From contig JBDGWG010000001.1 in the NCBI GenBank assembly GCA_039585235.1, positions 1,022 through 65,021 on the forward strand: 64,000 nt of DNA, read 5' to 3'. The translations under genes were made by a program, and so were the position numbers. This document shows positions 1-64,000 of the stretch, piece by piece. The notes under the pieces were generated by a model that was not told where the DNA came from, ran no database searches, and saw only the letters and a program-made list of their open reading frames with translations. This stretch comes from Gemmatimonadota bacterium (lineage in GTDB: Bacteria; Gemmatimonadota; Gemmatimonadetes; Palauibacterales; Palauibacteraceae). How positions within the stretch are numbered: the stretch's first letter is position 1; every line of letters begins with the position of its first letter.

Positions 1-622
1 CCGCGTGACAGGTGCCACAGAAGTCGCGCGCGGACGGCTTACCAGGTCGCACCGCTCGCGGCGCTGACTTGTGCTCATCCGGCGCGTCGTGGCACGTGAG
101 GCACGGCAGAGTGGCGTGGTGCGACACCGCCTTCTGGCTTGCGATCTGTCCATGGCACGCCCGGCAGGCACCCGGGATCACGGGAGGCTCAGGCGCATGC
201 GGGTCATGGCACGTCATGCACGGGACGGTCGGGTTGTGGGCCACCGGATCGATCTGCGGAAATCCGGACGGCCGGGAGGCGTCATAGCCGTGGCACAGAG
301 GGCAGAACCCCCTCTCACGGGGAGCAGGCGGTTTCACCGACCCGGGAGCGGCTACGTGGCCGGCCGCCGGCCCGTGACAAACCTCGCACGAAACCCCAGC
401 GTGGTTCGAATCACCTCGTTTCTCGGCGATCGGCCGATGACAAAGAGTACACTCTTCGTGTCCGGCGTACTGGAGTGGGTACGCCGCGATCGTATCGACA
501 GCTGCGGCACGGTAATGGCCCAGTTCGCCGAACGTGTCCGGCACCAGCCTCTGCCGCACCGCCAGGAAGACGACGGCCAGGACGGCGAAGGCGATGCCGA
601 GGCGCGTAACCTGTTGGGGCAT
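1..622 (-). CDS. Multiheme cytochrome c, N-terminal membrane anchor; partial (C-terminus beyond window start)
   Basis: Manual minus-strand translation from ATG at 622: MPQQVTRLGIAFAVLAVVFLAV (TM helix), then seven CXXCH motifs (CTLCH, CEVCH, CPLCH, CMTCH, CRACH, CLTCH, CGTCH) with no stop before position 1. Not in the ORF track because it has no stop in the window. Confidence 0.6.
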   Translation of the reverse strand, partial: MPQQVTRLGIAFAVLAVVFLAVRQRLVPDTFGELGHYRAAAVDTIAAYPLQYAGHEECTLCHRPIAEKRGDSNHAGVSCEVCHGPAAGHVAAPGSVKPPAPRERGFCPLCHGYDASRPSGFPQIDPVAHNPTVPCMTCHDPHAPEPPVIPGACRACHGQIASQKAVSHHATLPCLTCHDAPDEHKSAPRAVRPGKPSARDFCGTCHA

Positions 623-839
623 GGCGCGCTCGTTTGTCTGGAGAGTGCCCCCGCCTCAGGGGCTCAGTTTGTAGCGCGCAACATCGATGCCAGTGTCGGA
701 TTCCCTAACGGATCGCGGCAAATGGCCTTATGCGGGGAAGGTCGGCCACCGCGGCGGTGGGACACATTGAACCGGTAGCTTCCTCGTCGTGGGACAGTCC
801 GTCTCGGCGAAATCGGCCGGTATCCGCCCTACGCACCCC

Positions 840-1937
840 CTACTGGATCGGATTCGCCGTGTATCCCATCACGGTCAGGATGATGATGTAGGCGATCATC
901 GCCAGAGCGATCACGGTCATCAGTCGACTGGCTTCTCCGGGGGCTCTCCTCCTGTCCAGGAAAGGCACGAGCAACAGGAACAGTCCTGCGAGAGCAAAGG
1001 CCATCACGCCCAACATCTCGCCTTCGAGTCCGAGGATGTGCGAAGGAAGCAGCTTGAGCGTGTGGAACATGTACATGAAGTACCACTCGGGCTTGATCCC
1101 GATCGGCGCCGGCGCGAAGGGGTCGGCCTTCTCCCCCAGGTGCGCGGGGAAGAACGCCGCGAGCGCGCCGAGGACCGCCAGGGCGACCAGCCAACCGACG
1201 GCGTCCCGCATGAGGAAACTGGGGACGAACTTCATGGCGCCGCGTTTCGATCCATCCCTCTCGACGTCCGGCGGCACGCTCATGCCGTGTCGTTGGACCA
1301 GGAAGAGGTGCAGCCCGACGAACAGAATGATAACGGCCGGGAGGAGTGCCACGTGGATAGCGTAGAATCGGGTCAGGGTCGCGCCGGTGACGTCCGTGCC
1401 TCCACGTGCCAGGTCCCGCACGAAGCTACCGATCAACGGGACCACTCCCACGATCTCCGTACCCACCTTGGTCGCGAAGTATGCGAGTTCGTTCCACGGA
1501 AGGAGGTAACCCGTGAATCCGAAGGCGAGAGTGAGCACGAACAGGATCACCCCGGTGATCCACGTCAGGTCTCTGGGAGCCCGGTACGCTTTCAGAAGAA
1601 ACACGCTGAACATGTGGATGAGCACGGTGAACACCATCAGGTTCGCCGCCCACGCGTGAATCGACCGGATCAGCCACCCGAACTGTACTTCGGCCATGAG
1701 GAACTGAACGGACTCGTAGGCCTCCTCGGCACTGGGTCTGTAGTAGAAGAGAAGAAGGACGCCCGTGCTCAACTGGATCAGGAAGAGGAAGAGGGTCATG
1801 CCTCCCAGGTAGTACCAGATCGTGTGCCGGTGCAGCGGCACATCCTTCTTTCGGGCCATTTCCGACAGGGGCGCGAGCCCGATACGATCGTCGAGCCAGT
1901 TTCCGAGCTTCTCGTACCAGCGGCTCTTCCCGGTCAT
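840..1937 (-). CDS. petB: Cytochrome b (bc1/b6f-type, full-length ~8 TM)
   Basis: 365 aa with multiple TM helices, conserved His pairs ([19 protein letters not shown]; [16 protein letters not shown]) and the PEWY motif (KPEWYF) typical of cytochrome b. Its start overlaps the stop of the upstream Rieske gene at 1937. Confidence 0.9.
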
Positions 1938-2389
1938 CAGGTCCTCTTGCTCACGACGATCTCGTCACCCCGGACATTGACGTCGAATGCGTCGAGCGGC
2001 CGCGGAGGAGGACCCTGAATGTTGCGTCCCGTCAGATCGAAATGGCCGTTGTGGCACGCGCACCAGATGTGCGAGATGTCGTCACGGAACTGCACGGTGC
2101 AGTCCAGGTGGGTGCACACGGCGGAGAACGCGCGCAACTCACCGGACTCGGTGCGCACCAGGATGCCGGGCTTGTTGCCGAAGCGGAACGCCTTCGCCGA
2201 GTTGAGACCGATCTCGTCCGGGCCGAACGGGAGAGCGACGCTCGAGGCGGACGACTCTCCCGCCTCGGGCGGGATGAGGTAGCGCGTCACGGGATACAGC
2301 ATGGCCACCGCGAAACTCCCGGCGCTGGTTCCCAGCAGCCAGTTCACGAAGGCCCGGCGCGACGACTTTGGCGAATCCGTCCCGGCCAT
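1937..2389 (-). CDS. petA: Rieske [2Fe-2S] iron-sulfur protein with Tat signal
   Basis: Canonical box I CTHLDC and box II CACHNGH. N-terminus [20 protein letters not shown] is a twin-arginine signal/TM anchor. The upstream 144 aa of the listed ORF is R/G-rich low complexity, so the start is taken at the internal ATG, giving about 150 aa. Confidence 0.85.
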
Positions 2390-2421
2390 GCGATTTCTCC
2401 CGTCTGACTCAGGCTCGCGGC

Positions 2422-3675
2422 TCACGTCGGTCGCTCGATTTCCCGGATCTTGAGCACCAGGCCTACGATCAGTGCTCCGATTATGATCACCGACACCGCG
2501 AGGCCCATACGGCGAATCTGAAGATCCCGGAGAGCCTCGTGCCCGCTGGCCAGGGCCTCCCCCGATATCTCCATTCCCGGCTCCACTGCCTCCCGCACGG
2601 CCTCCACGTCGAAGGCGTGGATCGCCGCCCTCGATTTCACCAGCGCGCTCTGCCCGTCGTTGAGGCTGACCAGTGCCTCGCTCACTTCCATGCCCGAATC
2701 CTCGGCATGGAGCAACACGGCGCGAGCCGTGTCGAGTCCCACCCTCAAGCCATCGATCAGGTTGCGCATCTCGAGTGCCACCGTGCCCCCGGCATCCGCC
2801 TCGCGGTGGCACTTCGAGCACACGGAGGCCTCCCCGACGCCCAGCATCTCGTCTCCCGCCGGCTCCACGTCATGGTTCTGGTGGCAAACGGCGCAGCCGG
2901 GCACCCCCAGCATGGTGAAGGTCTCCGAGTGGTGGCTCTCCTCGAAGTAGTCGGCCATTACGACGTGACACTGCCCGCACACGTTGCCGACCCAGGAAAC
3001 CCCGGGCGGCGCCGCGCCGTGATTCCCGTGGCAGTCGTTGCACGTGGGCGCGGACGTGTCACCCCCCTCACTCATCGTCTCCCAGTGGACGCTGCGTCGG
3101 TATTCCGCGCCCTGGTCCGTCGGGATGCCGTAGGGCTCCATGTGAGCCGGGTCCGAGTGACAGCCCTCGCACGTGTCCGCCACGTTGAGCGGGTGGACCG
3201 CGGAACGGGGGTCCGAGGCCGGACGGATGCCGTGCGCCCCGTGGCAGCTGGCGCACGTGGCGACGGCCGTATCGGCCGCGCCGAGCAGTCGCTGCCCGTG
3301 AACGGATGTGACGTACTCCGCCACCTGGTCGACCCGGAGCGCCGGGTCGTATTGCCGCATGAAACCGGCATTCGAGTGACAGCGGCCGCAAACATCCGGT
3401 ACCTGTTCGGGCGAGGGCCGGCCGATATAGCCCTTCGCCAAGTCCATGGCGGCCGGACCCTGGACGGTGGGGTCACCACCGTGGCAAGCCGCACACCCGA
3501 ATCCCGCCTCCGCGTGCACGTCTTCAGCGAAGGCCGCTGCGGGCTCGCCCAGTCGGCCGGAGAGCATCTCGTGACACGAAATGCAACTGTCCGTTCCCTC
3601 CTGGGCTGCCGAGTGATCCGGCGAGGCCAGAATCGCCACCATCACCAAGGCGATCGCGCCGCTGCGTAGGTTCAT
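2422..3675 (-). CDS. Nonaheme c-type cytochrome with signal peptide and C-terminal TM anchor
   Basis: Nine CXXCH motifs (CISCH, CAACH, CGRCH, CASCH, CEGCH, CNDCH, CGQCH, CAVCH, CSKCH). N-terminal signal AILASPDHSAAQ and C-terminal helix GLAVSVIIIGALIVGLVL. Sits directly upstream of the Rieske/cytochrome b genes, in the position of cytochrome c1. Confidence 0.85.
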   Translation of the reverse strand: MNLRSGAIALVMVAILASPDHSAAQEGTDSCISCHEMLSGRLGEPAAAFAEDVHAEAGFGCAACHGGDPTVQGPAAMDLAKGYIGRPSPEQVPDVCGRCHSNAGFMRQYDPALRVDQVAEYVTSVHGQRLLGAADTAVATCASCHGAHGIRPASDPRSAVHPLNVADTCEGCHSDPAHMEPYGIPTDQGAEYRRSVHWETMSEGGDTSAPTCNDCHGNHGAAPPGVSWVGNVCGQCHVVMADYFEESHHSETFTMLGVPGCAVCHQNHDVEPAGDEMLGVGEASVCSKCHREADAGGTVALEMRNLIDGLRVGLDTARAVLLHAEDSGMEVSEALVSLNDGQSALVKSRAAIHAFDVEAVREAVEPGMEISGEALASGHEALRDLQIRRMGLAVSVIIIGALIVGLVLKIREIERPT

Positions 3676-4889
3676 GGAGCGCTCGCTTGGAAGAAAGCCA
3701 TGAGATCTCCTATCTCACGACCGGTGAACGAAGGCCATTCAGCGCCAGATCTCTCTTCAGCCTCGAACAGGGCGAGGTGGTTCCACAGGGCGGCCGTAAT
3801 GGACGACGGATGATCCAGGCCCGGGATCGACGTCAGTTCGCCCGGGCCGTGGCAGTCCGTGCAACCCTTGCTGTCCATCAGGGTCCGGCCCCTGCTCGCT
3901 CGACCGCCGGCTGAGAAATAGTCCACGGAATACAGATAGGCGACGATGTTGGCGAAGTCCTGCGCCTCCAGGCGGGGGAACTCCAGGTCTCTCGCCCGCA
4001 GGGCCCCCACCATGGCCGGCGCCTTGTTCCACATCAGGGCCACGAATTCGACCAGGCTTGTGCCCCGGCTCAACCCCGCCAGATCGCGCGCGACACGTCC
4101 TCCCGCACCGGGGTCCCCATGGCACTCGGCGCATCTCTTATCCTCGACCACCCGCACCCCCGCGTCGGCATCACCGGGAAGGACGTAGAGGTTCTCGCCC
4201 GGGGTCTCACCGGTCGTGGATCTGAGAAAGGCGATCAGGTCAGTCAGGTCGTGACTGCTCATCACGGGTCGTGAGATGCCTCTGACCTCCGCTGCTTCGA
4301 TCATCGCCGGACCGTGGTTCCACATGGCGGCAGCGATCTCGATCGGCACGCCCCGCGCGCCGACGTGATCCAGAACAGGCCCCACGACTCCACCGACGCC
4401 TCGGACCTGGTGACACAGGATGCAGTTCATCTCGGTGAAGCGACGCTTTCCTCGTTCCGGATCCCCCGGAGTGTCGAAATACCCCAGCGTGTAGAGGTAC
4501 GCGAACAGATCGCCGGCCTCGCGCTCACTCAGGTGGGGTCTCTCGATTCCGAGCTCCGCCATGTGCCGGTTCATGTCCGGCAGGTGGTTCCACAGGGCCG
4601 CGGTGAGTTCCTGGAAGGTCCGGGGGGAGGCGATCGTCCGCAGGTCGGGCCCCAGAGACTGGCCGCTGCCGCTGACCGAGTGGCAGCGGATGCACCCCTT
4701 CTCCCCGAACACTTCGGCACCGGCCACGGCGTTCTGAGTAGGCGCGGGCAGGTCCTGGGCCACCAGAAAGCGCGCGCCCGGCACGGAGCCGGCCGCGAGG
4801 GCCAGAACGACATGCAACAATCGCCATGAGGATCGCGTTGCGCTGTGCACTGTGTCCTGTCTGCGACGATTGTGAGCGTTGCAGGCCAA
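3672..4889 (-). CDS. Four-domain class I cytochrome c (4 x monoheme domains)
   Basis: Four ~95-aa repeats, each with one CXXCH (CIRCH, CILCH, CAECH, CTDCH) followed by a conserved (M/L)WNH/K..P motif, plus an N-terminal signal. Stop/start overlaps the downstream gene by 4 nt. Confidence 0.8.
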   Translation of the reverse strand: MACNAHNRRRQDTVHSATRSSWRLLHVVLALAAGSVPGARFLVAQDLPAPTQNAVAGAEVFGEKGCIRCHSVSGSGQSLGPDLRTIASPRTFQELTAALWNHLPDMNRHMAELGIERPHLSEREAGDLFAYLYTLGYFDTPGDPERGKRRFTEMNCILCHQVRGVGGVVGPVLDHVGARGVPIEIAAAMWNHGPAMIEAAEVRGISRPVMSSHDLTDLIAFLRSTTGETPGENLYVLPGDADAGVRVVEDKRCAECHGDPGAGGRVARDLAGLSRGTSLVEFVALMWNKAPAMVGALRARDLEFPRLEAQDFANIVAYLYSVDYFSAGGRASRGRTLMDSKGCTDCHGPGELTSIPGLDHPSSITAALWNHLALFEAEERSGAEWPSFTGREIGDLMAFFQASAP

Positions 4890-4984
4890 GGGCGACTCTC
4901 AGGCCCGCCCCACGCGCCAACGCGGCGCGGCGGAGCCCCTGCCTATATCAGCGGCCTTCCCCTGCCTCGAAAGGGAGAGCGCGA

Positions 4985-5932
4985 TCAGTATCCGGTGTGG
5001 CAGATAGCGCACGACTGAGTGCTGCGGTCGGCGGCCCGCTCGGGATCGAAGTCCGGTCCGTGCGGATTCACGCGCCAGCCGGCCTTGGCCGAGTGACAGG
5101 CCAGACACTCGGTCTGCTGGTGGCAGGTAGTACAACTCTCCATGCCCTGCCGCGCCGCCACACCGTGCTGTTGAAGCCAGTTCGCTACGCCGTCGTGGTA
5201 CCCCCCGTTCTGGCGCCCGTTCTGCGCGACGCCCTGCGTGGAGTGGCAATCACGGCAGAAGACCTCCCGCGAGTGGCATTCGGCGCACTCCATCGGAGCG
5301 GCCCACGATTCCGCGCTGTGCCGCGTGACGAAGTTCGCCGGATGGTATTGAAAGTCAGAGTTCTTCGGTCCATCGTGACAGTCGACGCAGAACGTCTCCT
5401 TGTGGCATTGCGTGCAATTCGGGAGTCCCGCCGCTGCCGCGGTCGCGTGCTGCGTCTTGAAGTCGGGCGTATGTCCGGGCCCCGGATCGTAGTGACAGGT
5501 CTCGCACGGGTTGATTCCGACCTCGAAGTGGTCGGTCGCGCCGTTACCGTGACAGGCAAGGCATGTGTCACCCGAGGCTGCCTGGACGGCCATATCGCTT
5601 TCCGCCTCAGGGACGCCGTGACAGGTCTGGCACCCGAGCTTGGGGTGCGTGGCATGCTCGAACTTCAGGCCGCTTTCCTGTGGAGTGTATCCCTCCCAGT
5701 CCACCTCGACGACCATCTGACCGTTGTGACAGCCGGCGCACAGCGCCGGGTCCGCCGACACGTTCTGTGCCGCGTCTCCAGAGTAGATGCCCGCGTGGCA
5801 GCTCTCGCACCCGGCAGCTCCAAGCACCGCGTGCTTCTCGTGCGGAAACTCGAACGCTAAATGGGAGGCCGCGAGCAGCGCTCCGGCGCCGACCGTGAGA
5901 ACGAGGGCGCTCAGATAAGCGAGCCGCCTCAT
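4985..5932 (-). CDS. Dodecaheme periplasmic c-type cytochrome (MtrA/OmaB-like heme density)
   Basis: Twelve CXXCH in 315 aa (~26 aa per heme), with a signal peptide (MRRLAYLSALVLTVGAGALLAAS) and no lipobox. Its ATG overlaps the stop of the upstream beta-barrel gene at 5929-5932 (ATGA-type overlap). Confidence 0.85.
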   Translation of the reverse strand: MRRLAYLSALVLTVGAGALLAASHLAFEFPHEKHAVLGAAGCESCHAGIYSGDAAQNVSADPALCAGCHNGQMVVEVDWEGYTPQESGLKFEHATHPKLGCQTCHGVPEAESDMAVQAASGDTCLACHGNGATDHFEVGINPCETCHYDPGPGHTPDFKTQHATAAAAGLPNCTQCHKETFCVDCHDGPKNSDFQYHPANFVTRHSAESWAAPMECAECHSREVFCRDCHSTQGVAQNGRQNGGYHDGVANWLQQHGVAARQGMESCTTCHQQTECLACHSAKAGWRVNPHGPDFDPERAADRSTQSCAICHTGY

Positions 5933-7383
5933 CGGGTACCTCCAGTGTTGAAGCGCCAGCGCAGGCCGACCGTGGCGCGTCCTTCGCTCCAGGTGTCGGC
6001 AAGCGGCCGGTTCTTGTCTTCGATGCGGTAGAAGCCGAGGCTAGCGTCCAGCGTGAGATTCGCCTTGGCGATGTCATAAGCGCCCTCGACCGCGCCGCCC
6101 GTCACATAGCGCTCACCCTCGCGGAACTCGTACAGGGTCTCGGTCGAGGTTCCCCGAAGCGCCACATAGGAGGCGCCGGTCGGTCCGAGATAGCGCCCGA
6201 AGATCAGGTCGCCGCCGTATCGCGAGCCTCCGAATCCTTCTTCGGCCCTGTAGCGCGCGTCCACGTACCACTTGTCCGGGCTCCAGTAGACGCGACCGAA
6301 CCCACGCCAGCCGTCCTTCTTGACGGTCGTGTTGGCTGGACCCGCATTCGTGTCCTCGTACTCGCGGTACGCTCCGCCCGCTTCCACGAGGAGGGGCAGG
6401 TTTCTCGAAGTCCATGTCCCTGAAAGGCGCGCCTCGTTGAACCCGATGGGTGAGAATGCGCTCCAGATGGTCCAGTAATCGAAGAACGGAGTGTAATGAC
6501 GGCCCTGGGCGGCGAACCGGATTCCGAGGACCTGAGGAGTCGTGATTCGAAGCCGCGCGTCATTGATGTTGTCGAACGCGAAGTCGTAGCTCGCGGCGCC
6601 GTCGAACGCCCAGCCACCGACGAGCGCCCGCAGATCGACTGCGGCTCTCTCCGTATACAGGGCCAGGCGGTCCGTGCGAAGTTCCCTCTGGTAGGTCGCT
6701 GATCCCGAAAACACTTTTCCGCCGCGGAAGCCGAGCTCTCCTCCGAACAGCAGGCCGCGCCGGTCGGTGGCCAGGAGGTCCGACTCCGTGTACAGGCTGC
6801 CGTTGCGGGGAGCGTTAACGCCGCGGGCCAGGCTCCAACCGCCATATGCGTCAACCCACAACCAGCCGAGCCCGCGCCAGATGATCGACGCGCCGTCGAA
6901 GTTGTAGTAGCCGAGGCCTGAGGCCCGGTACATCCGTCCGGCTTTCACCTGGTAGGCTGCCCGATTGAAGCTCAGGTAGCCGGTCAGCAGGTCGAATTCC
7001 TGGTCCGTGCGTGGCCACAGCTCGTCGCTCCCGAAGCGCGTGCGCATCTGTCCGTGGAATGACAGGCCCTGCACCCCTGTCCAGCCGGCGAATCGCAGGT
7101 CCTGCGTGAACGGCATGATGTCCTGGCGCTGGCCTTTGTTCTCGTACCAGCGGCAGAAGTCGCCTTCGACGCACGATACTACCGTCCCGTCCGCGAGCTG
7201 GCGCTGGAGACCCGATCCAGAGACGTCTCCCTCGGGAACCGAATCCTGCTCGAACGGCTGGAGCTGCATCCAGCCCCAGTTGAGTCTGACGTCGCCGCGC
7301 ACGCCCTGGGCCTGGGCCTCTGACGGCAGCCACACCACGGCGCACGCGACTAACAAGAAGAACGGCCGGCGATGGACAGTCAT
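5929..7383 (-). CDS. Outer-membrane beta-barrel protein (putative porin partner of multiheme cytochrome)
   Basis: 484 aa with a signal peptide (FFLLVACAVVWLPSEAQAQG). Composition is Gly/Tyr/Trp/Arg-rich with alternating amphipathic strand patterns (YRASGLGYYNFDGASIIWRGLGWLWVDAYGGW) and no hydrophobic helices. Translationally coupled to the dodecaheme cytochrome. Confidence 0.6.
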   Translation of the reverse strand: MTVHRRPFFLLVACAVVWLPSEAQAQGVRGDVRLNWGWMQLQPFEQDSVPEGDVSGSGLQRQLADGTVVSCVEGDFCRWYENKGQRQDIMPFTQDLRFAGWTGVQGLSFHGQMRTRFGSDELWPRTDQEFDLLTGYLSFNRAAYQVKAGRMYRASGLGYYNFDGASIIWRGLGWLWVDAYGGWSLARGVNAPRNGSLYTESDLLATDRRGLLFGGELGFRGGKVFSGSATYQRELRTDRLALYTERAAVDLRALVGGWAFDGAASYDFAFDNINDARLRITTPQVLGIRFAAQGRHYTPFFDYWTIWSAFSPIGFNEARLSGTWTSRNLPLLVEAGGAYREYEDTNAGPANTTVKKDGWRGFGRVYWSPDKWYVDARYRAEEGFGGSRYGGDLIFGRYLGPTGASYVALRGTSTETLYEFREGERYVTGGAVEGAYDIAKANLTLDASLGFYRIEDKNRPLADTWSEGRATVGLRWRFNTGGTR

Positions 7384-7530
7384 GGTCCTGCTCCGACGCG
7401 CTTGAGGTTACCTGTCACGGAGCTTCCTGGACGGCACGATAAACATGGGTGGCCGGGCGAGTCGGATCAAGCCCGCCCCGAGGGTTCCCCGCAGACAGGC
7501 CCGGCCCTTTCGGCCGAGCCTGCCCGGTTC

Positions 7531-10425
7531 CTAGCGGTAGCCGATTAACGCCGAGTAGACGATGTGGAGAACCAGGAATATTCCGATCCCGAGCATCGTG
7601 AACCCCACGACCCCGAAGATCAACTCCACTCGGCGTGGGTACGGTGGCACGAGGCGCTCTTCGAACTCTCCTGAAGCCACCATGCGTTCGTATTCCCTCG
7701 GCTTGTCCCTCTTCAGCTCCTCCACGGGTACGCGCCCCGTGAAGATCACCGGATCCATAGGGAACTTGTCGAGCCGGAAGTGAGTGTTGAAGAAGTGGAT
7801 CGTGAAGATGAACGCCACGGCCAGCAGCGCCTCATCGCTGTGGATGATGGTCGCCACATTCACCAGCCAACCCGGCAGGATGATCGTGAACAGCTCGGGG
7901 AACCAGAGCAGAAGGCCCGTGGAGCCAATCACGAACATCCCCCAGAACACGGCGAAGTAGTCGAACTTCTCCCAATAGGTGTATCGTCCGTAGTCCGGCC
8001 GGGGTCCCCAGCCCATGAACCACCTCACGGAGGCCCTAAACTCCCGGACGTCCGTCTTGTTGAACACGAGCGAGTCGCGCGACGTGATGAACTGGAGCCA
8101 CGTCTGACCGGCGCGGATTCTCTGCTTGCGCGCGTCGAACAGATGGACGAAGAACACCGAGAACAGCGCGATGGCGCCGATCCTGTGCCACACCCCCATG
8201 GCCTCGTAGCCGCCGAGCAGCCAGGCGAGCGTCTGGGCCCATCCCATATACGAGAACTTCAGGGCCATGCCCGTCAGGGCGAGGAGCATGAAGCTGACCA
8301 TCATGACGCCGTGCATCGATCTCTGGAACTTCGTGAAGCGTCGGTACTGCAGCGGTGGATCCGCTCCTTCCTCTGCCGCCACCGGCTCGTGTTTCCAGTC
8401 CTCCGGCGATCGCCACAGGCGCCACAGCCAGGCGAAGGTGTGAATACTGGCGAAGGTCAGAGTCCCGATCAGAAGGCTCGCCATGAACCAGAAGGTCCAG
8501 AACAGCCAGGGGTATTGCTCCGGGTCGTGGTGCGTTGCGTGCGTCAGATACCCCGTGAAACGCCGGTTCGCCCCCGGATGGCACTGAGCGCATGTCTCGA
8601 CGATGTTCCGGCGACTGAGGGTCGACGCCGGTTCCGTCGTGGGGAGGACGTTGTGCGTGCCGTGGCAATCGTAGCACTTGGCCGCGGTGGCCGCCCCGGC
8701 TCTGGACACCTTCCCGTGGTACGTATCGAAGAAGGTCTCTGATTCGTCCTCGTGGCACCTTCCACACTGGCTCATCATCAGCATGCGAAAGTCGTCGCGA
8801 TCCGTACGGCTGATCGTGTGCGACGTGTGGCAATCCTCGCACGTCGGGTAGTTGTGATCCCCCCCTCCGTTGGCGAAGTCGCCGTCTTCGGGCCAGTGCA
8901 CGCTTTCGCGGAACTGCTCTTCGATCCCGTGGTGACACTCGCCGCACGTCCCGGCGACGTTGTTCGGATTGATCGTAGAGGCGGCTTCCCCGGCGGGCAG
9001 CTCCGTGTGCGCCCCGTGACAGTCGGTGCAGGTCGCCGTGACTACGAGTCCGCTCTGGAGCAGTCCCTTGCCGTGGATGCTCATCTCGTAGCCCTGGACG
9101 ATATCGGCTCCGGTGCGCTCAATCCGCCGCGCCGCCGGTTCTCCCGCCATATGGCACCGGGAGCACAGGTCCGGAACGTTGCGCGGATAGATCGGCGAGG
9201 ATGGATTCGTTTGCTCGAACTCCGCGTGGCGCTCGTGGCAGTCGCCGCACGTGGGCGCGTCTGCGTCGCCTTGAGCCGCCAGCGTTCCGTGCATGCTGGA
9301 GCCGAATTCCTCTATCTGCACCGGGTGGCAGATGGCACAGTCAACCTCGGGCTCGATCGCCTCACACGGCCGTTCCTCGTAGATCGGTGTCACGTCGACG
9401 TGACACTGGGAGCACCCCGTCTCGGCATGCCCGGACTCGGCCCTCACCGACTGGTCTACGAAGAGGGATCGCTGCACCCCCCCCTCCTCTTCGACCACCA
9501 ACTCGGGGTCTCCGTGGCATTCCAGGCAGTCCTGTGTCGCGACCCCGGCGTCGTAGAACACGCGGCGGATCTTGTGCGGTTGATGGCAATCCACGCAGGG
9601 CGGGATTTTGTGCGGCTCTTCCTCCCACAGGCGTCCCTCGATGGCCTGCAGGTGAACCTCCTCGATCCTGCCGTGGCACTGCATGCACGTTCCGGCCACG
9701 TTCTCGGCGTGGATGCTGGATCGGTCGTCGGTGTGGGGAAGGATGAAGTGCGATGTGTGACAGGACGTGCAGACGGCCGTGACCGTCAGTCCCTGCTGGA
9801 ACAGTCCCGCCCCATGAATGGAAAGAGAGTAGTTCTCCAGGATCCGGTCCTGGGGGATGTCGAGTCTCTCCGACACCTCCGTACCTTCCTGGTGGCACTC
9901 GCCGCACAGGAAGGGGATGTTCATCACCGACGTGGACGAGGCCGGATCGCGGGAGGAGCGTACGTCATGTGTGCCGTGGCAGGTCGCACACGAGGGCGCG
10001 AGCGGGTCGCGCCGCGCGGCTGCCTGCCCGTGCAGGGACTGGTTGTGTTCAGCCCGCTGCGTGCCATGACACCGACCGCAGGTCGCGGGCGCCCGGTCTT
10101 CCGGGTGCGGGAACGTGAGGCCCTCGTGACAGTCCACACACCGCAGGCGGCCGTGGATCGAAGCGTCCAGCGTCTCACGTGTGACCACGAATCGGTCGCC
10201 GTCATCCCGGCTTTCCCAGAAAGCAGGGTTCGCGTGGCACATGAGGCAGTCGACTTCCTGTGCCTCCACTCGGTCCGGGAGGAGAGCGACCAGCCCGATC
10301 GCCAGGGCGATCCCGATCGTGCCTCGATATGCGGTCAGAGTCCGCAAGTCCATCGGATCTCCGGATATGTGGTATGTGTGAGTTCGTTTCCTTGGCCCGG
10401 ACACACCGCGACGCTCGACCGGCAA
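7531..10425 (-). CDS. Fusion protein: ~19-heme c-type cytochrome domain + C-terminal dihaem cytochrome b (HydC/FdnI-like) membrane domain
   Basis: About 19 CXXCH in the first ~630 aa. The C-terminal ~330 aa has 4-5 TM helices with conserved His (WHRIGAIALFSVFFVHLF; IIHSDEALLAVAFIFTIHFF), typical of membrane cytochrome b of the formate dehydrogenase/hydrogenase gamma family. The start may be the internal ATG at 10353 (MDLRTLTAYRGTIGIALAIGLVALL). Confidence 0.85.
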   Translation of the reverse strand: MPVERRGVSGPRKRTHTYHISGDPMDLRTLTAYRGTIGIALAIGLVALLPDRVEAQEVDCLMCHANPAFWESRDDGDRFVVTRETLDASIHGRLRCVDCHEGLTFPHPEDRAPATCGRCHGTQRAEHNQSLHGQAAARRDPLAPSCATCHGTHDVRSSRDPASSTSVMNIPFLCGECHQEGTEVSERLDIPQDRILENYSLSIHGAGLFQQGLTVTAVCTSCHTSHFILPHTDDRSSIHAENVAGTCMQCHGRIEEVHLQAIEGRLWEEEPHKIPPCVDCHQPHKIRRVFYDAGVATQDCLECHGDPELVVEEEGGVQRSLFVDQSVRAESGHAETGCSQCHVDVTPIYEERPCEAIEPEVDCAICHPVQIEEFGSSMHGTLAAQGDADAPTCGDCHERHAEFEQTNPSSPIYPRNVPDLCSRCHMAGEPAARRIERTGADIVQGYEMSIHGKGLLQSGLVVTATCTDCHGAHTELPAGEAASTINPNNVAGTCGECHHGIEEQFRESVHWPEDGDFANGGGDHNYPTCEDCHTSHTISRTDRDDFRMLMMSQCGRCHEDESETFFDTYHGKVSRAGAATAAKCYDCHGTHNVLPTTEPASTLSRRNIVETCAQCHPGANRRFTGYLTHATHHDPEQYPWLFWTFWFMASLLIGTLTFASIHTFAWLWRLWRSPEDWKHEPVAAEEGADPPLQYRRFTKFQRSMHGVMMVSFMLLALTGMALKFSYMGWAQTLAWLLGGYEAMGVWHRIGAIALFSVFFVHLFDARKQRIRAGQTWLQFITSRDSLVFNKTDVREFRASVRWFMGWGPRPDYGRYTYWEKFDYFAVFWGMFVIGSTGLLLWFPELFTIILPGWLVNVATIIHSDEALLAVAFIFTIHFFNTHFRLDKFPMDPVIFTGRVPVEELKRDKPREYERMVASGEFEERLVPPYPRRVELIFGVVGFTMLGIGIFLVLHIVYSALIGYR

Positions 10426-10462
10426 GTGCGTCCGCCTCCTTCACTGCAAGAAGCGGACACAA

Positions 10463-10502
10463 GTGTATCTTTCTATAAAATGTTGGTATGATAGCAAGTT
10501 AC
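10463..10502 (-). promoter_or_regulatory. AT-rich island in the 115-bp gap upstream of the 964-aa cytochrome gene; candidate promoter
   Basis: gtgtatctttctataaaatgttggtatgatagcaagttac is ~75% AT in an otherwise ~70% GC context. Contains TATGAT/TATAAA-like hexamers and lies in the only sizeable intergenic gap (10426-10540) inside the cytochrome array. Confidence 0.35.
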
Positions 10503-10540
10503 GACGGAGGACCCGGAGTCGAGTCCTCCGCCACGATGGG

Positions 10541-12520
10541 TCAAGATGTCACATGTTCGGTGGGTGCGTCCGCTTCCCCGGACTCGGTCGCCACTTTGTC
10601 TTCGTGCCCTGAAAGGCCGTTCTGCGCGTCATCACCGCCCGCGAGCTCCTCGTCATACCAGCGGCCGTGCACCGCCCTGGCCTCATGCTCGGGCATCTTC
10701 CCCGTCAGCCAGATCCAGCTCATCGGATAGACCTCGGGGTGGAACAGCACGAAGAAGAAGTGCCACACCACGATGGCCAGCGTGGCCAGCCAAGCCTCAT
10801 AGAAGTGGATGGTTTCAGAAATGGACACGATCCACGTGGGGAACAGCCCGGTGGCCCAGGAGGGGAACCACAGGACCACACCGGTGAGCGCCATGAGAAC
10901 CGTACCCCACACCAGCGCCCAGTACTCCGCCTTCTGGGTGTAATCGTACCGTCCGAATCGAGCCCGATGCGGGGAGCGCCACGTGTAGAAGCGCATGTTG
11001 TCGACGAATTCCTTCGCGTCCCTGACGTTAGGCGTCATCGCCTGGAACTCTTCCCTGCCGCGTTTCATGAACATGATGTACAGAACGTGGACGATCCCGA
11101 ATAAGATCAACCCGACGCCCAGCACGCGGTGCAGGGTCGATCGCACGGGTTCCGCCAGATAGGCGAGGCCCGTCACTCGCGCCCAGCCAGCTTCCGGGTA
11201 CCGGAGGGCGAATCCTGTGACGACCAGCAGGATGAAGGATGTGGCCAGCATGGCGTGCTGCGCGATCTGGATCCGGTCGAAGCGCAGGAAGCCTCGCTCG
11301 GCTCCATCCCGCCGCCGCTTCTCGACCATGTAGTAATTGAAAATGATCGCGTTGTGGATCGCCATTCCTCCGATGACGACCGCAATCAACGCGATATAGA
11401 TCGCGCGCACGATCCGCCGGCCCTTGTTCGTCGCGATCGAGGCTGCCCGATGGTCCCCTTCGTGACATTGCCGGCACGTGGCCACCACGTTGCCTTCCGC
11501 GACCGACGACTCCGGGTCGTCTGCCGGGAGCACGAAGTGGGTCGTGTGGCAGCTCACGCACGTGGCCGAGGTCTGACTGGCCCGCCGAGTCGCCCACCCG
11601 TGGTAGCTGTCGCTGTAGGAGAGGACAACCTCCTCCTGCAGACTGTACTTGGTGATGATCACGGGGTCGTTATGGCAATCGCCGCACAGCTGGGCAGCAA
11701 GATGCCCGGAGTGCGTACCGGCGTCGGGGTTGGCCGGATGCAGAATGAGGTGCTCGCCGTGACAGTCCGTGCACGTGGGGCTGTCGCTCACGCCCGCCGC
11801 CACCGCCCTGCCGTGGATCGAGCGGTCGTAGATCTCCGTGATGTTCCCGTGACACGCCCCGCACGTCGCCGACACGTTCCGCCGGTTGATCCTGGACTCG
11901 GGGTCTGAGTGACCCCTGAGATCGTGGACGCCATGACAGTCCGTGCAAGTGGCGGCCTCCGAGGGGCCGTTTCCATTCGCGGTCCCGTGCACGGAGCGGG
12001 CGTACTGCAGAGCCGGCGCCGGCAACTTCAGGTACTGATCGGTCAGCAGGCCACCCGTGCTGTGACACTCCGTGCACGTCTCGGCCACCCGCGCGTGGTA
12101 CGTGTGCGACTCCGGGTCGGTGCTCCGACGAATGTCGTGCGCCCCGTGGCAACCGGCACACGTCGGAGCCCGCGGGTTGCCGCGCTCCAGTGCGTACCCG
12201 TGCACGCTACCGGAATACTCTCGGCCTTCCCCGCCGTGGCACCCGCCGCAGCGAACCGGGGTGTACTCCTCGGGGTGGGGGTAGTTGAAGGCCTGGTGAC
12301 AGGTGATACAGGACATTCCGAAGCCGCCGTGCACCGAGCCGGCGAACTCTTCCTGCGTGACGACGAGGCGGGCGGAGTCTGCCCGTCCGGCGAAGTTGGC
12401 GGTATCTCCGTGGCAGGCGAGACAGAAACGGTTCTCCTGCGCGGAGAGACTGGTGGCGAATATGGCAACGCCAAGACCGGCCACCAGAATACGGGCTGGA
12501 TGGGGCCAATGGCTCAACAT
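10541..12520 (-). CDS. Fusion protein: 11-heme c-type cytochrome domain + C-terminal dihaem cytochrome b membrane domain (CbcL-like architecture)
   Basis: Signal peptide, eleven CXXCH in the N-terminal ~350 aa, then a ~300-aa polytopic domain with conserved His in TM helices (IAQHAMLATSFILLVVTGFAL; LHRVLGVGLILFGIVHVLYIMF; ETIHFYEAWLATLAIVVWHFFF). A paralogous architecture to 7531-10425. Confidence 0.85.
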   Translation of the reverse strand: MLSHWPHPARILVAGLGVAIFATSLSAQENRFCLACHGDTANFAGRADSARLVVTQEEFAGSVHGGFGMSCITCHQAFNYPHPEEYTPVRCGGCHGGEGREYSGSVHGYALERGNPRAPTCAGCHGAHDIRRSTDPESHTYHARVAETCTECHSTGGLLTDQYLKLPAPALQYARSVHGTANGNGPSEAATCTDCHGVHDLRGHSDPESRINRRNVSATCGACHGNITEIYDRSIHGRAVAAGVSDSPTCTDCHGEHLILHPANPDAGTHSGHLAAQLCGDCHNDPVIITKYSLQEEVVLSYSDSYHGWATRRASQTSATCVSCHTTHFVLPADDPESSVAEGNVVATCRQCHEGDHRAASIATNKGRRIVRAIYIALIAVVIGGMAIHNAIIFNYYMVEKRRRDGAERGFLRFDRIQIAQHAMLATSFILLVVTGFALRYPEAGWARVTGLAYLAEPVRSTLHRVLGVGLILFGIVHVLYIMFMKRGREEFQAMTPNVRDAKEFVDNMRFYTWRSPHRARFGRYDYTQKAEYWALVWGTVLMALTGVVLWFPSWATGLFPTWIVSISETIHFYEAWLATLAIVVWHFFFVLFHPEVYPMSWIWLTGKMPEHEARAVHGRWYDEELAGGDDAQNGLSGHEDKVATESGEADAPTEHVTS

Positions 12521-12735
12521 ATGGTGCCGCGTCCCTATTTGTGGTGGAGCGAGGGGGCTCCGGGCGGGAAACGCAGCACCATTCGTGCCGCGACGACGGC
12601 TCGCCGACCCGCTGCCTGGCGCGGAGATGCGAGCGAGGTGAAGTGCCTGCGTCAGAGCAAGTTACGGGAAGGCAGCCCCGAGTTTGGCAGGGCGGTCAGC
12701 GCAGGCCGCTCCGCCGGCTACGCCCAGAGGCCGGC

Positions 12736-14703
12736 CTATTGTCCCAGCGCCGGGACCTCATGGCACATCTCGCACGCTACCGGGGCGTTGTGCTCCACCC
12801 GGTCGGCATGGCACACCGTGCACACGTTGCGCGACCAGGCGGCCACGCCTTCGATTGCCTCACCGTGGCAGACGGCGCATCCCTGGTGAGCCCCGACGGG
12901 ATGGATCTGCAGGACGCCTCCCCGATGGCAGCTCAGGCACGTGGCTTCCGGCTGATGATGAGCGCCGTGACAGTTCTCGCACACATCAGCGCTCGGTGAG
13001 CCCGGGCTGTCGCCGTGGCACGTGGCGCACGCGAATCCGAGGGCCACGTGTGTCGGGTGAGGGAAATCTCCCGTGGCAGTGGTAATCGTGCCAGTCGGAG
13101 CGCGGGCGCCGCCCGCGTGGCACCGTTCGCACCCGATGGCTCCGCTGTGGTGACAGTCGGAGCACGCCGCCCGCGAGCCGAGAGCCATCCCGCCGTGCTC
13201 CTCCAGGCCCGTGTGACAGGCCGAGCACGGGAGGTTCGCCTCCTTCACATGCGGCTGATGCGAGAAGCGCGTACCCTGCCACACGCCTTCCTGGCGATCC
13301 ACGCCCAGGTGGCAGCCCAAACATGCGTTCTCCGCAACCGGTGTGCCGAGGCTCACCGTGGGCGGACGGTAGTCAAGACCGCCGCTTCGGGCGGCCCGAT
13401 CCACGTACTCCACGACCGCGCGCAGAAGCGCATCCGCATACCCTATGTTGTGTGCGCTCTGTCCCACCGAGACGAGTTCGACGTTGTCGGCCGCCAGGGC
13501 CAGCAAGCTGTCGGCCGTGGCGCGCTGCGCGAAAGAGCCGGTCCGGGGTGCCGAGGAGGCCGCTCGCACGATCGACGACACTCGCTTCAGCTTGCCGTCC
13601 ATCTCCGCCTGCCACGACGGCAGGATGTTGGCGTACTTGGTCCCGTGGCACGCCAGACAAGTAGCCTCCCCCGCCGCCTGGACCTGTTCGTGACCGGCGA
13701 TTTCACGTGGGAGGCCGTGGCAGCTCCCGCACGAGACACGGGCCTCGTACATGGCGCTCGGATCGTCCTCGGCGCCATGGCCTCCCGTGCCAGTGTACAG
13801 GTTGCGTTGCGCTGCGTGCGTACCCTGGTGGCAGGCCGTGCAGTCGAGCTCGAACGTGTCGGCGTGTGAGACCACCTCGTGCGCGATCGGCCGGTGACAC
13901 AGCTGACACTCCACGTTGTGCTCCCCGAGGTGCACCTCGTGCACAAGGGTCGCATCCGCGAACAGGGCGACCCTCTCCGGCTCGTTGTGACACCCGAAGC
14001 ACCGATCCTGCTCGGCCGCCCCGTCGCCCGACGTCACGCGGTCGTGACACGAGATGCACGATACCATGTCCCGCACGTACTGCGGATGATCGATCACGCC
14101 CGTCGCAGTGGTGATGAGCGGCGGTTCCACGTGGCAGCCCGTGCACCCGGCGATGGGCTCGCCTTCAGGGCGTCCCCGAAAGTGGCACAGAAAGCAGGTG
14201 CTCTTCGTGACCGCGACGTGATCTCCCTGCACGATCTGCGAGTGGCAGCTCGTGCACCGAAGCTGCTTGCCGCGCCGATGTGCAATCAGGTGATGCCGAT
14301 GGTCGAAGCGGACGCCGAGGAAAGTGAGCTCGCCCTCGATCTTGCGTGTCGAGTGGCACCCCGAACGCAGACACGCCGCATCCTCGATCTCGGCCCATGG
14401 CTTCGTCCCGTAGGTGCCCGTGACGTACTTCACGACCTGGTTGGCCGCCTGCATCTTTCCCATCGCCTCGGCCTTGATCCCGGGGGCGTAATGGCACTTG
14501 ATGCAGGGCACATCCTGGTGAGTGGAGGTCGTCCACGAATCGTAGTAAGGCTGCATGTTGTGGCAGTTCTTACAGAAACTGGGCCGCGCCGCGTACTCGA
14601 TGAACCCTACGGTCCCGAGCCCGGCCAACAGGATGAGGAGAATGATCCCCTGGACGACTACTCGAAGCAATCGCCTCCGCTTCTCGGGGTCGTGGCGGGT
14701 CAT
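12736..14703 (-). CDS. NapC/NirT/NrfH-family membrane quinol dehydrogenase module fused to a ~21-22-heme cytochrome c domain
   Basis: N-terminal TM (LLRVVVQGIILLILLAGLGTVGF) followed by the NrfH/NapC signature PSFCKNCHNMQPYYDSWTTSTHQDVPCIKCHY. The remaining ~580 aa carry ~19 more CXXCH plus one CX4CH (CLRSGCH). The internal ATG at 14703 is chosen as start (MTRHDPEKRRRLL) because it overlaps the TGA of the upstream gene as ATGA; the ORF track extends to 14799. Confidence 0.85.
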   Translation of the reverse strand: MTRHDPEKRRRLLRVVVQGIILLILLAGLGTVGFIEYAARPSFCKNCHNMQPYYDSWTTSTHQDVPCIKCHYAPGIKAEAMGKMQAANQVVKYVTGTYGTKPWAEIEDAACLRSGCHSTRKIEGELTFLGVRFDHRHHLIAHRRGKQLRCTSCHSQIVQGDHVAVTKSTCFLCHFRGRPEGEPIAGCTGCHVEPPLITTATGVIDHPQYVRDMVSCISCHDRVTSGDGAAEQDRCFGCHNEPERVALFADATLVHEVHLGEHNVECQLCHRPIAHEVVSHADTFELDCTACHQGTHAAQRNLYTGTGGHGAEDDPSAMYEARVSCGSCHGLPREIAGHEQVQAAGEATCLACHGTKYANILPSWQAEMDGKLKRVSSIVRAASSAPRTGSFAQRATADSLLALAADNVELVSVGQSAHNIGYADALLRAVVEYVDRAARSGGLDYRPPTVSLGTPVAENACLGCHLGVDRQEGVWQGTRFSHQPHVKEANLPCSACHTGLEEHGGMALGSRAACSDCHHSGAIGCERCHAGGARAPTGTITTATGDFPHPTHVALGFACATCHGDSPGSPSADVCENCHGAHHQPEATCLSCHRGGVLQIHPVGAHQGCAVCHGEAIEGVAAWSRNVCTVCHADRVEHNAPVACEMCHEVPALGQ

Positions 14704-16016
14704 CCTGCCACCCGGCTCGGATCCGAGCCCGGTTCGGTGCCCCGGAGACGCCACAGCCGGGAGCCGGCCAATACGATCGTGGCGAGCGCCAGGAACCACA
14801 CGGGGATGAGGAAGAGCTTGTGCTCCCAGCGCTCCTCGGCACTCACCTCGGCCTCCGCGACGATGTCACGCGAGATGGAGCCGACGACTCGCTCGAGGTC
14901 CTCGAGCCGCTCCAGATCCAGCGCGTGCTGCGCCGACGCCAGCTGCCGGTATTGAGTGAGGGCCGTGCGATAACGGAACCGCGTATCGCTGACCTCGTGC
15001 CCGGCCCGCACCAGCTCGTGGATCGCCTCCGCGGCCGCATCCATCTCCCGCTCGGCGCGCACGAGGATCTTCTCGATTTCCTCGCCCAGCACGGCGGGCG
15101 CGCTCGCCGGGGCGTGGCAGCCGGTGCACGTCGTGGCCACCAGATCCGGTGGGATTCGCTCCGTAAGGTGACTGCTGTGGCACGCCGTGCAGCCGAGAAG
15201 GACCCCCTCGGCCGTGGCCCTTCCGTGTGGCCCTTCATCGAGGGCCTTTCTCGTTCCGACGTGACACCGGCCGCACACGTTCGAGATCTCGCTCACATTC
15301 GGGGGCAGGGCCGCGTGAGACCCGTGGCACCCGATGCAGCTCGGCGCCGCGAAATTCAGATCCTCGAACAGGGCTGCGCCGTGCGCGCTCCGTCGGTGGC
15401 TGCGGACCTGATCCGTGGGGATGCCGTACGGTTCCATCAAGGCGTCGTCCTCGTGGCATACGGCGCACAAGGTCGGGATATTCAGAGGGTACGCACTGCT
15501 GCGAGCGTCGTCCGCTCGAAGCGTGGTGTGCGGATCGTGGCAGTCAGAGCACGTGGGGGCGTCCTCACTGCCTCGTTCCAGGAGGAGCATGCCATGTCGG
15601 CTGGTGCGCAGCTCGGCGATCTGGTCTGCGGGAAGACCGTACTGACGCATCGCGTCGGGATCAGCGTGACAGCTGGAGCACACCTCGACCGTAGCCAGCT
15701 TGCCCAGAGACCCGCGGAAGTCACCGCCGTGCGCCCCGGGAATCTCGAACGAGTCCGGGTCTCCTCCGTGACAGTCGTGGCACCGGACGTTTCTGTCGGA
15801 GTGCACTCCGAGCAGATACGCCCTCCTCTTGTCCGCGTGACAGATGAGGCAGCCGTACTGCGGGTCGATCCCGCCGGCTTCCTGCGGGACGGCCTCGCCA
15901 GAAACGACGTGCGCGCTGACGGACGCCTCTACCATGGGTGCGCGATCGAAGCCGGTAGCCGAAAAGATGCCTGCCATGACGAGGACAAAGCCGGCCTTCT
16001 TGAGCGTCGCGCTCAT
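14700..16016 (-). CDS. Nonaheme c-type cytochrome with C-terminal TM anchor (paralog of 2422-3675)
   Basis: Nine CXXCH (CLICH, CHDCH, CSSCH, CSDCH, CAVCH, CIGCH, CGRCH, CTACH, CTGCH). C-terminal helix LFLIPVWFLALATIVLAG. Blocks are collinear with the 417-aa nonaheme protein (e.g. EPYGIPTDQ conserved in both). Start overlaps the stop of the cytochrome b gene (16013-16016). Confidence 0.85.
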   Translation of the reverse strand: MSATLKKAGFVLVMAGIFSATGFDRAPMVEASVSAHVVSGEAVPQEAGGIDPQYGCLICHADKRRAYLLGVHSDRNVRCHDCHGGDPDSFEIPGAHGGDFRGSLGKLATVEVCSSCHADPDAMRQYGLPADQIAELRTSRHGMLLLERGSEDAPTCSDCHDPHTTLRADDARSSAYPLNIPTLCAVCHEDDALMEPYGIPTDQVRSHRRSAHGAALFEDLNFAAPSCIGCHGSHAALPPNVSEISNVCGRCHVGTRKALDEGPHGRATAEGVLLGCTACHSSHLTERIPPDLVATTCTGCHAPASAPAVLGEEIEKILVRAEREMDAAAEAIHELVRAGHEVSDTRFRYRTALTQYRQLASAQHALDLERLEDLERVVGSISRDIVAEAEVSAEERWEHKLFLIPVWFLALATIVLAGSRLWRLRGTEPGSDPSRVAG

Positions 16017-17278
16017 TCTCCGGGACCCTCCTCCCCCGCCTCGGCTTCCGCCGCTTCACCCTCAGCCTCATCGACCGGTTCTGACGAGGGCGGCGCAGGG
16101 ATGGCCCTTTCCTCCAGGATGCGGGACTCGACCCCGGCGCTCGGTGTGACCGAATCGACGCGGCTGCCGAGCGCCCAGAACACGAGAAAACCGAGGAAGA
16201 AAGCCAGACCGATCGCCGCCGCCACAGGACGCTTGCGCAAGGCAGCCGCACTGCCCCGGTCGACGAGCGGGAGAAGCACGAGCATCATGCCGAGCGCCGA
16301 GAAGCCAACGAAGCCCCACACCCCCAGGTAACGGATCAACCCGAGCGACACGTCGACCACGATCCACGTCGACACCAGCTCTCCCGGGAGCTCGAACGGA
16401 GTTGCTGGGTCTCCGACGGGCCGTGGGAACAGCGCGGCGAGCGAGATCGCAATGGCCAGTACGAGGGCGCTCACGATCACGATGCGCAGAAGATGGTTGG
16501 GGAAGAACGGCACGCCCCCTCCATCCCGTTCGGCGAAGCCCGGTGGTGGGGCGACCCCGTGCTTGCGGACCACCACGAAGTGCAGCACCAGGAGTCCGAA
16601 TACGAACCAGGGCAGCACGATTACGTGCAGCGCGAAGAAGCGGCTCAGCGTTGCGCCGGACACGAACACGTCACCCGTCAGGAAGCTGGCTGCTGCTCCC
16701 CCGATCAGTGGTGCGGAGCGCGCGACATCCATCACCTCGGTAGTCGTCCAGTAGGCCCACTGGTCCCAAGGGAGGAGGTAACCCGTCGCCCCAAAGGCCA
16801 GCACGCCGAACAGGAGCAGGACGCCCACCAGCCAGCTCGTCTCCCTCGGCGGCTTGTAGGCGCCGGCGAAGAAGACGCGGGCCATGTGCGCCATGAGCGC
16901 CACGACGATCAGGTTGGCCGACCACACGTGCAGGTCGCGCAACAGCCACCCGAAGGGGACCTCCGTCGCGATGTACTGTATGCTATGGTAGGCCTCGTCG
17001 ACGGACGGACGGTAGTAGAAGGAGAGCAGAACCCCCGAAGCGACGAGGACCATGAACAGAAGATACGCGACTCCACCGAACGCGTGTTTCCAACTCACAT
17101 ATGAGGGCAGACGTCGGCTCCAGGCCTCACGCAACGCTTCGTCGATGGGAAGGCTTCGGTCGATCCGTCCGTACAGGAGGCCGACCAGCCGGAGGCCGGC
17201 GAGCAGGCTTGCGTCCGTGCTCTCCTTGATGTCGGCTCCGATCTGTCTGAGCCAGGTGCGCCCCCGTTTCTCTGCCAT
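16013..17278 (-). CDS. petB: Cytochrome b (second bc-type complex)
   Basis: 421 aa, polytopic, with the conserved His quartet (LHVWSANLIVVALMAHMARVFF; FALHVIVLPWFVFGLLVLHFVVV) and a Glu/Ala-rich acidic C-terminal tail. Confidence 0.9.
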   Translation of the reverse strand: MAEKRGRTWLRQIGADIKESTDASLLAGLRLVGLLYGRIDRSLPIDEALREAWSRRLPSYVSWKHAFGGVAYLLFMVLVASGVLLSFYYRPSVDEAYHSIQYIATEVPFGWLLRDLHVWSANLIVVALMAHMARVFFAGAYKPPRETSWLVGVLLLFGVLAFGATGYLLPWDQWAYWTTTEVMDVARSAPLIGGAAASFLTGDVFVSGATLSRFFALHVIVLPWFVFGLLVLHFVVVRKHGVAPPPGFAERDGGGVPFFPNHLLRIVIVSALVLAIAISLAALFPRPVGDPATPFELPGELVSTWIVVDVSLGLIRYLGVWGFVGFSALGMMLVLLPLVDRGSAAALRKRPVAAAIGLAFFLGFLVFWALGSRVDSVTPSAGVESRILEERAIPAPPSSEPVDEAEGEAAEAEAGEEGPGE

Positions 17279-17287
17279 GTCCTTACC

Positions 17288-17740
17288 TCAGTCCCGCGTC
17301 ACGTATACGGCGCCGTCCCTCACGAAGACGTCGTAGCGCTGAAGCGGCTCGGTCGTAAGGCCCTCGACCGCCTGGCCGCGAAGGTTGTACAACATGTGCC
17401 CGCAAGGTGAGGTCACGCGCATGGCCGCGGCGTCCCACTCGAGTAGGCACCCGTCCACTGGAGATGCCCCCTGGAGCGCCGCAAAATTGCTCTCACCGCT
17501 CCGCACCACGAGGATGGCCTGCTCCCCCCAGCTTGCCATGCGGCTGCTGCCTACGGTGAAGTCCTCGGCGCGCGCCACCCGGACTGCTACCTCGCGCTGT
17601 GCTATGATCAAGTGCTCCGGGGGGACGGTGTAGATCGCCGCGATCGCCGCCGCGATCAGGAACACGACGCCGAGTACGGCATTCAACAAGAACGTGCCGA
17701 AGTCGCGCTTGCGACCCGGTTCCGAGTGCTCTGGAGACAT
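17288..17740 (-). CDS. Rieske-fold protein with degenerate [2Fe-2S] ligand boxes, TM-anchored
   Basis: 151 aa from the internal ATG at 17740 (MSPEHSEPGRKRDFGTFLLNAVLGVVFLIAAAIAAIY...). The C-terminal half aligns with the canonical Rieske at 1937-2389, but box I reads SPVDGC (canonical CTHLDC) and box II reads SPCGHM (canonical CACHNGH), so two or three of the four cluster ligands are missing. Sits immediately upstream of the cytochrome b gene, as petA does. Confidence 0.55.
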   Translation of the reverse strand: MSPEHSEPGRKRDFGTFLLNAVLGVVFLIAAAIAAIYTVPPEHLIIAQREVAVRVARAEDFTVGSSRMASWGEQAILVVRSGESNFAALQGASPVDGCLLEWDAAAMRVTSPCGHMLYNLRGQAVEGLTTEPLQRYDVFVRDGAVYVTRD

Positions 17741-17997
17741 TGGGCTCGCAGCCTCGATAGTTGATCGCCCCGGTCGGGAAGAATCAGCAGCTCCCCCGGG
17801 CGGCTCGTGCGGGCGCTGAAAAGCTACGGCCGGTGGGGACACGATGCCAGAACGTCGGTTGGCCTGTGGAACGCGTCCAAACTCGCGTGGGGGGACGCGG
17901 TGTCCTAATTTCAAAACCACTTCGGTCGAGCGCCGGGAGAGGCTTTGTGCGTTTTCGTGCGCGCCTGGCGTGATACCAATCGCAAGGAGAGCGTAGG

Positions 17998-18384
17998 ATG
18001 ATTCGAAATGTCGTGATCACCGCCGCCGCGCTGCTGTTCGTCGCGGCCGGCTCGGCCTTCGCACAGGACGCGAAGCCGCCGGTCATGTCGCATGACCTAG
18101 AGGGCAAAGACAACTGCGTCATGTGTCACTCGGGGGCGATGGAGGGCATTCCGGCGCAGCCGGCGGACCATGAAGGTCGTGCGGTCGAGACGTGCGTCCA
18201 GTGCCATGCAGCCGACGCCGAGATGCAAACGTCTACCGCGAATGCAATTCCTCATGACCTGGAAGGCAAGGACAACTGCTCCATGTGCCATTCCGGGGCA
18301 ATGGAAGGCATGCCAGCGGCTCCGGCGAGCCACGAGGGCCGGGGAGCTGACACCTGTGAGATGTGCCACAAGCCGGCCGGCTGA
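17998..18384 (+). CDS. Small periplasmic tetraheme cytochrome c built from a tandem duplication
   Basis: 128 aa with a signal peptide (AALLFVAAGSAFAQD) and four CXXCH. Two ~45-aa repeats are nearly identical (HDLEGKDNCVMCHSGAMEGIPAQPADHEGRAVETCVQCH / HDLEGKDNCSMCHSGAMEGMPAAPASHEGRGADTCEMCH). Good SD AAGGAG 8 nt upstream of the ATG. Confidence 0.85.
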   Translation: MIRNVVITAAALLFVAAGSAFAQDAKPPVMSHDLEGKDNCVMCHSGAMEGIPAQPADHEGRAVETCVQCHAADAEMQTSTANAIPHDLEGKDNCSMCHSGAMEGMPAAPASHEGRGADTCEMCHKPAG

Positions 18385-18433
18385 CAACGGCAGGCAGGCT
18401 GTCGAAGAAGGCAAAGAAGCCCTTTCCTGAACG

Positions 18434-18472
18434 GAGAGACCCGCGGAAGCCACAGGCCTCCGCGGGTCTCTC
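18434..18472. terminator. Bidirectional intrinsic-terminator-like hairpin between convergent cytochrome genes
   Basis: Perfect 14-bp stem GAGAGACCCGCGGA / TCCGCGGGTCTCTC with an 11-nt loop, followed by a C/T-rich tract (gtcttcctc). Lies between the stop of 17998-18384 (+) and the stop of 18522-20006 (-). Confidence 0.55.
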
Positions 18473-18521
18473 GTCTTCCTCGATCTGACGACCCGTGCTG
18501 CCGGGCCGCCTGCCTGTGAGC

Positions 18522-20006
18522 TTACGGCGCGCTCACGCCGTACTCGTCCTCGACGGCGACGATGCTCGCTTCCAGCAGGTCCCTGATCCACGGTGGGTTG
18601 TGGGTCGTAGAGCCATACACATCCCCGCCATGGGTTGCCAGGTGGTAGTTGAAGAAGCCACCCTCGGCCACGGTGAACGTGGAGACGGTCGCGTCGATCT
18701 CGCCGCCCGGCTCGTCGAGATTGGGATCCACCTGCTCGAGCAGGGCGAGCAAAATGTCCGCCTGTGCGCGCGCGAAATCGGCCCTGACGTTCAGGATCGC
18801 GGCGGCGCCGTCCTCAGATGAGTGACAACCGGAGTCCACGCAACCCACGAATGATCGAGCCTCGGTCGTGACCGCACAGTCTGTCTCTCCGTCCGGGATG
18901 CCGTTCTCGTCCACGCAGGGGATGGCGTCGAACGTGTGCCCCACCGACTGGAACTGGAATTCGCCAGTGGCCTCGTCGGTGACCGTGTACATAGCCACGT
19001 GGCACGTCGCGCACAGCTTCTCGTTGCTGGTCGATCCGTGTGTCGCGACGACCGAACCGAGAGCCAGGCCGGAACCTGGCGGAATCCAGCCGGCCTCTCC
19101 AATCAGCAGTTCGGCCTCGGGAGCGTGCGGCTCGAGGCCGTGTGACGAGTTGGGATCCGCGACCGAACGTCGGTTGTGGCACCGCGCGCACAGGTGAACC
19201 TGCACGTCCGGCGTGGCCACCGGGAATCGAAGCTGACCATCGAAAGTGGCGTCATGCATCGAGTGGCACACGCCACAGACCACCGCGAGGGGTTCCTCGC
19301 TGTCCCTTTCCAAGTAGTCCGAGCGGACGCCCCAGGCCAGCAACGTGCCCTGGCCCCGGTGGCAACCGGCGCACTCGAGGTTGCTGGCCGCGAAACCGAC
19401 GACCTCGGAGTGTTTCGACAGCTCCCACTGCTCGACGAAGGGGTGATGCGTCCCGTTATGGCATTCACCGCATCCGTTCGTCAGGTCCGTGCCCACTGCC
19501 AGCGATGGGAGCGGCTTGGTTGCTTCGGGGTTGAGCACGTGAGCCTCGCCGGCGCCGTGACACGACTCGCATTGCACGTCGATGTATCGAAGCGTGTCGC
19601 CGGTGGCGGTGAAGGCCACGTCCTCGGTTTCCGCGTTGCCGAGCTGGCTGACCGTATGGCAGGCCTTGCAGAACTTCTGTGCATGTCCGCTCTCTTGCAG
19701 CCCCTCCCACGCCCTCGCGTGTGCCGTCGCCATCCAGCTGGAGCTCGGAGTCGCATGGCACTGCGCACAGGTCGGGTCGCCCACGCGACCCTGCACATAG
19801 CCGAGGAAGCCCCCGGCCTCCACGGGCGGGTCATCGCCGAACGGACGGTCGTTGAACACGGTGTCCTCGTCCACGCAGCCGCCCGCTAGAACGGCAAGGA
19901 AGAGCACGGCGAGGCTGGCTCTCACGGTCCGACGGAAGGAGCCGCGACGGAAGTCGGAGTCGCCCACGGTGACCTCTCCTGAAGTTGAAACTGCCGGGTC
20001 CGGCAC
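18522..20006 (-). CDS. Lipoprotein multiheme c-type cytochrome (8 CXXCH + 1 CX4CH)
   Basis: Lipoprotein signal RASLAVLFLAVLAGGC (lipobox LAGGC). Motifs are CAQCH, CKACH, CESCH, CGECH, CAGCH, CGVCH, CARCH, CATCH plus CVDSGCH. Confidence 0.85.
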   Translation of the reverse strand: MPDPAVSTSGEVTVGDSDFRRGSFRRTVRASLAVLFLAVLAGGCVDEDTVFNDRPFGDDPPVEAGGFLGYVQGRVGDPTCAQCHATPSSSWMATAHARAWEGLQESGHAQKFCKACHTVSQLGNAETEDVAFTATGDTLRYIDVQCESCHGAGEAHVLNPEATKPLPSLAVGTDLTNGCGECHNGTHHPFVEQWELSKHSEVVGFAASNLECAGCHRGQGTLLAWGVRSDYLERDSEEPLAVVCGVCHSMHDATFDGQLRFPVATPDVQVHLCARCHNRRSVADPNSSHGLEPHAPEAELLIGEAGWIPPGSGLALGSVVATHGSTSNEKLCATCHVAMYTVTDEATGEFQFQSVGHTFDAIPCVDENGIPDGETDCAVTTEARSFVGCVDSGCHSSEDGAAAILNVRADFARAQADILLALLEQVDPNLDEPGGEIDATVSTFTVAEGGFFNYHLATHGGDVYGSTTHNPPWIRDLLEASIVAVEDEYGVSAP

Positions 20007-20174
20007 GACGCCGGCCCGACGCGTCGACGTTCTTACAAAAGCTGGCCCCTCGCCGGCGAATGTGCAAGCTTCCGGTCGTCAACTCCGCGTCGGTTCGCCA
20101 GAGGTTGCGTCAGGCCACGGGGCGGCGAGATTCAAGCCTCCGAGGAACGATGCGGCGGAAGCGGAGAAGCGCGA

Positions 20175-20402
20175 ATGAGTGACCGAACTTTCCTGATACT
20201 TCTGATAGTTGCAAGCGCGTTGGCGCTGGCGATCGGCGTGTGGATCGGCCTCGGCTACCCGGGACTGTACGATCGTTACGAGGACACCGGCGCGAAGGCC
20301 CCCCGGAAGGCTCCCATCCGCATCCTCCTCGATCGGTTCGGGGGTTCCCGGCGCAGGGGGAGCGGTCGAAGGCCCGGAACCGGGCGGTGGTCCCGCCGGT
20401 GA
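20175..20402 (+). CDS. Small membrane protein (one TM) possibly translationally coupled to the CDF transporter
   Basis: MSDRTFLILLIVASALALAIGVWIGLGY is a clean TM helix, with a GGAG SD 6 nt upstream. The TGA overlaps the candidate GTG start of the CDF gene (gGTGA). The C-terminal half is Arg/Gly-rich low complexity, so the call is uncertain. Confidence 0.3.
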   Translation: MSDRTFLILLIVASALALAIGVWIGLGYPGLYDRYEDTGAKAPRKAPIRILLDRFGGSRRRGSGRRPGTGRWSRR

Positions 20403-21292
20403 TCGAAGACCGACACGTCGCCGTTCGACGAGTCCTGTGGGCCGTTCTTTTCGCCAACCTCGTTGTGATTGCCGCCAAAGTATGGGTTGGCGTGCGCTCC
20501 GGATCGCTGGCCGTCCTCGGAGACGCCGCACACTCCGGCGTGGACGCTCTCAACAACGTGGTCGGGCTCGCGGCCGTGAAAGTTGCGTCAGCCCCCCCGG
20601 ACGAGGAGCATCCCTACGGCCACGCCAAGTTCGAGGTGCTCGGCGCGCTGGCTGTCGTCGCATTCCTGTCCATCACCTGCTTCGAGCTGGTGAGCGCTGC
20701 GATCGGCAGGCTGCTCGGAGATCCGGCACCGCCCCGCCTCGAGGCCCTCACGTTCGTGGTCCTCGCCGCGACCATGGTGATCAACGTCGCCGTGGCCCGG
20801 ACGGAGAATCGAGCAGGTAAGCGGTTGAACAGCGTCCTCCTGGCCGCCGACGCCCGCCACACGGGCGCCGATGTGCTGGTCACTGCCTCCGTCCTCGGCG
20901 GCCTGTTCATGGTGAGCCGAGGCTGGTCGGCCGCTGACGCGTGGCTCGGGATCATCGTCGCCGTTCTCATCGCGCGAAGCGGTTGGGAGATCCTGCAGCA
21001 CTCCGTTCCCCCCCTCGTGGATCGCGCCGCCGTGGAGGCAACCAGGATTCGCCGATTCGTCTCAGACGTTCCGGGCGTGCGCAACGTCACCGATGTGCGG
21101 AGCCGAGGGGACCTCGAGGGTGCCGCGTTCATCGAGCTCACCGTCGAGGTGGAGGGCGAGAACAGTGTGGCGGACGGTCACCGAATTGCCGATGCCGTGG
21201 AGCGGAAACTCGTTCAGGAAGGGGGCTTCTCAACGGCCGTGGTGCACGTCGAACCGTGGGGCAGGAACGACAGCGAGACCAGTGTACGCTGA
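20399..21292 (+). CDS. Cation diffusion facilitator (CDF) family divalent-metal efflux transporter
   Basis: Six TM helices with CDF signature blocks (SGSLAVLGDAAHSGVDALNNVVGL; HPYGHAKFEVLGALAVVAFL) and a C-terminal cytoplasmic domain. The ORF track starts at 20240 in an Arg-rich leader; the GTG at 20399 gives a typical ~297-aa CDF. Confidence 0.75.
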   Translation: MIEDRHVAVRRVLWAVLFANLVVIAAKVWVGVRSGSLAVLGDAAHSGVDALNNVVGLAAVKVASAPPDEEHPYGHAKFEVLGALAVVAFLSITCFELVSAAIGRLLGDPAPPRLEALTFVVLAATMVINVAVARTENRAGKRLNSVLLAADARHTGADVLVTASVLGGLFMVSRGWSAADAWLGIIVAVLIARSGWEILQHSVPPLVDRAAVEATRIRRFVSDVPGVRNVTDVRSRGDLEGAAFIELTVEVEGENSVADGHRIADAVERKLVQEGGFSTAVVHVEPWGRNDSETSVR

Positions 21293-21304
21293 TCGAAACC
21301 GGTC

Positions 21305-21940
21305 CTACTGCTCCAGCGGCGCCACCTCCCACCGGCACGAGTCGTCTCCACGACTCTCGCAGGACGGATGGTGCACCGGCGTCGATTCTCCGAGGCCGTG
21401 GGCGCACGCCGTGAACGCCGCCGTGATGATCCCACAGGCGGATCCCGTATCGTCCACGACCGCCGGGAGGCAGCAGGCCACGGAGATGGACGGATCCGCC
21501 CGATCGAATCGGATGGCACTGCCGGGGCTAAGGGAAGCGGCCACCCGGCTGAGGTGGCGAAGCAACGATCGCGTGCGGAATCTGGCGGGAGCCAGACGTC
21601 TCGCGAGGCCTGCGGCGCGTGGAGTCCGGGAAACGTACTCCGACCCGAGTCGGTCGCCCGCGGCCTCGAACACCATCCGCGCGTCCGGTCGGCGAGCGAT
21701 GAGGCGCAGAAGATCCAGGAACTCGCTGGCCTCCAGCTGACGCCGGCGTTTGTTCATATCGGCGTAGCGACGCATCTGCCCGTCGATCACGTCACTCAAG
21801 CCAAGGCGTCGCGGAAGACTGACGCGAAACGCCTCGTCCTCGAGCACCTCGGCCGGAGTGTCCACGTCGCGCAGGGACTCGAGCAGCACCAGCGCCACGC
21901 TGGGGCTGAGCCAGCCGTCGATTTCCGCTGTTGGTTTCAT
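21305..21940 (-). CDS. Hypothetical protein, possible V4R-type (Cys-containing small-molecule-binding) C-terminal domain
   Basis: Internal ATG at 21940 (MKPTAEIDGWLSPSVALVLLESLRDV...). C-terminal Cys pattern CCLPAVVDDTGSACGIITAAFTACAHGLGE. The upstream 80 aa of the listed ORF looks non-coding. Confidence 0.4.
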   Translation of the reverse strand: MKPTAEIDGWLSPSVALVLLESLRDVDTPAEVLEDEAFRVSLPRRLGLSDVIDGQMRRYADMNKRRRQLEASEFLDLLRLIARRPDARMVFEAAGDRLGSEYVSRTPRAAGLARRLAPARFRTRSLLRHLSRVAASLSPGSAIRFDRADPSISVACCLPAVVDDTGSACGIITAAFTACAHGLGESTPVHHPSCESRGDDSCRWEVAPLEQ

Positions 21941-22130
21941 ATAGGAGCCTACGCTAGGGAGGACATGGGGTTGGAGCAAGACTAGCCCCGCGGTCCATTC
22001 AGCTTGTGACCCGGGAAGGGCCGTCCCATAATCCCCCGCTCGACTTACGAGCGCTTTGGGCCGGGTCGTTCGGAACCCGGCGGTGTTTACAGTACGGACC
22101 CAACCAGGCCGGATGATCCGGCAGTGAGAC

Positions 22131-24593
22131 ATGTACGACCCGACGACGGTGGAAGAGAAGTGGCAGGCTTTCTGGGCCACGAAGCGGACGAACGAGCCCG
22201 ACCTCGATGCGGCGCCGAGTCCGTTCTATAACCTGATGATGTTCCCGTACCCCTCGGCCGAGGGGCTTCACGTCGGGAACCTGTATGCCTTCACGGGTGC
22301 CGACTTTCACGCGCGCTACCAGCGACTGAGGGGCCATGACGTGTTCGAGCCTATCGGGTTCGACGCGTTCGGGATTCACTCGGAGAACTACGCGCTCAAG
22401 GTCAACGCTCACCCGATGGACTTGATCCCGAAGAGCATCGCGAACTTCACTCGGCAGCTGGAGCGCTCCGGGATCATGTATGACTGGTCGCACACGGTCG
22501 AAACCACGGATCCCGATTATTACCGGTGGACTCAGTGGATCTTCCTGCAGCTCTACCACGCCGGTCTCGCGGTCAAGAAGGAGGCCCCGGTCAACTGGTG
22601 CCCTTCCTGCAAGACTGTGCTGGCCAACGAGCAGGTGGAGGACGGGAAGTGCGAGCGTTGCGGCACCGAGGTCGGGCAGCGCTTGCTCAGCCAGTGGTTC
22701 TTCCGGATCACGGAGTACGTCGAGCGCCTGCTCGCGAACCTGGACTGGATCGATTGGTCGCCCTCCACGCTCACCGCGCAGCGGAACTGGATCGGACGCT
22801 CGGAGGGAGCGCTTCTCCGATTCCGCCTGGCCGACAGCCCCGACGACACGCTCGAGGTGTTCACGACCCGGCCCGACACGGTTTTCGGCGCAACGTTCAT
22901 GGTCCTCGCTCCCGAGCACCCGCTCGTCGAGCAGCTCGCATCGGACGACCGGAGTGCGGAGGTCGAGGCGTACCGGGCGGCGGCCGTGGCCGTCGACCTG
23001 GTAGAGCGGCGGAAGGCGGATGACAGGACGAAGACGGGCGTGTTCACGGGCGGCTACGCCGTGAATCCGGCGACCGCGGAAGATATTCCCGTGTGGATAG
23101 CCGACTACGTCCTGATGGAGTACGGGACGGGCGCGATCATGGCCGTGCCCGGACACGACCAGCGGGACTTCGAGTTCGCCCGTCAGTTCGGACTGGAGAT
23201 CCGGCCCGTGGTGGCGCCTGCCGCGGTGGTCGAGGCCGCGGCGGACACGTCGTCCGTCGAACTGGATCTTGGAGACGGGGCCTTCGTCGAGCACTCCGAG
23301 GACGAGCGCCTGATCAACTCCGGCGAGTTCAGCGGCCTCCCGGCGACGGAGGGCGCGGCACGGATCGTGGAGTGGCTCGGGGAGCGGGCGCTCGGTGAGC
23401 CTGAGGTGAATTACCGACTGCACGACTGGTGCATCTCCCGCCAGCGTTACTGGGGGCCGCCGATTCCGATTCTGTACTGCGAAGCGTGCGGAATCGTCCC
23501 CGTACCGGAGGAAGACCTCCCGGTGGTGCTGCCGCACCTGGAGGACTTCAAGCCGGGCGACGACGGAATCGCTCCGCTCGCGAAGGACGAGTCGTTCTAC
23601 CGGGCCACGTGTGCGTCCTGCGGCGGTGAGGCACTCCGGGAGACCGATGTTTCGGATACGTTCCTTGACAGCTCGTGGTATTTCCTGCGGTATCCGAGCA
23701 CTGACTTCGACGACCGTCCGATGGACCCCGAGCGCACGGACCGCTGGTTGCCGGTGGACATGTACATCGGCGGGGAGGAGCACGCCGTGCTCCACCTCCT
23801 GTACTCCCGGTTCATCACGATGGCTCTCCACGATCTCGGACACGTGCCGTTCGCAGAACCGTACGTGCGGTTCCGGAAGCACGGGCTGATCATCCGGGAA
23901 GGCGCCAAGATGTCCAAGACGAAGGGCAACGTCGTGAATCCGGACGAGTACATCGAGCGGTACGGCGCGGACACGTTCCGCACATACCTGATGTTTCTCG
24001 GGCCCTACCAGGAAGGCGGCGACTTCAGGGACAGCGGAATCGTCGGGCCACAGCGTTTCCTGTCGCGCGTGTCCGATGCCGTGGTGGCCGCGGTGGAGCA
24101 GGGCACGACCGGCTGGCCGGACCCCACCGTTGAGCGCGTCATTCACCAGACGATCAGTCAGGCTACGGACGACTTCGAGAGCCTGGCGTTCAACACGGCG
24201 ATCGCTGCCTTGATGGAGCTCCTCAACACACTTCGAGCAGCCGGAAGGGTACCCACGCTGGACGAGGTCAAACCGCTCGTGATCATGCTCGGCCCCATCG
24301 CGCCACACCTCGCGGAGGAGCTGTGGCAGAAGCTCGGCGGCGAGCCGAGCCTGTTCGAGCACGGTGCGTGGCCGACGTTCGACCCCTCCAAGCTCGCCAC
24401 GGATACGGTGGAGATCCCAGTCCAGGTGAACGGCAAACTGCGGGCGACGATATCGCTGGAACGGGGCGCGAGCGAAGAAGCCGCATCCGCCGTGGCACTG
24501 GCGAACGAGGCAGTCCAGCGTCACATCGGGCGAGCTTCCATCCGAAAGACGATCTACGTCCCGGATCGGTTACTGAATCTGGTCGTAGGCTAA
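22131..24593 (+). CDS. leuS: Leucine--tRNA ligase
   Basis: 820 aa. N-terminus MYDPTTVEEKWQAFW; HIGH-region variant PYPSAEGLHVGNLYAFTGADF; KMSKS motif AKMSKTKGNVV; CP1 editing domain and anticodon-binding C-terminus. Confidence 0.95.
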   Translation: MYDPTTVEEKWQAFWATKRTNEPDLDAAPSPFYNLMMFPYPSAEGLHVGNLYAFTGADFHARYQRLRGHDVFEPIGFDAFGIHSENYALKVNAHPMDLIPKSIANFTRQLERSGIMYDWSHTVETTDPDYYRWTQWIFLQLYHAGLAVKKEAPVNWCPSCKTVLANEQVEDGKCERCGTEVGQRLLSQWFFRITEYVERLLANLDWIDWSPSTLTAQRNWIGRSEGALLRFRLADSPDDTLEVFTTRPDTVFGATFMVLAPEHPLVEQLASDDRSAEVEAYRAAAVAVDLVERRKADDRTKTGVFTGGYAVNPATAEDIPVWIADYVLMEYGTGAIMAVPGHDQRDFEFARQFGLEIRPVVAPAAVVEAAADTSSVELDLGDGAFVEHSEDERLINSGEFSGLPATEGAARIVEWLGERALGEPEVNYRLHDWCISRQRYWGPPIPILYCEACGIVPVPEEDLPVVLPHLEDFKPGDDGIAPLAKDESFYRATCASCGGEALRETDVSDTFLDSSWYFLRYPSTDFDDRPMDPERTDRWLPVDMYIGGEEHAVLHLLYSRFITMALHDLGHVPFAEPYVRFRKHGLIIREGAKMSKTKGNVVNPDEYIERYGADTFRTYLMFLGPYQEGGDFRDSGIVGPQRFLSRVSDAVVAAVEQGTTGWPDPTVERVIHQTISQATDDFESLAFNTAIAALMELLNTLRAAGRVPTLDEVKPLVIMLGPIAPHLAEELWQKLGGEPSLFEHGAWPTFDPSKLATDTVEIPVQVNGKLRATISLERGASEEAASAVALANEAVQRHIGRASIRKTIYVPDRLLNLVVG

Positions 24594-24657
24594 GGCTGAA
24601 ACCCTCAGCGGCACGCCTTTCAGGACCCCCCGGGACGCCTGATCCCCGGGGCGCTCG

Positions 24658-24966
24658 TCACCAGCTGACCTCGCCTTCCCTGGACGTGTCGATGTCCGCT
24701 TGGTCCTCGCCCTCCGCGAACAGGAACGAGCGCAGGTTGGTCACCAGGAACTCGCGGGCGCGAGGCTCCCGCACGTTGAGTCCGTAGTGGTTGATCAGCA
24801 ACATCTGGCGCTGCTTCCACTCCTCCCAGCATTCGGCGCAAATCTCGGACACCAGGCGGTGTCCCAGATCGTTCGGGAAAGGCGGGCGGGAGATCGGCTC
24901 CCGGTCCGGTTTGGCGCACCGCACGCACTGGAGCCCACCTTCGGGAGCCGGGTCGGAAGCAGCCAC
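24658..24966 (-). CDS. yggX: Fe(2+)-trafficking protein YggX family
   Basis: Core CVRCAKPDREPISRPPFPNDLGHRLVSEICAECWEEWKQRQMLLINHYGLNVREPRAREFLVTNLRSFLF matches the YggX fold (conserved Cys, W..W..Q.MLINE). Start taken at GTG 24966, giving ~102 aa; the longer ORF to 25032 is low complexity. Confidence 0.65.
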   Translation of the reverse strand: MAASDPAPEGGLQCVRCAKPDREPISRPPFPNDLGHRLVSEICAECWEEWKQRQMLLINHYGLNVREPRAREFLVTNLRSFLFAEGEDQADIDTSREGEVSW

Positions 24967-24970
24967 CGCG

Positions 24971-25843
24971 TCAGACCGGAACCGTGAGGACGGAGCAGTT
25001 CGCTCCCTGGATGATCTGCCTGGTGATCCCACCCAGGATGACCCGCCCCTTGAGCCCGGGTGCGTGGTACTTGCCGATGACGATCAGGTCCGCGGCCTCG
25101 GCTTCGGCGGAGGTAAGGAGGTGGTGCACGATCGGTCGGCCGCGGACGACGGACACCTGAACCTCGATCCCCTCCCTGAATTCCTCGGGCAGACGGTCCA
25201 GGGCCTCGGCCCGTGCCCGTTGCTCGAGAAGCCTGACCGTCTCTTCGGTCTTCGTCGGGGAGCTGACCGCCCTCACGTACGCCTGCAATGTGCCCGGCAT
25301 CGCGTGCAACAGCAGCAGGCGCGCGCCGAAATAGGCACTATACTGCGCCGCAGTGGCGGCGATCGGCGCGCTGCCGTCGCGCAGGTCGAGCGCCGCGAGA
25401 ATCGTCTTGTTCCTCTCGTGGCGGATGGGCCTCCACACCAGCACGGGCACGGTGGCCTTTCGAACGATCGCGACACACGTGTTACCGACCTCATCCGACG
25501 GCCAGACGCGTTTTTGGTGCGCACCGACCACGACGAGCTCCGCCCTGATCTCTTCCGCCACCGCCACCAGCGCCTCAGGCGTCCAGCCCGCTCGAACCTC
25601 CACCCTCACGTCGATGCCGCACTGTTCCGCTATTTCTTCGAGGTTGGCCCGGGCGTCCAGCTCCCGCTCGCGGACGATCTCGAGCTTAGATCCAAGCTCC
25701 CGGGTCAGGTAACCCGGGATGCCCAGCGGCTCGATGGCATGAAACAGCGTGAAGTCCGCGTCGGGGAATCGGGAGACGGCCCACCGTACGGTCTCTACGG
25801 AGGTGTCGGAGAAGTCGATTCCGATAAGGATACTCTGATACAT
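24971..25843 (-). CDS. Universal stress protein, tandem UspA domains
   Basis: From the internal ATG (MYQSILIGIDFSDTS...): two Usp domains, each with a GxxG..G(S/T) ATP-binding-like C-terminus (VVVGAHQKRVWPSDEVGNTCVAIVRKATVPVLVW; IVIGKYHAPGLKGRVILGGITRQIIQGANCSVLTVPV). Confidence 0.8.
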   Translation of the reverse strand: MYQSILIGIDFSDTSVETVRWAVSRFPDADFTLFHAIEPLGIPGYLTRELGSKLEIVRERELDARANLEEIAEQCGIDVRVEVRAGWTPEALVAVAEEIRAELVVVGAHQKRVWPSDEVGNTCVAIVRKATVPVLVWRPIRHERNKTILAALDLRDGSAPIAATAAQYSAYFGARLLLLHAMPGTLQAYVRAVSSPTKTEETVRLLEQRARAEALDRLPEEFREGIEVQVSVVRGRPIVHHLLTSAEAEAADLIVIGKYHAPGLKGRVILGGITRQIIQGANCSVLTVPV

Positions 25844-25854
25844 GGCGCTCGAAC

Positions 25855-26934
25855 CTAGCGGGCCGCCGTCTCGACCGCACCACCGGACGGGCGGGCTAGA
25901 AGCCGGTCGAGCGCCTCCCACGCGTCTCCGCTTCCAGTCTCCCGGATGAGCTCCCGCACCGTGGTCATCAGGTCGCCGTAACTGTCGTACAGAGCTTCCA
26001 TGTCCTCCAGCCGCGTGTAGTAGAGCATCCGTGACAAGAGCCATGCGTTGTTGACACGCTCGGGGTCCAGGCCGCTGTATCGGCCGGACCGGAACTCGGG
26101 CTGGACCTCCGAGTCGAACCGCTCGGCCGCCTCCCCGAGGATTCTCTGCTTCTCCTCGCGCATCTCTTCTGCCGGGAGGCCTGACGCGTACAGCGCTTCG
26201 AGCGGATCGAGCACGGAGTGGAAGAATCGGCCGAACACGCGCATGTCGTGCCAGCGGTCCTCGGCTGCCTCACACAGCACCTCATCGGCGACGGCGTCAC
26301 AGAAGAACGAGATCGCACCACGATGGCCGACGAAGTTGGCGAAGCTCTCGTTGAATCGAGCCTGGCCCTTCGGAAAGAAGGTGCTGTGGGTGATCTCGTG
26401 AATCACGGTCTCCACGACACCCAGGCTGTCGGCGCGCAGTGTCGTCGACATGAGGGGGTCCGGGAACCAGCCGAGCGTGCTGAACGCGCTCGACGGCCGC
26501 ACCCACGTGTCGTATCCCTGCGCGTCCAGCTTCTCGGCCTCACGCGCGGCCTTGTCGAAATCGAAATATCCTTTGTACGGCAGCCGTCCGACGATCGGGA
26601 ACCACCAGGTCTTCCATCGGAGCTGCAGCTCGCTTGCCGCGTTGACCACCATCACGAGGGTGTCCCGTTCCAGCTCCACGTAGCTGGTGAACGCGTCTCC
26701 CGGATCGAGCTCCAGGGTCCGGTCGGCGTACTCGCGCGCGTGCTGCACCAGCCGGAGCTTCTCGCGCAACTCCGCCGCGGTGGTCGTGTCGTGCACGACT
26801 TCATGAATCGGCCGGCGAGCCGAGAGGATCTTTGCTTCCTCCCATCCGGCGCGGAGCACATAGCCGGGGGAGCAGGCCGAGACTGATATCATGGCGGCAG
26901 CGCACGTGAACCAGGGTATGCGATTTCGGGTCAT
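25855..26934 (-). CDS. Putative zinc metallopeptidase lipoprotein (HEXXH; predicted-aminopeptidase family)
   Basis: Lipoprotein signal AAMISVSAC. Zincin motif VIHEITHSTFF, with a downstream E (NESFANFVGH) as a possible third ligand. Confidence 0.55.
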   Translation of the reverse strand: MTRNRIPWFTCAAAMISVSACSPGYVLRAGWEEAKILSARRPIHEVVHDTTTAAELREKLRLVQHAREYADRTLELDPGDAFTSYVELERDTLVMVVNAASELQLRWKTWWFPIVGRLPYKGYFDFDKAAREAEKLDAQGYDTWVRPSSAFSTLGWFPDPLMSTTLRADSLGVVETVIHEITHSTFFPKGQARFNESFANFVGHRGAISFFCDAVADEVLCEAAEDRWHDMRVFGRFFHSVLDPLEALYASGLPAEEMREEKQRILGEAAERFDSEVQPEFRSGRYSGLDPERVNNAWLLSRMLYYTRLEDMEALYDSYGDLMTTVRELIRETGSGDAWEALDRLLARPSGGAVETAAR

Positions 26935-26988
26935 GCTCCCTATACGTTCCGACCGCTCATTGGTGCCTCTTTCGTATACCGGGCCTCC

Positions 26989-28077
26989 TCACGGTCTCTT
27001 CACGTAATACACCCTCTCGCGTACTGCGTCCCCCCGGTATTGCCGACGAGGTCCGTCCGAGTCGCTCCGGTACCGGCGATAATCGCGAGTGAACAGCCGG
27101 AAACTGTCCGGGTCGCCAGTCTCGCGAAAAGCGCTTTCGATACTGTCACGGGGGAGCAAACCCTCGTCGTTGTAGCTGAGCAGAATATGCCGGGCATCGG
27201 CAACGTCCAGGAGTGAGTGCAGCGCAGCCTCGCAACGACCTCGGCGACACCAGTCCGAGCGCAGGTCGTCGTCCGGTATCAGCCCGGTCTTCCCCCGCAG
27301 CTCCGGCGGCGGATCCCATCCCTGCGCCAGGAGCTCCGGCAAGTGGTAATAGCCCGGATACTGGCGCTCGTTGTAGGGAGGGTCGATGTACAGGAGGTCG
27401 ATTGCCCCCGCTTCGCCCAGCAGGGCCTCCGCACGCCCTCGGAACGCGGAGCAGCCGAGGGCCGAGTCAGTCGGCGGAACGGTAGGCCTGATGGGTCTCA
27501 ACTCGATCCGCCGACTGGCGTTCGGTTGCCAGCTCTTCACGAAAGAGGCGTACACTCCGGTCGTGTTCGCCACTCGGTCTGCGGCCTGGATGAGGGTGGC
27601 GAGAAGCAGCTGTTCGCGGGCCCGGTCGATCAACTCCTCTGTGTGCCAACGGCCGATCCGCTCACGGACCGCATCGATCGCCGCACCATTCTCGGGGGTA
27701 AAGTACATTCGGCCGTGCTCACTACCGTCCTCACCCGCTGGCGTATAGTGCTCGGTCACGAAACCGGGTGAGGGAGGCAGCGCCTCGAGCACGCGGAGAG
27801 CCGCCTGGTAGCTCAGATGTCGGCGCCCCCGGCTCCCTCCTGCGAGGGCTCCCGAATACCGGGGCGTCCGATCGAGCTCCACCCGGGCCACCTGGTAGGC
27901 GTAGGAAGCGGCCATCACATCGCCGCTGTGCACCCGCCAGCCAGCCGACTTCAGCGCCCGTCCGACGCTCGCGGTCCCGGCGAACGGATCACACGCCACG
28001 CCCGGAGACAGGCCCAGATCGCCCAGAGTCTCCAGGAGGAACGGGACGAGTTTCGTCTTGTTTCCTATGTAGCGCAC
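26989..28077 (-). CDS. Orphan Dam-like N6-adenine DNA methyltransferase (D12 class) with long C-terminal extension
   Basis: Motif I DPFAGTASVG and motif IV LLYIDPPYNERQY, with a Dam-like N-terminus RYIGNKTKLVPFL. Start taken at GTG 28077; the ORF to 28236 is Arg-rich and unlikely to be coding. No restriction-endonuclease-like ORF is adjacent. Confidence 0.7.
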   Translation of the reverse strand: MRYIGNKTKLVPFLLETLGDLGLSPGVACDPFAGTASVGRALKSAGWRVHSGDVMAASYAYQVARVELDRTPRYSGALAGGSRGRRHLSYQAALRVLEALPPSPGFVTEHYTPAGEDGSEHGRMYFTPENGAAIDAVRERIGRWHTEELIDRAREQLLLATLIQAADRVANTTGVYASFVKSWQPNASRRIELRPIRPTVPPTDSALGCSAFRGRAEALLGEAGAIDLLYIDPPYNERQYPGYYHLPELLAQGWDPPPELRGKTGLIPDDDLRSDWCRRGRCEAALHSLLDVADARHILLSYNDEGLLPRDSIESAFRETGDPDSFRLFTRDYRRYRSDSDGPRRQYRGDAVRERVYYVKRP

Positions 28078-28298
28078 GCATTCCTCGCGAGTGTCTGATC
28101 GGAAGGGAATGATACGGCCGCTCCGATGAGTGCAGCGAGTCCCGCGCCGCGCGGCCGAAAGCGACCGGGTCAGATCAGGTAGCGCGCGGGGAAAGGTGCC
28201 GTACCTTACAGGCAGTACCTGGCCGGCCACATCCACCCGCTCCCCACCTGGACGGGGGCGCGAGCCGCTGGCCGGGGCAACCAGACCGCGGAGGATCG

Positions 28299-29648
28299 GT
28301 GAGCCTGCTCGAGAACCTCTACAACGTGGCCGTCAACGTTCTGAGGCCGTTGCTTCCGGCTTTCGGTGCGGCTTCGCCGAAGGTATCCGCCGCGGTGGAA
28401 GGCCGGCGAGTCGCGGCCGGCGAGATCGCCCGGTGGGCAGAACGGGAGAGGGATCCGTTCCGACCCCTGCTGTGGCTGCACGGCTCTTCGGCGGGGGAGC
28501 TCGCGGGCGCGATTCCGGTGGTGGAGCGCGTGCGCTCCGAACGGCCGGAACTTCAGCTTCTCGTCACCTACTCGTCACCGTCCGCCGAGAGCGTTCTCGA
28601 CGAGCTGGCTCCGGATCACGCCGGATACCCGCCCCTCGAGACGATGACGGACTGCCGCGCAGCGATCGAAGGTTCGCGGCCGGACGCCCTGGTGTTCGCC
28701 AAGCTGGATGCATGGCCGGCTCTGACCCGGGCCGCGGCGGACGCCGAAGTTCGACTCGGCATGATCAACGCGACCGTGCGTCCGAGCAGCACGCGGCTAC
28801 GGGGCCCCGGCAGGCAGCTCCTGGTTCCAAGCTACGGCCGGCTCGACGGAGTGGGCGCGGTCGCCGAAGGGGAGATCGAACGGCTCGAGATGCTGGGGAC
28901 GAGGACCGAGTCGATCCGAGTCACGGGCGACGCTTCGTTCGAGCGAGCGCTGGAGAGAGTGGACCGGGCCCGGGACGCGGAGTTGACTGGCGCACGCCGG
29001 CTGCCGCAGAAGTCTACGAACCGCGTTCGCCTGTGCGCTGGATCCACATGGCCGGAAGACGAGAGGGTGTTGGTCGAGGGGGCCGCCACCCTGGCGCGGT
29101 CACAGACCGAGGCCGAAGACGGCGCCGGGCTGGACCTCGTTCTCGTGCCCCACGAGCCGAACGCTTCGGCGTTGAAACGAATCCGCGAGCTGTGCGTGCG
29201 GCATCTCGGGGTCGAGCCCCGTCTATGGTCGGAGGGGCCGGACCCGGTGGCCGGAGGTAGCTCCGGTGTCGAGACGCCGGCTCCGCTGGTGGTGGATGCC
29301 GTAGGTTTCCTGGCGGAGGTGTACCTCGAGTGCGACCTGGCCTGGGTCGGCGGAGGGATCGGAGGCGAGGGCTTACATTCGGTGGTCGAGCCCGCCGCGG
29401 TGGGCCTTCCCGTGCTGTTCGGGCCGGTGCACGATCGCTGGGAAGCTCGTGAAATGGTCCGGCAAGGGGTCGCAATCGAGGTTCCGCCCGAGGAGGTGGC
29501 CCCTGTCCTCGCGGATCTTCTCGCCGATTCACAGCGCCGTGCTGACATGGGCGCGGGGGCCCGCCTCTACGTGGAGAGCGGCCGCGGCGCCACCGAGGCG
29601 TCCGCTCGACTCGTGCTCGATCTGCTGGACGGGAGTCCCGCGAGGTAG
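28299..29648 (+). CDS. waaA: 3-deoxy-D-manno-octulosonic acid (Kdo) transferase
   Basis: N-terminal LWLHGSSAGELAGAIPVVERV resembles the KdtA motif (WxHxxSxGE), and the C-terminal half has a GT-B glycosyltransferase fold. 449 aa is typical of WaaA/KdtA. Confidence 0.75.
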   Translation: MSLLENLYNVAVNVLRPLLPAFGAASPKVSAAVEGRRVAAGEIARWAERERDPFRPLLWLHGSSAGELAGAIPVVERVRSERPELQLLVTYSSPSAESVLDELAPDHAGYPPLETMTDCRAAIEGSRPDALVFAKLDAWPALTRAAADAEVRLGMINATVRPSSTRLRGPGRQLLVPSYGRLDGVGAVAEGEIERLEMLGTRTESIRVTGDASFERALERVDRARDAELTGARRLPQKSTNRVRLCAGSTWPEDERVLVEGAATLARSQTEAEDGAGLDLVLVPHEPNASALKRIRELCVRHLGVEPRLWSEGPDPVAGGSSGVETPAPLVVDAVGFLAEVYLECDLAWVGGGIGGEGLHSVVEPAAVGLPVLFGPVHDRWEAREMVRQGVAIEVPPEEVAPVLADLLADSQRRADMGAGARLYVESGRGATEASARLVLDLLDGSPAR

Positions 29649-29649
29649 C

Positions 29650-29880
29650 TCAGTGTTCGGCCGCGCGCGCCTTCGGGACCGGCTTCGGCCCGAGGGCGTA
29701 CCAGAACAGCAGCCCGATGATCGGGCACAGCACGATGATCGTGCTCCACAGTAGGCCCACGCGTCGGGCCGGCCGTGCGCGGATGATCATTCCGATGGCC
29801 CACGCGTCGAGCACGACGAGCAGCCCCGCCAACACCCACCGCGAGTCCAGCCCGATCACGAACTCCAGGATTTCGGTCAT
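29650..29880 (-). CDS. Small two-TM membrane protein (PLD-N/cardiolipin-synthase N-terminal-like domain)
   Basis: 76 aa with two hydrophobic helices flanking WAIGMIIRARPARR. The ATG overlaps the msbA-like stop as ATGA (29877-29880). Confidence 0.45.
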   Translation of the reverse strand: MTEILEFVIGLDSRWVLAGLLVVLDAWAIGMIIRARPARRVGLLWSTIIVLCPIIGLLFWYALGPKPVPKARAAEH

Positions 29881-31697
29881 GCGGCACTCGGCGATCCGGC
29901 GAACTGGAGCCGGTGCAGGCGGGTATAGAGCCCGCCCAGTCCAAGGAGCTCTTCGTGAGTTCCGGTTTCCCGGATCTCACCATGATGCATCACGAGGATG
30001 CGGTCGGCGTTTCGGATCGTCGAGAGTCGGTGGGCGATCACGAGACTGGTGCGACCCAGCATCAGCTCTTCCAATGCCCTCTCGATCCGCGCCTCGATCT
30101 CGGAATCGACGGCACTCGTGGCCTCGTCCAGGATCAGGAGGTCGGGGTCGCCCGCGAGCGCTCGCGCGAAACTGAGAAGTTGGCGCTCGCCGGCGCTGAG
30201 GTTGCTGCCACGCTCGCCCAGTCGTTGCTCGAATCCACCCGGCAGCCGGTCAACGTACTGGGCCACGCCCACCCGTCTCGCCGACTCACGGACCCGCTCC
30301 TCCGTGACTTCCGGTCGGCCGAGGTGGATGTTCCGACTCACGGTGTCCGAGAACAGGTATACATCCTGGAGGACGAGCCCGATCCGCCGCCTTACCTCCG
30401 ATGCCGGGACCGTGGAGATGTCCGTGCTATCCAGGAGAATGGCGCCCCGCTGTGGTCGGTAGAAGCGCATCAACAGGTTGATGAGCGTGGACTTTCCGGC
30501 TCCCGTGGCGCCGACGATCGCGACCCGCTGTCCCGGCTCGACCGCGAACGTCACGTCTTCGAGGACCCAGTCGGCCTCATCCGCGTCCACCGGCGGAGCA
30601 TCCGCTTCCATCTCACCATATCGGAACCACACGTCGCGGAATTCGATCCGTCCGCCACGCGCCGGGACGACCGGCACACCGCCATCGTCATCGGATTCCG
30701 CACCTGGTCCCACGAGAACAGTCGCCTCGACCGCGGGCTCGGACTCTACCGGGTGGGGCTCCCGATCCAGCAGCTTGAATACCCGTTCCGAGCTCGCCAT
30801 TGCGCTCTGAAGGATATTGTACTTTTCCGACAGGTCCTGGATCGGTCGGAAGAAGCGCCGGGCGTACTGGAGAAAGGCGGCGATCGTGCCGACCGTCATC
30901 GCCCCGCGCAACGACTCGGAACCGCCGTACCAGATGATCAGCGCCATGGCCACGGCGGCCAGAATCTCCACCGTCGGGAAGAACAGGGCGTAGTAAGTGA
31001 TCGACTTCAGGTGAGCGGACAGGTGGTCCCGGTTGATCTCATCGAACCGGTCGAACGTCGATTCTTCCTGCCGGAAGAGCTGCGTCACGCTCATCCCGGT
31101 GATCCGCTCCTGCAGGAACGCGTTGATCCGGGCGAGCCGCAGCCGGATGTCCCGGTACGCCCGACGCACCCTCGTGCGGAACAGCCAGGCGGACGCGAAC
31201 ACGAGCGGAAGCACCGTGAACGTCACCAGGGCGAGCTGCCAATCCAGAATCAGCATTGCCGTGACGATCGCGCCGATCGTGAACACGTCGCCGAAGATCG
31301 TCACCACACCCGACGTGAACATCTCGTTGAGGGCCTCGACGTCGCTCGTGACGCGCGTCATGAGGCGGCCCACCGGGTTTCGATCGAAGAACGCCAGTTC
31401 GAGGCGCTGCAGATGGCCGAAAACCTGTCCCCGCAGGTCTTCCATCACCCGCTGGCCGATCCATGTCGTCAGCAGGGTGCGCGCGTACTCGAAGGCAGCG
31501 GCGACGAGAAGCGACCCGACGTAGATGGCGGCCAGGATGCCCAGCAGCCGGAGGTCGCCGGACGGGAACGCCTCGTCGATCGCGATCTTGGTAAGCCACG
31601 GTCCGACCAGCGCGAGCCCGGAGGCCGCGATGAGGATCCCGATCGCCGCCGCTACGTGCCACCGGTAGGGCCGCAGGTAGGCGAGAAGACGCTGCAT
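29877..31697 (-). CDS. msbA: ABC transporter, fused permease/ATPase (MsbA-like lipid A exporter)
   Basis: Six-TM domain, Walker A GATGAGKST, signature LSAGERQLLSFARAL, Walker B LLILDEAT. Start chosen at ATG 31697 (MQRLLAYLRPYRW, typical ABC-exporter N-terminus); the ORF track extends to 31832. Confidence 0.8.
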   Translation of the reverse strand: MQRLLAYLRPYRWHVAAAIGILIAASGLALVGPWLTKIAIDEAFPSGDLRLLGILAAIYVGSLLVAAAFEYARTLLTTWIGQRVMEDLRGQVFGHLQRLELAFFDRNPVGRLMTRVTSDVEALNEMFTSGVVTIFGDVFTIGAIVTAMLILDWQLALVTFTVLPLVFASAWLFRTRVRRAYRDIRLRLARINAFLQERITGMSVTQLFRQEESTFDRFDEINRDHLSAHLKSITYYALFFPTVEILAAVAMALIIWYGGSESLRGAMTVGTIAAFLQYARRFFRPIQDLSEKYNILQSAMASSERVFKLLDREPHPVESEPAVEATVLVGPGAESDDDGGVPVVPARGGRIEFRDVWFRYGEMEADAPPVDADEADWVLEDVTFAVEPGQRVAIVGATGAGKSTLINLLMRFYRPQRGAILLDSTDISTVPASEVRRRIGLVLQDVYLFSDTVSRNIHLGRPEVTEERVRESARRVGVAQYVDRLPGGFEQRLGERGSNLSAGERQLLSFARALAGDPDLLILDEATSAVDSEIEARIERALEELMLGRTSLVIAHRLSTIRNADRILVMHHGEIRETGTHEELLGLGGLYTRLHRLQFAGSPSAA

Positions 31698-31876
31698 GAG
31701 CCTGGCGTCATACGCCTTGCCCAGCGCCTCTTCCTCGTGGACGGGCCCTTCCGGGGATGTCTGCAGTGTCGATTCTCCAGTGCTCGAGTCTCGGGCTCCC
31801 CGAAGATACCCGGCACTCCGGTCCCTTTCCACCCGGGTCGTTTGACGCTCCTCCTGCGCGGGCTCATCATCGCGCC

Positions 31877-34762
31877 ATGCTGACCTCCATTCGAGTTCGA
31901 GGCGCCCGGCAGAACAATCTCAAAGGTGTGGACGTCGAGATCCCCCACCGGGCGATGACCGTACTCACCGGGCCGAGCGGCTCCGGGAAGTCCAGCCTCG
32001 CGTTCGACACGGTGTACGCTGAAGGGCAGCGCAGGTACGTCGAGTCGCTCTCCACCTACGCGAAACAGTTCCTCGAGCGCATGCCGAAACCATCGGTGGA
32101 TTGGATCGACGGCGTGGCGCCGTCCGTGGCGATCGACCAGAGAAACACGGTGCAGACGAGTCGCTCGACGGTTGGAACCGTGACCGAGACGTACGATCAC
32201 ATGCGCCTCCTGTGGAGCCGGGTGGGACACACCATGTGTTCGGAATGCGGCGTGCGCGTTCTCCCCGACACCGTCCAGTCGGCTACGGACGAAATCCTGA
32301 ACCTCGGCGCGGGCACGCCCGTCTACGTGACCTTCCCGCTCGAAAGAAGCACCGGACTCACGCACGAGGCGGCGGTGGAGAACCTCCGGGCTCGCGGATA
32401 CGTGCGGGTCATGATCGACGGCGGCGAACACCACGTCGACGACCTGGACTATGGTGACGAGTCGATGCCGGCCAGCGCGTCCCGGCTCGATTCCGCCCGC
32501 GAAGTGCTCGTGGTCGTCGATCGGGTGTCCGTGGCGCACGAGACACGCGAGCGCCTGTCCGACTCGCTGGCCTCCGCGTTTGCCGAAGGGCACGGCCACG
32601 CCGAGGTCCTCGTCGTACGACGTACCGAGGACCAGCGTGTGGAGATCGGCCGACGCATCCCGTTCGCCGAGGGCTTTCGCTGTTCGGACTGCGGCCGCGA
32701 GTTTCCCGATCCGACGCCGATTCTGTTCAGCTTCAACCACCCCACGGGCGCCTGCCCGGAGTGTAACGGGTTCGGAGCCACGCTCGAGTACGCGGTCGAC
32801 CTCATAGTGCCCGACACAGGCCGCTCGCTGGCGGACGGCGCGCTGGACCCGTGGACCAAGCCCCGCTACTACCGCGAGGCAGCCGAGGTCCTGGACCTCG
32901 CCGTGCGCCGGGGAGTCGGCCCGACCGTTCCGTGGATCGAGTTGCCGGAGTCCTTCCGCGACGAGCTGCTCCACGGGGCGCCGGACTTCATCGGGATGGT
33001 CCCGTTCCTTCGTTCACGAGAGCGGAAACGATATAAGCAGTACATCCGCGTCTTCCTGCGTCAGTACCAGCTCCCGAAAACCTGTCGGGCGTGCGGCGGG
33101 GCGCGACTGCAGCCCGAGGCGCTGCACGTCCGGGTGGGCGAGCTCAGTATCGCCCGGGCGGCGGCCCTGTCCGTGGACGGGCTGAGAGAGTGGCTGGCGG
33201 AACTCGTCCTTTCCCCGTTCGAGGCGCGCGTCTCGGAGACCGTCGTGCGCGAGCTCACGGATCGGCTCGAATTCATGTCCGCGGTCGGCCTCGGATACGT
33301 GTCGTTGGATCGCCAGGCACGGACGCTGTCCGGCGGTGAAATGCAGCGAATCCGCCTGGCCAGCAGCCTGGGGAGCCGACTGGTGGACACTCTCTACGTG
33401 CTGGACGAGCCGACGATCGGGCTGCACGCCCGAGACGTGGAACGGTTCCTCACGGTGCTCCGAAAGTTGCGGGACAGGGGAAACACGGTGCTCGTGGTCG
33501 AGCACGAGACCTCCGTCATGCGTGAGGCCGACCGGATCCTCGAGCTGGGTCCCGGGGCGGGTGAGCACGGCGGAGAGCTCGTGTTCGACGGGTCGTATGT
33601 CGGCCTGGTGGCCGCCGACACCGCCACGGGACGGGCCCTGCGTGAGGGGGTGACCGCCGGTCGTCGGCCTCCCGGTCCGCCGGGAGCGTGGTTGCGGTTG
33701 GAAGGCGCGTCCTTGCACAACATCCGCGATCTCGACGTGCAGATCCCCCTGCAGCGGCTCACGGTAGTCACGGGTGTATCCGGCTCGGGGAAGTCGACCC
33801 TGGTTCACGACGTGTTGTACCGGGCCCTGGAGAGGACGCTTCACGGCGGCTCATCGGCCCGGCGTCACCTGGGCGAAGCGTCCGGGGAGTGGCGGTCCCT
33901 GCGCGGGGCGGAGCTTCTCGAGGAAGCCGTCCTCGTCGATCAGAGCCCTATCGGCCGCACGCCACGCTCGAACCCGATCACCTACATTAAGGCGTACGGC
34001 GAGATCCGACGCCTGTTCGCAGAGCAGACCGAGGCAAAGCGCCTTGGTTTCGGGGCCGGGCACTTCAGCTTCAACGTGGAAGGCGGACGGTGCGAGGCCT
34101 GCAAAGGGGCCGGCGAGGAGCTCGTGGAAATGGTGTTCCTGGCTGACGTGTCCATGCCCTGCGAGGTGTGCGAGGGTCGGCGCTTCAAGCCGGAGATCCT
34201 CGAAGTGCGGTTCCGCGGCCGCAGCATTCGGGATGTACTCGACCTGACGGTGGATGAAGCGATCCGGTTCTTCATCCGGCGCGACCGGCTCGGACAGGCG
34301 TTGTGGCAGCTTCAACGGGTCGGACTGGGCTATCTGCGCCTCGGACAGCCGGCGACCACGCTGTCGGGAGGTGAGGCGCAACGGCTCAAGGTGGCACGCG
34401 AGCTTGCCCGGAGGTCCTCCGGGAAACAACGCATCTACCTCATGGACGAACCGACGGTCGGACTGGGCCTCGGCGAGATCGAGAGACTGCTGGGAGTCCT
34501 TCGGCAACTGGTGGAAGCCGGTAACACCGTGGTACTGGTCGAGCACGACCTGGACGTGATTGCCGCCGCTGACTGGGTCGTGGATCTTGGCCCCGAAGCC
34601 GCGGACGAGGGCGGACGTGTCGTCGCGAGCGGGACGCCAGCGGACGTGATCGCGACACCGGGGTCGCACACCGGCCGCCATCTCGCCCGGCATCTAGCGA
34701 CGGTGCCGGCTGATCGGAGCGTCTCTTCCCGCGCCGCCGGTCCCGGCACTCGGGCCGGATGA
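31877..34762 (+). CDS. uvrA: Excinuclease ABC subunit A
   Basis: [65 protein letters not shown]. Two ABC ATPase modules, zinc-finger Cys pairs, and a second Walker [14 protein letters not shown]. Start at the internal ATG 31877; the ORF track's 31757 adds 40 non-conserved residues. Confidence 0.9.
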
Positions 34763-35808
34763 GCTCAACAGTGCCCGGGGTCTCCGTGCTTCTTCCCTGC
34801 CGGGATGTCGCCGCCTGGCTGCCGGAGTGTATCGACAGCCTCGAGGCACAGTCACTTCGCGATTTCGAGGTGCTGGCAGTCAACGACGGCTCGACCGACG
34901 ACACCGGAGCCATCCTGCTTCGCTGGTCCGGCCTGGATGATCGGGTTCGGTATCTCGAGACCGCCGGATTGGCCGGGGCGGAAGTACCCGCGGGCGGCCT
35001 GGTGCCGGCGCTCAAACTGGCGGCTGCGGCCGCTCGTGCCCCGCTGCTGGCCCGAATGGATGGGGACGATGTCGCTGAACCCCGGCGCCTGGAGCTCCAG
35101 CGGGACCTCCTGGCTGCGCGCCGGGACCTCGCCGCGTGCGGCACCGCCGTCGAGCTGTTCCCACGTACCGAGGCAGGCGACGGTTACCAGCGATACGAGG
35201 CGTGGTTGAACGGGCTGGCCGGTCCCGAGGACCTGGCTCGCGACCTGTTCGTGGAGTGCCCGCTCGCCCACCCGACGCTGATGATCCGCCGCGCCGTGTT
35301 TTCGGCCCTCGGAGGCTACCGGGACCCGGGATGGCCGGAGGATTACGACCTGATCCTCCGGCTGCACGCGGCGGGGATGCGGGCCGCCAATCTGGACCGA
35401 CGGCTGCTGCGCTGGAGGGTACGACCGGATCGGCACTCGCTTTCGTCTGAGCGCTATACGGCGGCGGCGTTCCGGCGCTGCAAGGTCCACTTCCTCGACC
35501 GGGCCTTCCTCCCCGGCCGGCGCCCGATCGTCGTGTGGGGAGCGGGGAAGATGGGGAAGCCCCTGGCCCGGGAGCTCATCGAACAGGGACTCATGGTCTC
35601 GTCGTTCGTGGATCTCGACAGACGGAAGATCGGCCAGGAGATCCACGGCGCTCCCGTGCTGGACCCGGCCGGCTTCGAGGCCCTGCTCCAGGATACCGAT
35701 CCGTACGTTCTGGCGGCCGTCGGGTCGCCCGGAGCGCGCGCCGAGATCCGCGAGGCCCTGGACGCCCTTGGCCGGCGTGAGATCGACGACTACCGGATGT
35801 GCGCCTAG
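34759..35808 (+). CDS. Family 2 glycosyltransferase
   Basis: N-terminal GT-A fold: VSVLLPCRDVAAWLPECIDSLEAQSLRDFEVLAVNDGSTDDT...MDGDDV (DxD). The ATG overlaps the uvrA TGA (ATGA). Confidence 0.65.
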   Translation: MSSTVPGVSVLLPCRDVAAWLPECIDSLEAQSLRDFEVLAVNDGSTDDTGAILLRWSGLDDRVRYLETAGLAGAEVPAGGLVPALKLAAAAARAPLLARMDGDDVAEPRRLELQRDLLAARRDLAACGTAVELFPRTEAGDGYQRYEAWLNGLAGPEDLARDLFVECPLAHPTLMIRRAVFSALGGYRDPGWPEDYDLILRLHAAGMRAANLDRRLLRWRVRPDRHSLSSERYTAAAFRRCKVHFLDRAFLPGRRPIVVWGAGKMGKPLARELIEQGLMVSSFVDLDRRKIGQEIHGAPVLDPAGFEALLQDTDPYVLAAVGSPGARAEIREALDALGRREIDDYRMCA

Positions 35809-36033
35809 CTCTTCCAAGTCTTCTTCGCGCCCTCGCGCGGCCGCGGCTCAGCGGTCGCGCAAAGGGCCTCGATAGGCTATATTTTCAAGGTTATTCCAAG
35901 AATTCGGTGGCGATCCGAATACGCCGCCAGCCGGGGTCCGCGGCCGGGCTTGCCCGGCCGTCGTCACGACGAGGTGAAACGCCAAGAGTGAGCCTCGTCG
36001 GGGCTGCCGCAATCACTCTTCCAAGATGGACGC

Positions 36034-38571
36034 ATGGAAACGACTGAACGAACCGATCGGATTGAGCAGAGGCTGCTCGAAGACGAGATGAGAGAGTCGT
36101 TCATCGACTATTCGATGAGCGTCATCGTCCAGCGTGCGCTTCCCGACGTGCGCGACGGTCTGAAGCCCGTGCACCGACGCATTCTGTTCGCCATGCACGA
36201 GCTCGGCCTGTCTCCGAACCGGCCGTACAAGAAGAGCGCGACCGTCGTGGGTGACGTGCTGGGTAAGTATCACCCCCACGGTGACTCGGCAGTGTACGAC
36301 TCTCTCGTCCGCATGGTGCAGGACTTCTCGCTCCACTATCCACTGGTGGATGGACAGGGAAATTTCGGGTCGATCGACGGCGACGGAGCGGCGGCGTATC
36401 GGTACACGGAGGCCCGCCTGGCAGCACTCGCCGGTGAGATGCTGATCGACATCGACAAGGAGACAGTCGATTTCACGCCCAACTTCGACGATCGCCTGGA
36501 GGAACCGACCGTTCTCCCGTCGAGGCTGCCGAATCTTCTCGTGAACGGCTCTTCGGGCATCGCGGTGGGGATGGCCACCAACATCCCGCCCCACAATCTT
36601 CGCGAGATCGTCGCGGCGTGCGAGCGCATGATCGAGGATCCCGAAACGACGGTCGAGGACCTGCTCGAGTACGTGCCGGGACCCGATTTTCCGACCGGGG
36701 GGCTCGTATACGGGCGCACGGGAATTCGCGAGGCGTACACGACGGGACGGGGCCGTGTCGTGATGCGGGCGCGGGCCCACGTGGAGGAGCGACCGACCGG
36801 TGGCGAACGACTGATCGTCACCGAGATGCCCTTCATGGTGAACAAGTCCCGCCTCGTGGAGCAGATCGCCCAGCTCGTCCGGGACCGCCGGATCGAAGAC
36901 ATCTCGGACCTGAGAGACGAGTCGGCCCGTGACGGCATTCGCGTCGTCATCGACCTGAAGCGCGACGCGATCCCCGAGATCGTGCTCAACAAGCTGTACA
37001 AGCACACGCAGATGCAGAGCACGTTCGGTGTGATCATGCTGGCCCTCGTGGACGGGGTTCCGAGGGTCATGGACCTGAAGACCCTTCTCGGCCATTTCAT
37101 AGAACACCGGCACACGGTCGTGGTGCGGCGCACCGAGTACAGCCTCAGGGTAGCGCGCGAGCGCGAGCACATCCTCGAGGGGCTCAAGATAGCCGTAGAC
37201 AACATCGATGAGGTGGTGAAGATCATCCGTGGGTCCAAGACCACGGAGGAAGCGGCGGCCAACCTGCGTGAGCGGTTCGGCCTCAGTGAGAAGCAGTCCG
37301 AGGCCATTCTCGCGATGCGATTGTCCCGTCTCACGGGGCTGGAGATCGAGAAGCTGGAGGAAGAGCTCGAGGAGATCCGCGCGACGATCGAAGGTCTCGA
37401 GGCCCTCATGGCGTCCCGCGATGCGCGCATGACGACGGTGCGGGATGAATTGGTGGAGCTGGTGGCCCGCTACGGCGATGAGCGCCGGTCCGAGATCATC
37501 GACGCGGAGATCAGCTTCGACCCGGAAGACCTGATCGCCGACGAGCAGATGGTAATCACGATCAGTCACCAGGGCTATATCAAGCGTATCGCCCCGGCCG
37601 CATATCGCCAGCAGCGACGTGGCGGCCGCGGAATCGCCGGCATGGACACGAAGGAAGAGGACTGGGTCGAGCACCTGTTCCTCGCCTCCACGCACGACTA
37701 CCTGTGCGTCTTCACGGCGCGCGGCCAGGTATACTGGCTCAAGGTGCACGAGATTCCGCGCGCTTCCCGCACGTCGCGTGGCAAGCCGGTGGTCAACCTC
37801 CTCGACATCTCGAAGGACGAGAAGATCGCTTCGATCCTTCGGGTCCGAGAATTCGATCCCGACCGATCTGTGTTGTTCGCGACTCGCAGTGGCCAGGTGA
37901 AGAAGACTAGCCTGGCTGCGTACCGCCACGTGAGGGTGCGAGGAATCAACGCCATCAACATCGACGAGGGCGATCGCCTGATCGACGCGCGGCTCACGGA
38001 CGGAAACAACGACCTGATACTGGCGACGCGCAAGGGAATGGCCATCCGTTTCAGCGAGAAAGACGTGCGCGAGATGGGCCGCGCTGCCCGCGGCGTGCGA
38101 GGTATTCGCCTGAAGCCGGGTGACGAGGTCGTGGGAGCCGTTGTCGTTCGCGAGGGGGCCAGCCTCCTGACGGTCACGAGCCGTGGCGGAGGAAAGCGCA
38201 CGAAGGTGGAGGATTACCGGGTGCAGCGTCGCGGTGGTAAGGGGCTCATCAACTTCCGACTGACGGCGAAAACAGGAGAAGTGGTCGGCGTTCGAGAAGT
38301 GACGGACGACGACGAGCTGATGCTGGTGACCCGCGGGGGTGTCATCAACCGGCAGCCAGCCGGGCAGATCCGGGTGATCGGCCGGGCGACCCAGGGAGTC
38401 CGCGTCATCACGTTGGACGAGGGTGATGAGCTGATGGACATAGCCAAGGTCGCCACCGAATTGTACGAGGACATGGAGGACGGTGCCGAGGACACCGAAG
38501 TGGCGGTCATCGATGCCGCGGAAGTCGGGGGGGAGATCTCCGAGGCGCCGGAAGCGCAAACGGACGAGTAG
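36034..38571 (+). CDS. gyrA: DNA gyrase subunit A
   Basis: [34 protein letters not shown], the active-site Tyr region [10 protein letters not shown], six C-terminal beta-pinwheel repeats, and an acidic tail. Confidence 0.95.
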
Positions 38572-38580
38572 GGAGACTCC

Positions 38581-39624
38581 ATGCCTGCAGGCACGGGTCT
38601 GGTCACTCTGGATGAGATTCGCGCGGCGGCGCTCCGGATTCGGGGCGCCATCCGGCGCACGCCCCTGCTTCCCGCCGACCCGTCGGCGGGAGCGATCCCG
38701 GGGGCCGCATCCGACCTGTGGCTGAAGTGCGAGTGCCTGCAGTTCGCCGGGGCCTTCAAGCTTCGGGGCGCCTACAACTTTATCGCCTCTCTTGCGCCGG
38801 AAGCCCGAGAGGCCGGCGTGGTAACGTACTCGTCAGGAAACCACGCTCAGGGCGTGGCCTATGCGGCCCGCGCGTTCGGGGTACCCGCGATCGTCGTGAT
38901 GCCCGTGGATGCTCCCCTGGTCAAGGCCGCCGCGGTGCGGCGGCTCGGTGCTCGACTGGAGCAGGCCGGGCTCACCACCAACGAGCGCAAGGCACACGCA
39001 GAGGAACTTCTTGCCGAAGTCGGCGGCACCATGGTACCGCCGTTCGACCACCGCCATATCATCGCCGGGCAGGGTACGGTGGGTCTCGAGATCGTCGAGC
39101 AGCTCCGTGCGGCGTCGGAGCGGCGAGGTGAGGAAATCCGGGCGGCCAAGATCGTCGTTCCGATCGGCGGTGGAGGGCTCGTCTCGGGGGTGGCCGTGGC
39201 GATCCGGACGCTCGTTCCCGACGCGACGATCGTTGGAGTCGAGCCGGAGGGAGCGCCCAAGATGAGCCGGTCGCTGGACGCCGGTCAGCCCATCACCCTC
39301 GAGACCGTGGATACCATCGCCGACGGTCTGAAGCCCGTGCGGCCGGGCGACCTGACCTTCCAGCACACGCGGGATCTCGTGGAGCGCGTGACTACGGTGG
39401 ACGACGCGTCGATCCGTGATGCCGTGCTGTGGTGCCATCGGCAACGGCTCGTCGTCGAGCCGAGCGGCGCGGCGGCCATCGCGGCCATGGCTTCGGGAAG
39501 AGTGAAGCCTGCGAGCCGCGGCGCTACCGTCGCGGTCCTGTCGGGCGGCAACCTGGATCCGGCTATCCTGCACTCGTGGCTCGCGGACTCCGTCCGTGCC
39601 CGTGCCGATGGGGCGGCCGCGTGA
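38581..39624 (+). CDS. PLP-dependent threonine/serine dehydratase (threonine ammonia-lyase family)
   Basis: PLP lysine region ECLQFAGAFKLRGAYN; SGNHAQGVAYAA; glycine-rich PLP phosphate loop PIGGGGLVSGVAVA. 347 aa with no regulatory ACT domain. Confidence 0.8.
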   Translation: MPAGTGLVTLDEIRAAALRIRGAIRRTPLLPADPSAGAIPGAASDLWLKCECLQFAGAFKLRGAYNFIASLAPEAREAGVVTYSSGNHAQGVAYAARAFGVPAIVVMPVDAPLVKAAAVRRLGARLEQAGLTTNERKAHAEELLAEVGGTMVPPFDHRHIIAGQGTVGLEIVEQLRAASERRGEEIRAAKIVVPIGGGGLVSGVAVAIRTLVPDATIVGVEPEGAPKMSRSLDAGQPITLETVDTIADGLKPVRPGDLTFQHTRDLVERVTTVDDASIRDAVLWCHRQRLVVEPSGAAAIAAMASGRVKPASRGATVAVLSGGNLDPAILHSWLADSVRARADGAAA

Positions 39625-40367
39625 GCCACCCGCTCATTGCAGTTACCGCGCCTGTCCGGGACAGCGACATCGGGATGCCACGGGTTGTTCTGGAGGCGGG
39701 CTATCTTCAGGCTGTCCGGGTGGCCGGAGGTCTCCCGCTGGTACTCTCAGCACTGGATGACCCGGGGACGCGGGACCGCCTGTTCGACCTGGCGGCGGGA
39801 CTCATGCTGACGGGCGGAGAGGACGTGGACCCATCCCGGTATGACCAGGCCCCGGACGGAGCGCGCACGGTGTCCCCTGAACGGGATGCGATGGAGTTGG
39901 CCCTCCTGGAGCAGGCGCTCGCTCGCCGTGTGCCCGTGCTCGCGATCTGCCGCGGGATCCAGATTCTGAACGTGGCGCTGGGGGGCACACTATACCAGGA
40001 TCTGTTCACGCAGCGCGGCCAGGAGATCGATCACGACCGTTACCGTGAGTTCGACGGTCACATTCATACGGTCCGCACGGGTGATCCCTCTCTCCTGGCC
40101 GCTGTATTCGCGGTGGAGCAGTTCGTACAGAACTCGGCGCACCACCAGGGGATCCGAGATCTGTCGCCGGAACTTACGGCGGTGGCGTGGGCGCCGGACG
40201 GGCTGGTCGAGGCCGTCGAATACCGGGCTGCTGGATCGGCCTGGACGTGCGGGGTGCAGTGGCACCCGGAGCGCAAGATCGAGGAGACCACCGGCACGAA
40301 CGGCAGACTGTTCCGCGTGTTCGGCGAAGAAGTGCGGCAGGCGGCCCAGGCCGATCGGAGAGGTTGA
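39621..40367 (+). CDS. Class I glutamine amidotransferase-like hydrolase (gamma-glutamyl-GABA hydrolase/peptidase C26 family)
   Basis: Nucleophile elbow LAICRGIQILNVALGGTLYQDL and catalytic His region NSAHHQGI. GTG start overlaps the upstream TGA (GTGA). The ORF track's 39429 start is an out-of-context extension. Confidence 0.7.
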   Translation: MSHPLIAVTAPVRDSDIGMPRVVLEAGYLQAVRVAGGLPLVLSALDDPGTRDRLFDLAAGLMLTGGEDVDPSRYDQAPDGARTVSPERDAMELALLEQALARRVPVLAICRGIQILNVALGGTLYQDLFTQRGQEIDHDRYREFDGHIHTVRTGDPSLLAAVFAVEQFVQNSAHHQGIRDLSPELTAVAWAPDGLVEAVEYRAAGSAWTCGVQWHPERKIEETTGTNGRLFRVFGEEVRQAAQADRRG

Positions 40368-40370
40368 GAC

Positions 40371-41063
40371 TTGCGACTGGTTCTGTTCGACATCGATGGC
40401 ACGCTCGTGAACACGCTCGGCGCGGGCAAGGCGGCCCTCGAGTCGGCGATGCGGTCGGTGTACGGGGAAACCGGCCCCATCGACTCCTTCGACTTCCACG
40501 GAAGGACTGATCCGGCCATCGTGCGAGGCCTTCTTCGTGCGGCCGGACGGCGCGACGCTGAGATAGAGGCGGGCTTCGAGGCTACATGGGAGGCCTACCC
40601 GGGTATGCTGGGCCGCGAGCTGGTGGTCCGCGACGGTCGCGTTCATCCGTATCCCGGGGTTACGAAGCTCCTTGACGCGATCGAGGATGACGCGAGGTTC
40701 GCGCCGGGCCTCGTGACCGGTAATATGGAGGGCGGGGCGCGACGAAAGCTCGAGGCTTGCGGACTCGCCAGGCGGTTCGCCTTTGGAGCCTACGGCTCCG
40801 ACTCCGAACGGAGAGAGGACCTGCCCCCCATCGCGCGCGATCGGGCTGAGCGCCAGTATGGTCGTCCGTTCGGACTTCGCACGGCGATCGTAGTGGGTGA
40901 CACACCCGAGGACATCCGGTGCGCGCGAGCCAACGGCACCCGAGTGCTGGCGGTCTCGACTGGCCGCCACACCGTTGAGGAGCTGCGGGACCATGATCCC
41001 GACGTTGTGTTGGAGGACTTGAGCAACACCTCTCGAGTGATGCAGGTGCTGGCCGATGAGTAA
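40371..41063 (+). CDS. HAD-superfamily hydrolase (phosphoglycolate-phosphatase-like)
   Basis: Motif I LVLFDIDGTLV at the N-terminus (TTG start) and motif IV VVGDTPEDIRCARANG. Confidence 0.75.
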   Translation: MRLVLFDIDGTLVNTLGAGKAALESAMRSVYGETGPIDSFDFHGRTDPAIVRGLLRAAGRRDAEIEAGFEATWEAYPGMLGRELVVRDGRVHPYPGVTKLLDAIEDDARFAPGLVTGNMEGGARRKLEACGLARRFAFGAYGSDSERREDLPPIARDRAERQYGRPFGLRTAIVVGDTPEDIRCARANGTRVLAVSTGRHTVEELRDHDPDVVLEDLSNTSRVMQVLADE

Positions 41064-42465
41064 CAGTCAGTCGCTGATAACGGACGTGTTCGTCGAGGGA
41101 GAAGGCGTGCGCCGGGGCGCCCGCGTGACGGTAGCCGGTGTCGCGCTGCTGTGCGACGAGTTGATGGTCCCGTACGGCGAGGTGTTCTGGGTATCACGGC
41201 GCAGGGGCATGCTCCTGCTGTTCGCGGGTCGCGCGACCCTTGCCATCAAGGGCTCGTCCCAGGAGTTGGATCAGCTCTACAAGCTCCTCACAGAGCGTGT
41301 GGACTTGAGCGAGCTCCGCCGCAGCATCGTGAGACAGCTGGGTCACGAAGTCGTGCTCTTCACGGCCGGGTGCGCCGCGTCGGGCGAGGTCGATGGCGAG
41401 AAGGTCGGTGGTCTGTACGTGGCCGCGGTGACGCGCAGGGCGCTCTACCTCATCTCCGGTGACCGTCAGCTCACCGTGTCCTGGCCAGCCAGGGCGGCGA
41501 GCCGGCGGCCAGCAAAGAAGGCCGCTGACGGCGACCGGAGCGACGACTACCTGGTCGTCGGCCACAGCGGTACCTCTCTCACCGTTCGGTACCTGTTTCC
41601 CGAAGAACTCGGTGCCGTACTCTTCGCGGCTTCCCAGCAGCCGCCGCCGGGCCCCGAGAGCCGGTCCCTGGAGCTGTTCAGCCGCGGTGAAGTATCGCCG
41701 CCGCCCCAAGCCGAGCTCCCGCCCTTTTCGCTCGCCGCGGGCTCCTTGCACGAGGTAGCGGAGAGAGCGGCAGCCAACGTGCCGGGCGAGTTGCAGGTCA
41801 AGGTGGGAATGCGTGACTACTTCTTCGAGACGCATTTCCAGGAACTCGGTGAGATAGCGCTCGGCCCGCTCCTTCTGCGCAAGTCAGCCGCTGCCGGAGC
41901 GGACAGCCTCGAGAAGGCGATCGAGGCCATGAATTCGGGGGGGCTTCAGGAGGACACCCGGGCCGCGGTGGCAACGGCCGCGGATCGGCTGGCGAGCGTC
42001 TACGAGAGCGAACTCGAGCTGGTCGCCACATCCCGTGGCTTCAACCTCATCGGTGACAGGGGCCTGGCCCTCGGCTCCGCCGGCAGGGCTCTCCTCCTCG
42101 AGCGCATGCAGGGTCCGTTCGACCGGCTATGGGAGAGGTTCGGCGACCTGCGGCAGCAGGAGACCGAGCTGCGCGGTCGGATCGCCGAGCTGGAGGCCGG
42201 ACACCCGGACCAGGATGATTCGGTAATGCACGGCACGGCGGAGGAATGGCGCGCGTCGATGGTCCGGCTGGATCGAGGATATGAGGGGGCCTGGAGGGAG
42301 ATGGTAGAAGAAATCGAGCGCGCATGGTCGACCGATCTGTTACCGCGTCTGGAACGCGTCGGCCGAATCCAGAAGCCGCGTATCCCTGAGTGGGCTCAAC
42401 TCGCCGCCCTGGCCGCGGTCACCTTGCTGCTCGCGGCCATTCTGGTGTTCGTCCTCGGCCGTTGA
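41056..42465 (+). CDS. Hypothetical C-terminally TM-anchored protein with two N-terminal bacterial-PH-like repeats and coiled coil
   Basis: Two ~60-aa repeats (…YGEVFWVSRRRGMLLLFAGRATLAIK / …GEKVGGLYVAAVTRRALYLISGDRQLTVSW), a long helical E/R-rich region, and a terminal TM helix LAALAAVTLLLAAILVFVL. No recognisable catalytic motif. Confidence 0.45.
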   Translation: MSNSQSLITDVFVEGEGVRRGARVTVAGVALLCDELMVPYGEVFWVSRRRGMLLLFAGRATLAIKGSSQELDQLYKLLTERVDLSELRRSIVRQLGHEVVLFTAGCAASGEVDGEKVGGLYVAAVTRRALYLISGDRQLTVSWPARAASRRPAKKAADGDRSDDYLVVGHSGTSLTVRYLFPEELGAVLFAASQQPPPGPESRSLELFSRGEVSPPPQAELPPFSLAAGSLHEVAERAAANVPGELQVKVGMRDYFFETHFQELGEIALGPLLLRKSAAAGADSLEKAIEAMNSGGLQEDTRAAVATAADRLASVYESELELVATSRGFNLIGDRGLALGSAGRALLLERMQGPFDRLWERFGDLRQQETELRGRIAELEAGHPDQDDSVMHGTAEEWRASMVRLDRGYEGAWREMVEEIERAWSTDLLPRLERVGRIQKPRIPEWAQLAALAAVTLLLAAILVFVLGR

Positions 42466-42485
42466 TTCGGGCTTGCCCGGACCTG

Positions 42486-43391
42486 CTAGGGCACCTCGCA
42501 CGCAACGTCGAACACCGTGTAGGTCAATCCGCCGGACGGGACGTCCACCGACCGGGGATTCTCTCCGTTGACGGAGCAGTTGTCGGCCACGGAGGACTCG
42601 ACGAGGTGGACGCGATTGATACCCCCTGCCACCGACCCGACGGTCTTCGCGGCCGTGGACCGGATCGGAATCGGACCTCCGATCTCGATTACGACCTGGT
42701 AGCCGTCGGGATCGGGAAACAGGCCCGTGGTGGACGTGACGAGCCTGAGGTTGCCCACTCGATCCGTACAGAATACCTCGTACTTCGTCTCGACCAGGTC
42801 CTCGCTCGGCACGGTCACGTTTCGCTCGGGGTCTCCGGCCAGGCGGCAATTCAAGGCCATGTCTCCCAGCCGCACCGTGTGCTCTCCGGTCGCGAGGTCC
42901 GCCGTCTGAGCCGTGTCGTTGGCGCCTATGGTGACTGCATCGGAACCGTCCACTGCTAGCGTATACCCGTCGTCCGGATCCTCCCCGCTCGTGGACGTGA
43001 CGACCCGGAGAACTCCGGCCGTGCCGACGCAGGTCACCTCGAACGTCGTATCCGTATGGGAGTCGACGATCACCTGAAGCGGCCTGGGGTTGTCGCCATC
43101 CACGGTACAGTTGGTCGCCACGTCTGCGAGTCCTACGGAATAAGTGTCGACCGGACGGTTCCGGAATTCGAGGCTGTCGTTGACCCCGATCAAGCCAGCG
43201 AAGGTGTCGTTCACCCGGACCTCGTAGCCGTCGGCGTCGAGGTCGTCACCCGAGCTGACCGTCATGACCGAGTAGTCTCCCACGGGGCCAGGATCCGTTC
43301 CGCCGTCACCATCATCGCCGCACGCGCTCGCCGCCATGATCAGTGTGCTGCAGCAGGCGAGGGAGACTCTCTTCGATATTGATAACGCCAT
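42486..43391 (-). CDS. Lipoprotein composed of three ~95-aa tandem repeats, unknown function
   Basis: Lipobox LIMAASAC. Three repeats, each starting D(A/P)DGY and ending with a conserved Cys pair (..NC.V.G(D/E)NPR..V....TT(F/Y)EV.C). The acidic, Thr/Val-rich composition suggests Ig-like beta-sandwich domains. Confidence 0.55.
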   Translation of the reverse strand: MALSISKRVSLACCSTLIMAASACGDDGDGGTDPGPVGDYSVMTVSSGDDLDADGYEVRVNDTFAGLIGVNDSLEFRNRPVDTYSVGLADVATNCTVDGDNPRPLQVIVDSHTDTTFEVTCVGTAGVLRVVTSTSGEDPDDGYTLAVDGSDAVTIGANDTAQTADLATGEHTVRLGDMALNCRLAGDPERNVTVPSEDLVETKYEVFCTDRVGNLRLVTSTTGLFPDPDGYQVVIEIGGPIPIRSTAAKTVGSVAGGINRVHLVESSVADNCSVNGENPRSVDVPSGGLTYTVFDVACEVP

Positions 43392-43613
43392 GAATATCCG
43401 ATCCCGATGGGTATCTGGCTGTCACTGGAGAGCGATCGTATCGCGTTTCACCCACGAGGAGATGGTTCGTTCCCCCCGGGCGAAGCACTCAGATGAGCGA
43501 GGTCGCGCGAAACGCCGGCCATGTTATCTTGTGCGGCCGAGGTTGCGGTCTACCCGGCCGGTTGCCGGGGCCGATCATAGTCGTCCCAGTCGGTACTCGA
43601 CAAGGAGCTGATT

Positions 43614-44306
43614 TTGGCTGACGCAAAAGGCAAGGGTGGTAAGGGGTTCTATATCCTGATCGCTGCGGTGGTCGTCGTAGGCGGTCTTCTTCTGATGAAT
43701 GCGAGAAAGGGAGCCGACGAGGTCCCGGACCTCGCGCCCGTCGCACTCGCGGGCGGGGACTTCGCGGCGGACGTGTCTTCGGGCACGGCGCTCGGGGCGG
43801 ATGATTCTCCTGCCGTGATCATGGAGTTCTCGGATTTTCTGTGCCCGCACTGCCGCCGGTTCAATGGTTTGAGCGGCAAGCTGCTGCGGCAGAATTACGC
43901 GGGCTCCGGCTCTCTGAAGTGGATTTCGTTCGACTTCCCGCTATGGCCGGAGTCGTGGACCCCGGCGATCGCGGCGCGATGCGCGAAGCGGCAGGGCAAG
44001 TACTGGGAGATGAGGGATCTTCTGTTTGCCCGGGTGGATAGCTGGAGCGAGGAAAGCAGCCCGAACCGCAAGTTCATCGACTATGCCAGGGACCTGGGCC
44101 TCGACGCGGGCGCGTTCAAGAGCTGCGTGGACAACCGGGAGACCCTGGCCGAGGTGCAGGCGTCCAAGGCGTATGGCGAGTCCCTCGGCATCAACTCCAC
44201 TCCGACGATCTACTTCAATGGCGAGCCGCATGCCCTGACTGGAACGGACTACGGGTACGGAAGTCTCGAGGAGCAGATCAAGGTGGCCGCGACCGAAGGC
44301 GAGTAA
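43614..44306 (+). CDS. DsbA-family thiol:disulfide oxidoreductase (membrane-anchored, BdbD-like)
   Basis: N-terminal TM (FYILIAAVVVVGGLLLM), thioredoxin-fold CPHC active site (FSDFLCPHCRRF), and a cis-Pro region STPTIYFNG. Confidence 0.8.
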   Translation: MADAKGKGGKGFYILIAAVVVVGGLLLMNARKGADEVPDLAPVALAGGDFAADVSSGTALGADDSPAVIMEFSDFLCPHCRRFNGLSGKLLRQNYAGSGSLKWISFDFPLWPESWTPAIAARCAKRQGKYWEMRDLLFARVDSWSEESSPNRKFIDYARDLGLDAGAFKSCVDNRETLAEVQASKAYGESLGINSTPTIYFNGEPHALTGTDYGYGSLEEQIKVAATEGE

Positions 44307-44323
44307 CGGATCGGGGTTAGCGG

Positions 44324-44767
44324 ATGTCCTATGAAACGAGGTTGCGCGGGATCGCCCTGATCTCGCTGGTCGGCCTGTTCGTGGCCGTCTACCTGTTGCT
44401 CTACCAGATGGGTTTCTACGGGGCTCTGTTGTGCGGCGCCGGCTCGTGCGAGGTCGTTCAGGCCTCGAAGTACGCCCGATTCCTGGGTCAGCCAGTGCCG
44501 CTCTGGGGCACGCTGTGGTACGGCGGGGTGATCGTCCTGGCGTTCCTCGGCCTCGGTCCGGCGAGCGGCACGCGGTGGCTGGACGTCGTGCTAGCCCTGG
44601 CGGCCACCGGCGGGCTCCTGTTCTCGATCTACCTGACAGGAGTCGAGCTGCTCGTCCTGCATGCCGTGTGCATGTGGTGCGTGATCAGCGCAGTCCTCAC
44701 GGTGGCGATCTTCGTACTGGCCCAACCGTGGCGGTCGTTCATGGAGGCGGCGCAAACGACGGAATGA
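44324..44767 (+). CDS. Vitamin K epoxide reductase (VKOR) family protein
   Basis: Four to five TM helices, loop cysteines CGAGSC, and active-site CXXC in the last helix (AVCMWCVISAVL). Lies 17 nt downstream of the DsbA-like gene. Confidence 0.8.
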   Translation: MSYETRLRGIALISLVGLFVAVYLLLYQMGFYGALLCGAGSCEVVQASKYARFLGQPVPLWGTLWYGGVIVLAFLGLGPASGTRWLDVVLALAATGGLLFSIYLTGVELLVLHAVCMWCVISAVLTVAIFVLAQPWRSFMEAAQTTE

Positions 44768-44776
44768 AATCCGGAT

Positions 44777-44812
44777 GAACGAAGGGGCGACCGATCGGCC
44801 GCCCCTTCGTTC
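44777..44812. terminator. Strong hairpin between convergent VKOR and sigma-factor genes
   Basis: Perfect 13-bp stem GAACGAAGGGGCG / CGCCCCTTCGTTC with a 10-nt loop accgatcggc, 10 nt after the VKOR stop and 43 nt before the sigma-gene stop. Confidence 0.5.
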
Positions 44813-44854
44813 TCCAGGCGTTGACGAAACAGGTGCATGGGCGCTCTCAGGCGA

Positions 44855-45739
44855 TCATGCGCTGGCCCGCCAGAATCCTTCCAGCGCGCCGCCGTGCTCC
44901 GATCCGCGCAGCTTGTCGAACGCGCGGTTGCGAATCTGCCGGATGCGCTCCCGGGTGACGCCCAGAAGTTCGCCGATCTGCTCGAGCGTCATCTCTTCGC
45001 CGTCATCCAGCCCGTAGTACAGGACGAGGATCTTCCTCTCCCGCTCCGTGAGATAGCTCTCGAACATCTTCTCTAGGAACTCACGCCGGGCCTGAGCTTC
45101 GACGTCGATCTCTATGTCCCCCTCGTCGGCGCCCGAGAAACGCTCTCCGAACGAAGCGCTGTCCCGATCCGACTTGTCGAGCGGAGCATCGAGACTGAGC
45201 TCGGCCGAAGCCACGCGGCGGAGGGCGCGCACCGTCTCCACCGGCTCCTTCATCTCCTCCGCGATCTCCCGATCGGTAGGCGACCGACCGAGCTTCTGCG
45301 TGAGGGCGGTCTCGGTGCGGGACAGCTTCACCAGGTTCGAGTTCTGGTTCAGCGGGATCCGCACGGACCGCGTCTGCTCCGCCAGAGCCTGTAGGACGGT
45401 CTGGCGAATCCACCACACCGCGTAGGAGATGAACTTCACGCCCTTGTCGGGATCGAACTTCTTCACGGCCTTGAGAAGGCCCTCGTTCCCGATGCAGACG
45501 AGCTCCGCCAGGTTCAGGCCTCGTCCCTGGTACTTCTTCACGTACGAGATCACGAAACGCAGATTGGCCGTAACCAGCCGCTCCGCCGCGGCCCGGTCAC
45601 CGGCACGCGCCCGGCGCGCAATCTCGCGTTCCTCCATGGGATCCTCGATCAGCGGATAGCGTTCGACATCCTGCAGGTACTGATCGAACGAATCGAGCGC
45701 TCGCGCGTCGAAGAAGATCTGCTTTCTCGCAGCGTTCAT
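44855..45739 (-). CDS. RNA polymerase sigma factor, sigma-70 family (RpoD/RpoS-like regions 1.2-4, no region 1.1)
   Basis: Region 2 RFVISYVKKYQGRGLNLAELVCIGNEGLLKAVKKFDPDKGVKFISYAVWWIRQTV, region 3, and a region 4.2 HTH (TLEQIGELLGVTRERIRQIRNRAFDKLR). 294 aa. Confidence 0.85.
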   Translation of the reverse strand: MNAARKQIFFDARALDSFDQYLQDVERYPLIEDPMEEREIARRARAGDRAAAERLVTANLRFVISYVKKYQGRGLNLAELVCIGNEGLLKAVKKFDPDKGVKFISYAVWWIRQTVLQALAEQTRSVRIPLNQNSNLVKLSRTETALTQKLGRSPTDREIAEEMKEPVETVRALRRVASAELSLDAPLDKSDRDSASFGERFSGADEGDIEIDVEAQARREFLEKMFESYLTERERKILVLYYGLDDGEEMTLEQIGELLGVTRERIRQIRNRAFDKLRGSEHGGALEGFWRASA

Positions 45740-45840
45740 AGGCTCCGAATCTCTTGCTGTACGACGGCACTTGCTGCCATGCCGGGGCGGTCCCGACCGC
45801 CCTAAGCCCGCTTAATACACTGCATGTCCGTCAGGTTCCG

Positions 45841-46416
45841 TCAACCCTCGCGAAGGGCCTCTCGGAGCCACTGCTCGTCGTCGGCCCCGAGTTCGGCGGC
45901 CCCGTCGACGGCCGCTTCGGTTCCTCCGGCCCCTTCGGCGCGGGCCCACTTGCGCAGGCGGTTCCTCGCGAGGAAGAAGCCCAACACGAGGGCCACGACC
46001 GGAAGGCCGTACACGAGGAGGTTGATCCCCCTCGCCTGGGGTTGGAGGAGGATCCACTCCCCGTACCTGCTGACGAAGTAGGCTTCGATCTGCTCTGGCG
46101 TCTCACCGGCGGCAAGCTTGTCACGTACTACGCGGTGCATCTCACGTGACAGCTCAGCGTTGGACTCGACGATCGACTGGTTGCGGCACACCGGGCAGCG
46201 AAGACCTGACGCGACTTCGGCCGCCCGCGCGTCCAGTTCCTCTTCCTCGGGGTCTGTGAGCGCGTCGCGGTCCGTCTCCTCCACTGGAGGCGGCTCCGCC
46301 TCCTGGCCCACCGCTGCGGTCCCGGCGTCCGGTTGGACGTCCTGCGATAGCACCGCCGCCGGCCACGCCAGGGACGCGACCAGCAGGGCCAGTATCCAGG
46401 CGCGCCCGGGGCTCAC
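45841..46416 (-). CDS. ccmH: Cytochrome c-type biogenesis protein CcmH
   Basis: Signal peptide, then LRCPVCRNQSIVESNAELSREM (CcmH LRCxxC motif), and a C-terminal TM helix. Confidence 0.85.
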   Translation of the reverse strand: MSPGRAWILALLVASLAWPAAVLSQDVQPDAGTAAVGQEAEPPPVEETDRDALTDPEEEELDARAAEVASGLRCPVCRNQSIVESNAELSREMHRVVRDKLAAGETPEQIEAYFVSRYGEWILLQPQARGINLLVYGLPVVALVLGFFLARNRLRKWARAEGAGGTEAAVDGAAELGADDEQWLREALREG

Positions 46417-46979
46417 GGTGCGCCTCCCGCCCCACCGACTCCGGCAGCGGCCACTGGCGCCGCGAGCAGCGAATCCACCTGGTACTGCACCAGGTCCCAG
46501 GTGACGGGACCGACCTTCTTAAGCGAGATCTGACCATCCTGACCGATGAAGAAGGTCTCCGGCACCCCGTACACTCCGTAGTCGATGGCCGTGCGCTGCG
46601 AGGGATCGAAAACGTGTGTCCAGTCGCCCCCGTACTGGTTCAGAAAGCGCTCGGCGTTGGCCCGAGAGTCCTGGTATACCACTCCGAGGAGGACCACTTC
46701 GGTATCGTCCCACGTGCGCTCGGTCTGCACGAGCACCGGGTGCTCGGCGCGGCACGGGATGCACCAGGACGCCCAGAAGTTGAGGATCACTACCCGCCCG
46801 TGCAGGTCGGCCAGCTTAATGGTGTCGCCCTCGAAGCTGACGAGCTGGAAAGCCGGCGCCTCCACTCCCGCCATCGGGGACGGAAGAACGTATGTATCCC
46901 GGCCCATCCCCCAGTACAGCAGCCACAGGATGGGCAGCGCTGCCAACGGGAGGAGCCAGCGAAGCTGATTCTTCTTCAT
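46413..46979 (-). CDS. ccmG: Thiol:disulfide interchange protein CcmG/DsbE
   Basis: TlpA-like thioredoxin with ILNFWASWCIPCRAEHP and GVYGVPETFFIG. 4-nt overlap with ccmH. Confidence 0.85.
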   Translation of the reverse strand: MKKNQLRWLLPLAALPILWLLYWGMGRDTYVLPSPMAGVEAPAFQLVSFEGDTIKLADLHGRVVILNFWASWCIPCRAEHPVLVQTERTWDDTEVVLLGVVYQDSRANAERFLNQYGGDWTHVFDPSQRTAIDYGVYGVPETFFIGQDGQISLKKVGPVTWDLVQYQVDSLLAAPVAAAGVGGAGGAP

Positions 46980-47004
46980 GTCGTCTCTATACGTCCGGTT
47001 ACGA

Positions 47005-49035
47005 TCAGACGGTCACCGCCTCGAGCTCTTCCACGAGCTCGGCGGATTCCTCTTCGCGGATATCGGCCGCCGATACCGCGGGGCGGCCGCTGCCCCGCTG
47101 CGGCATCACAGCCAGGATGGCCCCGAGTGCCACGATCATGCCCCCGATCCACAACCACGGCACCGCCGGGTTGACGATCGCCCGGATCGTAGCGTGCGCG
47201 CCCTCCTCCTGGTCGAATGCCATCAGGGTCAGGTAAAGGTCCTCCTTCAAGGTTGACCGGACCGCCGGGGTTCCGATCGGCTGCTGCGAGTTCGGGTAGT
47301 ATTTCAGGCTGGGCTGCATGGTCCCGGCCTCGTTCCCCTTGTGGAAGATGCTGAACGTTCCACCCACGACGAACCGCTGGTCCTCTTCTTCGGCCCAGAC
47401 CTCGTCGAACACGACCCCATAGTCCCCGAGCTGCATCAAATCTCCGCGCTGCAGCGTGACCTCGCGCTCGAAGCGGTACGTGCCCGAGATCGCCAGGGCC
47501 ACGATGATGACCACGATGCCGGCGTGCACGATATAACCGCCGTAGCGCCGGTTGTTGCGCGTGAGGATCTGGCCCAGCGCCACGGGGGCCGAGACCCCGG
47601 CAATCCGCTGCCTGGCCCGCACGCCCTTCCGGAACTCCTCGACGATGGTTGCCATCACGAACCCGGCGAACGTGAACGTGATCAATGGCCAGATGCTTCG
47701 GGTGCCGAGGACGAACCCGAATAGACCGGAAACCAGCCCGACGGTGACCGGCACCAGGAACACCCGCTTCATTTTCCCGGGCGTCGTGCGCCGCCACGGT
47801 AGGGCCGGCCCTACCCCCATCAGGAAGAGAAGCAGTACGCCGATCGGAATCGACACCATGTTGAAGTACGGTGGTCCCACGCTCACACGATTCCCGTTGG
47901 CCGCTTCCACGATCAGTGGGAATGTCGTTCCGAGCAGCACCGTGAACGTGAACGCGACGAACAGCAGGTTATTCAGAATGAACATGCTCTCGCGAGACAC
48001 GACCGCGTCCAGCGACCCGGGGGCATGCAGGCGATCCGAGCGCCAGGCGATCAGAATGAGTGACGCGACCATGACCAGGGCGATGAACGCCAAGAACAGC
48101 GGACCGATCACCCCCTCGGTGAACGCGTGGACCGAGTCAAGAATTCCCGATCGGGTTAAGAATGTCCCGAACAGAGTGAGAAGGAACGTCCCAATGATCA
48201 GGGAAAGGTTCCATGTCTTCAGCATTCCTCGCCGCTCCTGGACCATCACGGAGTGGAGGAACGCCGTCGCGGTGAGCCAGGGCAGGAAGGACGCGTTCTC
48301 CACCGGATCCCACGCCCAGTAGCCTCCCCAGCCCAGGACCTCGTACGACCACCAGCCGCCCGCTACGATGCCGACCGAGAGGAAGGCCCACGCAGCCACC
48401 GTCCAACGCCGCGTCGAACGGATCCATTCGTCATCGACCTTTCCGCTCAGCAGTGCGCCGATCGCGAAAGCGAACGGAACCGCCAGTCCCACGTAGCCCA
48501 GATACAGCATGGGCGGATGCAGGCCCATCAACGGGTGGTTCTGGAGCAGCGGGTTCGGTCCCGGTCCATTGGCGGGCACCGGGAATACGGTCCCGAACGG
48601 ATTGGCCGGTCCGGTGAGGAGTCCGTAGAAGAACAGGCCTACGAATCCCATCACGCCTGCAGCGAACGGGACGAGGACGGACTCGGATCTCCGATTTACG
48701 AACGCCACGAGGGCACCGTAAGCGGAGAGGATCCAGCCCCAGAACAGGATCGAGCCCTCGAGGCTGCTCCATAGAGATATCGCCGTGTAGTACGTCGGCG
48801 TCTCGAGACTCCCTACCCGCGCCACGTAGGACACGCTGAAGTCGTGCGTGAGAAGCGCGGTCTCCATCGTGATGAACGCCGTCGACATGGCGGCGAACAC
48901 GAAGTAGGTGCCGTAGCGGGCCGCACGGATCAGACCCGGCTTGCGCGTGAATCCGCCAGCGATGCCCGTGACCATCACCACCAGGGCTCCGAGGAGAGCC
49001 GCGGCGATGGAAGTGCTGCCGATGAGATTCAGCAT
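47005..49035 (-). CDS. ccmF: Cytochrome c-type biogenesis protein CcmF (heme lyase)
   Basis: 676 aa with ~15 TM helices and the WWD domain GWGGYWAWDPVENASFLPWL. Confidence 0.9.
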   Translation of the reverse strand: MLNLIGSTSIAAALLGALVVMVTGIAGGFTRKPGLIRAARYGTYFVFAAMSTAFITMETALLTHDFSVSYVARVGSLETPTYYTAISLWSSLEGSILFWGWILSAYGALVAFVNRRSESVLVPFAAGVMGFVGLFFYGLLTGPANPFGTVFPVPANGPGPNPLLQNHPLMGLHPPMLYLGYVGLAVPFAFAIGALLSGKVDDEWIRSTRRWTVAAWAFLSVGIVAGGWWSYEVLGWGGYWAWDPVENASFLPWLTATAFLHSVMVQERRGMLKTWNLSLIIGTFLLTLFGTFLTRSGILDSVHAFTEGVIGPLFLAFIALVMVASLILIAWRSDRLHAPGSLDAVVSRESMFILNNLLFVAFTFTVLLGTTFPLIVEAANGNRVSVGPPYFNMVSIPIGVLLLFLMGVGPALPWRRTTPGKMKRVFLVPVTVGLVSGLFGFVLGTRSIWPLITFTFAGFVMATIVEEFRKGVRARQRIAGVSAPVALGQILTRNNRRYGGYIVHAGIVVIIVALAISGTYRFEREVTLQRGDLMQLGDYGVVFDEVWAEEEDQRFVVGGTFSIFHKGNEAGTMQPSLKYYPNSQQPIGTPAVRSTLKEDLYLTLMAFDQEEGAHATIRAIVNPAVPWLWIGGMIVALGAILAVMPQRGSGRPAVSAADIREEESAELVEELEAVTV

Positions 49036-49041
49036 GCGCCG

Positions 49042-49497
49042 CTACCCGTCCGACTTGATGAGAGACTCGTACATCTGCTCGGGTTTCTCTCCGTGCGGCG
49101 GCTCATACTCGTTGGAGTGCTTGACCATTAGGTTCGTGGACTCGAAGACCTCGTCGTGCGTATAGCGTCCCTCGACCACGACTCCGATTCCCTCCTTGAA
49201 CATGGCGGGCGGCGCTCCCGTACTGCGGACCGGCACCTCGCCGATGCTGTCGGACACCACGAAGCGCAGATCGAGCGCCTCCGCATCCCAGGTCAGCGAG
49301 CCGGGTTTCACCTGGCCCCCGAGGCGCAGGGGCTGATCGACGATCTCGTCGGCCCGCTGCGCGAGCTCGGCTCGAAGCTCGCTCGGCGTCAGGAAGTAAA
49401 CGACATTGCTGCTCAGCCCGCCCGCGATCAGCATGGCGATCCCACCGGCGATCGCGAGCACACCGAGGCCGGCCCACATCTTCTTGGACTTGCTCAT
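49042..49497 (-). CDS. ccmE: Cytochrome c-type biogenesis protein CcmE (heme chaperone)
   Basis: N-terminal TM, OB-fold, and heme-binding His region LMVKHSNEYEPP. Confidence 0.85.
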   Translation of the reverse strand: MSKSKKMWAGLGVLAIAGGIAMLIAGGLSSNVVYFLTPSELRAELAQRADEIVDQPLRLGGQVKPGSLTWDAEALDLRFVVSDSIGEVPVRSTGAPPAMFKEGIGVVVEGRYTHDEVFESTNLMVKHSNEYEPPHGEKPEQMYESLIKSDG

Positions 49498-49532
49498 GTG
49501 ACGGATTGTCCCTTGCTATATGAATCGGCGAG

Positions 49533-49751
49533 TCAGTCTCCGGTTCCCGCAACCTCGAACGACTCAACAGCGCGCGCCGTCGTCCGTCCGCGTGATTCCA
49601 GCCTGAACGCGTACCAGAGGAGCGCGCCCCAGGTGAGTCCGTAGCCCGCCACGACGAAGCCACGATTCTCCATTCCCACCCGGCCCGTGTACACCCACAG
49701 CAGGATCAGGGCCAAAACGTAGACCACGCTGACTGCGCTCCATTTACGCAT
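49533..49751 (-). CDS. ccmD: Heme exporter protein CcmD
   Basis: Small single-TM protein (SAVSVVYVLALILLWVY) between ccmC and ccmE. Internal ATG 49751 chosen; the ORF track extends to 49802. Confidence 0.5.
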   Translation of the reverse strand: MRKWSAVSVVYVLALILLWVYTGRVGMENRGFVVAGYGLTWGALLWYAFRLESRGRTTARAVESFEVAGTGD

Positions 49752-50415
49752 TGTACGCCATTCTCCTCTCGAGTTCCCCTTCGAGCTTCGCCAGCCGGAC
49801 ACGCCGTACCATCAGGTAGGCGTAGACGAGCGTGAAAGCGCCCAGATTCAGCATCAACGTCCACAGGATTTCGGGAGCCACGCTGCGCGGACTCGACGGC
49901 GGCTGATGCAGCGTGCGCCACCACGTGACCGACATGTAGACGATGGGCACATTCGCGAACCCGATCACCCCAACGATCGCTGACCAGCGGGCCCGCTTCT
50001 CTCCGTCGTCCGCGAAGCTCCTGAGCGCCAGGTAGCCTACGTATATGGCCAGCAGGATCGCCGTGGTCGTGAGCCGGGGGTCCCAGGTCCAGAACACGCC
50101 CCACGTCGGCTTGCCCCACATCATCCCGAGCAGGAGAGTGACGACCGTGAACACCACGCCGATCTCGGCCGAGCTGGCGGCCACCCGGTCCCAGCGCTCC
50201 TCCCTTTGAATCAGGTAGAGAACGCTCATCACGAACACGATGAAGAATGCGAGGAACGCGAGCCACGCCGCCGGAACGTGCACGTACATCAGTCTCTGCA
50301 CGTTGCCCTGGGCCGCGTCTGCCGGGACGACCACCAGGCCGACCCAACTCCCGACCAGCATGGCCAGGAGCGCCAGGATTCCGAGGACTTTCTCGACTGC
50401 CGTTCTTGGGCCCAC
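49744..50415 (-). CDS. ccmC: Heme exporter protein CcmC
   Basis: Six TM helices and the WWD motif GKPTWGVFWTWDPRLTTT. Confidence 0.85.
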   Translation of the reverse strand: MGPRTAVEKVLGILALLAMLVGSWVGLVVVPADAAQGNVQRLMYVHVPAAWLAFLAFFIVFVMSVLYLIQREERWDRVAASSAEIGVVFTVVTLLLGMMWGKPTWGVFWTWDPRLTTTAILLAIYVGYLALRSFADDGEKRARWSAIVGVIGFANVPIVYMSVTWWRTLHQPPSSPRSVAPEILWTLMLNLGAFTLVYAYLMVRRVRLAKLEGELERRMAYNA

Positions 50416-50416
50416 T

Positions 50417-51094
50417 TCACTCCTCCAGAGCGATTGGGAAGATCCAGATACAGATCACGAAGAAGATGATGTCAAACGCGCCCAGCACCCGCAGCCACAT
50501 CACGGCCTCTCCCATCAAGTTTCCCTGGAGGATCAACGTCGTGGCGTTCACCGCGCCGAGCAGAACCGGCACGAGCGCCGGGAACAGGAGCAGCGGGAGC
50601 ATGACCTCACGGGCCCGCAGGTTCACCGTGAGAGCCGAATAGAAGGTGCCCACGAGCGAAAAGCCGATCGTCCCGAGGACCGCGACGGCGATCAGCCCAC
50701 CCGCATACGGCCACAGGTTCGCCTGGAACAGTATCCCGGCCGCAGGAAACAGCACGGCCTCGACCAGGAGGAGCATCACGATGTTCCCGAGCAGCTTACC
50801 CAGGTAAATGGCGCGTGGATCGCCGGGGTAGGCCCGCAGGCCCTCGAGTCCGCCGCTCGTTTCCTCGTTTTGGTACGTGCGGCTCAGCGAAAGGAGGCCC
50901 GTGAAAGCGATACCTACCCACAGCAGGCCGCCGGCCACTCTCTGCAGAAGCTCGGTGTCCGGTCCGAGGGCGAAGCTGAAGATGAACAGCACGAGGGCGG
51001 CGAAGAACACCATCGCGTTGAAGCTCTGCTTGGTGCGGGCCTCGATGAGGAGGTCCTTCCACACGATGGCCCAGGCCCGATGGAAGACGGACAT
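50417..51094 (-). CDS. ccmB: Heme exporter protein CcmB
   Basis: Six-TM ABC-2 type permease with N-terminus MSVFHRAWAIVWKDLLIEARTKQSF, typical of CcmB. Confidence 0.85.
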   Translation of the reverse strand: MSVFHRAWAIVWKDLLIEARTKQSFNAMVFFAALVLFIFSFALGPDTELLQRVAGGLLWVGIAFTGLLSLSRTYQNEETSGGLEGLRAYPGDPRAIYLGKLLGNIVMLLLVEAVLFPAAGILFQANLWPYAGGLIAVAVLGTIGFSLVGTFYSALTVNLRAREVMLPLLLFPALVPVLLGAVNATTLILQGNLMGEAVMWLRVLGAFDIIFFVICIWIFPIALEE

Positions 51095-51726
51095 CAGTCC
51101 ATCTCCGGCGCGCCGGCCGGGCCGCCGACCGACAGGTGACGACTCAACGGCTCGGACTCGGGCAGGATCTCGAGGTGGCCCCTGCGCAGGATCCCGGTCT
51201 TTTCCGCCTCGCGCACCGCAGCGCCGTCCTGGTGTGAGGCCAGGAGCACCGTGGTGCCCACCTCCTTGAACTCGCTCACCACCTCGTCCACCAGGCGCAT
51301 GCCCTGCGAATCGAGTCCGGAGTACGGTTCGTCGAGCAGCGCTACCTGGATGGGACGCACGAGAAGCTGACCGAGTGCCAGGCGCTTCCGCATCCCGGTG
51401 GAGAACGTGCGCATCCGGTTATCCGCAACCTCGTCCAGGCCGATTCGCTCGAGCACTCCCGCGATCACCCCGCGGTCGGGCTTGAGGCCTGCCATCCGCA
51501 TGGTGAAATGGAGGTTCTCGGCGGCCGACAGATCGTCGTACAGGAAGCCGCGCACGGTAAGAAGGCCCGTGAGCATCCGGACCGCATCGGGGTCGCGCTT
51601 CAGCGAGTGACCCATTACGTGGCCATCGCCACTGGATGGGCGCAGCAAGGTCGCGACGAGCTTCAGGAGGGTGGTCTTGCCCGCTCCGTTCGGCCCGACG
51701 AGGCAAAGCGTCGTTCCGGGCTCCAC
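51094..51726 (-). CDS. ccmA: Heme exporter ATP-binding protein CcmA (annotated from GTG; true N-terminus probably extends to ~51825)
   Basis: Walker A GPNGAGKTTLLKL, signature YSGLDSQG-like, Walker B VALLDEPYSGLD. The 33 codons upstream of the GTG encode a conserved ABC N-terminus (AVELEGLSKRFGWKWALRDASVRV) but contain no ATG/GTG/TTG. Confidence 0.8.
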   Translation of the reverse strand: MEPGTTLCLVGPNGAGKTTLLKLVATLLRPSSGDGHVMGHSLKRDPDAVRMLTGLLTVRGFLYDDLSAAENLHFTMRMAGLKPDRGVIAGVLERIGLDEVADNRMRTFSTGMRKRLALGQLLVRPIQVALLDEPYSGLDSQGMRLVDEVVSEFKEVGTTVLLASHQDGAAVREAEKTGILRRGHLEILPESEPLSRHLSVGGPAGAPEMD

Positions 51727-51825
51727 GCGGACGCTGGCGTCGCGCAGAGCCCACTTCCACCCGAACCGCTTCGACAGTCCTTCCAGCTCGACGGCGGTCC
51801 GGGTCTCACGGTCTATTTGTATCGC

Positions 51826-52356
51826 TCAGCCCTCTGACGGTTCTTCGGTATCGAGCCGTCGCAACAGATTCTGCCCTAACACCTCGACGTATTGCCACGC
51901 CGGGTGCGTGCCCGGCACGGGCCGCATGAGCGACCACTGAACGGGCTCGGTCGGAAGGTCCATGGGATTGTACAGGGCTTCCACGTACAGCAGGGTGCCG
52001 CCCCGCTCCGGGTCCGCCCAGAAGAGCAGCTTGATGTACTTCTCCGGCTCCGACAGGTGGCCGAAAGTGGCCGTCTGGAGAACCCGTGGGACGTAGATCC
52101 AGTCCGACTCCATCGTCGCCATGTTGGTGCTGTCGTCCACAGTGCGGGAGAACCATCGAGGCTGGATCCCGTCGTTGCGCAGGACCTCCCAGGCCCTCTC
52201 CATCACCGTGTCCGGTGGAGCAGCCACCCGCACCACCGTCGCGTCCCTCGATGGCCCGCGACTGATACCGTGGCTCCCTGATCCGGACGCACATGCGGCC
52301 AGCATGCCGGCTACCAGCCCGGTCGCGAGCCATGTCGTTGTTCGGGGAGAGAGCAT
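51826..52356 (-). CDS. Lipoprotein, unknown function, first gene of the ccm operon
   Basis: Lipobox LVAGMLAACASG. Strong SD GAGGAGG 5 nt upstream of ATG 52356. Stop codon is in frame with, and directly abuts, the ccmA N-terminal coding sequence. Confidence 0.6.
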   Translation of the reverse strand: MLSPRTTTWLATGLVAGMLAACASGSGSHGISRGPSRDATVVRVAAPPDTVMERAWEVLRNDGIQPRWFSRTVDDSTNMATMESDWIYVPRVLQTATFGHLSEPEKYIKLLFWADPERGGTLLYVEALYNPMDLPTEPVQWSLMRPVPGTHPAWQYVEVLGQNLLRRLDTEEPSEG

Positions 52357-52534
52357 GTAACCTCCTCGGCCTCGGATGTGCTGGGCGCCCTCCGGCCTCA
52401 CACGAGCATTTGGTTATGCGGCCTGAGGCGTCCCGATGCAAGCTTTCGGTGCCGCTTCAGCACCTTCTGGAACCGGTACGTCGCACGCGATATGTTCGGC
52501 TCGGCGCTGGCCCGAAGCCAGGACAGTGAACGCA

Positions 52535-53770
52535 GTGGAAACGACCGGAGGAACCGTGGATCTCACCGATATCGCAGCGCTCGCTCAGCCGACGGGCGAG
52601 AAGATCCTGCTCCTGGTGCTCGACGGAGTCGGGGGGCTTCCGCTCGAGCCTGGCGGCCTGACGGAGCTGGAGACGGCCCGGACGCCCCGAATGGACGCGC
52701 TGCTCGCGTCCGGCGATGCGGGGCTTCACGTGCCGGTGGCGCGCGGCGTGACCCCCGGTAGCGGCCCGGGCCACCTGGCGCTGTTCGGATTCGATCCGCT
52801 GGAGTATCGGGTCGGCCGCGGGGCTCTCGCGGCCCTCGGTGTCGAGTTTCCCCTCCAGCCCGGCGACGTCGCGGTCCGCGGGAATCTATGCACGATCGAC
52901 GGCCAGGGCGTCGTCTCCGATCGAAGGGCCGGGCGCATACCGACGGAAGAGGCCCAGCCGGTACTGGAGCTGCTGGACGGCATCCGGATCGCCGGTGCGC
53001 AGACGTTCGTCAGACCCGTGAAGGAACATCGCTTTCTTCTGGTTCTTCGCCCCGAAGAGGCGACGGGGGCCGACATCGAAGACACGGATGCCGGAGTCAC
53101 CGGCGTCCCGCCACTGGACGTCGTGGCCCGCTCCCCGGGCTCGGAGCCGGCGGCGCGGATCACACGCGAATGGCTCGCACAGGCGTCCAGCGTGCTCGCA
53201 GGTCAGACGCGAGCGAACATGGCCCTCCTGCGCGGCTTCGCGGCGCTGCCCGACTGGCCACGCTTCCCGGACGTGTATCGGATGCGCTCGCTCGCCGTGG
53301 CCGCCTATCCTATGTACCGCGGTGTGGCCCGGCTCGTGGGAATGGATGCGGTCGGGGTCGAGGATGACCCTGCTGCCCTCGTACCGGCGCTGTGTGACCG
53401 GATCGACGACTACGACTTCTTCTTCCTGCATGTGAAGGGCACGGACAAGGCGGGCGAGGACGGCGACTTTCAGAGAAAAGTGGACATCATAGAGCGAGTG
53501 GACGAACTTCTGCCGGACCTCCTGGCGACGGGAATCGGGGTCACCTTGATTACCGGCGATCATTCGACGCCAGCCAGAATGAGTGCCCACAGCTGGCACC
53601 CCGTGCCATTCCTCCTGCACGGTGGTCCTGGCCGAGGGCACCGGAGCGAGGGCACGGCGGGGTTCGGCGAGTCGGAGTGTGCCCGCGGATCGATCGGCTT
53701 CATCCGCGGGTGCGAGCTCATGCCGCTCGCGATGTCGTGGGCCGGACGACTCGCGAAGTACGGAGCCTGA
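52535..53770 (+). CDS. apgM: 2,3-bisphosphoglycerate-independent phosphoglycerate mutase, archaeal-type (ApgM family metalloenzyme)
   Basis: KILLLVLDGVGGLP N-terminal metal-binding motif and the C-terminal block ITGDHSTPARMSAHSWHPVPFLL. GTG start at 52535 (or 52556); the ORF track's 52436 start adds a non-conserved leader. Confidence 0.75.
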   Translation: METTGGTVDLTDIAALAQPTGEKILLLVLDGVGGLPLEPGGLTELETARTPRMDALLASGDAGLHVPVARGVTPGSGPGHLALFGFDPLEYRVGRGALAALGVEFPLQPGDVAVRGNLCTIDGQGVVSDRRAGRIPTEEAQPVLELLDGIRIAGAQTFVRPVKEHRFLLVLRPEEATGADIEDTDAGVTGVPPLDVVARSPGSEPAARITREWLAQASSVLAGQTRANMALLRGFAALPDWPRFPDVYRMRSLAVAAYPMYRGVARLVGMDAVGVEDDPAALVPALCDRIDDYDFFFLHVKGTDKAGEDGDFQRKVDIIERVDELLPDLLATGIGVTLITGDHSTPARMSAHSWHPVPFLLHGGPGRGHRSEGTAGFGESECARGSIGFIRGCELMPLAMSWAGRLAKYGA

Positions 53771-53831
53771 CACGAACGGAGCTTTCAACGCGTCGCCTCG
53801 GATGAGGAGAGCGCTCGTGAGAGGAGATGAG

Positions 53832-54647
53832 ATGCGGTGTCCGAAGTGCGGTAGCGACGAGAGCGGAAAATTCTGTTCGAAGTGCGGAACCGAGGTGCGC
53901 CGGAAGGCCGGTGGCACCAAGTGCTCGAAGTGCGGCAAGGGCCTCGAGCCGGGGGCCATGTTCTGTGCCGAGTGCGGCGAGCCGACCGGTCACCGCCCCG
54001 CCAAGGGTGCCTCTGCCTACCTTCCATGGGTCCTCTCTGGTCTGGCGCTCGTCGCGTTCGCCGTGGCCCTCACGATGTTCATCCAGGGCCAGACCGCGAG
54101 TCGAGTTGGCGACATGCCGCTGAGCGGAGCTCTTCCGGAGGCGGAGCGTGTCAGCCCGGACGGCACACCGCTGGCGCCTGCCGGGGCCGGACCGGGGGGT
54201 ATCGACCTCGGCTCAATGTCTCCCCGCCAGGCGGCGGACCGCCTGTTCGACCGCGTGATGCGCGAGGACGAGGCGGGCAACGAGGCCCAGGCACAGCAGT
54301 TCGCCACCATGGCGATCCAGGCCTACGGAATGCTGCCTCCGGCCGAGGTGGATGCCGACGCCCACTTCCATCTGGGATTGCTGAACCTGGTGCTCGACGA
54401 TGCGGATGCCGCGGACCAGGAAGCGAACCTCATCCTCGCGCTGGACAATCAGCACCTTCTGGCACTGTCTATCAAGGCGAGGGTCGCGGAGGCGCGGGGA
54501 GACAGCGCGGGCCAGACCGCCGCCTACGATCAGTTCCTCGATGCGCTTCCCGCGGGCCTGGCCTCGGGCAAGGCCGAGTACCAGATGCACGACAACATGC
54601 TGGAGGCTGAATCCGTGCGGGCCCGGGAAGCCACGGGCAGGAACTGA
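53832..54647 (+). CDS. Double zinc-ribbon membrane protein with periplasmic/helical-repeat C-terminal domain
   Basis: MRCPKCGSDESGKFCSKCG...KCSKCGKGLEPGAMFCAECG gives two CxxC..CxxC ribbons, followed by a TM helix (WVLSGLALVAFAVALTMF) and an Ala/Asp-rich helical domain. SD AGGAG 6 nt upstream. Confidence 0.6.
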   Translation: MRCPKCGSDESGKFCSKCGTEVRRKAGGTKCSKCGKGLEPGAMFCAECGEPTGHRPAKGASAYLPWVLSGLALVAFAVALTMFIQGQTASRVGDMPLSGALPEAERVSPDGTPLAPAGAGPGGIDLGSMSPRQAADRLFDRVMREDEAGNEAQAQQFATMAIQAYGMLPPAEVDADAHFHLGLLNLVLDDADAADQEANLILALDNQHLLALSIKARVAEARGDSAGQTAAYDQFLDALPAGLASGKAEYQMHDNMLEAESVRAREATGRN

Positions 54648-54653
54648 GTCCGA

Positions 54654-56990
54654 TCAGCCCGCAGGGGAGGCAGATGGTGGATCTATGCTGGCGCCTCGCA
54701 GGCGGTTCGCGTTGGTGACCACGGTGATCGAGCTCAGGGCCATCGCCGCCTCGGCGAGGATCGGGTGCAGCAGGCCGAGGACGGCCACCGGGATGGCTAT
54801 CGTGTTGTAGAAGTAGGCCCAGAACAGGTTCTGCCGGATCTTCCTGAACGTGGCGCGCGCCAGGAGGACCGCTCGAACGACCGACGTCAGACTGCCGTGC
54901 ACGAGCGTCATGTCCGCTGCCTCGATCGCGATGTCGGTGCCGGTCCCGATCGCTATGCCCACGTCGGCCTGCTTGAGCGACGGAGCGTCGTTGATCCCGT
55001 CTCCCACCATGGCCGTCACCGCTCCGGCCGCCTGGAGCTCCCGGATTGCGTTCACCTTGCCGTCCGGAAGGAGTCCTGCCCTGACTTCGTCGATGCCGAC
55101 CTCATCGGCGACGGCTCGCGCCGTGCGCTCGTTGTCACCCGTGAGCATGATGGTCCTGAGACCGAGGGCGGACAGATCCCGGATCGCCCGCCGGCTGTCG
55201 TCCTTGATCCGATCGGCCACGGCCAACAGGCCCTGGGCCTGTTCCCCGGCCGCCACAAACATGGCCGTGTGCCCGCGCGCCTCGAGCTCCTCGGCCGCTC
55301 CGGCCAGGCTGCCCACGTCCACCTCCCGCTCCTGCATCAGGCGCCCGCTGCCCACGAGGACCGGTGTGCCTTCCACGACGCCCGAGACTCCGAGTCCGGT
55401 GAGGGCCTGGAAGCCGATTGCCGGCGCGAGCTGGAGGCCCCGATTCACGGCGGCCCCCGCGATCGCCTGACCGAGCGGGTGCTCCGAGCCGTGCTCCACC
55501 GAGGCGGCCAGGCGGAGCACATCTTCCTCCGATAGGCCGCGCGTCGCGACGATCTCCGTCACCGACGGTTCTCCGCGCGTAATCGTCCCCGTCTTGTCGA
55601 AAACGATGACGTCGGCCCCTTCGAGGGTCTGGATGGCGGCTCCGTCACGGATCAGGATACCGTTCTCCGCTCCGAGTCCAGTGCCGACCATGAGCGCCGT
55701 GGGCGTCGCGAGGCCGAGGGCACACGGGCAGGCGATGACCAGTACGGCCAGGGCGGCGAACAAGGCCAGCGAGGCCCGTCCCAGGTCGGGCTGCACCCAC
55801 GGTACGAATGCGGCCGCCCACTCGACCACGGCGTGGAACAACTCCGGAAACAGGAGCCAGCCCAGCAACGTGGCGAGCGAGATCGCGAGGACGACGGGAA
55901 CGAATACGGCGGTAACCCGATCGGCGAACTCTTGGATCGGCACCTTGCTTCCCTGGGCCTGCTCGACCATCCGGACCACGCCCGCCAGGAAGGTGTTCTC
56001 GCCAACGCCCGTCGCCCGCACACGGAGCAGTCCCTGCCGGTTGACCGTGGATCCGATGACCCGGTCGCCCTTAGTCTTGTCGACCGGCATCGACTCGCCC
56101 GTGGCCAGCGATTCGTCTACCGCGCTGTACCCGGACTCGACCAGGCCGTCGGTGGGGATCTTCTCTCCCGGACGAACGACCATCAGGTCTCCGACTGCCA
56201 CGGCAGAGATCGGGATCTCGACCTCCTGCCCCTCGCGCAGTACCCGGGCGGTCCTAGCTTCCAGCGACAGCAGTTTTTGAATTGCCGCCGAGGTGCGACC
56301 GCGCGCCTTGGTCTCCACGAACCGGCCGGTCAGGTGGATGGCCATGATCATGGCGCCCACGCCGGCGTAATTCATGATCATCGGTCCGGCGCCGAAATGA
56401 TGTGGCAGCCCGCCGAGGCCTGTCAGGACGGCCGCCCCGCTCCCGAGGGCGATCAGGCTGTCCATGTTGGGACGCCGGCCGGCCAGGGCCCGCAGCCCGC
56501 TGGCCATCGTCTCGCGCCCGGGTCCCAGGAGAACCGGGAGCGCGAGGATCACCAGGCCGAGGTCGAACGCGACGGCGCTCGGCCAGGGGGCCCCGAAGAA
56601 CATCTCCGGGATCATCCACACCATGATGGGCACGGTGACGGCCCAGGCGAAGAACATCCGTCGTCGCGCCCGGGTTACCTTCGCCTCGTCCCGCCGCAGG
56701 CGCTCGCGTTCGCGCTCGGCCCTGTCCTCGAGGGGATCTCTGGCCACCAGCGTGAACCCGGCGTCGGCCACGGTTCGTTCGAGCTCTTCGAAGGCAACGT
56801 AGGGCTCCGCAAAGCGCACGGTCGCGGTCTCGGCCGGGAGACTGACGGCAGCCTCGATGCCCTCCACCCGGTTCAGGGCCCGCTCTACGGCGGCGCTGCA
56901 CGCACCGCAGTGCATACCCTCGATCGCGTATACCTCGATGCGCTGGTCCGACCCGGCCGCGTCACCGTTCTGTGCATGGGAGTCTCGCAT
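54654..56990 (-). CDS. copA: Copper-translocating P1B-type ATPase
   Basis: N-terminal HMA domain [18 protein letters not shown] ion-translocation motif [12 protein letters not shown], phosphorylation site DKTGTIT, and the [12 protein letters not shown] hinge. Confidence 0.9.
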
Positions 56991-57114
56991 GTCTCCGCCC
57001 TGGCCTCGGAACCCTGGTTCATGCCGCAGCGCCGGTCCAACCGTGGCTCAATCGCTGCGACTGGATGGTACCCGCACGGGTTCCACCGGGACACCCTCGG
57101 CGTTAGACTCATGC

Positions 57115-57786
57115 ATGTTCAAGAAGCTGAAAGAAGCCATCGAGTCAGCGCTCGGCGCCCTCGAAGGGCGTGCGGGCGACACGACCCGGGAGGATGTCGA
57201 GAAGTTACTCGACGGGATGCGTGAAGAGCTGATCGAAACGAAAGCCCGGATCCCGGTGCTCGAAGACCAGGTGGAGAAGCTGAAGCTCGCGCACAGTCGA
57301 GAGATCAAGCAAGCGGAAGACTGCCACCGCCGTGCGGTTCAGGCTCAGAGCATCGGCGACGAGGAAACCGTCGATGTCGCTCTGCGATTCGAGGCCAAGC
57401 ACCGGGTGGCGGTGGACGTGTGGGTTCAGAAGATCGAGGCGGCCGAGGCCGAGCTCGCCATGCAGCAGCAGACGGTCGAGGAGCAGACAGAGCAGCTGAA
57501 GGAAGCCCGGGCCCAGAAGGACGTGCTCGCGATCCAGGCGCGGCGGGCAGGGAGCACCGAGCGGATGAGGGGAGGGGGTCGTTCGAGCGTGGATGAATTC
57601 GACCGGCTCGCGGACGCGATCGAGCGCGAAGATGATCTCGGCGCGGCCAGCCGTGCGGTCGAGAGTGACCTGGACGGCGGGTACGATCCGGACGACCTGG
57701 GCGACGAGCGTCCGAGTCTGTCGAAGGAAGAGCTCGCGGAGCTTCAGCTGGAGCGGCTGAAGCGCCAGATGAAGGAAGACGCCTGA
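57115..57786 (+). CDS. pspA: PspA/IM30 family protein
   Basis: MFKKLKEAIESALGALEGRAGD..., all-helical coiled-coil with heptad E/K/Q/A repeats, ~223 aa. No pspBC follow. Confidence 0.75.
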   Translation: MFKKLKEAIESALGALEGRAGDTTREDVEKLLDGMREELIETKARIPVLEDQVEKLKLAHSREIKQAEDCHRRAVQAQSIGDEETVDVALRFEAKHRVAVDVWVQKIEAAEAELAMQQQTVEEQTEQLKEARAQKDVLAIQARRAGSTERMRGGGRSSVDEFDRLADAIEREDDLGAASRAVESDLDGGYDPDDLGDERPSLSKEELAELQLERLKRQMKEDA

Positions 57787-57823
57787 CGGGCCCAGGAAGG
57801 ATGCTGGCTTCTTCCACAGCCCT

Positions 57824-58846
57824 CTAGGCCTGAGCGCTCCGTGTCAGACGGTCGATCTGTTCCTCCCTTCCCATCACAATCAGAACGTCTCCCGCCTGGA
57901 TCCGGTGCTCTGGACCGGGATTGTAGGACCAGGGGCCGACTCGGCCCGGCGCGTCCGCGTGCCGGGCCGCGATCACGATCAAGCCTGTCTTTTGTGGGAT
58001 CCTGGCCTGGGCCAGCGTCTGCTCTTCGAACGGCGACCCTACCGGCACGTGCACTTCCTCGAGTCTGAGGTCGAGTTCCTCGCTCCGCGTGGCCACGTCC
58101 AGAAAGCTGACCACCTCGGGCTGCAGGAGCATGGCTGCCATGCGCATGCCGCCGGTGAGATTCGGGCTCACCACGTGGTCCGCTCCGGCGACGTAGAGCT
58201 TCTGCAGAGTCTGTTCGTTGTACGCCCGGGCCACGATCGTGAGGCCCGGTTGCAGGTCACGCGCACTCAGGCATACGAACAGATTGTCCGTGTCGGCGCT
58301 CAGACAGGTGACGAGGCCCGTCGCGGTGCCGATCCTGGCTTCGATAAGCGATTCGTCTCGCGTCGCATCGGCGATCACGACCAGGACGTCGTCGAACTCG
58401 TCGCGCAGGACGTCGGCCTGGTCCGCTTCCTTTTCGACGACGACGTAGGACTTCCCGGCCGCCTCGAGCTCGCGAGCGACCTGGCGCCCCGTGCGTCCCG
58501 CGCCGCATACGATGTAGTGGTCTTTGAGCGTATCGATTTTCTTCATGGTTCGCCGGGTCAGGAAAGCGTGAGCGAGGTCCATCTCGACGATGGCGGACGT
58601 GACCAGCGCGAACCAGACGCCGAGCAGCGTCAGGCCGCCGAGGATGAGGAAGCTCGCAAGGATCCGCCCTCCCGTGTGCAGGTCGTGAACCTCTTCATAG
58701 CCCACGGCCGACAGGGTGATGACGGTCATGAAAAAGGCGTCCGACAGGTCGTACTCGGGGATCAGCAGGAATCCGACCGTGCCGAAGACGAGGAGCGCAA
58801 GGGCGCCGACCGCCATCCAGGCGAAACGCCGCCAGAATCTTCTCAC
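57824..58846 (-). CDS. Two-TM cation channel with tandem RCK/TrkA-N domains
   Basis: Pore region FFMTVITLSAVGYEEV (a GYE variant of the K+ filter), then two Rossmann-like RCK domains (YIVCGAGRTGRQVAREL; ...DVVFERIDFL...). Confidence 0.7.
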   Translation of the reverse strand: MRRFWRRFAWMAVGALALLVFGTVGFLLIPEYDLSDAFFMTVITLSAVGYEEVHDLHTGGRILASFLILGGLTLLGVWFALVTSAIVEMDLAHAFLTRRTMKKIDTLKDHYIVCGAGRTGRQVARELEAAGKSYVVVEKEADQADVLRDEFDDVLVVIADATRDESLIEARIGTATGLVTCLSADTDNLFVCLSARDLQPGLTIVARAYNEQTLQKLYVAGADHVVSPNLTGGMRMAAMLLQPEVVSFLDVATRSEELDLRLEEVHVPVGSPFEEQTLAQARIPQKTGLIVIAARHADAPGRVGPWSYNPGPEHRIQAGDVLIVMGREEQIDRLTRSAQA

Positions 58847-59004
58847 GTGCGATCGTCGGGTCGGTGTGATCGATGCATGGCCGGAATATAGGGGTGCCGC
58901 CGCCGCCCCGTCAGTACGTTTCGATCCGGCGGACCGGGCACGTCCATCGCCTTTCGGCCCCGGAAGCCGCTGCGCGAGACCGCGGGCCGACGGGAGCGGA
59001 CGGT

Positions 59005-60564
59005 TCAGCCACTCCGATCGTGCTTCACGGTCACCTCACGTCCGCGGATGGCGGTTCCGTTCAGTTTCTCTATGACCTGATCGACGACCTGCGAATCGAT
59101 CTCCACGAGCGAGAAGCTGCCCCGGATTTCGATCTTGCCGATCTGCGCGCCAGCGATTCCCGTCTCCCCGGTGATCGCTCCCACCAGGTCTCCGACGCGC
59201 ACCGAATCACGATTACCGGCCCCGATGAACACGCGTGACCAGGCTCCTCGAGCTCCGCGGTGCGCGGCCCCCCGGGCTGCGCCCGAGCTTCGGTCAGCCG
59301 ACCGGTGCCCGACTCGCGTCGGCTCGCCGCCCCGTGAGGCGGCCTCCACGTCGGCCCAAGGGCGCACGGTGGGGTCCCCTCCGCCGGATCGCCGCAGCAG
59401 ATCTGACAGCGCAGCCGCAACGCGAGCGGTCCCGAACTCCTTCACCAGCGGCTCGAGGACCAGGAGCTCCGCGTCCGTCCCTCCGCGTTCGACGCGCGCC
59501 CGCACGAGCGACCGGTACCGGCCCACCGGGTTGAGCTCGGCCGTCGGAAGGAAGTCCGGGAGTAACCGGACCGATATGCCCGCGCGGGCGGCGAGAATCT
59601 CCATCTGCGCCCGGTGCGACGGATCCAGGATCACCACCGCGTGGTCGCTCGATCCGGCGGCCAGAGACTCGATGGACAGCGGAAGGCCGAGCCAGGCCCG
59701 TGCCGTGCCCGCTCCTTCACCGGCGTCTGGCAGAGTCGCCACGACGTCCCAGCCGTCCCCGGGTTCCGCGAGAGTGAATCCCGCGCTCTCGAGGGCCGCC
59801 GCCACGTTCTGAACGGAAGACTCCGACCGGCAGCGCACCCGCGCCTCCGCACGTCCGGAAAGCGCTCCAATCAGAAGGGAGAGGCGCTCCCTGGCGGACG
59901 CACCCAGCCCGGCGGCGACCCGCTCAGGGTAGCCTCCCCCCACGGGGTCGGGCGAGTCTCCTTCCTCGAAGGCGCTTTCAGGCCATCGGCGACCCCTCGG
60001 AAGCTGTCGCTGCACCAGCTCGCGGAATGTTCCGTCAACCCTTCGTGTTACGGCGATGCGCTTGGCGTCACCGCTGAGCGTGTCGAGCAGGGGCTCGACC
60101 GAGGCCCACTCGTCCAGATCCTCGAGGTCTGCGACTCCGTCGAGGATCAGAAGACGCAGATCGCCTAGGCCAAGCCGGCCCAGTCGGATTTCGGGGAGGA
60201 GCAATGACGGTCGTGCCACCAGGCACTGTACGGCGGTCGCCCCGACGTCGAGGCTTCCGTCCGTCCGCAGCCGCGCGACCCCGGCCCGCAGCCCCTGCGG
60301 ACCGATCGCACGCTGCACGGCGAGGGCCAGCTCGGTGGCGCGGTCACGTGTCGAAACGAGAACGAGAGCCTGGAGACCCGGTTCCGGGTCGCACGAGGCG
60401 CTGACTGCGAGCGCGTACACGGACTCGACCGCCGAGCCCCGCCCGGCAGCCAGGGCGAGATGATGGCCTCGCCGGATCGGCGTGTCAGCCGCGCCGAGGA
60501 TCTCGGGCACTTCCCGATACCCCATTCGGCCCGCGATTTCGGTCAGACTGGGCTCGTTCGACAT
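59005..60564 (-). CDS. DEAD-box-helicase-like protein with degenerate ATPase motifs and C-terminal DbpA-type RNA-binding domain
   Basis: C-terminal 75 aa (RVFIGAGNRDSVRVGDLVGAITGETGIAGAQIGKIEIRGSFSLVEIDSQVVDQVIEKLNGTAIRGREVTVK) matches the DbpA/YxiN RBD. The N-terminal two RecA-like domains keep helicase spacing, but motif I is AAGRGSAVE (no GKT), Ia is STRDRATEL, and II is DGVAD instead of DEAD. Confidence 0.6.
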   Translation of the reverse strand: MSNEPSLTEIAGRMGYREVPEILGAADTPIRRGHHLALAAGRGSAVESVYALAVSASCDPEPGLQALVLVSTRDRATELALAVQRAIGPQGLRAGVARLRTDGSLDVGATAVQCLVARPSLLLPEIRLGRLGLGDLRLLILDGVADLEDLDEWASVEPLLDTLSGDAKRIAVTRRVDGTFRELVQRQLPRGRRWPESAFEEGDSPDPVGGGYPERVAAGLGASARERLSLLIGALSGRAEARVRCRSESSVQNVAAALESAGFTLAEPGDGWDVVATLPDAGEGAGTARAWLGLPLSIESLAAGSSDHAVVILDPSHRAQMEILAARAGISVRLLPDFLPTAELNPVGRYRSLVRARVERGGTDAELLVLEPLVKEFGTARVAAALSDLLRRSGGGDPTVRPWADVEAASRGGEPTRVGHRSADRSSGAARGAAHRGARGAWSRVFIGAGNRDSVRVGDLVGAITGETGIAGAQIGKIEIRGSFSLVEIDSQVVDQVIEKLNGTAIRGREVTVKHDRSG

Positions 60565-60684
60565 ATCAAGTCACGCTCTCTCTTACCGGTCCTGGATACC
60601 CGGATCGTGGTTGACGAGGCCACCGGATCGCCCCTAGTCTACCCGGCGCTCTTCGCGTCCACATGCACCCCCGATCGGAACGCC

Positions 60685-62100
60685 ATGATCAGGTTCGCGA
60701 ACTTGCCAGCCCTCCTGTCGCAGACCGTGGACGGCGGAGTCCTCGAGCGGGTGACCGCGGTGAGAGACGCGGTGTGGGGCGTGCCGCTCATCGTGCTGCT
60801 CGTGGGAACCGGAGTATATCTAACCCTGCTCCTCCGGGGCCTGCAATTCCGCCAGCTACGGCGTGCCCTTCATCTGGCGTTCTTCAGGCGCCGGGAGGAA
60901 GGCGCTGACGGCGACATCTCGCACTTCCAAGCCCTCACGACGGCTCTCGCGGCGACAGTGGGGGCCGGCAACATCGTGGGTGTTGCGACCGCGATCTCCG
61001 CCGGAGGTCCCGGAGCCCTGTTCTGGATGTGGGTCGCGGGTCTCGTCGGGATGGCCACCAAGTACGCGGAGGCGGTGCTTGGCGTTCGCTTCCGGGAAAC
61101 GGACGCCCGAGGCGAGAAATCCGGCGGTCCGATGTACTACCTGGAGAACGGAATCCGGTGGGGGCGCCTGGGACGGATCCTGGCGATCGGCTTTGCCCTG
61201 TTCGCGACTCTCGCGGCCTTCGGGATCGGCAATGGCGCTCAGTCCAATTCTATCGCGGAGGCAGTCGGCAACGTCACCGGACTCTCGCGCCTGACGGTCG
61301 GGCTGGCGACCGCGTTCCTCGTCTCCATAGTCATACTGGGCGGTGTTCGGTCGATCGGCAGGTTCACGGCCGGGTTCGTGCCGGCGATGATCCTCCTCTA
61401 TATGGCTGCGGCGGGCCTGGTTCTTCTGCTCAATATCGACCGCGTTCCCGACGCGTTCCGCCTCGTGTTCGAGCACGCGTTCAGCGGCCGGGCCGCGGCG
61501 GGCGGCGCCGTCGGGTATACGATCGGCCAGGCCATCCGACACGGCTTATCCCAGGGCGTGTTCTCGAACGAGTCCGGGCTCGGAACCGGAGCGATCGCCG
61601 CCGCCGCGGCGCAGACTCGCGAACCCGTTCGCCAGGCCCTGATCTCGATGACGCAAGTGTTCATCGACACGCTCGTGGTGTGTACGTTCACCGGCATCGT
61701 GATCCTGGCAACGGGGGCCTGGGACACAGGACTCGACGGCGCCACCCTTACGCAGCAAGCGTTCTCGGCCGGCCTTCCGGGCGCATGGGGGCACCGCGTG
61801 GTGGCCGCGTGCCTCAGCTTCTTCGCCTTCAGCACGATCCTGGGCTGGTCTTACTACGGGGAGCGGAACCTGCAGTACCTGGTGGGCGTGAAAGCGATCG
61901 TGCCGTACCGGCTATTATTCGTGGCTGTGACAGCGGTAGCCGCGGTAGTCGAGCTCGATATCGTGTGGGCGGTGTCCCACGTGATGAACGGCCTGATGGC
62001 ACTGCCGAACCTGATCGGACTCCTGTTGCTTTCGGGGATCGTGTTCCGCGAGACGCGCTCGTACTTTGGCCGTTTCGGGAAAGAGCCCCCGCGCGCCTGA
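60685..62100 (+). CDS. Sodium:alanine (amino acid) symporter, AGCS family
   Basis: N-terminal block ISHFQALTTALAATVGAGNIVGVATAISAGGPGALFWMWVAGLVGMATKYAE, typical of AlsT/AgcS, and ~11 TM helices. Start at internal ATG 60685. Confidence 0.8.
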   Translation: MIRFANLPALLSQTVDGGVLERVTAVRDAVWGVPLIVLLVGTGVYLTLLLRGLQFRQLRRALHLAFFRRREEGADGDISHFQALTTALAATVGAGNIVGVATAISAGGPGALFWMWVAGLVGMATKYAEAVLGVRFRETDARGEKSGGPMYYLENGIRWGRLGRILAIGFALFATLAAFGIGNGAQSNSIAEAVGNVTGLSRLTVGLATAFLVSIVILGGVRSIGRFTAGFVPAMILLYMAAAGLVLLLNIDRVPDAFRLVFEHAFSGRAAAGGAVGYTIGQAIRHGLSQGVFSNESGLGTGAIAAAAAQTREPVRQALISMTQVFIDTLVVCTFTGIVILATGAWDTGLDGATLTQQAFSAGLPGAWGHRVVAACLSFFAFSTILGWSYYGERNLQYLVGVKAIVPYRLLFVAVTAVAAVVELDIVWAVSHVMNGLMALPNLIGLLLLSGIVFRETRSYFGRFGKEPPRA

Positions 62101-62130
62101 CCGGTCTGCGCGGAAACGCGTTCGCCGGAA

Positions 62131-62451
62131 TCAGCCCTCGAACGCCCGGTAGTGTCCCAGGTCGTAGGCCCTGATGCAGAGGATGTCCCGGGACCGGAAC
62201 CCTATCGTACCGAGGGTGGCAGTCTCGTCCGGGACCTTCCGCTCGGCGTACTCGACATAGAAGTCGGCCGGATCATCCGTTTCCCGCAGAAGCATGGCCT
62301 GAAGGCCCATCCGCTTCGCGTCTTTCACGGTCGTCAACGTCGGAAGCTCCGCTACGTGCTCCAGCCAGCGATCCGGCATGGCCAACCGCACAGTGACCGT
62401 TCCAGCAGAGTCCACCGACCCTGCGGTGTCTCCCGAGGCCGCTTCGCTCAT
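62131..62451 (-). CDS. Small hypothetical protein (106 aa), translationally coupled to upstream small ORF
   Basis: MSEAASGDTAGSVDSAGTVTVRLAMPDRWLEHVAELPTLTTVKDAKRMGLQAMLLRETDDPADFYVEYAERKVPDETATLGTIGFRSRDILCIRAYDLGHYRAFEG. The ATG overlaps the TGA of 62448-62708 (ATGA). Confidence 0.4.
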   Translation of the reverse strand: MSEAASGDTAGSVDSAGTVTVRLAMPDRWLEHVAELPTLTTVKDAKRMGLQAMLLRETDDPADFYVEYAERKVPDETATLGTIGFRSRDILCIRAYDLGHYRAFEG

Positions 62452-62708
62452 ACGTGCTCCAACGTGTACAGGAACCGTTTGGTGACGTCCGTGACGTCGA
62501 GTCCTACGACCCGGTCGGTCTCGGCGTGTACGTTCGTGTGCCCGTGCTCCCGGTCGACCCGGATCGCCGCGGTCCCGATGACGCCCTCGAAACGAATCGT
62601 GTCCGCCGATTCGTCGGCGACCTGGAGGAGCGTGTGAGCGGCGTAGAACTCCCTTGCCCGCCGGAGCACATCTTCCGGCGGAACGTGGGTCATGACGAGA
62701 TATCGCAT
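62448..62708 (-). CDS. Small hypothetical protein (86 aa)
   Basis: MRYLVMTHVPPEDVLRRAREFYAAHTLLQVADESADTIRFEGVIGTAAIRVDREHGHTNVHAETDRVVGLDVTDVTKRFLYTLEHV. Coding-like composition and coupled to the downstream ORF; no recognisable motif. Confidence 0.35.
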   Translation of the reverse strand: MRYLVMTHVPPEDVLRRAREFYAAHTLLQVADESADTIRFEGVIGTAAIRVDREHGHTNVHAETDRVVGLDVTDVTKRFLYTLEHV

Positions 62709-62927
62709 CGAACAGGCTCGCTGGTGAATGGCCCGGGTCCGTCCTCGCCCGGCGCGGCGTCTCCGCCCACCGGAGCGTCAACTTCGGACTACCCGACGGC
62801 CGCGTCAACCTCAAGTAGCGCCGCTTCCGAGGCCGCTTGCCCGCCGGGCCGAACCGCAGGATCTTGGGCTGATCCACCGCGCTCGGACAACGGCAGGCGC
62901 GGATACCCGATCCAGTTGAAACCGAGC

Positions 62928-64000
62928 ATGAGACAGTCCACGGAGTTCGGCAGGTTCTTCCTTCCCGGCCCCACCGAAGTCCGCCCGGAAGTGCTCGCGG
63001 CGATGGTCCGACCCGTGATCGGACATCGGGGGGCCGACATGGAACGACTCCTCGGCGGGATGGACCCGGCGCTCCGCCAGCTGTTTCGTACCAGGCGGCC
63101 AGTGTATGTCTCGACGTCGTCCGCTACCGGGTTCATGGAAGCCGCGATCACCAACCTGAGCCGGCGCAGAATCCTGTGCCTGGTGGGCGGGGCCTTCGGG
63201 GCCAGGTTCCGTGAGATCGCGGAGCGCTGCGGCCGCCCGGCGGACACCCTCGACGTGGAGTGGGGGACCCCGCACACACCGGAGCTCCTCCGTCGAGCGC
63301 TGGAAGCCGACCTCGGGACGTACGACCTCGTGACGGTGGTGCACTCCGAGACCTCGACCGGGGTCCTCAACCCGGTGGGCGAGTTGGGGGCCGTCGTTCG
63401 GGCCTACGAGGACGTGCTGATCGCTGTGGACGGCGTGACTTCCGTGGGCGGCGCCCCGGTCGAGTTCGATCGATGGGACCTCGATTTCCTGCTGGCTGGC
63501 TCGCAGAAGGCACTGGCTCTTCCCCCGGGCTTGGCTCTGGCAGCCGCCTCCGTCCGGGCCGTGCAGCGGGCGCAAGAGATCGAGGCCCGAAGCTACTACT
63601 TCGATCTCCTCGAGTTCGAACGCAGGGCCGCGGAGTTCCAGACGACGAACACACCCGCCGTCAACCTGTTGTACGCCCTCGAGGAGCAGCTCGAGCGCAT
63701 CATGAGAGAGGAACTGGAGAACCGCTGGGCGCGGCACCGGGAGATGGCCGAGCGAACCTGGGCCTGGGTCGACGACCTGGCGGCGCGAACCGGCCTCGAG
63801 TTCTCGGTGCTCGCGTCCGAGGGCTACCGCTCTCCGACCGTGACCGCAGTGAGACTTCCCGAAGGTCTGTCCGGTCCGGCGATCGTCGCAGCCGCGGCGG
63901 CAAGGGATTTCACGCTCGCAGCCGGATACGGGAAGCTCAAGCCTTCGACCATTCGGATCGGCCACATGGGCGACCATACGCTGGCCGAGCTGGATGACCT
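62928..64000 (+). CDS. Class V aminotransferase (serine--pyruvate/alanine--glyoxylate aminotransferase family), partial (3' end beyond window)
   Basis: Manual translation from ATG 62928: MRQSTEFGRFFLPGPTEVRPEVLAAMVRPVIGHRGADMERLL...VHSETSTGVLNP...LLAGSQKALALPPGLA...RIGHMGDHT with no stop to the window end. LPGPT..V, SETSTG and (S/G)xQK(PLP-Lys) are class-V aminotransferase hallmarks. Absent from the ORF track because no stop lies in the window. Confidence 0.7.
   Translation, partial: MRQSTEFGRFFLPGPTEVRPEVLAAMVRPVIGHRGADMERLLGGMDPALRQLFRTRRPVYVSTSSATGFMEAAITNLSRRRILCLVGGAFGARFREIAERCGRPADTLDVEWGTPHTPELLRRALEADLGTYDLVTVVHSETSTGVLNPVGELGAVVRAYEDVLIAVDGVTSVGGAPVEFDRWDLDFLLAGSQKALALPPGLALAAASVRAVQRAQEIEARSYYFDLLEFERRAAEFQTTNTPAVNLLYALEEQLERIMREELENRWARHREMAERTWAWVDDLAARTGLEFSVLASEGYRSPTVTAVRLPEGLSGPAIVAAAAARDFTLAAGYGKLKPSTIRIGHMGDHTLAELDD

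Follow-up and report, generated by a model that had tools for sequence, protein, structure and literature searches.

Two adjacent genes in a Gemmatimonadota bacterium appear to join large multiheme cytochrome c domains to cytochrome b membrane domains, and this raises the questions of whether such fusions are genuine, to which proteins they are related, and between which partners they would pass electrons. Both genes lie in the 64,000-nucleotide stretch of DNA that was analysed (the window); we call the upstream, 11-heme gene A and the downstream, 19-heme gene B (Table 1).

Table 1. Positions within the window of genes A and B, their domains, the gaps before them and the genes around them
Feature	Position	Strand	Description
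Downstream part of cluster	840..4889	minus	four genes, listed in the next four lines
Cytochrome b	840-1937	minus	
Rieske/PetC	1937-2821	minus	
9-heme cytochrome	2422-3675	minus	C-terminally anchored
Class-I cytochrome c	3672-4889	minus	4 CXXCH; cbb3-subunit-III-like domains
12-heme cytochrome c	4985..5932	minus	315 aa, signal peptide, 12 CXXCH; MtrC/MtrF domain II/IV, E 7e-11
Outer-membrane beta-barrel protein	5929..7383	minus	484 aa, signal peptide, about 24 predicted strands
Gene B	7531..10353	minus	940-aa CbcL/MtrH/MtoC-type protein; 19 CXXCH, 6-TM cytochrome b domain
Membrane domain of B	7567..8520	minus	aa 612-929; TM0, FdnI-like bundle, extra C-terminal TM helix 911-929 (hydropathy)
B, second octaheme module and three terminal hemes	8554..9528	minus	aa 276-600, hemes 9-19
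B, first octaheme module	9529..10281	minus	aa 25-275, hemes 1-8; extra module relative to gene A
A-B intergenic region	10354..10540	minus	187 bp, 56% GC; hairpin and AT-rich patch
Gene A	10541..12520	minus	659-aa CbcL/MtrH/MtoC-type protein; signal peptide aa 1-27, c domain, 5-TM cytochrome b domain
Membrane domain of A	10739..11425	minus	aa 366-594; linker helix TM0 and FdnI-like four-helix bundle
Gap 5' of A	12521..12735	minus	215 bp, 71% GC, without AT-rich patch
NapC/NirT-headed multiheme cytochrome	12736..14799	minus	21 CXXCH and one CX4CH, N-terminal TM
9-heme cytochrome c	14700..16016	minus	C-terminal TM anchor; downstream of cytochrome b and Rieske-like genes
Cytochrome b	16013-17278		upstream of 9-heme gene 14700..16016
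Rieske-like protein	17288-17920		upstream of 9-heme gene 14700..16016
Tetraheme cytochrome	17998-18384	plus	128 aa
8-heme cytochrome	18522..20006	minus	lipoprotein-like signal (…LAGGC); first gene of cluster

Genes A and B encode intact c/b fusions

The first-pass annotation had described two neighbouring minus-strand fusions of 11 and 19 hemes, and open reading frames, CXXCH counts and Pfam matches all agree with that description. The CXXCH motifs, which span aa 33-349 in the c domain of A, far exceed the means in residue shuffles (11 vs 0.04 for A, 19 vs 0.10 for B), and take up 22 of 22 cysteines in A and 38 of 39 in B. Signal peptides had been read on both products, and each indeed begins with a hydrophobic, signal-like segment, followed by SLSA/QE in A and by VEA/QE in B. 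The proposed search for Pfam Ni_hydr_CYTB (PF01292) gave matches above the curated cut-off of 30.1 bits in both proteins: 71.6 bits in A (aa 413-597, E 9e-20) and 41.3 bits in B (E 2e-10). The mechanical reading frame of gene B, 7531-10425, runs out to a TTG at 10425; its start is most likely the ATG at 10353, because relatives are called at 939-941 aa.

That the fusions arose from separate c and b genes merged through an error of sequencing or assembly, or are decaying pseudogenes, is vanishingly improbable. The unrecognised stop that would betray such an error is absent, the c and b parts forming one uninterrupted frame in each gene, and since each protein has orthologs of equal length in over 100 independent clusters, an assembly artefact is not the explanation. 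Full-length orthologs of A and B are present in hundreds of independent assemblies, closed chromosomes included; heme motifs and b-heme histidines are invariant; and the GC3 of the fusion genes, 0.82, is similar to that of neighbouring genes. Together these observations refute the artefact and pseudogene readings, in favour of which we found nothing.

Both proteins belong to large families. Gene A has more than 4288 homologs, and 114 of the 119 full-length close matches carry 11 hemes. The relatives of gene B, which are 58-88% identical to it, make up no fewer than 120 clusters at or above 58% identity; 117 of these are longer than 880 aa, with 19 hemes in 112 of the 117, and the clusters with a named source are nearly all from Gemmatimonadota.

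The membrane domains resemble FdnI

An FdnI/HydC-like di-heme cytochrome b domain had been proposed for both proteins, with the conservation of its histidines as the check, and this was confirmed. FdnI is the best PDB sequence match for the b domain, and phmmer alignment of A with FdnI (1kqf_C) places H422, H464, H572 and H587, the heme-b ligands of A, on the FdnI ligands H18, H57, H155 and H169; the corresponding ligands of B are H681, H723, H838 and H853. Neither the 236 close nor the 92 diverse family members show any variation at the four heme-b histidines of A and B, and the same is true of the B columns across 117 B-family sequences and the 92 diverse ones. When the AF2 model of A (helices 366-400, 416-440, 457-484, 527-551 and 562-593) was compared with solved structures by Foldseek, FdnI (1kqf_C) was again the best match, with a TM-score of 0.71, followed by HyaC; a comparison with the full-length model found nothing similar to the c domain, since poor matching is usual for apo models of multiheme proteins. 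The earlier count of four to five TM helices holds for A, which has five by hydropathy and AF2, but not for B, which has six by hydropathy; both numbers lie within the four to six helices after the heme c domain that are characteristic of the family. A profile built from the b domains of A and B retrieved 2962 representatives, and matches 9-heme proteins of CbcL layout at E 1e-56 to 1e-69.

Two additional conserved histidines of A, H389 in TM0 and H478 in TM2, were considered as ligands of a third b heme, which is unlikely as a family feature: H389 is retained in 89 of the 92 diverse members, while H478 gives way to Tyr, Phe, Gln or another residue in 22 of them and the second TM2 histidine is missing in the CbcL-layout representative P0409.

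Gene B carries a duplicated octaheme module

The heme chain of A has an 8+3 layout (spacing 38,20,30,28,43,28,30,29,42,28). In gene B, aa 25-275 align with aa 276-520 of the same protein (35% identity, E 9e-44) and with hemes 1-8 of A (40% identity, E 2e-55), and the octaheme spacing repeats, 36,20,30,28,45,28,30 being followed by 38,25,30,28,45,28,35. The rest of the chain, aa 276-600, is colinear with the complete 11-heme domain of A (BLASTP of A aa 20-360: 34% identity, E 3e-47), and the colinearity of hemes 9-19 with A also emerges from whole-protein alignment. Read from these alignments, gene B is a gene A-like protein with a duplicated octaheme module, giving a chain of 8+8+3, and the two genes, 30% identical, are ancient paralogs, each from a subfamily that is conserved in its own right. 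The two may, as had been suggested, be tuned to different redox windows.

The 19-heme protein had been thought unusually large, but it is not, because the survey of the CbcL/MtrH/MtoC family, which covers 15 phyla, 3-23 hemes and 416-1034 aa, already tabulates a Gemmatimonadetes protein of 951 aa with 19 CX2CH motifs and six TM helices (MAF27600.1; Zhong & Shi 2018, Table S2). Its heme spacing (37,23,30,28,45,28,30,23,36,24,30,28,45,28,32,25,30,28) is nearly identical to that of B (36,20,30,28,45,28,30,23,38,25,30,28,45,28,35,25,30,28), although the species differ, and 19-heme members are tabulated in Bacteroidetes, Marinilabiliales and Handelsmanbacteria too (Zhong & Shi 2018). Similarly, Oter_2603 of Opitutus terrae has, like A, 11 hemes and a similar spacing (37,21,30,28,44,28,30,25,34,28; Zhong & Shi 2018, Table S2), again in a different species. 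Both layouts were thus catalogued in 2018, and A and B are ordinary further members of a family that connects the quinone pool of the membrane with extracellular electron transfer. The survey differs from our findings in describing neither the tandem of A followed by B, nor the barrel partner, nor the octaheme duplication, and in giving three conserved histidines where we find four invariant ones (Zhong & Shi 2018).

The genes lie in a conserved cytochrome cluster

Genes A and B fall within a cluster of about 20 kb that holds about 97 c-heme motifs and five quinone-interacting modules; a Ccm cytochrome c maturation operon is also present in the window. Gene A ends a unit made up of Rieske, cytochrome b, 9-heme cytochrome and NapC/NirT genes. 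The 21-heme NapC/NirT-headed protein matches PF03264 (E 1e-8) and NrfH (E 2e-12), and its true start is likely to lie near 14703, its relatives being called at 656 aa. Gene B is at the head of a second unit, with a Gemmatimonadota-restricted barrel and a 12-heme cytochrome that resemble a porin-cytochrome pair. The 484-aa protein is confidently predicted to form a barrel and resembles known barrels of the outer membrane; its family is unannotated and without a Pfam model, and its source-named members are almost all from Gemmatimonadota. It is likely to be the porin part of such a pair, and the start of the 12-heme gene overlaps the stop of the barrel gene by 4 bp.

Gene A is followed by gene B in 26 of 66 species genomes, and of 24 tandem loci 20 have the barrel and a heme-dense cytochrome directly after B; the gene order of the downstream part of the cluster is unchanged in six relatives (L001-L004, L006 and L007). 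Our genome scan for relatives found uncultured MAGs only, and therefore there is no cultured organism from which physiology could be inferred.

A hairpin between the genes may permit separate expression

It had been claimed that a promoter-like AT-rich gap precedes the upstream copy alone, which does not hold. The gap 5' of the upstream gene A has 71% GC and no such patch. The AT-rich patch lies instead 5' of the downstream gene B (10462-10501, 27.5% GC), 3' of a hairpin, and relatives with 89% identity, such as L001, do not conserve it. A scan for the sigma-70 consensus found no coding-strand promoter in the gaps 5' of A or B, and its single match within the 16 kb scanned falls on the non-coding strand and is at chance level. 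The 11-mer CGTAACTTGCT occurs 5' of A (12656-12666) and again 5' of B (10493-10503); its conservation is shallow, since close relatives have it 5' of A but seldom 5' of B, and the CGTAAC upstream of A is retained in six close relatives. Directly after the stop of gene A lies a GC-rich, terminator-like hairpin (10506-10529; RNAfold -25.5 kcal/mol), whose stem is maintained by compensatory changes in relatives, and which would allow A and B to be expressed separately.

A proposed role in extracellular electron transfer

We propose that A and B, as ancient CbcL/MtrH/MtoC paralogs, are inner-membrane bc-cytochromes whose most likely role, in a sediment bacterium that is facultatively aerobic, is to act as quinol:cytochrome gates of extracellular electron transfer; we hold this assignment to be highly probable. 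The neighbourhood, with its NapC/NirT multiheme protein, predicted outer-membrane barrel and 12-heme cytochrome, fits the extracellular role. In their architecture, a Sec signal sends the all-bis-His multiheme c domain to the periplasm, and the linker helix TM0 brings the chain back to the cytoplasmic side; the FdnI/HydC-type four-helix bundle then supplies His ligands to a pair of b hemes near opposite membrane faces. Judging from FdnI, the quinone/quinol site would lie near the cytoplasmic-side heme b, and electrons could pass, as FdnI and published work on CbcL suggest, from this site to heme bC, heme bP and the c-heme chain. In this way electrons of the quinone pool might reach periplasmic and outer-membrane cytochromes, or travel in reverse, without iron-sulfur, flavin or molybdopterin subunits.

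Both directions of flow are compatible with the sequence, because the family includes both the quinol oxidase CbcL and the MtoC of Fe(II) oxidisers (PMC6295460); we regard outward flow, in metal-oxide reduction, as somewhat more likely. The converse is that A and/or B are MtoC-like quinone reductases, for which extracellular Fe(II), Mn(II) or another reduced solid would be the source of electrons and the barrel/12-heme pair their way in, with the class-I cytochrome c as a downhill branch to an oxidase; this is rather improbable. MtoC itself is a family member and no sequence feature parts oxidases from reductases (PMC6295460); FdnI is itself a quinone reductase; the cluster has two Rieske/cytochrome b modules as well as a class-I cytochrome c whose domains are cbb3-subunit-III-like; and related Gemmatimonadota (Palauibacterales) are predicted to be facultative aerobes (PMC10469786). 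However, with an FdnI-type Q site on the cytoplasmic side and a high-potential donor such as Fe(II), inward flow would run uphill in redox and against the membrane potential, and the larger open reading frames scanned in the window include no Cyc2, MtoA/MtoB or carbon-fixation genes. We note that electrons taken up and passed to an oxidase would be served just as well by the class-I cytochrome c and the two Rieske/cytochrome b modules.

The A and B proteins might instead serve periplasmic metabolism only, either as quinol dehydrogenases for soluble reductases (of nitrite, N2O or sulfur compounds) or as an entry for electrons from a periplasmic hydrogenase, with no crossing of the outer membrane. 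A-type genes are frequently accompanied by neither B nor the barrel, the tandem being missing at 40 of 66 loci; in the closed genome CP070815.1 gene B adjoins the hydrogenase-maturation genes hypA-F, with the barrel about 9 kb off; and in L006 and L007 an inserted NrfC/NrfD-like pair separates A from B. Set against this are the usual position of the barrel and heme-dense cytochrome directly behind B and the 4-bp overlap between their genes, the lack of structural genes for a periplasmic reductase or hydrogenase in the cluster, and a chain of 11-19 hemes, which would far exceed the reach required for a soluble periplasmic partner. We therefore think a purely periplasmic role decidedly unlikely.

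Within our preferred reading, of A and B as gates for extracellular electron transfer, it is conceivable, if rather doubtful, that the 8+8+3 chain of B spans most of the periplasm and docks on the barrel/12-heme pair, forming a hard-wired conduit of about 31 c and 2 b hemes that would link quinone pool and cell surface with no soluble shuttle, and that A serves the NapC/NirT protein and the Rieske/cytochrome b module. If this were so, the octaheme duplication would represent a wire length adapted to the width of the periplasm.

The proteins themselves add little, as a widely distributed family with 3-23 hemes has been on record since 2018. Their value lies in their context, a conserved cluster of about 20 kb in an uncultured marine-sediment lineage of Gemmatimonadota related to PAUC43f/Palauibacterales, which suggests a capacity for electron exchange with minerals in these sediment bacteria, which are abundant and facultatively aerobic. 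The cytochrome genes of the cluster go unmentioned in an ecogenomic account of a related group (PMC10469786), and literature searches on CbcL with Gemmatimonadota, and on extracellular electron transfer in Gemmatimonadota, found nothing specific to it. The 11-/19-heme pair, whose members differ by a clean octaheme duplication, also lends itself naturally to testing whether heme-chain length matters in inner-membrane bc-cytochromes.

Comparison with known systems

FdnI, the gamma subunit of formate dehydrogenase-N, and HyaC/HydC share the four-helix core fold and the four His ligands with A and B; they dock an iron-sulfur beta subunit, whereas the b domain of A and B is fused to a cytochrome c wire via an extra TM helix. 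A and B were rejected as functional equivalogs of FdnI or HydC: scores were 56.4 and 38.8 bits for TIGR01583 (FdnI) and 34.9 bits for TIGR02125 (HydC), below the NCBIfam equivalog cut-offs of 115.85 and 121.5, and no FdnGH or HyaAB genes, for catalytic or iron-sulfur subunits, were found in the cluster. The JGI label "formate dehydrogenase gamma subunit" on relatives is for these reasons valid at the level of the domain only.

The role of CbcL (GSU0274 of Geobacter sulfurreducens) as a low-potential menaquinol oxidase is experimental, while that of A and B is a proposal. The CbcL-type architecture that had been suggested for them is upheld, as both combine, on one polypeptide, an exported domain with multiple CX2CH motifs (11 and 19, in a family range of 3-23) and a C-terminal HydC/FdnI-like b domain with the b-heme histidines conserved in its TM helices. 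CbcL, too, has a signal peptide followed by a multiheme c domain in the periplasm and a di-heme b domain of HydC/FdnI type, has no iron-sulfur, flavin or Mo partners, and is encoded among cytochrome genes. It differs in having 9 hemes in 619 aa (spacing 23,25,23,24,29,28,43,28; Zhong & Shi 2018), where A and B have 11 and 19 built on an octaheme module, and in its sixth TM helix, which is missing in A. CbcL-layout proteins are only about 29% identical to A; P0409, which has the length and heme layout of GSU0274, is colinear with it (29% identity, E 2e-54), and the tie of A and B to GSU0274 rests on heme layout, on this representative and on the published table. For CbcL, proton release on the cytoplasmic side has been argued (bioRxiv 10.1101/2022.08.31.506072).

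MtoC/MtrH of Dechloromonas, Gallionella and Rhodoferax belong to the same family and, like A and B, are c/b fusions with outer-membrane conduit genes adjacent (PMC6295460). They have 9 hemes in another layout (e.g. 40,25,48,31,31,25,30,28), and their partners are MtrAB/MtoAB homologs, whereas for the present barrel we could detect neither a sequence relation to MtrB nor homology to MtoB or OmbB; MtrB has 26 strands, compared with the 24 or so predicted in the 484-aa protein. In organisation, the cluster is nevertheless like MtrCAB and the OmaB-OmbB-OmcB system of Geobacter: the 484-aa outer-membrane barrel is encoded beside, and coupled translationally to, the heme-dense 315-aa cytochrome, and these conduit genes lie near those for inner-membrane quinol dehydrogenases.

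Two cytochrome c/b fusion proteins

The first-pass annotation had read genes A and B (see table) as fusions of a multiheme c domain, with 11 and 19 hemes respectively, to a cytochrome b membrane domain, and this central observation is correct. Their 11 and 19 CXXCH motifs lie far above the means of 0.04 for A and 0.10 for B expected by chance (residue shuffling of each protein); 22/22 cysteines of A and 38/39 of B fall inside such motifs, and the other-frame ORFs overlapping the two genes contain no CXXCH. At the N-terminus of each protein is a hydrophobic, signal-like stretch (its last residues are SLSA in A and VEA in B, each followed by QE), the exported multiheme domains hold enough non-motif histidines, by residue count, for bis-His ligation, and the GC3 of each gene (0.82) is similar to that of neighbouring genes. 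Nothing indicated that the c and b parts are separate genes split by an unrecognised stop, a possibility raised at first pass. Because orthologs of B are 939-941 aa long, its start is almost certainly the ATG at 10353, giving 940 aa.

Features of the cytochrome block and associated loci (positions in the window unless a related locus is named)
Feature	Position	Strand	Remarks
Class-I cytochrome c, second 9-heme anchored cytochrome, Rieske/PetC, cytochrome b	840-4889	minus	
12-heme cytochrome	4985-5932	minus	start overlaps barrel-gene stop by 4 bp
Predicted barrel, 484 aa	5929-7383	minus	directly after B; unannotated family
Gene B (mechanical ORF)	7531-10425	minus	19 CXXCH; transcriptionally downstream of A
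Gene A	10541-12520	minus	659 aa, 11 CXXCH; transcriptionally upstream of B
NapC/NirT-headed cytochrome	12736-14799	minus	21 CXXCH; between 9-heme cytochrome and A
Rieske-like protein, cytochrome b, 9-heme cytochrome with C-terminal anchor	14700-17920	minus	
128-aa tetraheme cytochrome	17998-18384	plus	sole opposite-strand gene of block
8-heme lipoprotein-like cytochrome	18522-20006	minus	first gene of block in transcription order
System I cytochrome c maturation operon	45841-51726	minus	CcmA, B, C, F, thiol-disulfide oxidoreductase, CcmH
NrfC/NrfD/c551-like insert	L006 6929-9783; L007 204-2974	inverted	

The membrane domain and its histidines

The Pfam search proposed with the first reading matched the C-terminal parts of both proteins to PF01292 (Ni_hydr_CYTB, 'prokaryotic cytochrome b561'), at 71.6 bits for A and 41.3 bits for B, both above the curated cut-off of 30.1 bits. 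Similarity to the FdnI and HydC equivalogs was only sub-threshold in an NCBIfam search; thus A and B are relatives of the formate dehydrogenase and hydrogenase subunits, not such subunits themselves. Among solved structures, the top match by sequence is E. coli FdnI (1kqf_C), and in this alignment H422, H464, H572 and H587 of A fall on FdnI H18, H57, H155 and H169, which are the ligands of hemes bC and bP in the Fdn-N structure. These four columns, whose absence had been envisaged as a possible flaw in the assignment, do not vary among the close homologs (119 of A type, 117 of B type), nor among 92 diverse full-length representatives (from 50%-identity clusters) with 3-22 hemes.

AlphaFold2 modelled A with five TM helices, at 366-400, 416-440, 457-484, 527-551 and 562-593 (pLDDT 74 on average and 80-90 across the membrane part). 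When this model was compared with the PDB by Foldseek, FdnI ranked first (probability 1.00, target TM-score 0.71), ahead of hydrogenase-1 cytochrome b. TM0, the first of the helices, serves as a linker: it carries the chain over from the periplasmic heme domain to where the FdnI-type bundle starts on the cytoplasmic side. All five helices recur in B, which adds a sixth at its C-terminus.

Two further histidines are invariant in 236/236 close homologs from both subfamilies, and might be thought to bind a third b heme: A H389 (B H638; A codon at 11353-11355), near the cytoplasmic end of TM0, and A H478 (B H737; A codon at 11086-11088), on TM2, 14 residues past the bP ligand. Across the 92 diverse representatives, the TM0 histidine is kept in 89 and the TM2 histidine in 70, with Tyr, Phe, Gln and others in its place. 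H478 has no counterpart in the alignment of A with P0409 (a representative protein with the length and heme layout of CbcL), and FdnI has a counterpart of neither residue. For these reasons a third b heme seems unlikely as a family-wide feature, and a place for the two histidines in a quinone or proton pathway would be more plausible.

An octaheme duplication in B

A aligns with residues 281-920 of B at 30% identity, and its N-terminal 370 residues additionally align with B 41-450. This double match is accompanied by an internal repeat in B, in which residues 25-275 (hemes 1-8) and 276-520 (hemes 9-16) are 35% identical (E 9e-44), while hemes 1-8 of A are 40% identical to the first of these modules. 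The heme spacing runs 38,20,30,28,43,28,30 / 29,42,28 in A and 36,20,30,28,45,28,30 / 23 / 38,25,30,28,45,28,35 / 25,30,28 in B. From the internal identity, the A-B module identity and the repeated spacing, it follows that B is an A-like protein whose octaheme module has been duplicated in tandem (8+8+3 hemes against 8+3 in A). Sequence comparison further indicates that A and B are ancient paralogs, each belonging to its own conserved subfamily: Gemmatimonadota, Acidobacteriota and Planctomycetota all have A-type proteins at 50-55% identity, and close B-type proteins (at least 58% identity) are nearly all from Gemmatimonadota.

The surrounding cytochrome block

A and B lie inside a block of about 20 kb, on the minus strand save for one small gene, with about 97 CXXCH motifs in total and five quinone-interacting modules. 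Housekeeping genes for LeuRS, GyrA, UvrA and a sigma-70 factor, also in the window, show that this DNA is chromosomal. The tetraheme cytochrome has an internal two-fold repeat (HDLEGKDNCxMCHSGAMEGxPA…HEGR) and keeps its place in relatives (L001 4113-4499). The product of 12736-14799 joins a quinol dehydrogenase head of NapC/NirT type to an exceptionally long heme domain, which has, beyond its CXXCH motifs, a CX4CH (CLRSGCH) at residue 143; since relatives are called at 656 aa, the GTG at 14799 probably overshoots and the true start would be near 14703, with a 4-bp overlap with the upstream gene. Two Rieske and cytochrome b modules (14700-17920 and 840-3675), each with a 9-heme, C-terminally anchored cytochrome c, are bc-type complexes with a multiheme subunit apparently in place of cytochrome c1. 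The Ccm gene set has a gene of the sigma-70 family beside it (44855-45739), and its presence suits the large number of c hemes encoded in this part of the genome.

The gene directly after B is translationally coupled to the 12-heme cytochrome gene. For its product AlphaFold2 gives an all-beta fold with about 24 long strands (pLDDT 84.8, pTM 0.74); the prediction of an outer-membrane beta-barrel is a high-confidence one, and it makes a role as porin partner of the 12-heme cytochrome plausible. Homology to MtrB was not detectable. No Pfam or NCBIfam model exists for the family: 230 homologs were detected, all unnamed, a Pfam domain was found in 0/230, and those with a named source come from Gemmatimonadota except for one from Tepidiformaceae.

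Relatives at about 89% identity keep the gene order of the entire block. In those at about 63%, an inverted trio of NrfC-like (4Fe-4S), NrfD-like and cytochrome c551-like genes stands between the A-type and B-type genes, showing that the tandem consists of two separable modules. Among GTDB species genomes matching two conserved peptide patterns, 451 encode an A-type relative; the best 80 of these are all MAGs, mostly of Gemmatimonadota, among them 'Ca. Benthicola marisminoris' and 'Ca. Kutchimonas denitrificans', with some Acidobacteriota and Planctomycetota. In 26 of the 66 loci with enough sequence downstream of A, a B-type gene of the same orientation starts no more than 1 kb beyond A; a barrel homolog directly follows B in 20 of the 24 tandem loci with enough further sequence. 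B is thus tied more constantly to the barrel and 12-heme genes than to A, which is often alone. One closed genome has B beside hyp (hydrogenase-maturation) genes, and there the barrel gene lies at a distance of about 9 kb. An A-B-barrel block of Gemmatimonadota type (barrel 84% identical to that of the window) also occurs on CAXMRU010000218.1, labelled an Akkermansiaceae MAG, which suggests a mis-binned contig rather than an occurrence in Verrucomicrobiota.

Regulation of A and B

The first-pass annotation had placed a promoter-like, AT-rich gap before the upstream copy only; relative to the direction of transcription this is reversed, and the claim is not supported. The gap 5′ of A (215 bp, 71% GC) has no AT-rich stretch, whereas that 5′ of B (187 bp, 56% GC) contains a 40-nt patch of 27.5% GC at 10462-10501. 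This patch is not conserved in the 89%-identical relatives, and a sigma-70 scan found no coding-strand promoter in either gap. Directly after the stop codon of A there is a GC-rich hairpin (10506-10529, minus strand, -25.5 kcal/mol). In the eight close relatives L001, L008-L013 and L019 a hairpin with different yet complementary stems occupies this position, followed slightly downstream by a T-rich tract in some of them. It looks like a terminator or an RNA-stabilising element, and would fit one transcription unit that ends with A and another that begins with B. The 11-mer CGTAACTTGCT occurs only twice in the 64-kb window (12656-12666 and 10493-10503, minus strand), upstream of the two start codons by 136 nt for A and 140 nt for B; six close relatives retain CGTAAC before A, but it is rarely kept before B. 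The 11-mer could be a shared regulatory or promoter element.

Direction of electron flow

In both proteins an exported multiheme domain is followed by a linker helix and an FdnI-type bundle with two histidine pairs, one near each membrane face. By analogy with FdnI, and with what the Bond laboratory has argued for CbcL (bioRxiv 10.1101/2022.08.31.506072), the quinone site would lie close to heme bC, on the cytoplasmic side. Oxidising quinol there would free protons into the cytoplasm and drive electrons outward, in the direction favoured by the membrane potential, a route that would conserve little energy and favour transfer to low-potential acceptors. A role for A and B in outward extracellular electron transfer is most likely; a purely periplasmic role is less likely. 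Inward flow, in which periplasmic electrons reduce quinone, is a serious rival to the outward route: quinone reduction is the reaction of FdnI itself and has been proposed for MtoC, and the cluster's class-I cytochrome c, together with its two Rieske/cytochrome b modules, leaves room for electron uptake.

Comparison with the CbcL/MtrH/MtoC family

Exactly such proteins were surveyed by Zhong & Shi (Front Microbiol 2018; PMC6295460) as the 'CbcL/MtrH/MtoC' family, with homologs in 15 phyla, Gemmatimonadetes included, of 416-1034 aa with 3-23 CX2CH, most of them with six predicted TM helices and conserved histidines. Their Table S2 lists a Gemmatimonadetes protein, MAF27600.1, of 951 aa and 19 motifs, whose spacing (37,23,30,28,45,28,30,23,36,24,30,28,45,28,32,25,30,28) nearly matches that of B; the same 19-heme layout is tabulated for Bacteroidetes, Marinilabiliales and Handelsmanbacteria, and an 11-heme layout like that of A for Opitutus, Lacunisphaera and Planctomycetes (PMC6295460).

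The CbcL-type assignment of A and B is well supported. G. sulfurreducens CbcL (GSU0274) has 619 aa and nine motifs, at 34, 57, 82, 105, 129, 158, 186, 229 and 257 (PMC6295460); A and B are linked to it indirectly, through these tabulated positions and through representatives with its layout. A profile of the A and B b domains, searched against 1.84 billion representatives, matched 2962 proteins at E <= 1e-3, and several 9-heme proteins of 615-654 aa with CbcL spacing are among the best 150 of these (E 1e-56 to 1e-69). P0409 (spacing 23,25,24,26,28,31,40,28) is colinear with A over 533 residues (29% identity, E 2e-54), with the b-heme histidines in register. Among the 92 full-length representatives 11 hemes are commonest (31), followed by 9 (15) and 7 (10), with 19 in four clusters and 22 in one; B, which had been called unusually large for its 19 hemes, is therefore large yet not unusual for this family.

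Since the literature already describes this architecture, the 19-heme form of Gemmatimonadota among it, A and B are further members of a known protein type. Modest interest attaches to the clean octaheme duplication, to the conserved link of B with its unannotated, Gemmatimonadota-specific outer-membrane barrel, and to how large a cytochrome cluster this uncultured sediment lineage carries. The earlier suggestion that A and B may work in different redox windows is an idea that would parallel the ImcH/CbcL/CbcBA paradigm of Geobacter.

Follow-up and report, generated by a model that had tools for sequence, protein, structure and literature searches.

A 22-haem cytochrome with an NrfH-type head, encoded in a Rieske-like/cytochrome b operon in Gemmatimonadota, as a candidate quinone-linked electron wire

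Soils and sediments harbour abundant Gemmatimonadota, a phylum whose energy metabolism is poorly understood. In the NrfHA nitrite reductase, menaquinol is oxidised by the tetrahaem dehydrogenase NrfH (D. vulgaris, 2J7A chain C; W. succinogenes). In the NapC/NirT family a C-terminal haem-domain extension is tolerated, as in TorC, and ImcH (Geobacter sulfurreducens GSU3259) is implicated in the supply of quinol electrons to extracellular acceptors. GSU1996, ActA, Hmc and OcwA contain c7/c3-type bis-His haem arrays. Within the CXXCHXM motif of NrfH, Met49 is the proximal ligand of haem 1, and CymA lacks this Met (10.1101/2022.01.10.475773). NrfH Lys82 and CymA Lys91 represent the conserved quinol-site Lys (PMC2762525). 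Published ImcH homologues combine three TM helices with a CX3CH motif and a total of 6-10 haem motifs, are unlinked to cytochrome b genes, and have been reported in 2 Gemmatimonadetes (PMC6295460). In the Geobacter GSU2930-2937 cluster, a Rieske protein and a cytochrome b are found together with 2-, 10-, 12- and 5-haem cytochromes, and it has been suggested that this cluster serves extracellular respiration as a site of quinol oxidation (PMC2825233). Genome surveys of Gemmatimonadota have reported only generic "iron gene" matches (PMC11316326), and we found no papers on the family or operon described here in the literature on Gemmatimonadota, NapC/NirT or Rieske-linked multihaem cytochromes.

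The window that we analysed, a stretch of 64,000 nucleotides, contains a gene in which an NrfH-type head is joined to a chain of 18 further haems and which lies in a Rieske-like/cytochrome b operon. The positions of the gene, its parts and its neighbours are collected in Table 1.

Table 1. Coordinates of the 22-haem cytochrome gene (the target), its parts and the surrounding genes in the window
Feature	Position	Strand	Basis or remark
12-haem cytochrome	4985..5932	(-)	4-base overlap with barrel gene
Predicted large outer-membrane beta-barrel, no Pfam family	5929..7383	(-)	AF2 pLDDT 86, about 22-24 long strands
Second CbcL-like fusion, 19 haems plus b-type membrane domain	7531..10425	(-)	Profiles, motif count
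CbcL-like fusion, 11-haem domain plus FdnI/HydC-type dihaem b membrane domain	10541..12520	(-)	Profiles, motif count
Target: 22-haem NrfH-headed cytochrome gene, 655 aa	12736..14703	(-)	ORF and motif count; stop codon 12736-12738
Ten-haem C-terminal tail, aa 456-655, haems 13-22, c7-array/ActA-like	12739..13338	(-)	Profile matches
Haem-free helical region, aa 356-455, closing the 12-haem core	13339..13638	(-)	AF2 helices; match to OcwA C-terminal helices
Eight-haem c3/c7-type region, aa 166-355, haems 5-12	13639..14208	(-)	Cytochrome_C7, Cytochrom_c3_2, Cytochrom_CIII above cut-offs
NrfH-like tetrahaem quinol-dehydrogenase module, aa 40-165	14209..14586	(-)	PF03264, TIGR03153, 2j7a_C, hhalign
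CX4CH site CLRSGCH, aa 111-117, at NrfH haem-3 position	14353..14373	(-)	Alignment; family-invariant
Lys83, counterpart of NrfH Lys82/CymA Lys91	14455..14457	(-)	Lys-to-Lys alignment
Haem-1 site CKNCHNM (CXXCHXM; Met50)	14554..14574	(-)	Invariant in family and wider clade
N-terminal TM helix, aa 10-39	14587..14676	(-)	Hydropathy scan; aligns with NrfH TM helix
Nonahaem cytochrome, signal peptide and C-terminal TM anchor	14700..16016	(-)	Stop overlaps target start
Cytochrome b, fused b6 plus subunit-IV type	16013..17278	(-)	PF00033, PF13631; four conserved His, without PEWY
Rieske-fold protein without 2Fe-2S ligand motifs	17288..17920	(-)	Weak Rieske_2 match
Lipoprotein-type cytochrome, 8 CXXCH and one CX4CH (CVDSGCH)	18522..20006	(-)	Profiles, motif count

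The start codon of the target, an ATG at 14703, shares the sequence ATGA with the TGA that ends the preceding gene, and a start at this position agrees with the N-termini of orthologues. By motif count the protein has 22 haem sites, 21 of them CXXCH and one CX4CH, and all 44 of its 44 Cys residues lie within haem motifs. In 20,000 residue shuffles of the sequence, CXXCH occurred 0.22 times on average and four times at most. Across an alignment of 39 sequences every one of the 22 sites is kept, with no motif lost, and a motif scan of the 655 residues found neither CXXCK nor CX3CH. The alignment also offers 23 invariant non-motif His residues, together with Met50, Met81 and Met318, for the 22 haems. 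Because enough invariant His and Met residues are present and CXXCK is missing, the pattern fits electron transfer rather than catalysis. The preliminary description had read this ORF as a membrane helix followed by a haem array, with its start codon overlapping the stop of an upstream nonahaem gene. The ORF is indeed real (655 aa, 22 sites, a single hydrophobic segment), the overlap is as described, and nine CXXCH were counted in the upstream gene. Further haems do follow the N-terminal module, as that description also held, but the additional CXXCH motifs number 18 and not about 17.

Several observations identify the N-terminus as NrfH-like. The only hydrophobic segment found by hydropathy scan, aa 10-39, is preceded by an Arg/Lys-rich stub; together these are predicted to form a signal anchor with the stub in the cytoplasm, which would place the haem domain in the periplasm. 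PF03264 (NapC/NirT, Cytochrom_NNT) matches aa 11-105 with 35.7 bits against a gathering cut-off of 24.1, over profile positions 7-106 of 174 and thus only the first half of the profile. The best PDB sequence match of the N-terminus is NrfH 2j7a_C, with which it is colinear (aa 13-120 of the target correspond to NrfH residues 13-120), and hhalign of the head against D. vulgaris NrfH gives a probability of 98.2%, with significant homology confined to the TM helix, the first two haems and the helix that carries the Lys. The NrfH/NapC-type assignment made previously is thereby borne out, including by the HMM search that had been suggested as a check.

The likeness to NrfH extends to individual residues. 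In addition to the TM helix, the two proteins share four haem sites at nearly identical positions (C44, C67, C111 and C150 in the target), a CXXCHXM motif at haem 1, in which Met50 corresponds to NrfH Met49, and a Lys at position 83 that is equivalent to Lys82. Both CXXCHXM and Lys83 are invariant across the wider clade (Met50 and Lys83 were compared in 22 diverse members), and no other part of the protein is as strongly conserved as the head, where 53% of columns are invariant versus 15-26% elsewhere. The differences are equally clear. The superfamily normally has four CXXCH within about 150 residues, whereas haem 3 of the target would be bound by CX4CH, the position of NrfH Asp89 is an invariant Gln in the target family, 18 more haems follow at the C-terminus, and there is no nearby NrfA gene, the partner being instead a Rieske-like/cytochrome b pair. 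The NrfH equivalog model TIGR03153 reaches only 48 bits against a cut-off of 134.2, though it aligns over profile positions 5-136 of 138. The CX4CH site had been placed in the C-terminal extension and described as a cytochrome c3-type variant; it lies inside the NrfH-like module, and of the c3 comparison the "xGCH" resemblance stands while an alignment to c3 is not significant (E 0.22). The related variant that had been noted in the lipoprotein-type cytochrome is present there as CVDSGCHS.

With CymA, NapC and TorC the target shares PF03264, a membrane anchor and the conserved quinol-site Lys (PMC2762525), whereas those proteins carry 4-5 haems and the target 22. Low scores were obtained with the TorC and DorC models of NCBIfam (30.4 and 25.1 bits versus cut-offs of 455 and 478).

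Behind the head, the eight-haem region scores 66.5, 59.0 and 34.5 bits with PF14522, PF14537 and PF02085 (cut-offs 24.8, 25 and 22.9), and its C-terminal part matches OcwA (6I5B), the profile match as a whole running over aa 208-432. Residues 16-446 align end to end with a complete 444-aa clade protein with 12 haems (P0185) and form the 12-haem core of the clade; the ten-haem tail is absent from the 12-haem members. The tail matches the profiles of GSU1996 (3OV0), the ACIII subunit ActA (8k9e, 6lod, 6f0k) and Hmc over aa 461-600. Of these wire-like relatives, ActA is an ACIII subunit with five haems, the other three (GSU1996, Hmc and OcwA) are either soluble or located at the surface, and none has the NrfH-type quinol head of the target. 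An AF2 model of the target, made with the 39-sequence alignment, has a pLDDT of 56 and a pTM of 0.37 and is therefore unfit for fold searches. It is confident only for the helices at 356-439 (pLDDT about 90); our structural claims are limited to these helices.

Full-length homologues were found at 55-91% identity, and more than 1600 full-length homologues exist. Of the best 120 listed, most have 650-700 aa, with at least 95% of the query covered, and relatives occur in at least 574 species genomes, nearly all from Gemmatimonadota and including complete chromosomes; the best 80 of these genomes are all MAGs. The fusion of an NrfH-type head to a long multihaem domain, as first described from this gene, is thus a recurrent architecture. 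Judged by its sequence, the target is part of an uncharacterised clade that spans several phyla within the NapC/NirT/NrfH superfamily. The homologue search found roughly 1800 clusters in all, and the clade comprises 173 clusters at 50% identity with E<1e-30. Haem motifs in these clusters number 12-31 per protein, with peaks at 12 and 18, and a C[LM][RQ]xGCH-type motif is found in 137 of 150 clade representatives. The expression "unusually large" in the preliminary description holds against characterised NapC/NirT proteins only; within its own clade the target is not exceptionally large.

The conserved Rieske-like/cytochrome b operon, which the preliminary description did not mention, is the most informative feature of the locus. 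The genes for the Rieske-like protein, cytochrome b, nonahaem cytochrome and target occur in this order in 59 of the 61 loci from Gemmatimonadota, and the nonahaem gene was always the one preceding the target in our neighbourhood survey. Stop and start codons of operon genes overlap by 4 bases, and the target is in this way translationally coupled to the nonahaem gene. In other phyla with the same gene order the Rieske motif is intact, and the protein in the nonahaem position carries eight or nine CXXCH together with a TM helix at its C-terminus; a 12-haem clade member from Tectomicrobia also lies near a Rieske/cytochrome b/nonahaem cluster. In Gemmatimonadota, about 60 Rieske-like orthologues keep DGC[IL]LxWD...SPC, none of them with CxH or CxxH, and alignment to the canonical cytochrome b of the window shows that PEWY of the operon cytochrome b is replaced by LVS[TS]W[IV]. 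A second Rieske/cytochrome b pair in the window, at 840-2821, has both the Rieske ligands and PEWY. The Gemmatimonadota partner genes have lost the Rieske ligands as well as PEWY, the sequence features of a canonical Q-cycle bc complex. The GSU2930-2937 cluster differs in gene order and in that this loss is seen on the Gemmatimonadota side. Because the partner has lost these features, the NrfH-type head is the best candidate for the P-side quinol site. A scan of the coding strand from 12400 to 18600 for promoters and terminators returned nothing informative.

The surrounding genes are also rich in cytochromes, and the island around the target contains about 106 haem-binding motifs. A CbcL-like gene lies downstream of the target in many loci; the likeness to Geobacter CbcL concerns the two neighbouring fusions of multihaem and b-type domains, not the target itself. 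The lipoprotein-type cytochrome is found upstream in 32 of 48 loci. The predicted barrel is downstream in 28 of 43 loci, and the pair of barrel and 12-haem cytochrome is missing within 8.5 kb downstream in the other 15. When the barrel model was compared with the PDB by Foldseek, almost all of the top 50 matches listed were outer-membrane barrels (MOMP, FimD/PapC pores, porins). Through its overlap the 12-haem gene is translationally coupled to the barrel gene. This putative porin-cytochrome pair, known from genes and a predicted fold, has a parallel in the MtrAB/Pcc conduits, from which it differs in that no Pfam similarity of the barrel to MtrB/PioB was found.

Based on these observations, we propose, with a probability of roughly 0.65, that the target is a quinone-pool-linked electron wire in a trans-envelope pathway, anchored in the inner membrane and facing the periplasm. 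Since it is a conserved companion of an unusual cytochrome b complex, both in Gemmatimonadota and beyond this phylum, it probably wires the quinone pool to outer-envelope cytochromes. By analogy with NrfH and CymA, the head would interact with the (mena)quinone pool on the periplasmic side of the membrane, with exchange of both electrons and protons. The 18 further haems, mostly bis-His, would act as the wire and could pass electrons to or from the nonahaem cytochrome, the lipoprotein-type cytochrome and the CbcL-like proteins. In many genomes the pathway may continue to the outer-membrane barrel and its 12-haem partner, which would make it a trans-envelope (extracellular) electron-transfer route. 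Some observations count against the wire: a quinone-active head beside a quinone-binding cytochrome b looks redundant, the score with the NrfH equivalog model is below its cut-off, Asp89 is replaced, and the barrel pair is absent in 15 of 43 loci.

We considered whether the target could instead belong, as an integral subunit, to a Rieske/cytochrome b-type complex of a novel kind, in which the head would serve only for anchoring or docking, cytochrome b would perform the quinol chemistry, and the 22 haems would extend the chain of a c1/f-like nonahaem cytochrome. Such a subunit would account for the near-constant gene order with its overlapping codons and for the recurrence of that order in other phyla with an intact Rieske motif, and it has a precedent in the Geobacter cluster of Rieske protein, cytochrome b and several multihaem cytochromes (PMC2825233). 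However, the Met of CXXCHXM and Lys83 are invariant clade-wide in what is the most conserved region of the protein, and the Gemmatimonadota partner is without Rieske ligands and PEWY. We therefore regard a purely structural head as unlikely. It is more improbable still that the target is a fused NrfH-plus-reductase with a catalytic haem in its OcwA/NrfA-like middle and nitrite, hydroxylamine, sulfite or a metal chelate as substrate. The match to OcwA, from an NrfA-related family, would suggest this, but it involves only C-terminal haems and helices, without the catalytic haem-1 region. Similarly, the clade member P0259 reaches the Pfam cut-off of Cytochrom_C552 over its C-terminal helical part, whereas the target itself does not match this family at E<=0.1 and no match was found among the neighbours. 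CXXCK is absent not only from the target but from every cytochrome of the cluster, and the invariant His residues suffice for bis-His ligation of essentially all haems.

The preliminary description implied kinship with ImcH, which would make the target an enlarged ImcH orthologue and a Geobacter-type high-potential EET quinol oxidase. Both are inner-membrane multihaem proteins with one atypical haem motif, ImcH has partial NapC/NirT similarity, and its homologues are known from Gemmatimonadetes. Set against the published description (PMC6295460), the kinship is not supported: the target has one TM helix rather than three, CX4CH rather than CX3CH, 22 motifs rather than 6-10, and a Rieske/cytochrome b operon, and we consider orthology very improbable. 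Nothing apart from the unusual length of the ORF suggests that an error in assembly or sequencing has merged a normal NrfH gene with the cytochrome gene downstream of it, and this is ruled out by the full-length homologues, the occurrence of the architecture in at least 574 genomes, complete chromosomes among them, and the intact motifs of the 39-sequence alignment.

A broader and more tentative possibility is that these operons encode an undescribed class of Rieske/cytochrome b complex, with a nonahaem cytochrome in place of c1/f, a 12-31-haem NrfH-headed subunit, two kinds of quinone site and, in Gemmatimonadota, a decayed Qo site. In such a complex the C-terminally anchored nonahaem cytochrome would replace cytochrome c1/f, and the whole would be hard-wired to periplasmic and outer-membrane cytochromes. 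As the Rieske cluster and PEWY decayed in Gemmatimonadota, the NrfH head may have assumed the task of oxidising quinol on the P side, and cytochrome b would have been retained to carry electrons across the membrane or to provide a quinone site on the N side. The clade joins NrfH/NapC-type and Rieske/cytochrome b-type quinone modules, which are normally regarded as alternatives. It also presents a natural series from intact to decayed Rieske and PEWY motifs and from 12 to 31 haems, which could reveal how a bc-type complex is rewired for multihaem output. As for the electron wire, the conserved island of haem motifs suggests that many Gemmatimonadota can carry electrons from the quinone pool to the cell surface or back; if true, this route would bear on iron, manganese and humic cycling. 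The conserved head, with its CXXCHXM, Lys and CX4CH, provides a simple sequence marker for such systems in metagenomes.

The operon cytochrome b scores 221 bits with the cytochrome b6 model of NCBIfam and 216 bits with that of ExtP, which is thus a close runner-up among the named matches; both scores are below their cut-offs. The ExtP model represents the b-type cytochrome of a selenite/tellurite-reduction operon, and we take ExtP to be a member of the GSU2930-2937 cluster; the target itself has no match to the NCBIfam Ext models. We rejected CbcBA as the nearest counterpart of the pair formed by cytochrome b and the nonahaem cytochrome, CbcB being a HydC-type b cytochrome with 4 TM helices and not of the bc1/b6 type. 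The core gene order also occurs in four contigs outside the family (L083-L086), one of which is labelled Armatimonadota.

The open reading frame of the target cytochrome (12736-14799, minus strand) contains an internal ATG at 14703, which overlaps the upstream gene's TGA (ATGA) and opens a 655-aa protein. By motif count this protein has 22 haem sites, 21 CXXCH and one CX4CH (CLRSGCH, aa 111-117), and all 44 of its cysteines lie inside these motifs. Since 20,000 shuffles of its residues gave a mean of 0.22 CXXCH and a maximum of 4, the pattern is not due to chance. Hydropathy reveals only one transmembrane (TM) segment, at aa 10-39 and preceded by a basic stub, the predicted topology of a signal-anchored periplasmic protein.

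Several independent tests identify the N-terminal module, or head, as NrfH-type by sequence. The Pfam NapC/NirT model matches aa 11-105 with 35.7 bits, passing its gathering score of 24.1, and the NCBIfam NrfH model aligns over positions 5-136 of 138, yet reaches 48 bits where its cut-off is 134. The best solved-structure match to the first 170 residues is Desulfovibrio vulgaris NrfH (2j7a_C), with residues 13-120 aligned to NrfH residues 13-120. When 22 diverse N-terminal modules were combined into a profile, it matched an NrfH fragment, itself assembled from search alignments, with an hhalign probability of 98.2% (E = 2.8e-14); the match runs from the TM helix through haems 1 and 2 to the end of the aligned stretch in the helix after them. 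In NrfH, Met49 of CXXCHXM is the proximal ligand of haem 1, and the Met of this motif is essential in Wolinella succinogenes NrfH (10.1101/2022.01.10.475773); Lys82 of NrfH, or Lys91 of CymA, is a family residue tied to quinol chemistry (PMC2762525). The target counterparts, Met50 and Lys83, are both invariant, whereas an invariant Gln stands at the position of NrfH Asp89. The head (aa 40-165) is also the most conserved part of the protein, with 53% invariant columns versus 15-26% elsewhere. The preliminary description holds in that it had proposed an NrfH/NapC-type N terminus, a nonahaem product for the upstream gene (nine CXXCH were counted), and a second C..SGCHS variant in the nearby lipoprotein-type cytochrome. 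However, it had placed the CX4CH site in the extension; because this site aligns with the third CXXCH of NrfH, it belongs to the head. Its "xGCH" form is similar to the CX4CH of cytochrome c3, although the alignment to c3 is not significant.

Of the whole protein, the AF2 model gave a confident prediction only for the helical region (aa 356-455). When sequence and profile searches were run on solved structures, aa 208-432 matched OcwA (6i5b, Thermincola), and aa 461-600 matched a set of wire-like relatives: GSU1996 (3ov0), a Geobacter dodecahaem protein; ActA, which is a pentahaem subunit in alternative complex III; and Hmc. Moreover, a Tectomicrobia MAG encodes a complete 12-haem protein of 444 aa that aligns over its whole length with aa 16-446 (39% identity, E = 4e-99); aa 1-455 therefore represent a 12-haem core, to which the final 200 residues are an added tail. 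In its probable way of working the protein is most like NrfH or CymA with a haem array of the GSU1996/ActA type attached.

Features of the cytochrome island and two genes beyond it (window positions), and domains of the 655-aa target (aa)
Feature	Position	Strand	Remarks
ORF running off window start	to 655	-	at least 7 CXXCH
Second, canonical Rieske/cytochrome b set	840-4889	-	PetC-type anchor, CTH...CACH; PEWY
Its cytochrome b	840-1937		PEWY
Its nonahaem cytochrome	2422-3675	-	C-terminal TM helix
Its further cytochrome	3672-4889	-	4 CXXCH, class-I cytochrome c domains
12-haem cytochrome	4985-5932	-	
Predicted beta-barrel ORF	5929-7383	-	
CbcL-like fusion	7531-10425	-	19 CXXCH + FdnI/HydC-type dihaem b membrane domain; downstream of target
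CbcL-like fusion	10541-12520	-	11 CXXCH + FdnI/HydC-type dihaem b membrane domain; directly downstream of target
Target, 22-haem cytochrome	12736-14703	-	
Nonahaem cytochrome	14700-16016	-	
Cytochrome b	16013-17278	-	
Rieske-like protein	17288-17920	-	
Small tetrahaem cytochrome	17998-18384	+	signal peptide; strand opposite to operon
Lipoprotein-type cytochrome	18522-20006	-	CVDSGCHS
Cation-efflux gene	20240-21292		
820-aa ORF	22131-24593		
NrfH-like head	aa 1-165		haems 1-4
c3/c7-type domain	aa 166-355		eight haems
Helical region	aa 356-455		haem-free
C-terminal domain	aa 456-655		ten further haems

A search of 5.8 billion protein clusters returned 1689 homologues. The best 120 of these are mostly 650-700 aa long, with query coverage of at least 95% and 55-91% identity, and come from Gemmatimonadota where a source taxon is named. 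A scan of species-representative genomes found a relative in at least 574, nearly all Gemmatimonadota and including complete chromosomes. The fusion of the head to a long multihaem region, as first described, is on this comparative evidence real and conserved. We also queried 1.84 billion representative proteins with just the head (aa 1-165), obtaining 1809, 669 and 173 clusters at 50% identity for E limits of 0.001, 1e-10 and 1e-30, respectively. Among the 150 best members, 137 share with the target this type of CX4CH motif, in most cases as C[LM][RQ]xGCH, and most also contain CXXCHXM. Full-length members have mainly 12-31 haem motifs, with peaks at 12 and 18 and smaller groups at 21-22, 24 and 27-31; those named include Tectomicrobia and Armatimonadota (858 aa, 31 motifs). 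The 22-haem protein is thus the Gemmatimonadota form of a large unnamed family, and its size, earlier called unusually large, is so relative to characterised NapC/NirT proteins but not within its own clade. Some variants carry additional domains. In P0277 (L087, 7001-10966) and its relatives P0213 and P0224 (1320-1440 aa), the NrfH-like CX4CH module follows ~880 haem-free residues, and L087, the sole locus examined for this type, adjoins Hdr-like genes (CCG, FlpD, FAD/Fe-S), not Rieske/cytochrome b. Another member, P0259, has CBS and cNMP-binding domains N-terminal to the module.

The four core genes are tightly packed, with a 9-base gap between the Rieske-like and cytochrome b genes and 4-base overlaps on either side of the nonahaem gene. 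Their order is kept in 59 of the 61 Gemmatimonadota loci with enough upstream DNA. An identical order (Rieske, cytochrome b plus subunit IV, a ~420-aa cytochrome with eight or nine CXXCH and a C-terminal TM helix, and an NrfH-headed long cytochrome) occurs in four contigs outside the family, one labelled Armatimonadota and three without assignment, and a 12-haem Tectomicrobia member adjoins a similar Rieske/cytochrome b/nonahaem cluster. A complete Gemmatimonadota-type operon with 68-84% identity to the window proteins was also found in L008 (CAXMRU010000218.1), a contig from a MAG labelled Akkermansiaceae, which is probably a binning error.

What the protein is can be narrowed by weighing several readings. 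That the ORF is an artefact is contradicted by the full-length homologues, by their occurrence across genomes, and by a 39-sequence alignment in which all 22 haem sites are invariant or nearly so. At the domain level the protein falls within the NapC/NirT family as defined. It failed as NrfH proper on the equivalog score, and an NrfA partner is absent; it also failed the tests for TorC and ImcH. An ImcH orthologue is contradicted by the motif count and single TM segment, which conflict with published ImcH features (PMC6295460). As a fused NrfH-reductase, the protein would instead be an enzyme. Yet the 39-sequence alignment contains 23 invariant His outside the haem motifs, with Met50, Met81 and Met318 as further axial-ligand candidates, so that ligands suffice for essentially all haems to be six-coordinate, and a motif check of the 655-aa protein found no CXXCK. 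This ligand supply and the lack of CXXCK argue for electron transfer rather than catalysis.

Alternatively, the head could be a mere anchor within a bc-type complex. In the Tectomicrobia locus and all four outside contigs, the Rieske protein has the CxH...CxCH ligands; the window's second Rieske likewise has its 2Fe-2S ligand motifs. In contrast, ~60 Gemmatimonadota orthologues of the operon Rieske lack CxH and CxxH, and with them both His ligands, keeping two Cys in the pattern DGC[IL]LxWD...SPC. The operon cytochrome b keeps four haem-ligand His, with LVS[TS]W[IV] replacing the Qo-site PEWY. The Gemmatimonadota partner module therefore cannot run a canonical Q cycle, and the likeliest P-side quinol site is then the NrfH head. 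As such a site, the head would trade electrons with the quinone pool on the periplasmic side of the membrane, and the other 18 haems would link it to the co-encoded cytochromes and, in loci that have one, to a barrel-cytochrome pair. Flow could run either way: quinol might be oxidised to supply extracellular acceptors, or quinone reduced with electrons from extracellular donors. At the system level, the closest precedent is in Geobacter, where a Rieske/cytochrome b cluster includes several multihaem cytochromes, although its gene order and proteins are unlike those here (PMC2825233). We found no published description of the family or operon in the literature searched, and a recent marine Gemmatimonadota survey reports generic iron-gene hits only (PMC11316326).

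The first 20 kb of the window (1-20006) hold ~106 haem-binding motifs, including those of the ORF running off its start, and resemble a set of components for a trans-envelope electron pathway. The barrel ORF had no Pfam family; its structure prediction (pLDDT 86) is a barrel of ~22-24 long strands, and among the top PDB matches listed nearly every one is an outer-membrane barrel (MOMP, FimD/PapC usher pores, porins). The prediction of a large beta-barrel in the outer membrane is thus a high-confidence one, and the ORF's 4-base overlap with the 12-haem cytochrome gene gives an arrangement similar to porin-cytochrome pairs. Among Gemmatimonadota loci, 28 of 43 have this pair downstream and 30 of 43 have CbcL-like genes there, while the lipoprotein cytochrome lies upstream in 32 of 48. 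In L001 (12302-15105) and in L086 (12339-15023), one of the outside contigs, the place after the target is taken not by a CbcL-like gene but by a Qrc/ACIII-like module with multihaem, 4Fe-4S and NrfD-type parts, suggesting interchangeable quinone-interacting partners downstream of the core operon. The tetrahaem cytochrome has an internal duplication (HDLEGKDNCxMCHSGAMEGxPAxPAxHEGR, twice) and is conserved close to the operon in ~20 loci. The second Rieske ORF, with a listed start at 2821, shares 400 bases with its upstream gene, and this listing probably makes it too long. The genes looked at from ~20.2 kb onward are unrelated to the island, among them a cation-efflux gene and an 820-aa ORF that, judged by eye, resembles a leucyl-tRNA synthetase.

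Follow-up and report, generated by a model that had tools for sequence, protein, structure and literature searches.

The gene at 17288-17740 on the minus strand of the window (the whole stretch of 64,000 nucleotides analysed here, from contig JBDGWG010000001.1 of a Gemmatimonadota bacterium) encodes a Rieske-fold protein, hereafter RL (Rieske-like), with substitutions at all four [2Fe-2S] ligand positions. RL is predicted to be unable to bind the cluster, and the Rieske cluster would thus be absent as first acceptor at the Qo site. We consider it likely that RL is a cofactor-less "pseudo-Rieske", a non-redox structural subunit or lid, in a bc-derived quinone:multihaem-cytochrome oxidoreductase that works without Rieske-dependent bifurcation. 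As generally understood, all Rieske/cytochrome b complexes share one unvarying catalytic core, made up of the Rieske cluster and a PEWY-type Qo site. A search of the full-text literature, with most subscription journals outside its reach, yielded no account of a Rieske subunit devoid of ligands beside a cytochrome b.

Fold and ligand positions of RL

The features of RL are as follows; all lie on the minus strand.

17288..17740, minus: RL gene, 150 aa; Rieske fold without the four [2Fe-2S] ligands (ORF and sequence)
17627..17701, minus: N-terminal transmembrane (TM) anchor, residues 14-38; helix in the AF2 model, preceded by RKRDF
17603..17623, minus: hinge PPEHLII, residues 40-46, joining anchor to head; conserved
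17447..17464, minus: box I, SPVDGC against CTHLDC; Cys ligand to Ser, His ligand to Val, presumed disulfide Cys kept
17393..17410, minus: box II, SPCGHM against CACHNG; Cys ligand to Ser, His ligand to Gly, presumed disulfide Cys kept
17342..17362, minus: remodelled "Pro loop", GLTTEPL against canonical GPPPRPL (alignments)

Translation was taken from the ATG at 17740 (minus strand); a GTG at 17920 was disfavoured as start, since homologues of 147-150 aa fit the ATG. The window also holds a canonical Rieske/cytochrome b module, used as the reference paralogue:

840..3675, minus: canonical module, whole
840-1937, minus: CytB1, cytochrome b with PEWY at 1080-1091
1937-2389, minus: true Rieske protein with CTHLDC/CACHNGH and the Tat motif SRRAF
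2422-3675, minus: canonical 9-haem cytochrome, 417 aa

By BLASTP, RL aligns with the canonical Rieske protein at E 2e-9 and 20% identity, with a single 1-residue gap over 149 aa. Box I begins at residue 93 in RL and 92 in the canonical protein, box II at 111 and 110, and the two boxes start 18 residues apart in both, so that the matched spacing described in the initial annotation is borne out. A profile of the RL family retrieved the Chlorobaculum Rieske structure 8hn2 from the PDB sequences (E 4.5e-12). The AlphaFold (AF2) model of RL has pLDDT > 90 over residues 51-150 and low values in the hinge, as expected of a flexible tether. In Foldseek the best match of this model was again 8hn2 (E 8e-9, target TM 0.80), other Rieske proteins came next and the top 50 were all Rieske-fold proteins; the structural verification proposed in the initial annotation thus returns a Rieske fold. 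The nearest solved structures are the Rieske protein of Chlorobaculum tepidum (8hn2) and kuste4569 of Kuenenia (9rk4). The similarity of RL to Rieske proteins is far above chance. Domain models capture it poorly: Pfam PF00355 does not match the window's RL and matches one of 33 family members (E 0.004), and against the NCBIfam PetC and Rieske_proteo models RL scores 22 bits, the cut-offs being 154 and 250. The sole Pfam model touched by RL is PF13806 (22.9 bits against a cut-off of 27), with weak matches in 28 of 33 family members and a best E-value of 1.7e-6.

Read from the DNA, the boxes are SPVDGC and SPCGHM, as first annotated, and the four ligand substitutions are Cys1 to Ser, His1 to Val, Cys2 to Ser and His2 to Gly. 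Three of these had been recognised at the outset: the Cys and His of box I and, as probable, the first Cys of box II, which is indeed Ser; the loss of the box II His had been overlooked. The earlier statement that a cluster cannot be ligated agrees with the substitution of all four positions across the family. About 90 homologues carry SPxDGC...SPC, where canonical matches carry CxH...CxCH, and the loss is therefore common to orthologous loci, a point on which the initial annotation had sought a check. The position of the first His ligand holds V, I, L, A, G, R, Q, K or F and that of the second G, T, S, A, D, R or N; the His that stands one position after the second site in the window's RL is itself variable (H/Y/T/N/F). 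Ser93 is replaced by G, D or A in divergent members, and the family varies at the site that corresponds to the quinol-contacting His.

Conservation is concentrated elsewhere in the same loops. In the RL core family S93, P94, C98 and, in the "Pro loop", G127, L128 and L133 show no variation, and D96 shows next to none. Nowhere is RL more conserved than in its former cluster loops, box I above all (0.27 bit); mean entropy of the hinge region, residues 39-50, is 0.71 bit in the RL family alignment. Such strong conservation of the former cluster loops points to a specific role, which could exceed a structural one. Neither C98 nor C113 varies, and in the alignments with 8hn2 and with the window's Rieske protein each matches the second Cys of its box; they appear to be the positions of the disulfide pair and not of ligands, and a periplasmic C98-C113 disulfide is probably formed. 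D96, C98, S111 and C113 are near-invariant and close together, and may make up an unconventional metal or cofactor site.

The four-gene unit and its cytochromes

RL heads a unit of four genes: RL, a cytochrome b, a 9-haem c1-like cytochrome and a 21-haem cytochrome. These and their neighbours are:

16013..17278, minus: CytB2, partner cytochrome b, 421 aa, with fused b6 and subunit-IV parts (Pfam PF00033, E 6e-50)
16346..16372, minus: ef-loop motif STWIVVDVS at the PEWY Qo position (alignments)
14700..16016, minus: 9-haem c-type cytochrome, 438 aa, 9 CXXCH, C-terminal TM anchor; cytochrome c1 analogue
12736..14703, minus: 21-haem cytochrome, 655 aa from ATG 14703, with NrfH/NapC-type N-terminal membrane module (Pfam Cytochrom_NNT)
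14554..14574, minus: first haem motif of the 21-haem protein, CKNCHNM (CXXCHxM), straight after its TM helix
17998-18384, plus: tetrahaem c, upstream neighbour (Pfam)
18522-20006, minus: multihaem cytochrome of 494 aa, upstream neighbour (PDB 6i5b, E 7e-11)
10541-12520 and 7531-10425, minus: multihaem-c/PF01292 cytochrome b fusions, downstream, of CbcL-like architecture
5929-7383, minus: predicted outer-membrane beta-barrel, downstream

RL stands directly before the cytochrome b at 51 of the 52 loci found via RL and at all three found via cytochrome b. The gene had been annotated as positioned like petA of a second cytochrome b, with its TM anchor and its place in the operon retained; both hold, the helix spanning residues 14-38 and the cytochrome b starting 9 nt past the RL stop codon. 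Start and stop codons overlap as ATGA between the cytochrome b and 9-haem genes and between the 9-haem and 21-haem genes, and the four genes are predicted to be translationally coupled. In a closed genome the four genes stand on their own, and at L059 the RL module is alone in its neighbourhood. A scan for promoters and terminators over 12400-18100 gave nothing beyond chance level.

A canonical Rieske/cytochrome b module is often found near the RL module; the two lie within 10 kb or in the same window here and at L019, L033, L038, L041, L047, L057 and L058.

In CytB2 the haem histidines H117, H131, H218 and H233 are invariant in 52 of 52 sequences and align with the haem-ligand histidines of b6, which we take to be H86, H100, H187 and H202. 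Both b haems are evidently kept, judging from these residues; the haem-ci cysteine is missing. The PEWY site was located by a MAFFT alignment of 53 orthologues with the CytB1 group and independently by phmmer against subunit IV of b6f. S[ST]W[IV] is found at this site in the 53 locus orthologues and in 114 of 120 further orthologues (the best 120 listed), none of which is PEWY-like; a search with CytB2 for an outgroup yielded none among these 120 matches, all being orthologues. A published catalogue of Qo motifs comprises PEWY, PDWY, PVWY, PPWF, APWY and GPWY (PMC4122944), and S[ST]W[IV] is absent from it. In CytB2 small residues take the place of the aromatic wall (PEWYF..Y) that lines the Qo pocket. 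STWxVVDVS is strongly conserved, including an invariant Asp, which could act as a substitute proton acceptor. The cytochromes b of two cluster-bearing sister modules, AVWY at L061 and PPWH at L062, already lack the PEWY glutamate, hence loss of the acidic Qo residue did not accompany loss of the cluster.

The 438-aa cytochrome is paralogous to the canonical module's 417-aa cytochrome (2422-3675; 34% identity, E 3e-56), and nine haems are present in 47 of 49 of its orthologues. The 21-haem cytochrome was found at every locus with enough flank. TIGR03153 (NrfH) matches it at E 1.3e-12 over model positions 5-136 of 138, with 48 bits against an equivalog cut-off of 134, and the likeness is best read as domain-level similarity only. 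CXXCHxM, which in NrfH marks haem 1, the haem that interacts with quinol, occurs in 43 of 44 orthologues and also in the sister modules L061 and L062. In total 30 c-type haems are encoded by the RL operon. A homologue of the 494-aa cytochrome precedes RL at most loci; 6I5B, its match among PDB entries, is the terminal reductase OcwA (PMC6703420). The surroundings of RL form a large multihaem network, seemingly fit for extracellular electron transfer, and the RL complex is its probable link to the quinone pool.

Family, selection and origin

A neighbour-joining tree recovers RL as monophyletic in 199 of 200 replicates and resolves no sister group. All labelled members but one belong to the Gemmatimonadota. 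The sequences are all metagenome-derived; carriers are uncultured soil and sediment Gemmatimonadota, with MAGs also from groundwater. Values of dN/dS for RL range from 0.12 to 0.19; the gene is functional and under purifying selection. The protein is 100% identical on seven contigs. The recurrence of the box motifs in about 90 independent sequences excludes a sequencing error.

The nearest cluster-bearing Rieske proteins are P0093 (L061) and P0099 (L062), from uncharacterised metagenomic lineages. Both modules show the order Rieske - cytochrome b - 9-haem - NrfH-type 18/21-haem cytochrome, and that of L062 is likewise flanked by multihaem/PF01292 fusions. The 21-haem proteins share 39% identity over 644 aa. 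Unlike RL, P0093 and P0099 keep CTHLRC/CPCH(G/N) and GPPP or GPPR, and their cytochromes b differ from that of the RL module, with its S[ST]W[IV], in carrying AVWY or PPWH. Since the tree leaves the sister of RL unplaced, its kinship to P0093 and P0099 rests on gene order. Two other lineages thus keep the same order with an intact Rieske protein, which argues for a working ancestor that went on to lose the cluster. A recent duplication of the organism's own Rieske protein is not supported: Gemmatimonadota canonical Rieske proteins score 37-52 bits against the RL profile and P0093 scores 84. P0095, another protein encoded beside a cytochrome b, carries CPRTGC/CPCDYSA and may represent a further loss that arose independently.

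The Tat region of the RL family reads x-R-D-[FL]-G. Only 4 of 81 members have an RR-D-[FL] arrangement (GRRRDFG), and members of RRERDL type have their RR upstream, out of Tat context; RRxF is kept in all six canonical paralogues. RKRDF before the TM helix of the window's RL seems to be a decayed twin-arginine remnant. Decay of the Tat motif was downgraded as decisive evidence, the cluster-bearing Rieske protein of L062 also being without RR.

Known systems, proposed role and alternatives

RL shares with canonical Rieske subunits (PetC/PetA/QcrA) the TM anchor, hinge, beta-sandwich, box spacing and disulfide Cys pair; their operons likewise place the gene just upstream of cytochrome b and include a C-terminally anchored c-type cytochrome. 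In the canonical subunits the ligands, the GPPP Pro loop and the twin-arginine motif are intact, whereas RL shows C to S, H to V, C to S and H to G, GLTT and a seemingly decayed motif.

NirD (PF13806, Rieske_2; PDB 4aiv and 3c0d) is a Rieske fold without a [2Fe-2S] cluster and is among the Foldseek matches of RL. It is soluble, cytoplasmic and partnered by NirB, whereas RL is TM-anchored and encoded with a cytochrome b and multihaem cytochromes, and in sequence RL is nearer to bc/b6f-type Rieske proteins. Identification of RL as a NirD was rejected on its TM anchor, its neighbours and the sub-threshold PF13806 score; no nirB occurs in the inspected loci.

The RL module resembles Geobacter Cbc6/ExtMNOPQS in combining a b6-like cytochrome b (ExtP/ExtQ in Ext) with multihaem cytochromes and no Rieske cluster. 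CytB2 reaches 216 bits against the NCBIfam ExtP model (cut-off 290), less than the 226 bits of the canonical CytB1. Cytochrome b complexes without a Rieske protein are also known from the "PDWF-FeS" branch of Kao & Hunte 2014 (PMC4122944). Both this branch and ExtMNOPQS lack a Rieske-fold subunit and have another FeS protein (ExtO in Ext). The RL module is the reverse, with a Rieske-fold subunit and, in the RL operon, no ExtO-like FeS protein. Inner-membrane oxidoreductases of extracellular electron transfer pass electrons from menaquinone to periplasmic multihaem cytochromes, with an energy yield that depends on the route (bioRxiv 10.1101/2021.04.15.440034). NrfH/CymA, ImcH, CbcL and CbcBA are proposed to have their working principle in common with the RL complex, whose 21-haem subunit has an NrfH-type module. 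CbcL and CbcB contain HydC/FdnI-type cytochromes b (PF01292) and no Rieske-fold subunit (bioRxiv 10.1101/2021.04.15.440034), whereas the cytochrome b of the RL module is of bc1/b6 type; CbcBA and CbcL of Geobacter were accordingly rejected as homologues and are functional analogues only.

We propose that RL, the dihaem cytochrome b, the 9-haem cytochrome and the NrfH-anchored 21-haem cytochrome would form a Rieske/cytochrome b-derived complex. Its RL head would no longer carry electrons. RL would be kept for its structure: the TM helix and head would hold the complex together and lie over the cytochrome b opening that once formed Qo. Electron transfer between menaquinone and the multihaem network of the periplasm would run via c-type haems, and the two b haems, by analogy with the dihaem cytochromes b of redox loops, may serve as a transmembrane wire to a quinone site on the N-side (Qi). 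Depending on the direction of electron flow the complex would spend or generate membrane potential. A textbook Q-cycle is probably beyond it. On the functional side, where the argument is drawn from sequence, we infer that bifurcation at Qo is absent. Between the two options left by the initial annotation, the structural, non-redox subunit is favoured by the loss of ligands throughout a monophyletic family under purifying selection, by the match of the two remaining Cys to the disulfide pair, by the variable quinol-His site, by the apparent decay of the Tat motif and by the loss of PEWY from a cytochrome b that keeps both its haems.

A bifurcated, Q-cycle-like oxidation with a docked c-type haem as first acceptor or, as the less likely variant, with the Cys pair or the D/C/S/C site as a new redox centre, we regard as unlikely. 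Taken by itself, the version in which the RL loops dock a c-type haem over Qo and the bifurcated Q-cycle persists is rather improbable. It would account for the exceptional conservation of the former cluster loops, and also of the hinge, for the retention of both b haems and for the conserved STWxVVDVS with its invariant Asp, and the operon encodes 30 c-type haems, of which one from the c1 analogue with its nine haems, or from the NrfH-type subunit, could dock. However, the NrfH-type and 9-haem subunits occur in the cluster-bearing sisters and so predate the loss, which means that they were not recruited as a replacement, and both the variable quinol-binding His position and the small residues that replace the Qo aromatic wall speak against it.

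The second option of the initial annotation, a redox carrier with a metal centre on atypical ligands (for example Asp96, Cys98, Ser111 and Cys113), fares worse and is very unlikely. Fe-S clusters held by Ser, Asp or further non-Cys ligands do occur in other proteins, Cys to Ser is the most conservative of ligand swaps, and the four residues are invariant or nearly so. Both positions of the second, His-bound iron nevertheless hold variable residues that are not ligands, Ser93 is not kept in divergent members and the His after box II is not conserved. The two Cys match the structural disulfide pair of the canonical fold, and most members no longer have an intact Tat motif, which a cofactor protein folded before export would need.

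It is also doubtful in the extreme that RL is an exchangeable inhibitory or regulatory isoform competing with the true Rieske protein, after the manner of the cyanobacterial PetC isoform swaps. The co-occurrence of canonical and RL modules at several loci would suit such a role; strict adjacency and apparent translational coupling of RL to a cytochrome b of its own, itself without PEWY, would not, nor would the solitary module of L059 or the mere 20% identity to the canonical Rieske protein.

Slighter still is the chance that Cys98 and Cys113 form a redox-active disulfide/dithiol at the quinone site, in a thiol:quinone relay comparable to DsbB or VKOR. The Rieske disulfide is reducible in vitro, and no invariant residues of RL other than these two Cys are redox-capable; in canonical complexes the pair lies at the tip facing Qo. 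This disulfide is, though, structural in all canonical Rieske proteins; RL has no CXXC motif and its operon, dominated by haem proteins, encodes no thioredoxin-like partner. An explanation by pseudogene decay, mis-assembly or sequencing artefact can be practically discounted: nothing more than the missing ligands suggests it, and it is refuted by the constant length and invariant motifs of some 90 independent sequences, by the dN/dS values and by the identical protein on seven contigs.

In the reading we prefer, that of a cofactor-less structural subunit, a whole lineage has kept the scaffold (Rieske fold, anchor, dihaem cytochrome b and c1-like cytochrome), discarded the cluster and rewritten the Qo motif. 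RL and sister modules form a natural "before and after" pair, which bears on what the Rieske head and Qo pocket do beyond electron transfer, for example in assembly, closure of the site or prevention of short circuits, and on how a bc scaffold is converted into another quinone:cytochrome oxidoreductase. If instead the haem-docking or new-centre reading were true, nature would have produced a bc-type enzyme with a functional substitute for the Rieske cluster, which is supposed to be indispensable. Public labels on RL genes include "Rieske Fe-S protein", "ubiquinol-cytochrome c reductase iron-sulfur subunit" and "NirD" or "nitrite reductase small subunit". Metabolic reconstructions from Gemmatimonadota MAGs that rely on such mislabelled records thus risk counting a second complex III or a nitrite reductase where none exists, and overlooking a probable connection from the quinone pool to a large multihaem network.

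Ligand loss in a Rieske fold

The Rieske-like protein RL (17288-17740, -) is read as a 150 aa product from an ATG at 17740. A longer ORF is possible from a GTG at 17920; the ATG is preferred because the 77 database homologues measure 142-150 aa with few outliers and because gene callers use this start on contigs identical to that of the window. BLASTP aligns RL with the canonical Rieske protein of the window (1937-2389, -) over 149 residues at 20% identity (E 2e-9), the only gap being one residue long, and the two cluster-binding loops start at residues 93 and 111 in RL and at 92 and 110 in the canonical protein. From the DNA they read:

17447-17464 (-): box I, SPVDGC in RL, CTHLDC in the canonical protein
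17393-17410 (-): box II, SPCGHM in RL, CACHNG in the canonical protein

At the ligand positions both cysteines are replaced by serine, the box I histidine by valine and the box II histidine by glycine, and the two cysteines that are kept correspond to the disulfide pair of canonical Rieske proteins. The initial annotation had described ligand loss in these boxes and slightly understated it, since the fourth ligand is gone as well. No Rieske-type ligation is possible in this protein.

The same annotation had claimed a Rieske fold and proposed a structural comparison as its check. In Pfam, RL matches Rieske_2 only, below threshold (22.9 bits vs 27), and its canonical neighbour matches Rieske and TM_PetC. 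A profile of 33 RL family members has as its best match the Chlorobaculum tepidum Rieske protein 8hn2 (E 4.5e-12), aligned without gaps across both boxes; next come PetC proteins from cyanobacteria and plants and the Rieske proteins of Kuenenia. An AlphaFold2 model built on the 33-member alignment shows pLDDT >90 at residues 51-150, a low-confidence linker and a helix at 14-38, in which the N-terminal transmembrane anchor noted earlier is retained. Foldseek against the PDB places this model on 8hn2 (E 8e-9, target TM 0.80), with further matches to Kuenenia kuste4569, arsenite oxidase small subunits, Rieske ferredoxins, b6f/bc1 Rieske subunits and NirD. NirD is itself a Rieske fold without a cluster, and its likeness to RL goes no further than that. 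Profile and model agree that RL is a real Rieske fold.

A word-indexed search returned the 77 homologues at 44-100% identity, and an exhaustive profile search covering 1.84 billion representatives brought in about 15 further, more divergent clusters ahead of the first canonical Rieske proteins. Ligand loss, which the initial annotation suggested looking for in orthologous loci of relatives, is common to the 89 profile-aligned family sequences; these read SPxDGC ... SPC or, in the most divergent, variants such as GTGDGC, DPYDDC and STLDGC, and nearly all lower-ranked matches read CxHxxC ... CxCH. Neighbour-joining with 40 canonical Rieske sequences recovers the family as monophyletic in 199 of 200 replicates, without settling its sister group. 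Public names for its members clash (NirD small subunit, Rieske Fe-S protein, ubiquinol-cytochrome c reductase iron-sulfur subunit, hypothetical). Among 52 species-representative loci, none derived from an isolate, 49 carry a Gemmatimonadota label, including Ca. Palauibacterales and Ca. Kutchimonas; two are labelled 'uncultured bacterium' and one, probably mis-binned, Akkermansiaceae. That one apart, every family member with a taxonomic label belongs to Gemmatimonadota.

The 33-sequence core alignment shows no variation at S93, P94, C98, S111, P112 and C113 and almost none at D96 and G97. Conservation is highest in the two former cluster loops (mean entropy 0.27 and 0.57 bit vs about 1 elsewhere) and extends to the hinge PPEHLxIP, and dN/dS against six orthologues is 0.12-0.19; sequence comparison shows loops and hinge to be under strong constraint. 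Residues at the two former histidine-ligand positions vary freely, and the one after box II where RL has histidine varies too (H/Y/T/N/F across the family).

Operon, partner cytochrome b and multihaem surroundings

RL is followed by three genes on the same strand:

16013-17278 (-): cytochrome b CytB2, 9 nt after the RL stop, the spacer holding AAGGA
14700-16016 (-): 9-haem cytochrome with a C-terminal transmembrane helix, ATGA start/stop overlap with the cytochrome b gene
12736-14703 (-): 21-haem cytochrome, ATGA start/stop overlap with the 9-haem gene

ORFs were called in all fetched loci and matched to the window proteins. That RL occupies the petA position before a second cytochrome b, as originally proposed, holds in 51 of 52 loci, the last contig ending too early, and RL lies directly upstream in all three loci approached from cytochrome b orthologues (boxes SPADGC/SPCRY, SPIDGC/SPCRY and SPADGC/SPCSY). 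The 9-haem and then approximately 21-haem proteins are downstream wherever the flank is present. In the closed genome CP070722.1 these four occur by themselves and so make up the minimal unit.

At 840-3675 the window also has a canonical module, made up of a 9-haem cytochrome, a true Rieske protein and a PEWY cytochrome b; seven other loci have one within 10 kb. Each of its proteins is a paralogue of one in the RL module, with identities of 20% for the Rieske proteins, 42% for the first 255 residues of cytochrome b and 34% for the 9-haem proteins. The canonical Rieske protein (1937-2389, -) has G at +2 and F at +4 after CxCH (CACHNGHF), which by the rule quoted in PMC4122944 marks it as a putative low-potential (~150 mV), menaquinol-type protein.

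CytB2 is b6-like with the subunit-IV part fused. The four histidines that ligate its haems are conserved without exception in 52 of 52 orthologues, and it lacks the haem ci-binding cysteine of b6f. At the position of the Qo motif PEWY it reads STWI followed by VVDVS (16346-16372, -), a placement supported by MAFFT alignment with PEWY-bearing paralogues and, independently, by a phmmer alignment that sets LEILPEWYLYPVF opposite GELVSTWIVVDVS of b6f subunit IV. Of 120 further orthologues 114 carry S[ST]W[IV] and none a PEWY-like motif. This lies outside the published survey, in which PEWY, PDWY, PVWY, PPWF, APWY, GPWY and PDWF are reported and docking of the Rieske head is described as closing the Qo opening (PMC4122944). 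Locus and motif comparison show RL to be obligately paired, and coupled in expression, with a dihaem cytochrome b whose Qo region is rewritten.

Other multihaem and associated genes surround the operon:

18522-20006 (-): 494-aa multihaem cytochrome, 8 CXXCH and one longer motif
17998-18384 (+): tetrahaem cytochrome, 128 aa, divergent from RL
10541-12520 (-): 659-aa fusion, N-terminal multihaem c, C-terminal membrane cytochrome b (PF01292)
7531-10425 (-): 964-aa fusion of the same architecture
5929-7383 (-): secreted 484-aa protein without Pfam match, conserved in Gemmatimonadota

The sole significant PDB relative of the 494-aa cytochrome is 6i5b (E 7e-11), OcwA, a cell-surface terminal reductase of Thermincola (PMC6703420), and one to three copies of its homologue precede RL in most loci. 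The tetrahaem protein, an internal tandem duplication (HDLEGKDNC[VS]MCHSGAMEG[IM]PA..HEGR...C..CH twice), is present only in the closest relatives. Both fusions share the domain architecture of Geobacter CbcL, PF01292 being the HydC/FdnI-type cytochrome b, and proteins like them are found beside the RL module in many loci. The 484-aa protein is modelled by AF2 as an all-beta barrel of about 26 strands (pLDDT 83) that matches outer-membrane porins and usher pores in Foldseek; among multihaem cytochromes it may form a porin-cytochrome conduit. A cytochrome with MtrC/F-like domains is also encoded in the window. In some genomes NrfD/4Fe-4S-type quinone-interacting modules adjoin the RL module (fetched loci L058:13828-16631 and L060:4980-10638, the latter also with a molybdopterin oxidoreductase and a class I cytochrome c), which suggests that its terminal partners vary.

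The window has 66% G+C and many long spurious ORFs antisense to real genes, e.g. 13879-14955 (+), 14820-16331 (+) and 21999-24524 (-), the last an 841-aa ORF opposing an 820-aa ORF (22131-24593, +) that is leucyl-tRNA synthetase-like by eye; ORF length alone is no evidence of a gene here.

Cluster-bearing relatives

The canonical Rieske proteins scoring highest against the RL profile, P0093 (locus L061, 84 bits) and P0099 (locus L062, 72 bits), belong to uncharacterised metagenomic lineages; the Gemmatimonadota canonical group scores 37-52 bits. Their contigs differ widely in composition (46% and 63% GC), and both have the order Rieske, cytochrome b, 9-haem cytochrome, NrfH-type 18- or 21-haem cytochrome; L062, like the window, is also flanked by multihaem/PF01292 fusions. 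Their ligands are intact (CTHLRC/CPCHG(N)), with a Pro loop GPPP or GPPR, and RL's cluster-less state is, on this comparison, derived. The sister cytochrome b proteins read AVWY and PPWH, so loss of the acidic Qo residue is not attributable to cluster loss; likewise the NrfH-type subunit, already in cluster-bearing modules, was not recruited as a cluster replacement.

The L061 Rieske protein has a perfect Tat motif, KRRDFLNWL, of which RKRDFGTFLL in RL is a visible remnant. All six canonical paralogues keep the twin-arginine motif, and RR-D-F occurs in only 4 of 81 RL sequences. Such decay fits a protein for which export in folded form with a cofactor is no longer necessary, an argument that is not decisive because the cluster-bearing L062 Rieske also lacks RR. 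The latter (L062:8001-8429, CTHLRC/CPCHNGV) opens right after a stop codon with VRTDRGRILKWL, without a twin-arginine pair, and has either a non-canonical export signal or an unusual start.

P0095, a profile match on a 1 kb metagenome contig of 32% GC (L063:351-794), lies directly upstream of a cytochrome b with boxes CPRTGC/CPCDYSA; it keeps all four cysteines, has lost both histidine ligands, and may represent another, independent case of ligand loss in a Rieske/cyt b module. Other matches with degenerate boxes are P0102, P0104, P0130, P0139 and P0147 (216-238 aa, one labelled Planctomycetota) and P0111, P0131 and P0167. One group among them has a putative THMEDC-type box I without the first Cys; others are tandem or triple Rieske proteins with one ligand-less domain (e.g. 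CTSDGC/CPCDGSV, in apparent register).

Proposed role of the Rieske-like subunit

We infer that RL is a non-redox structural subunit, whose transmembrane helix and head would lend the complex stability and close off what was the Qo opening. Since the residue at the quinol-binding histidine position is variable, RL cannot join proton-coupled quinol oxidation. Rhodobacter bc1 without its Rieske protein leaves a stable b-c1 subcomplex in which the Qi site works and there is no Qo turnover; by analogy, the cluster-less complex should not bifurcate.

It is unlikely that a haem docked on the conserved RL loops replaces the cluster and preserves bifurcation. An atypical metal site formed by D96, C98, S111 and C113 is improbable, as ligands for a second iron are missing and S93 is lost in divergent members. 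RL as an exchangeable regulatory isoform is very improbable, and a redox-active disulfide in RL scarcely to be expected. A pseudogene or artefact is excluded.

RL shares the genomic setting of a Rieske subunit and differs in lacking the defining ligands and in failing curated models. Geobacter Ext/Cbc6 and the PDWF-FeS branch are cytochrome b complexes without a Rieske-fold subunit that carry another FeS protein (PMC4122944 for PDWF-FeS). Full-text literature searches, covering few subscription-journal papers, gave no account of a Rieske subunit that lacks its ligands and is encoded with a cytochrome b.

The haems of the operon number two of b type and 30 of c type. The first haem motif of the 21-haem subunit is, in 43 of 44 orthologues, a CXXCHxM after a transmembrane helix, the signature of NrfH's menaquinol-interacting haem; the NrfH model TIGR03153 aligns with this subunit over its whole length and scores below cut-off. 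The most economical model, of low certainty, is a menaquinone:multihaem-cytochrome oxidoreductase that would feed, or be fed by, a periplasmic/outer-membrane multihaem network. The NrfH-type haem, the N-side Qi site or both would handle quinol, and transmembrane electron transfer would run through the b haems, as it does in redox-loop enzymes. In one direction membrane potential would be dissipated and low-potential acceptors become reducible, for which the potential-dissipating reduction proposed for Geobacter CbcBA is offered as a parallel; in the other, potential would be generated. RL is known from metagenomes only; a bc-complex specialist would find it surprising, and it is testable.
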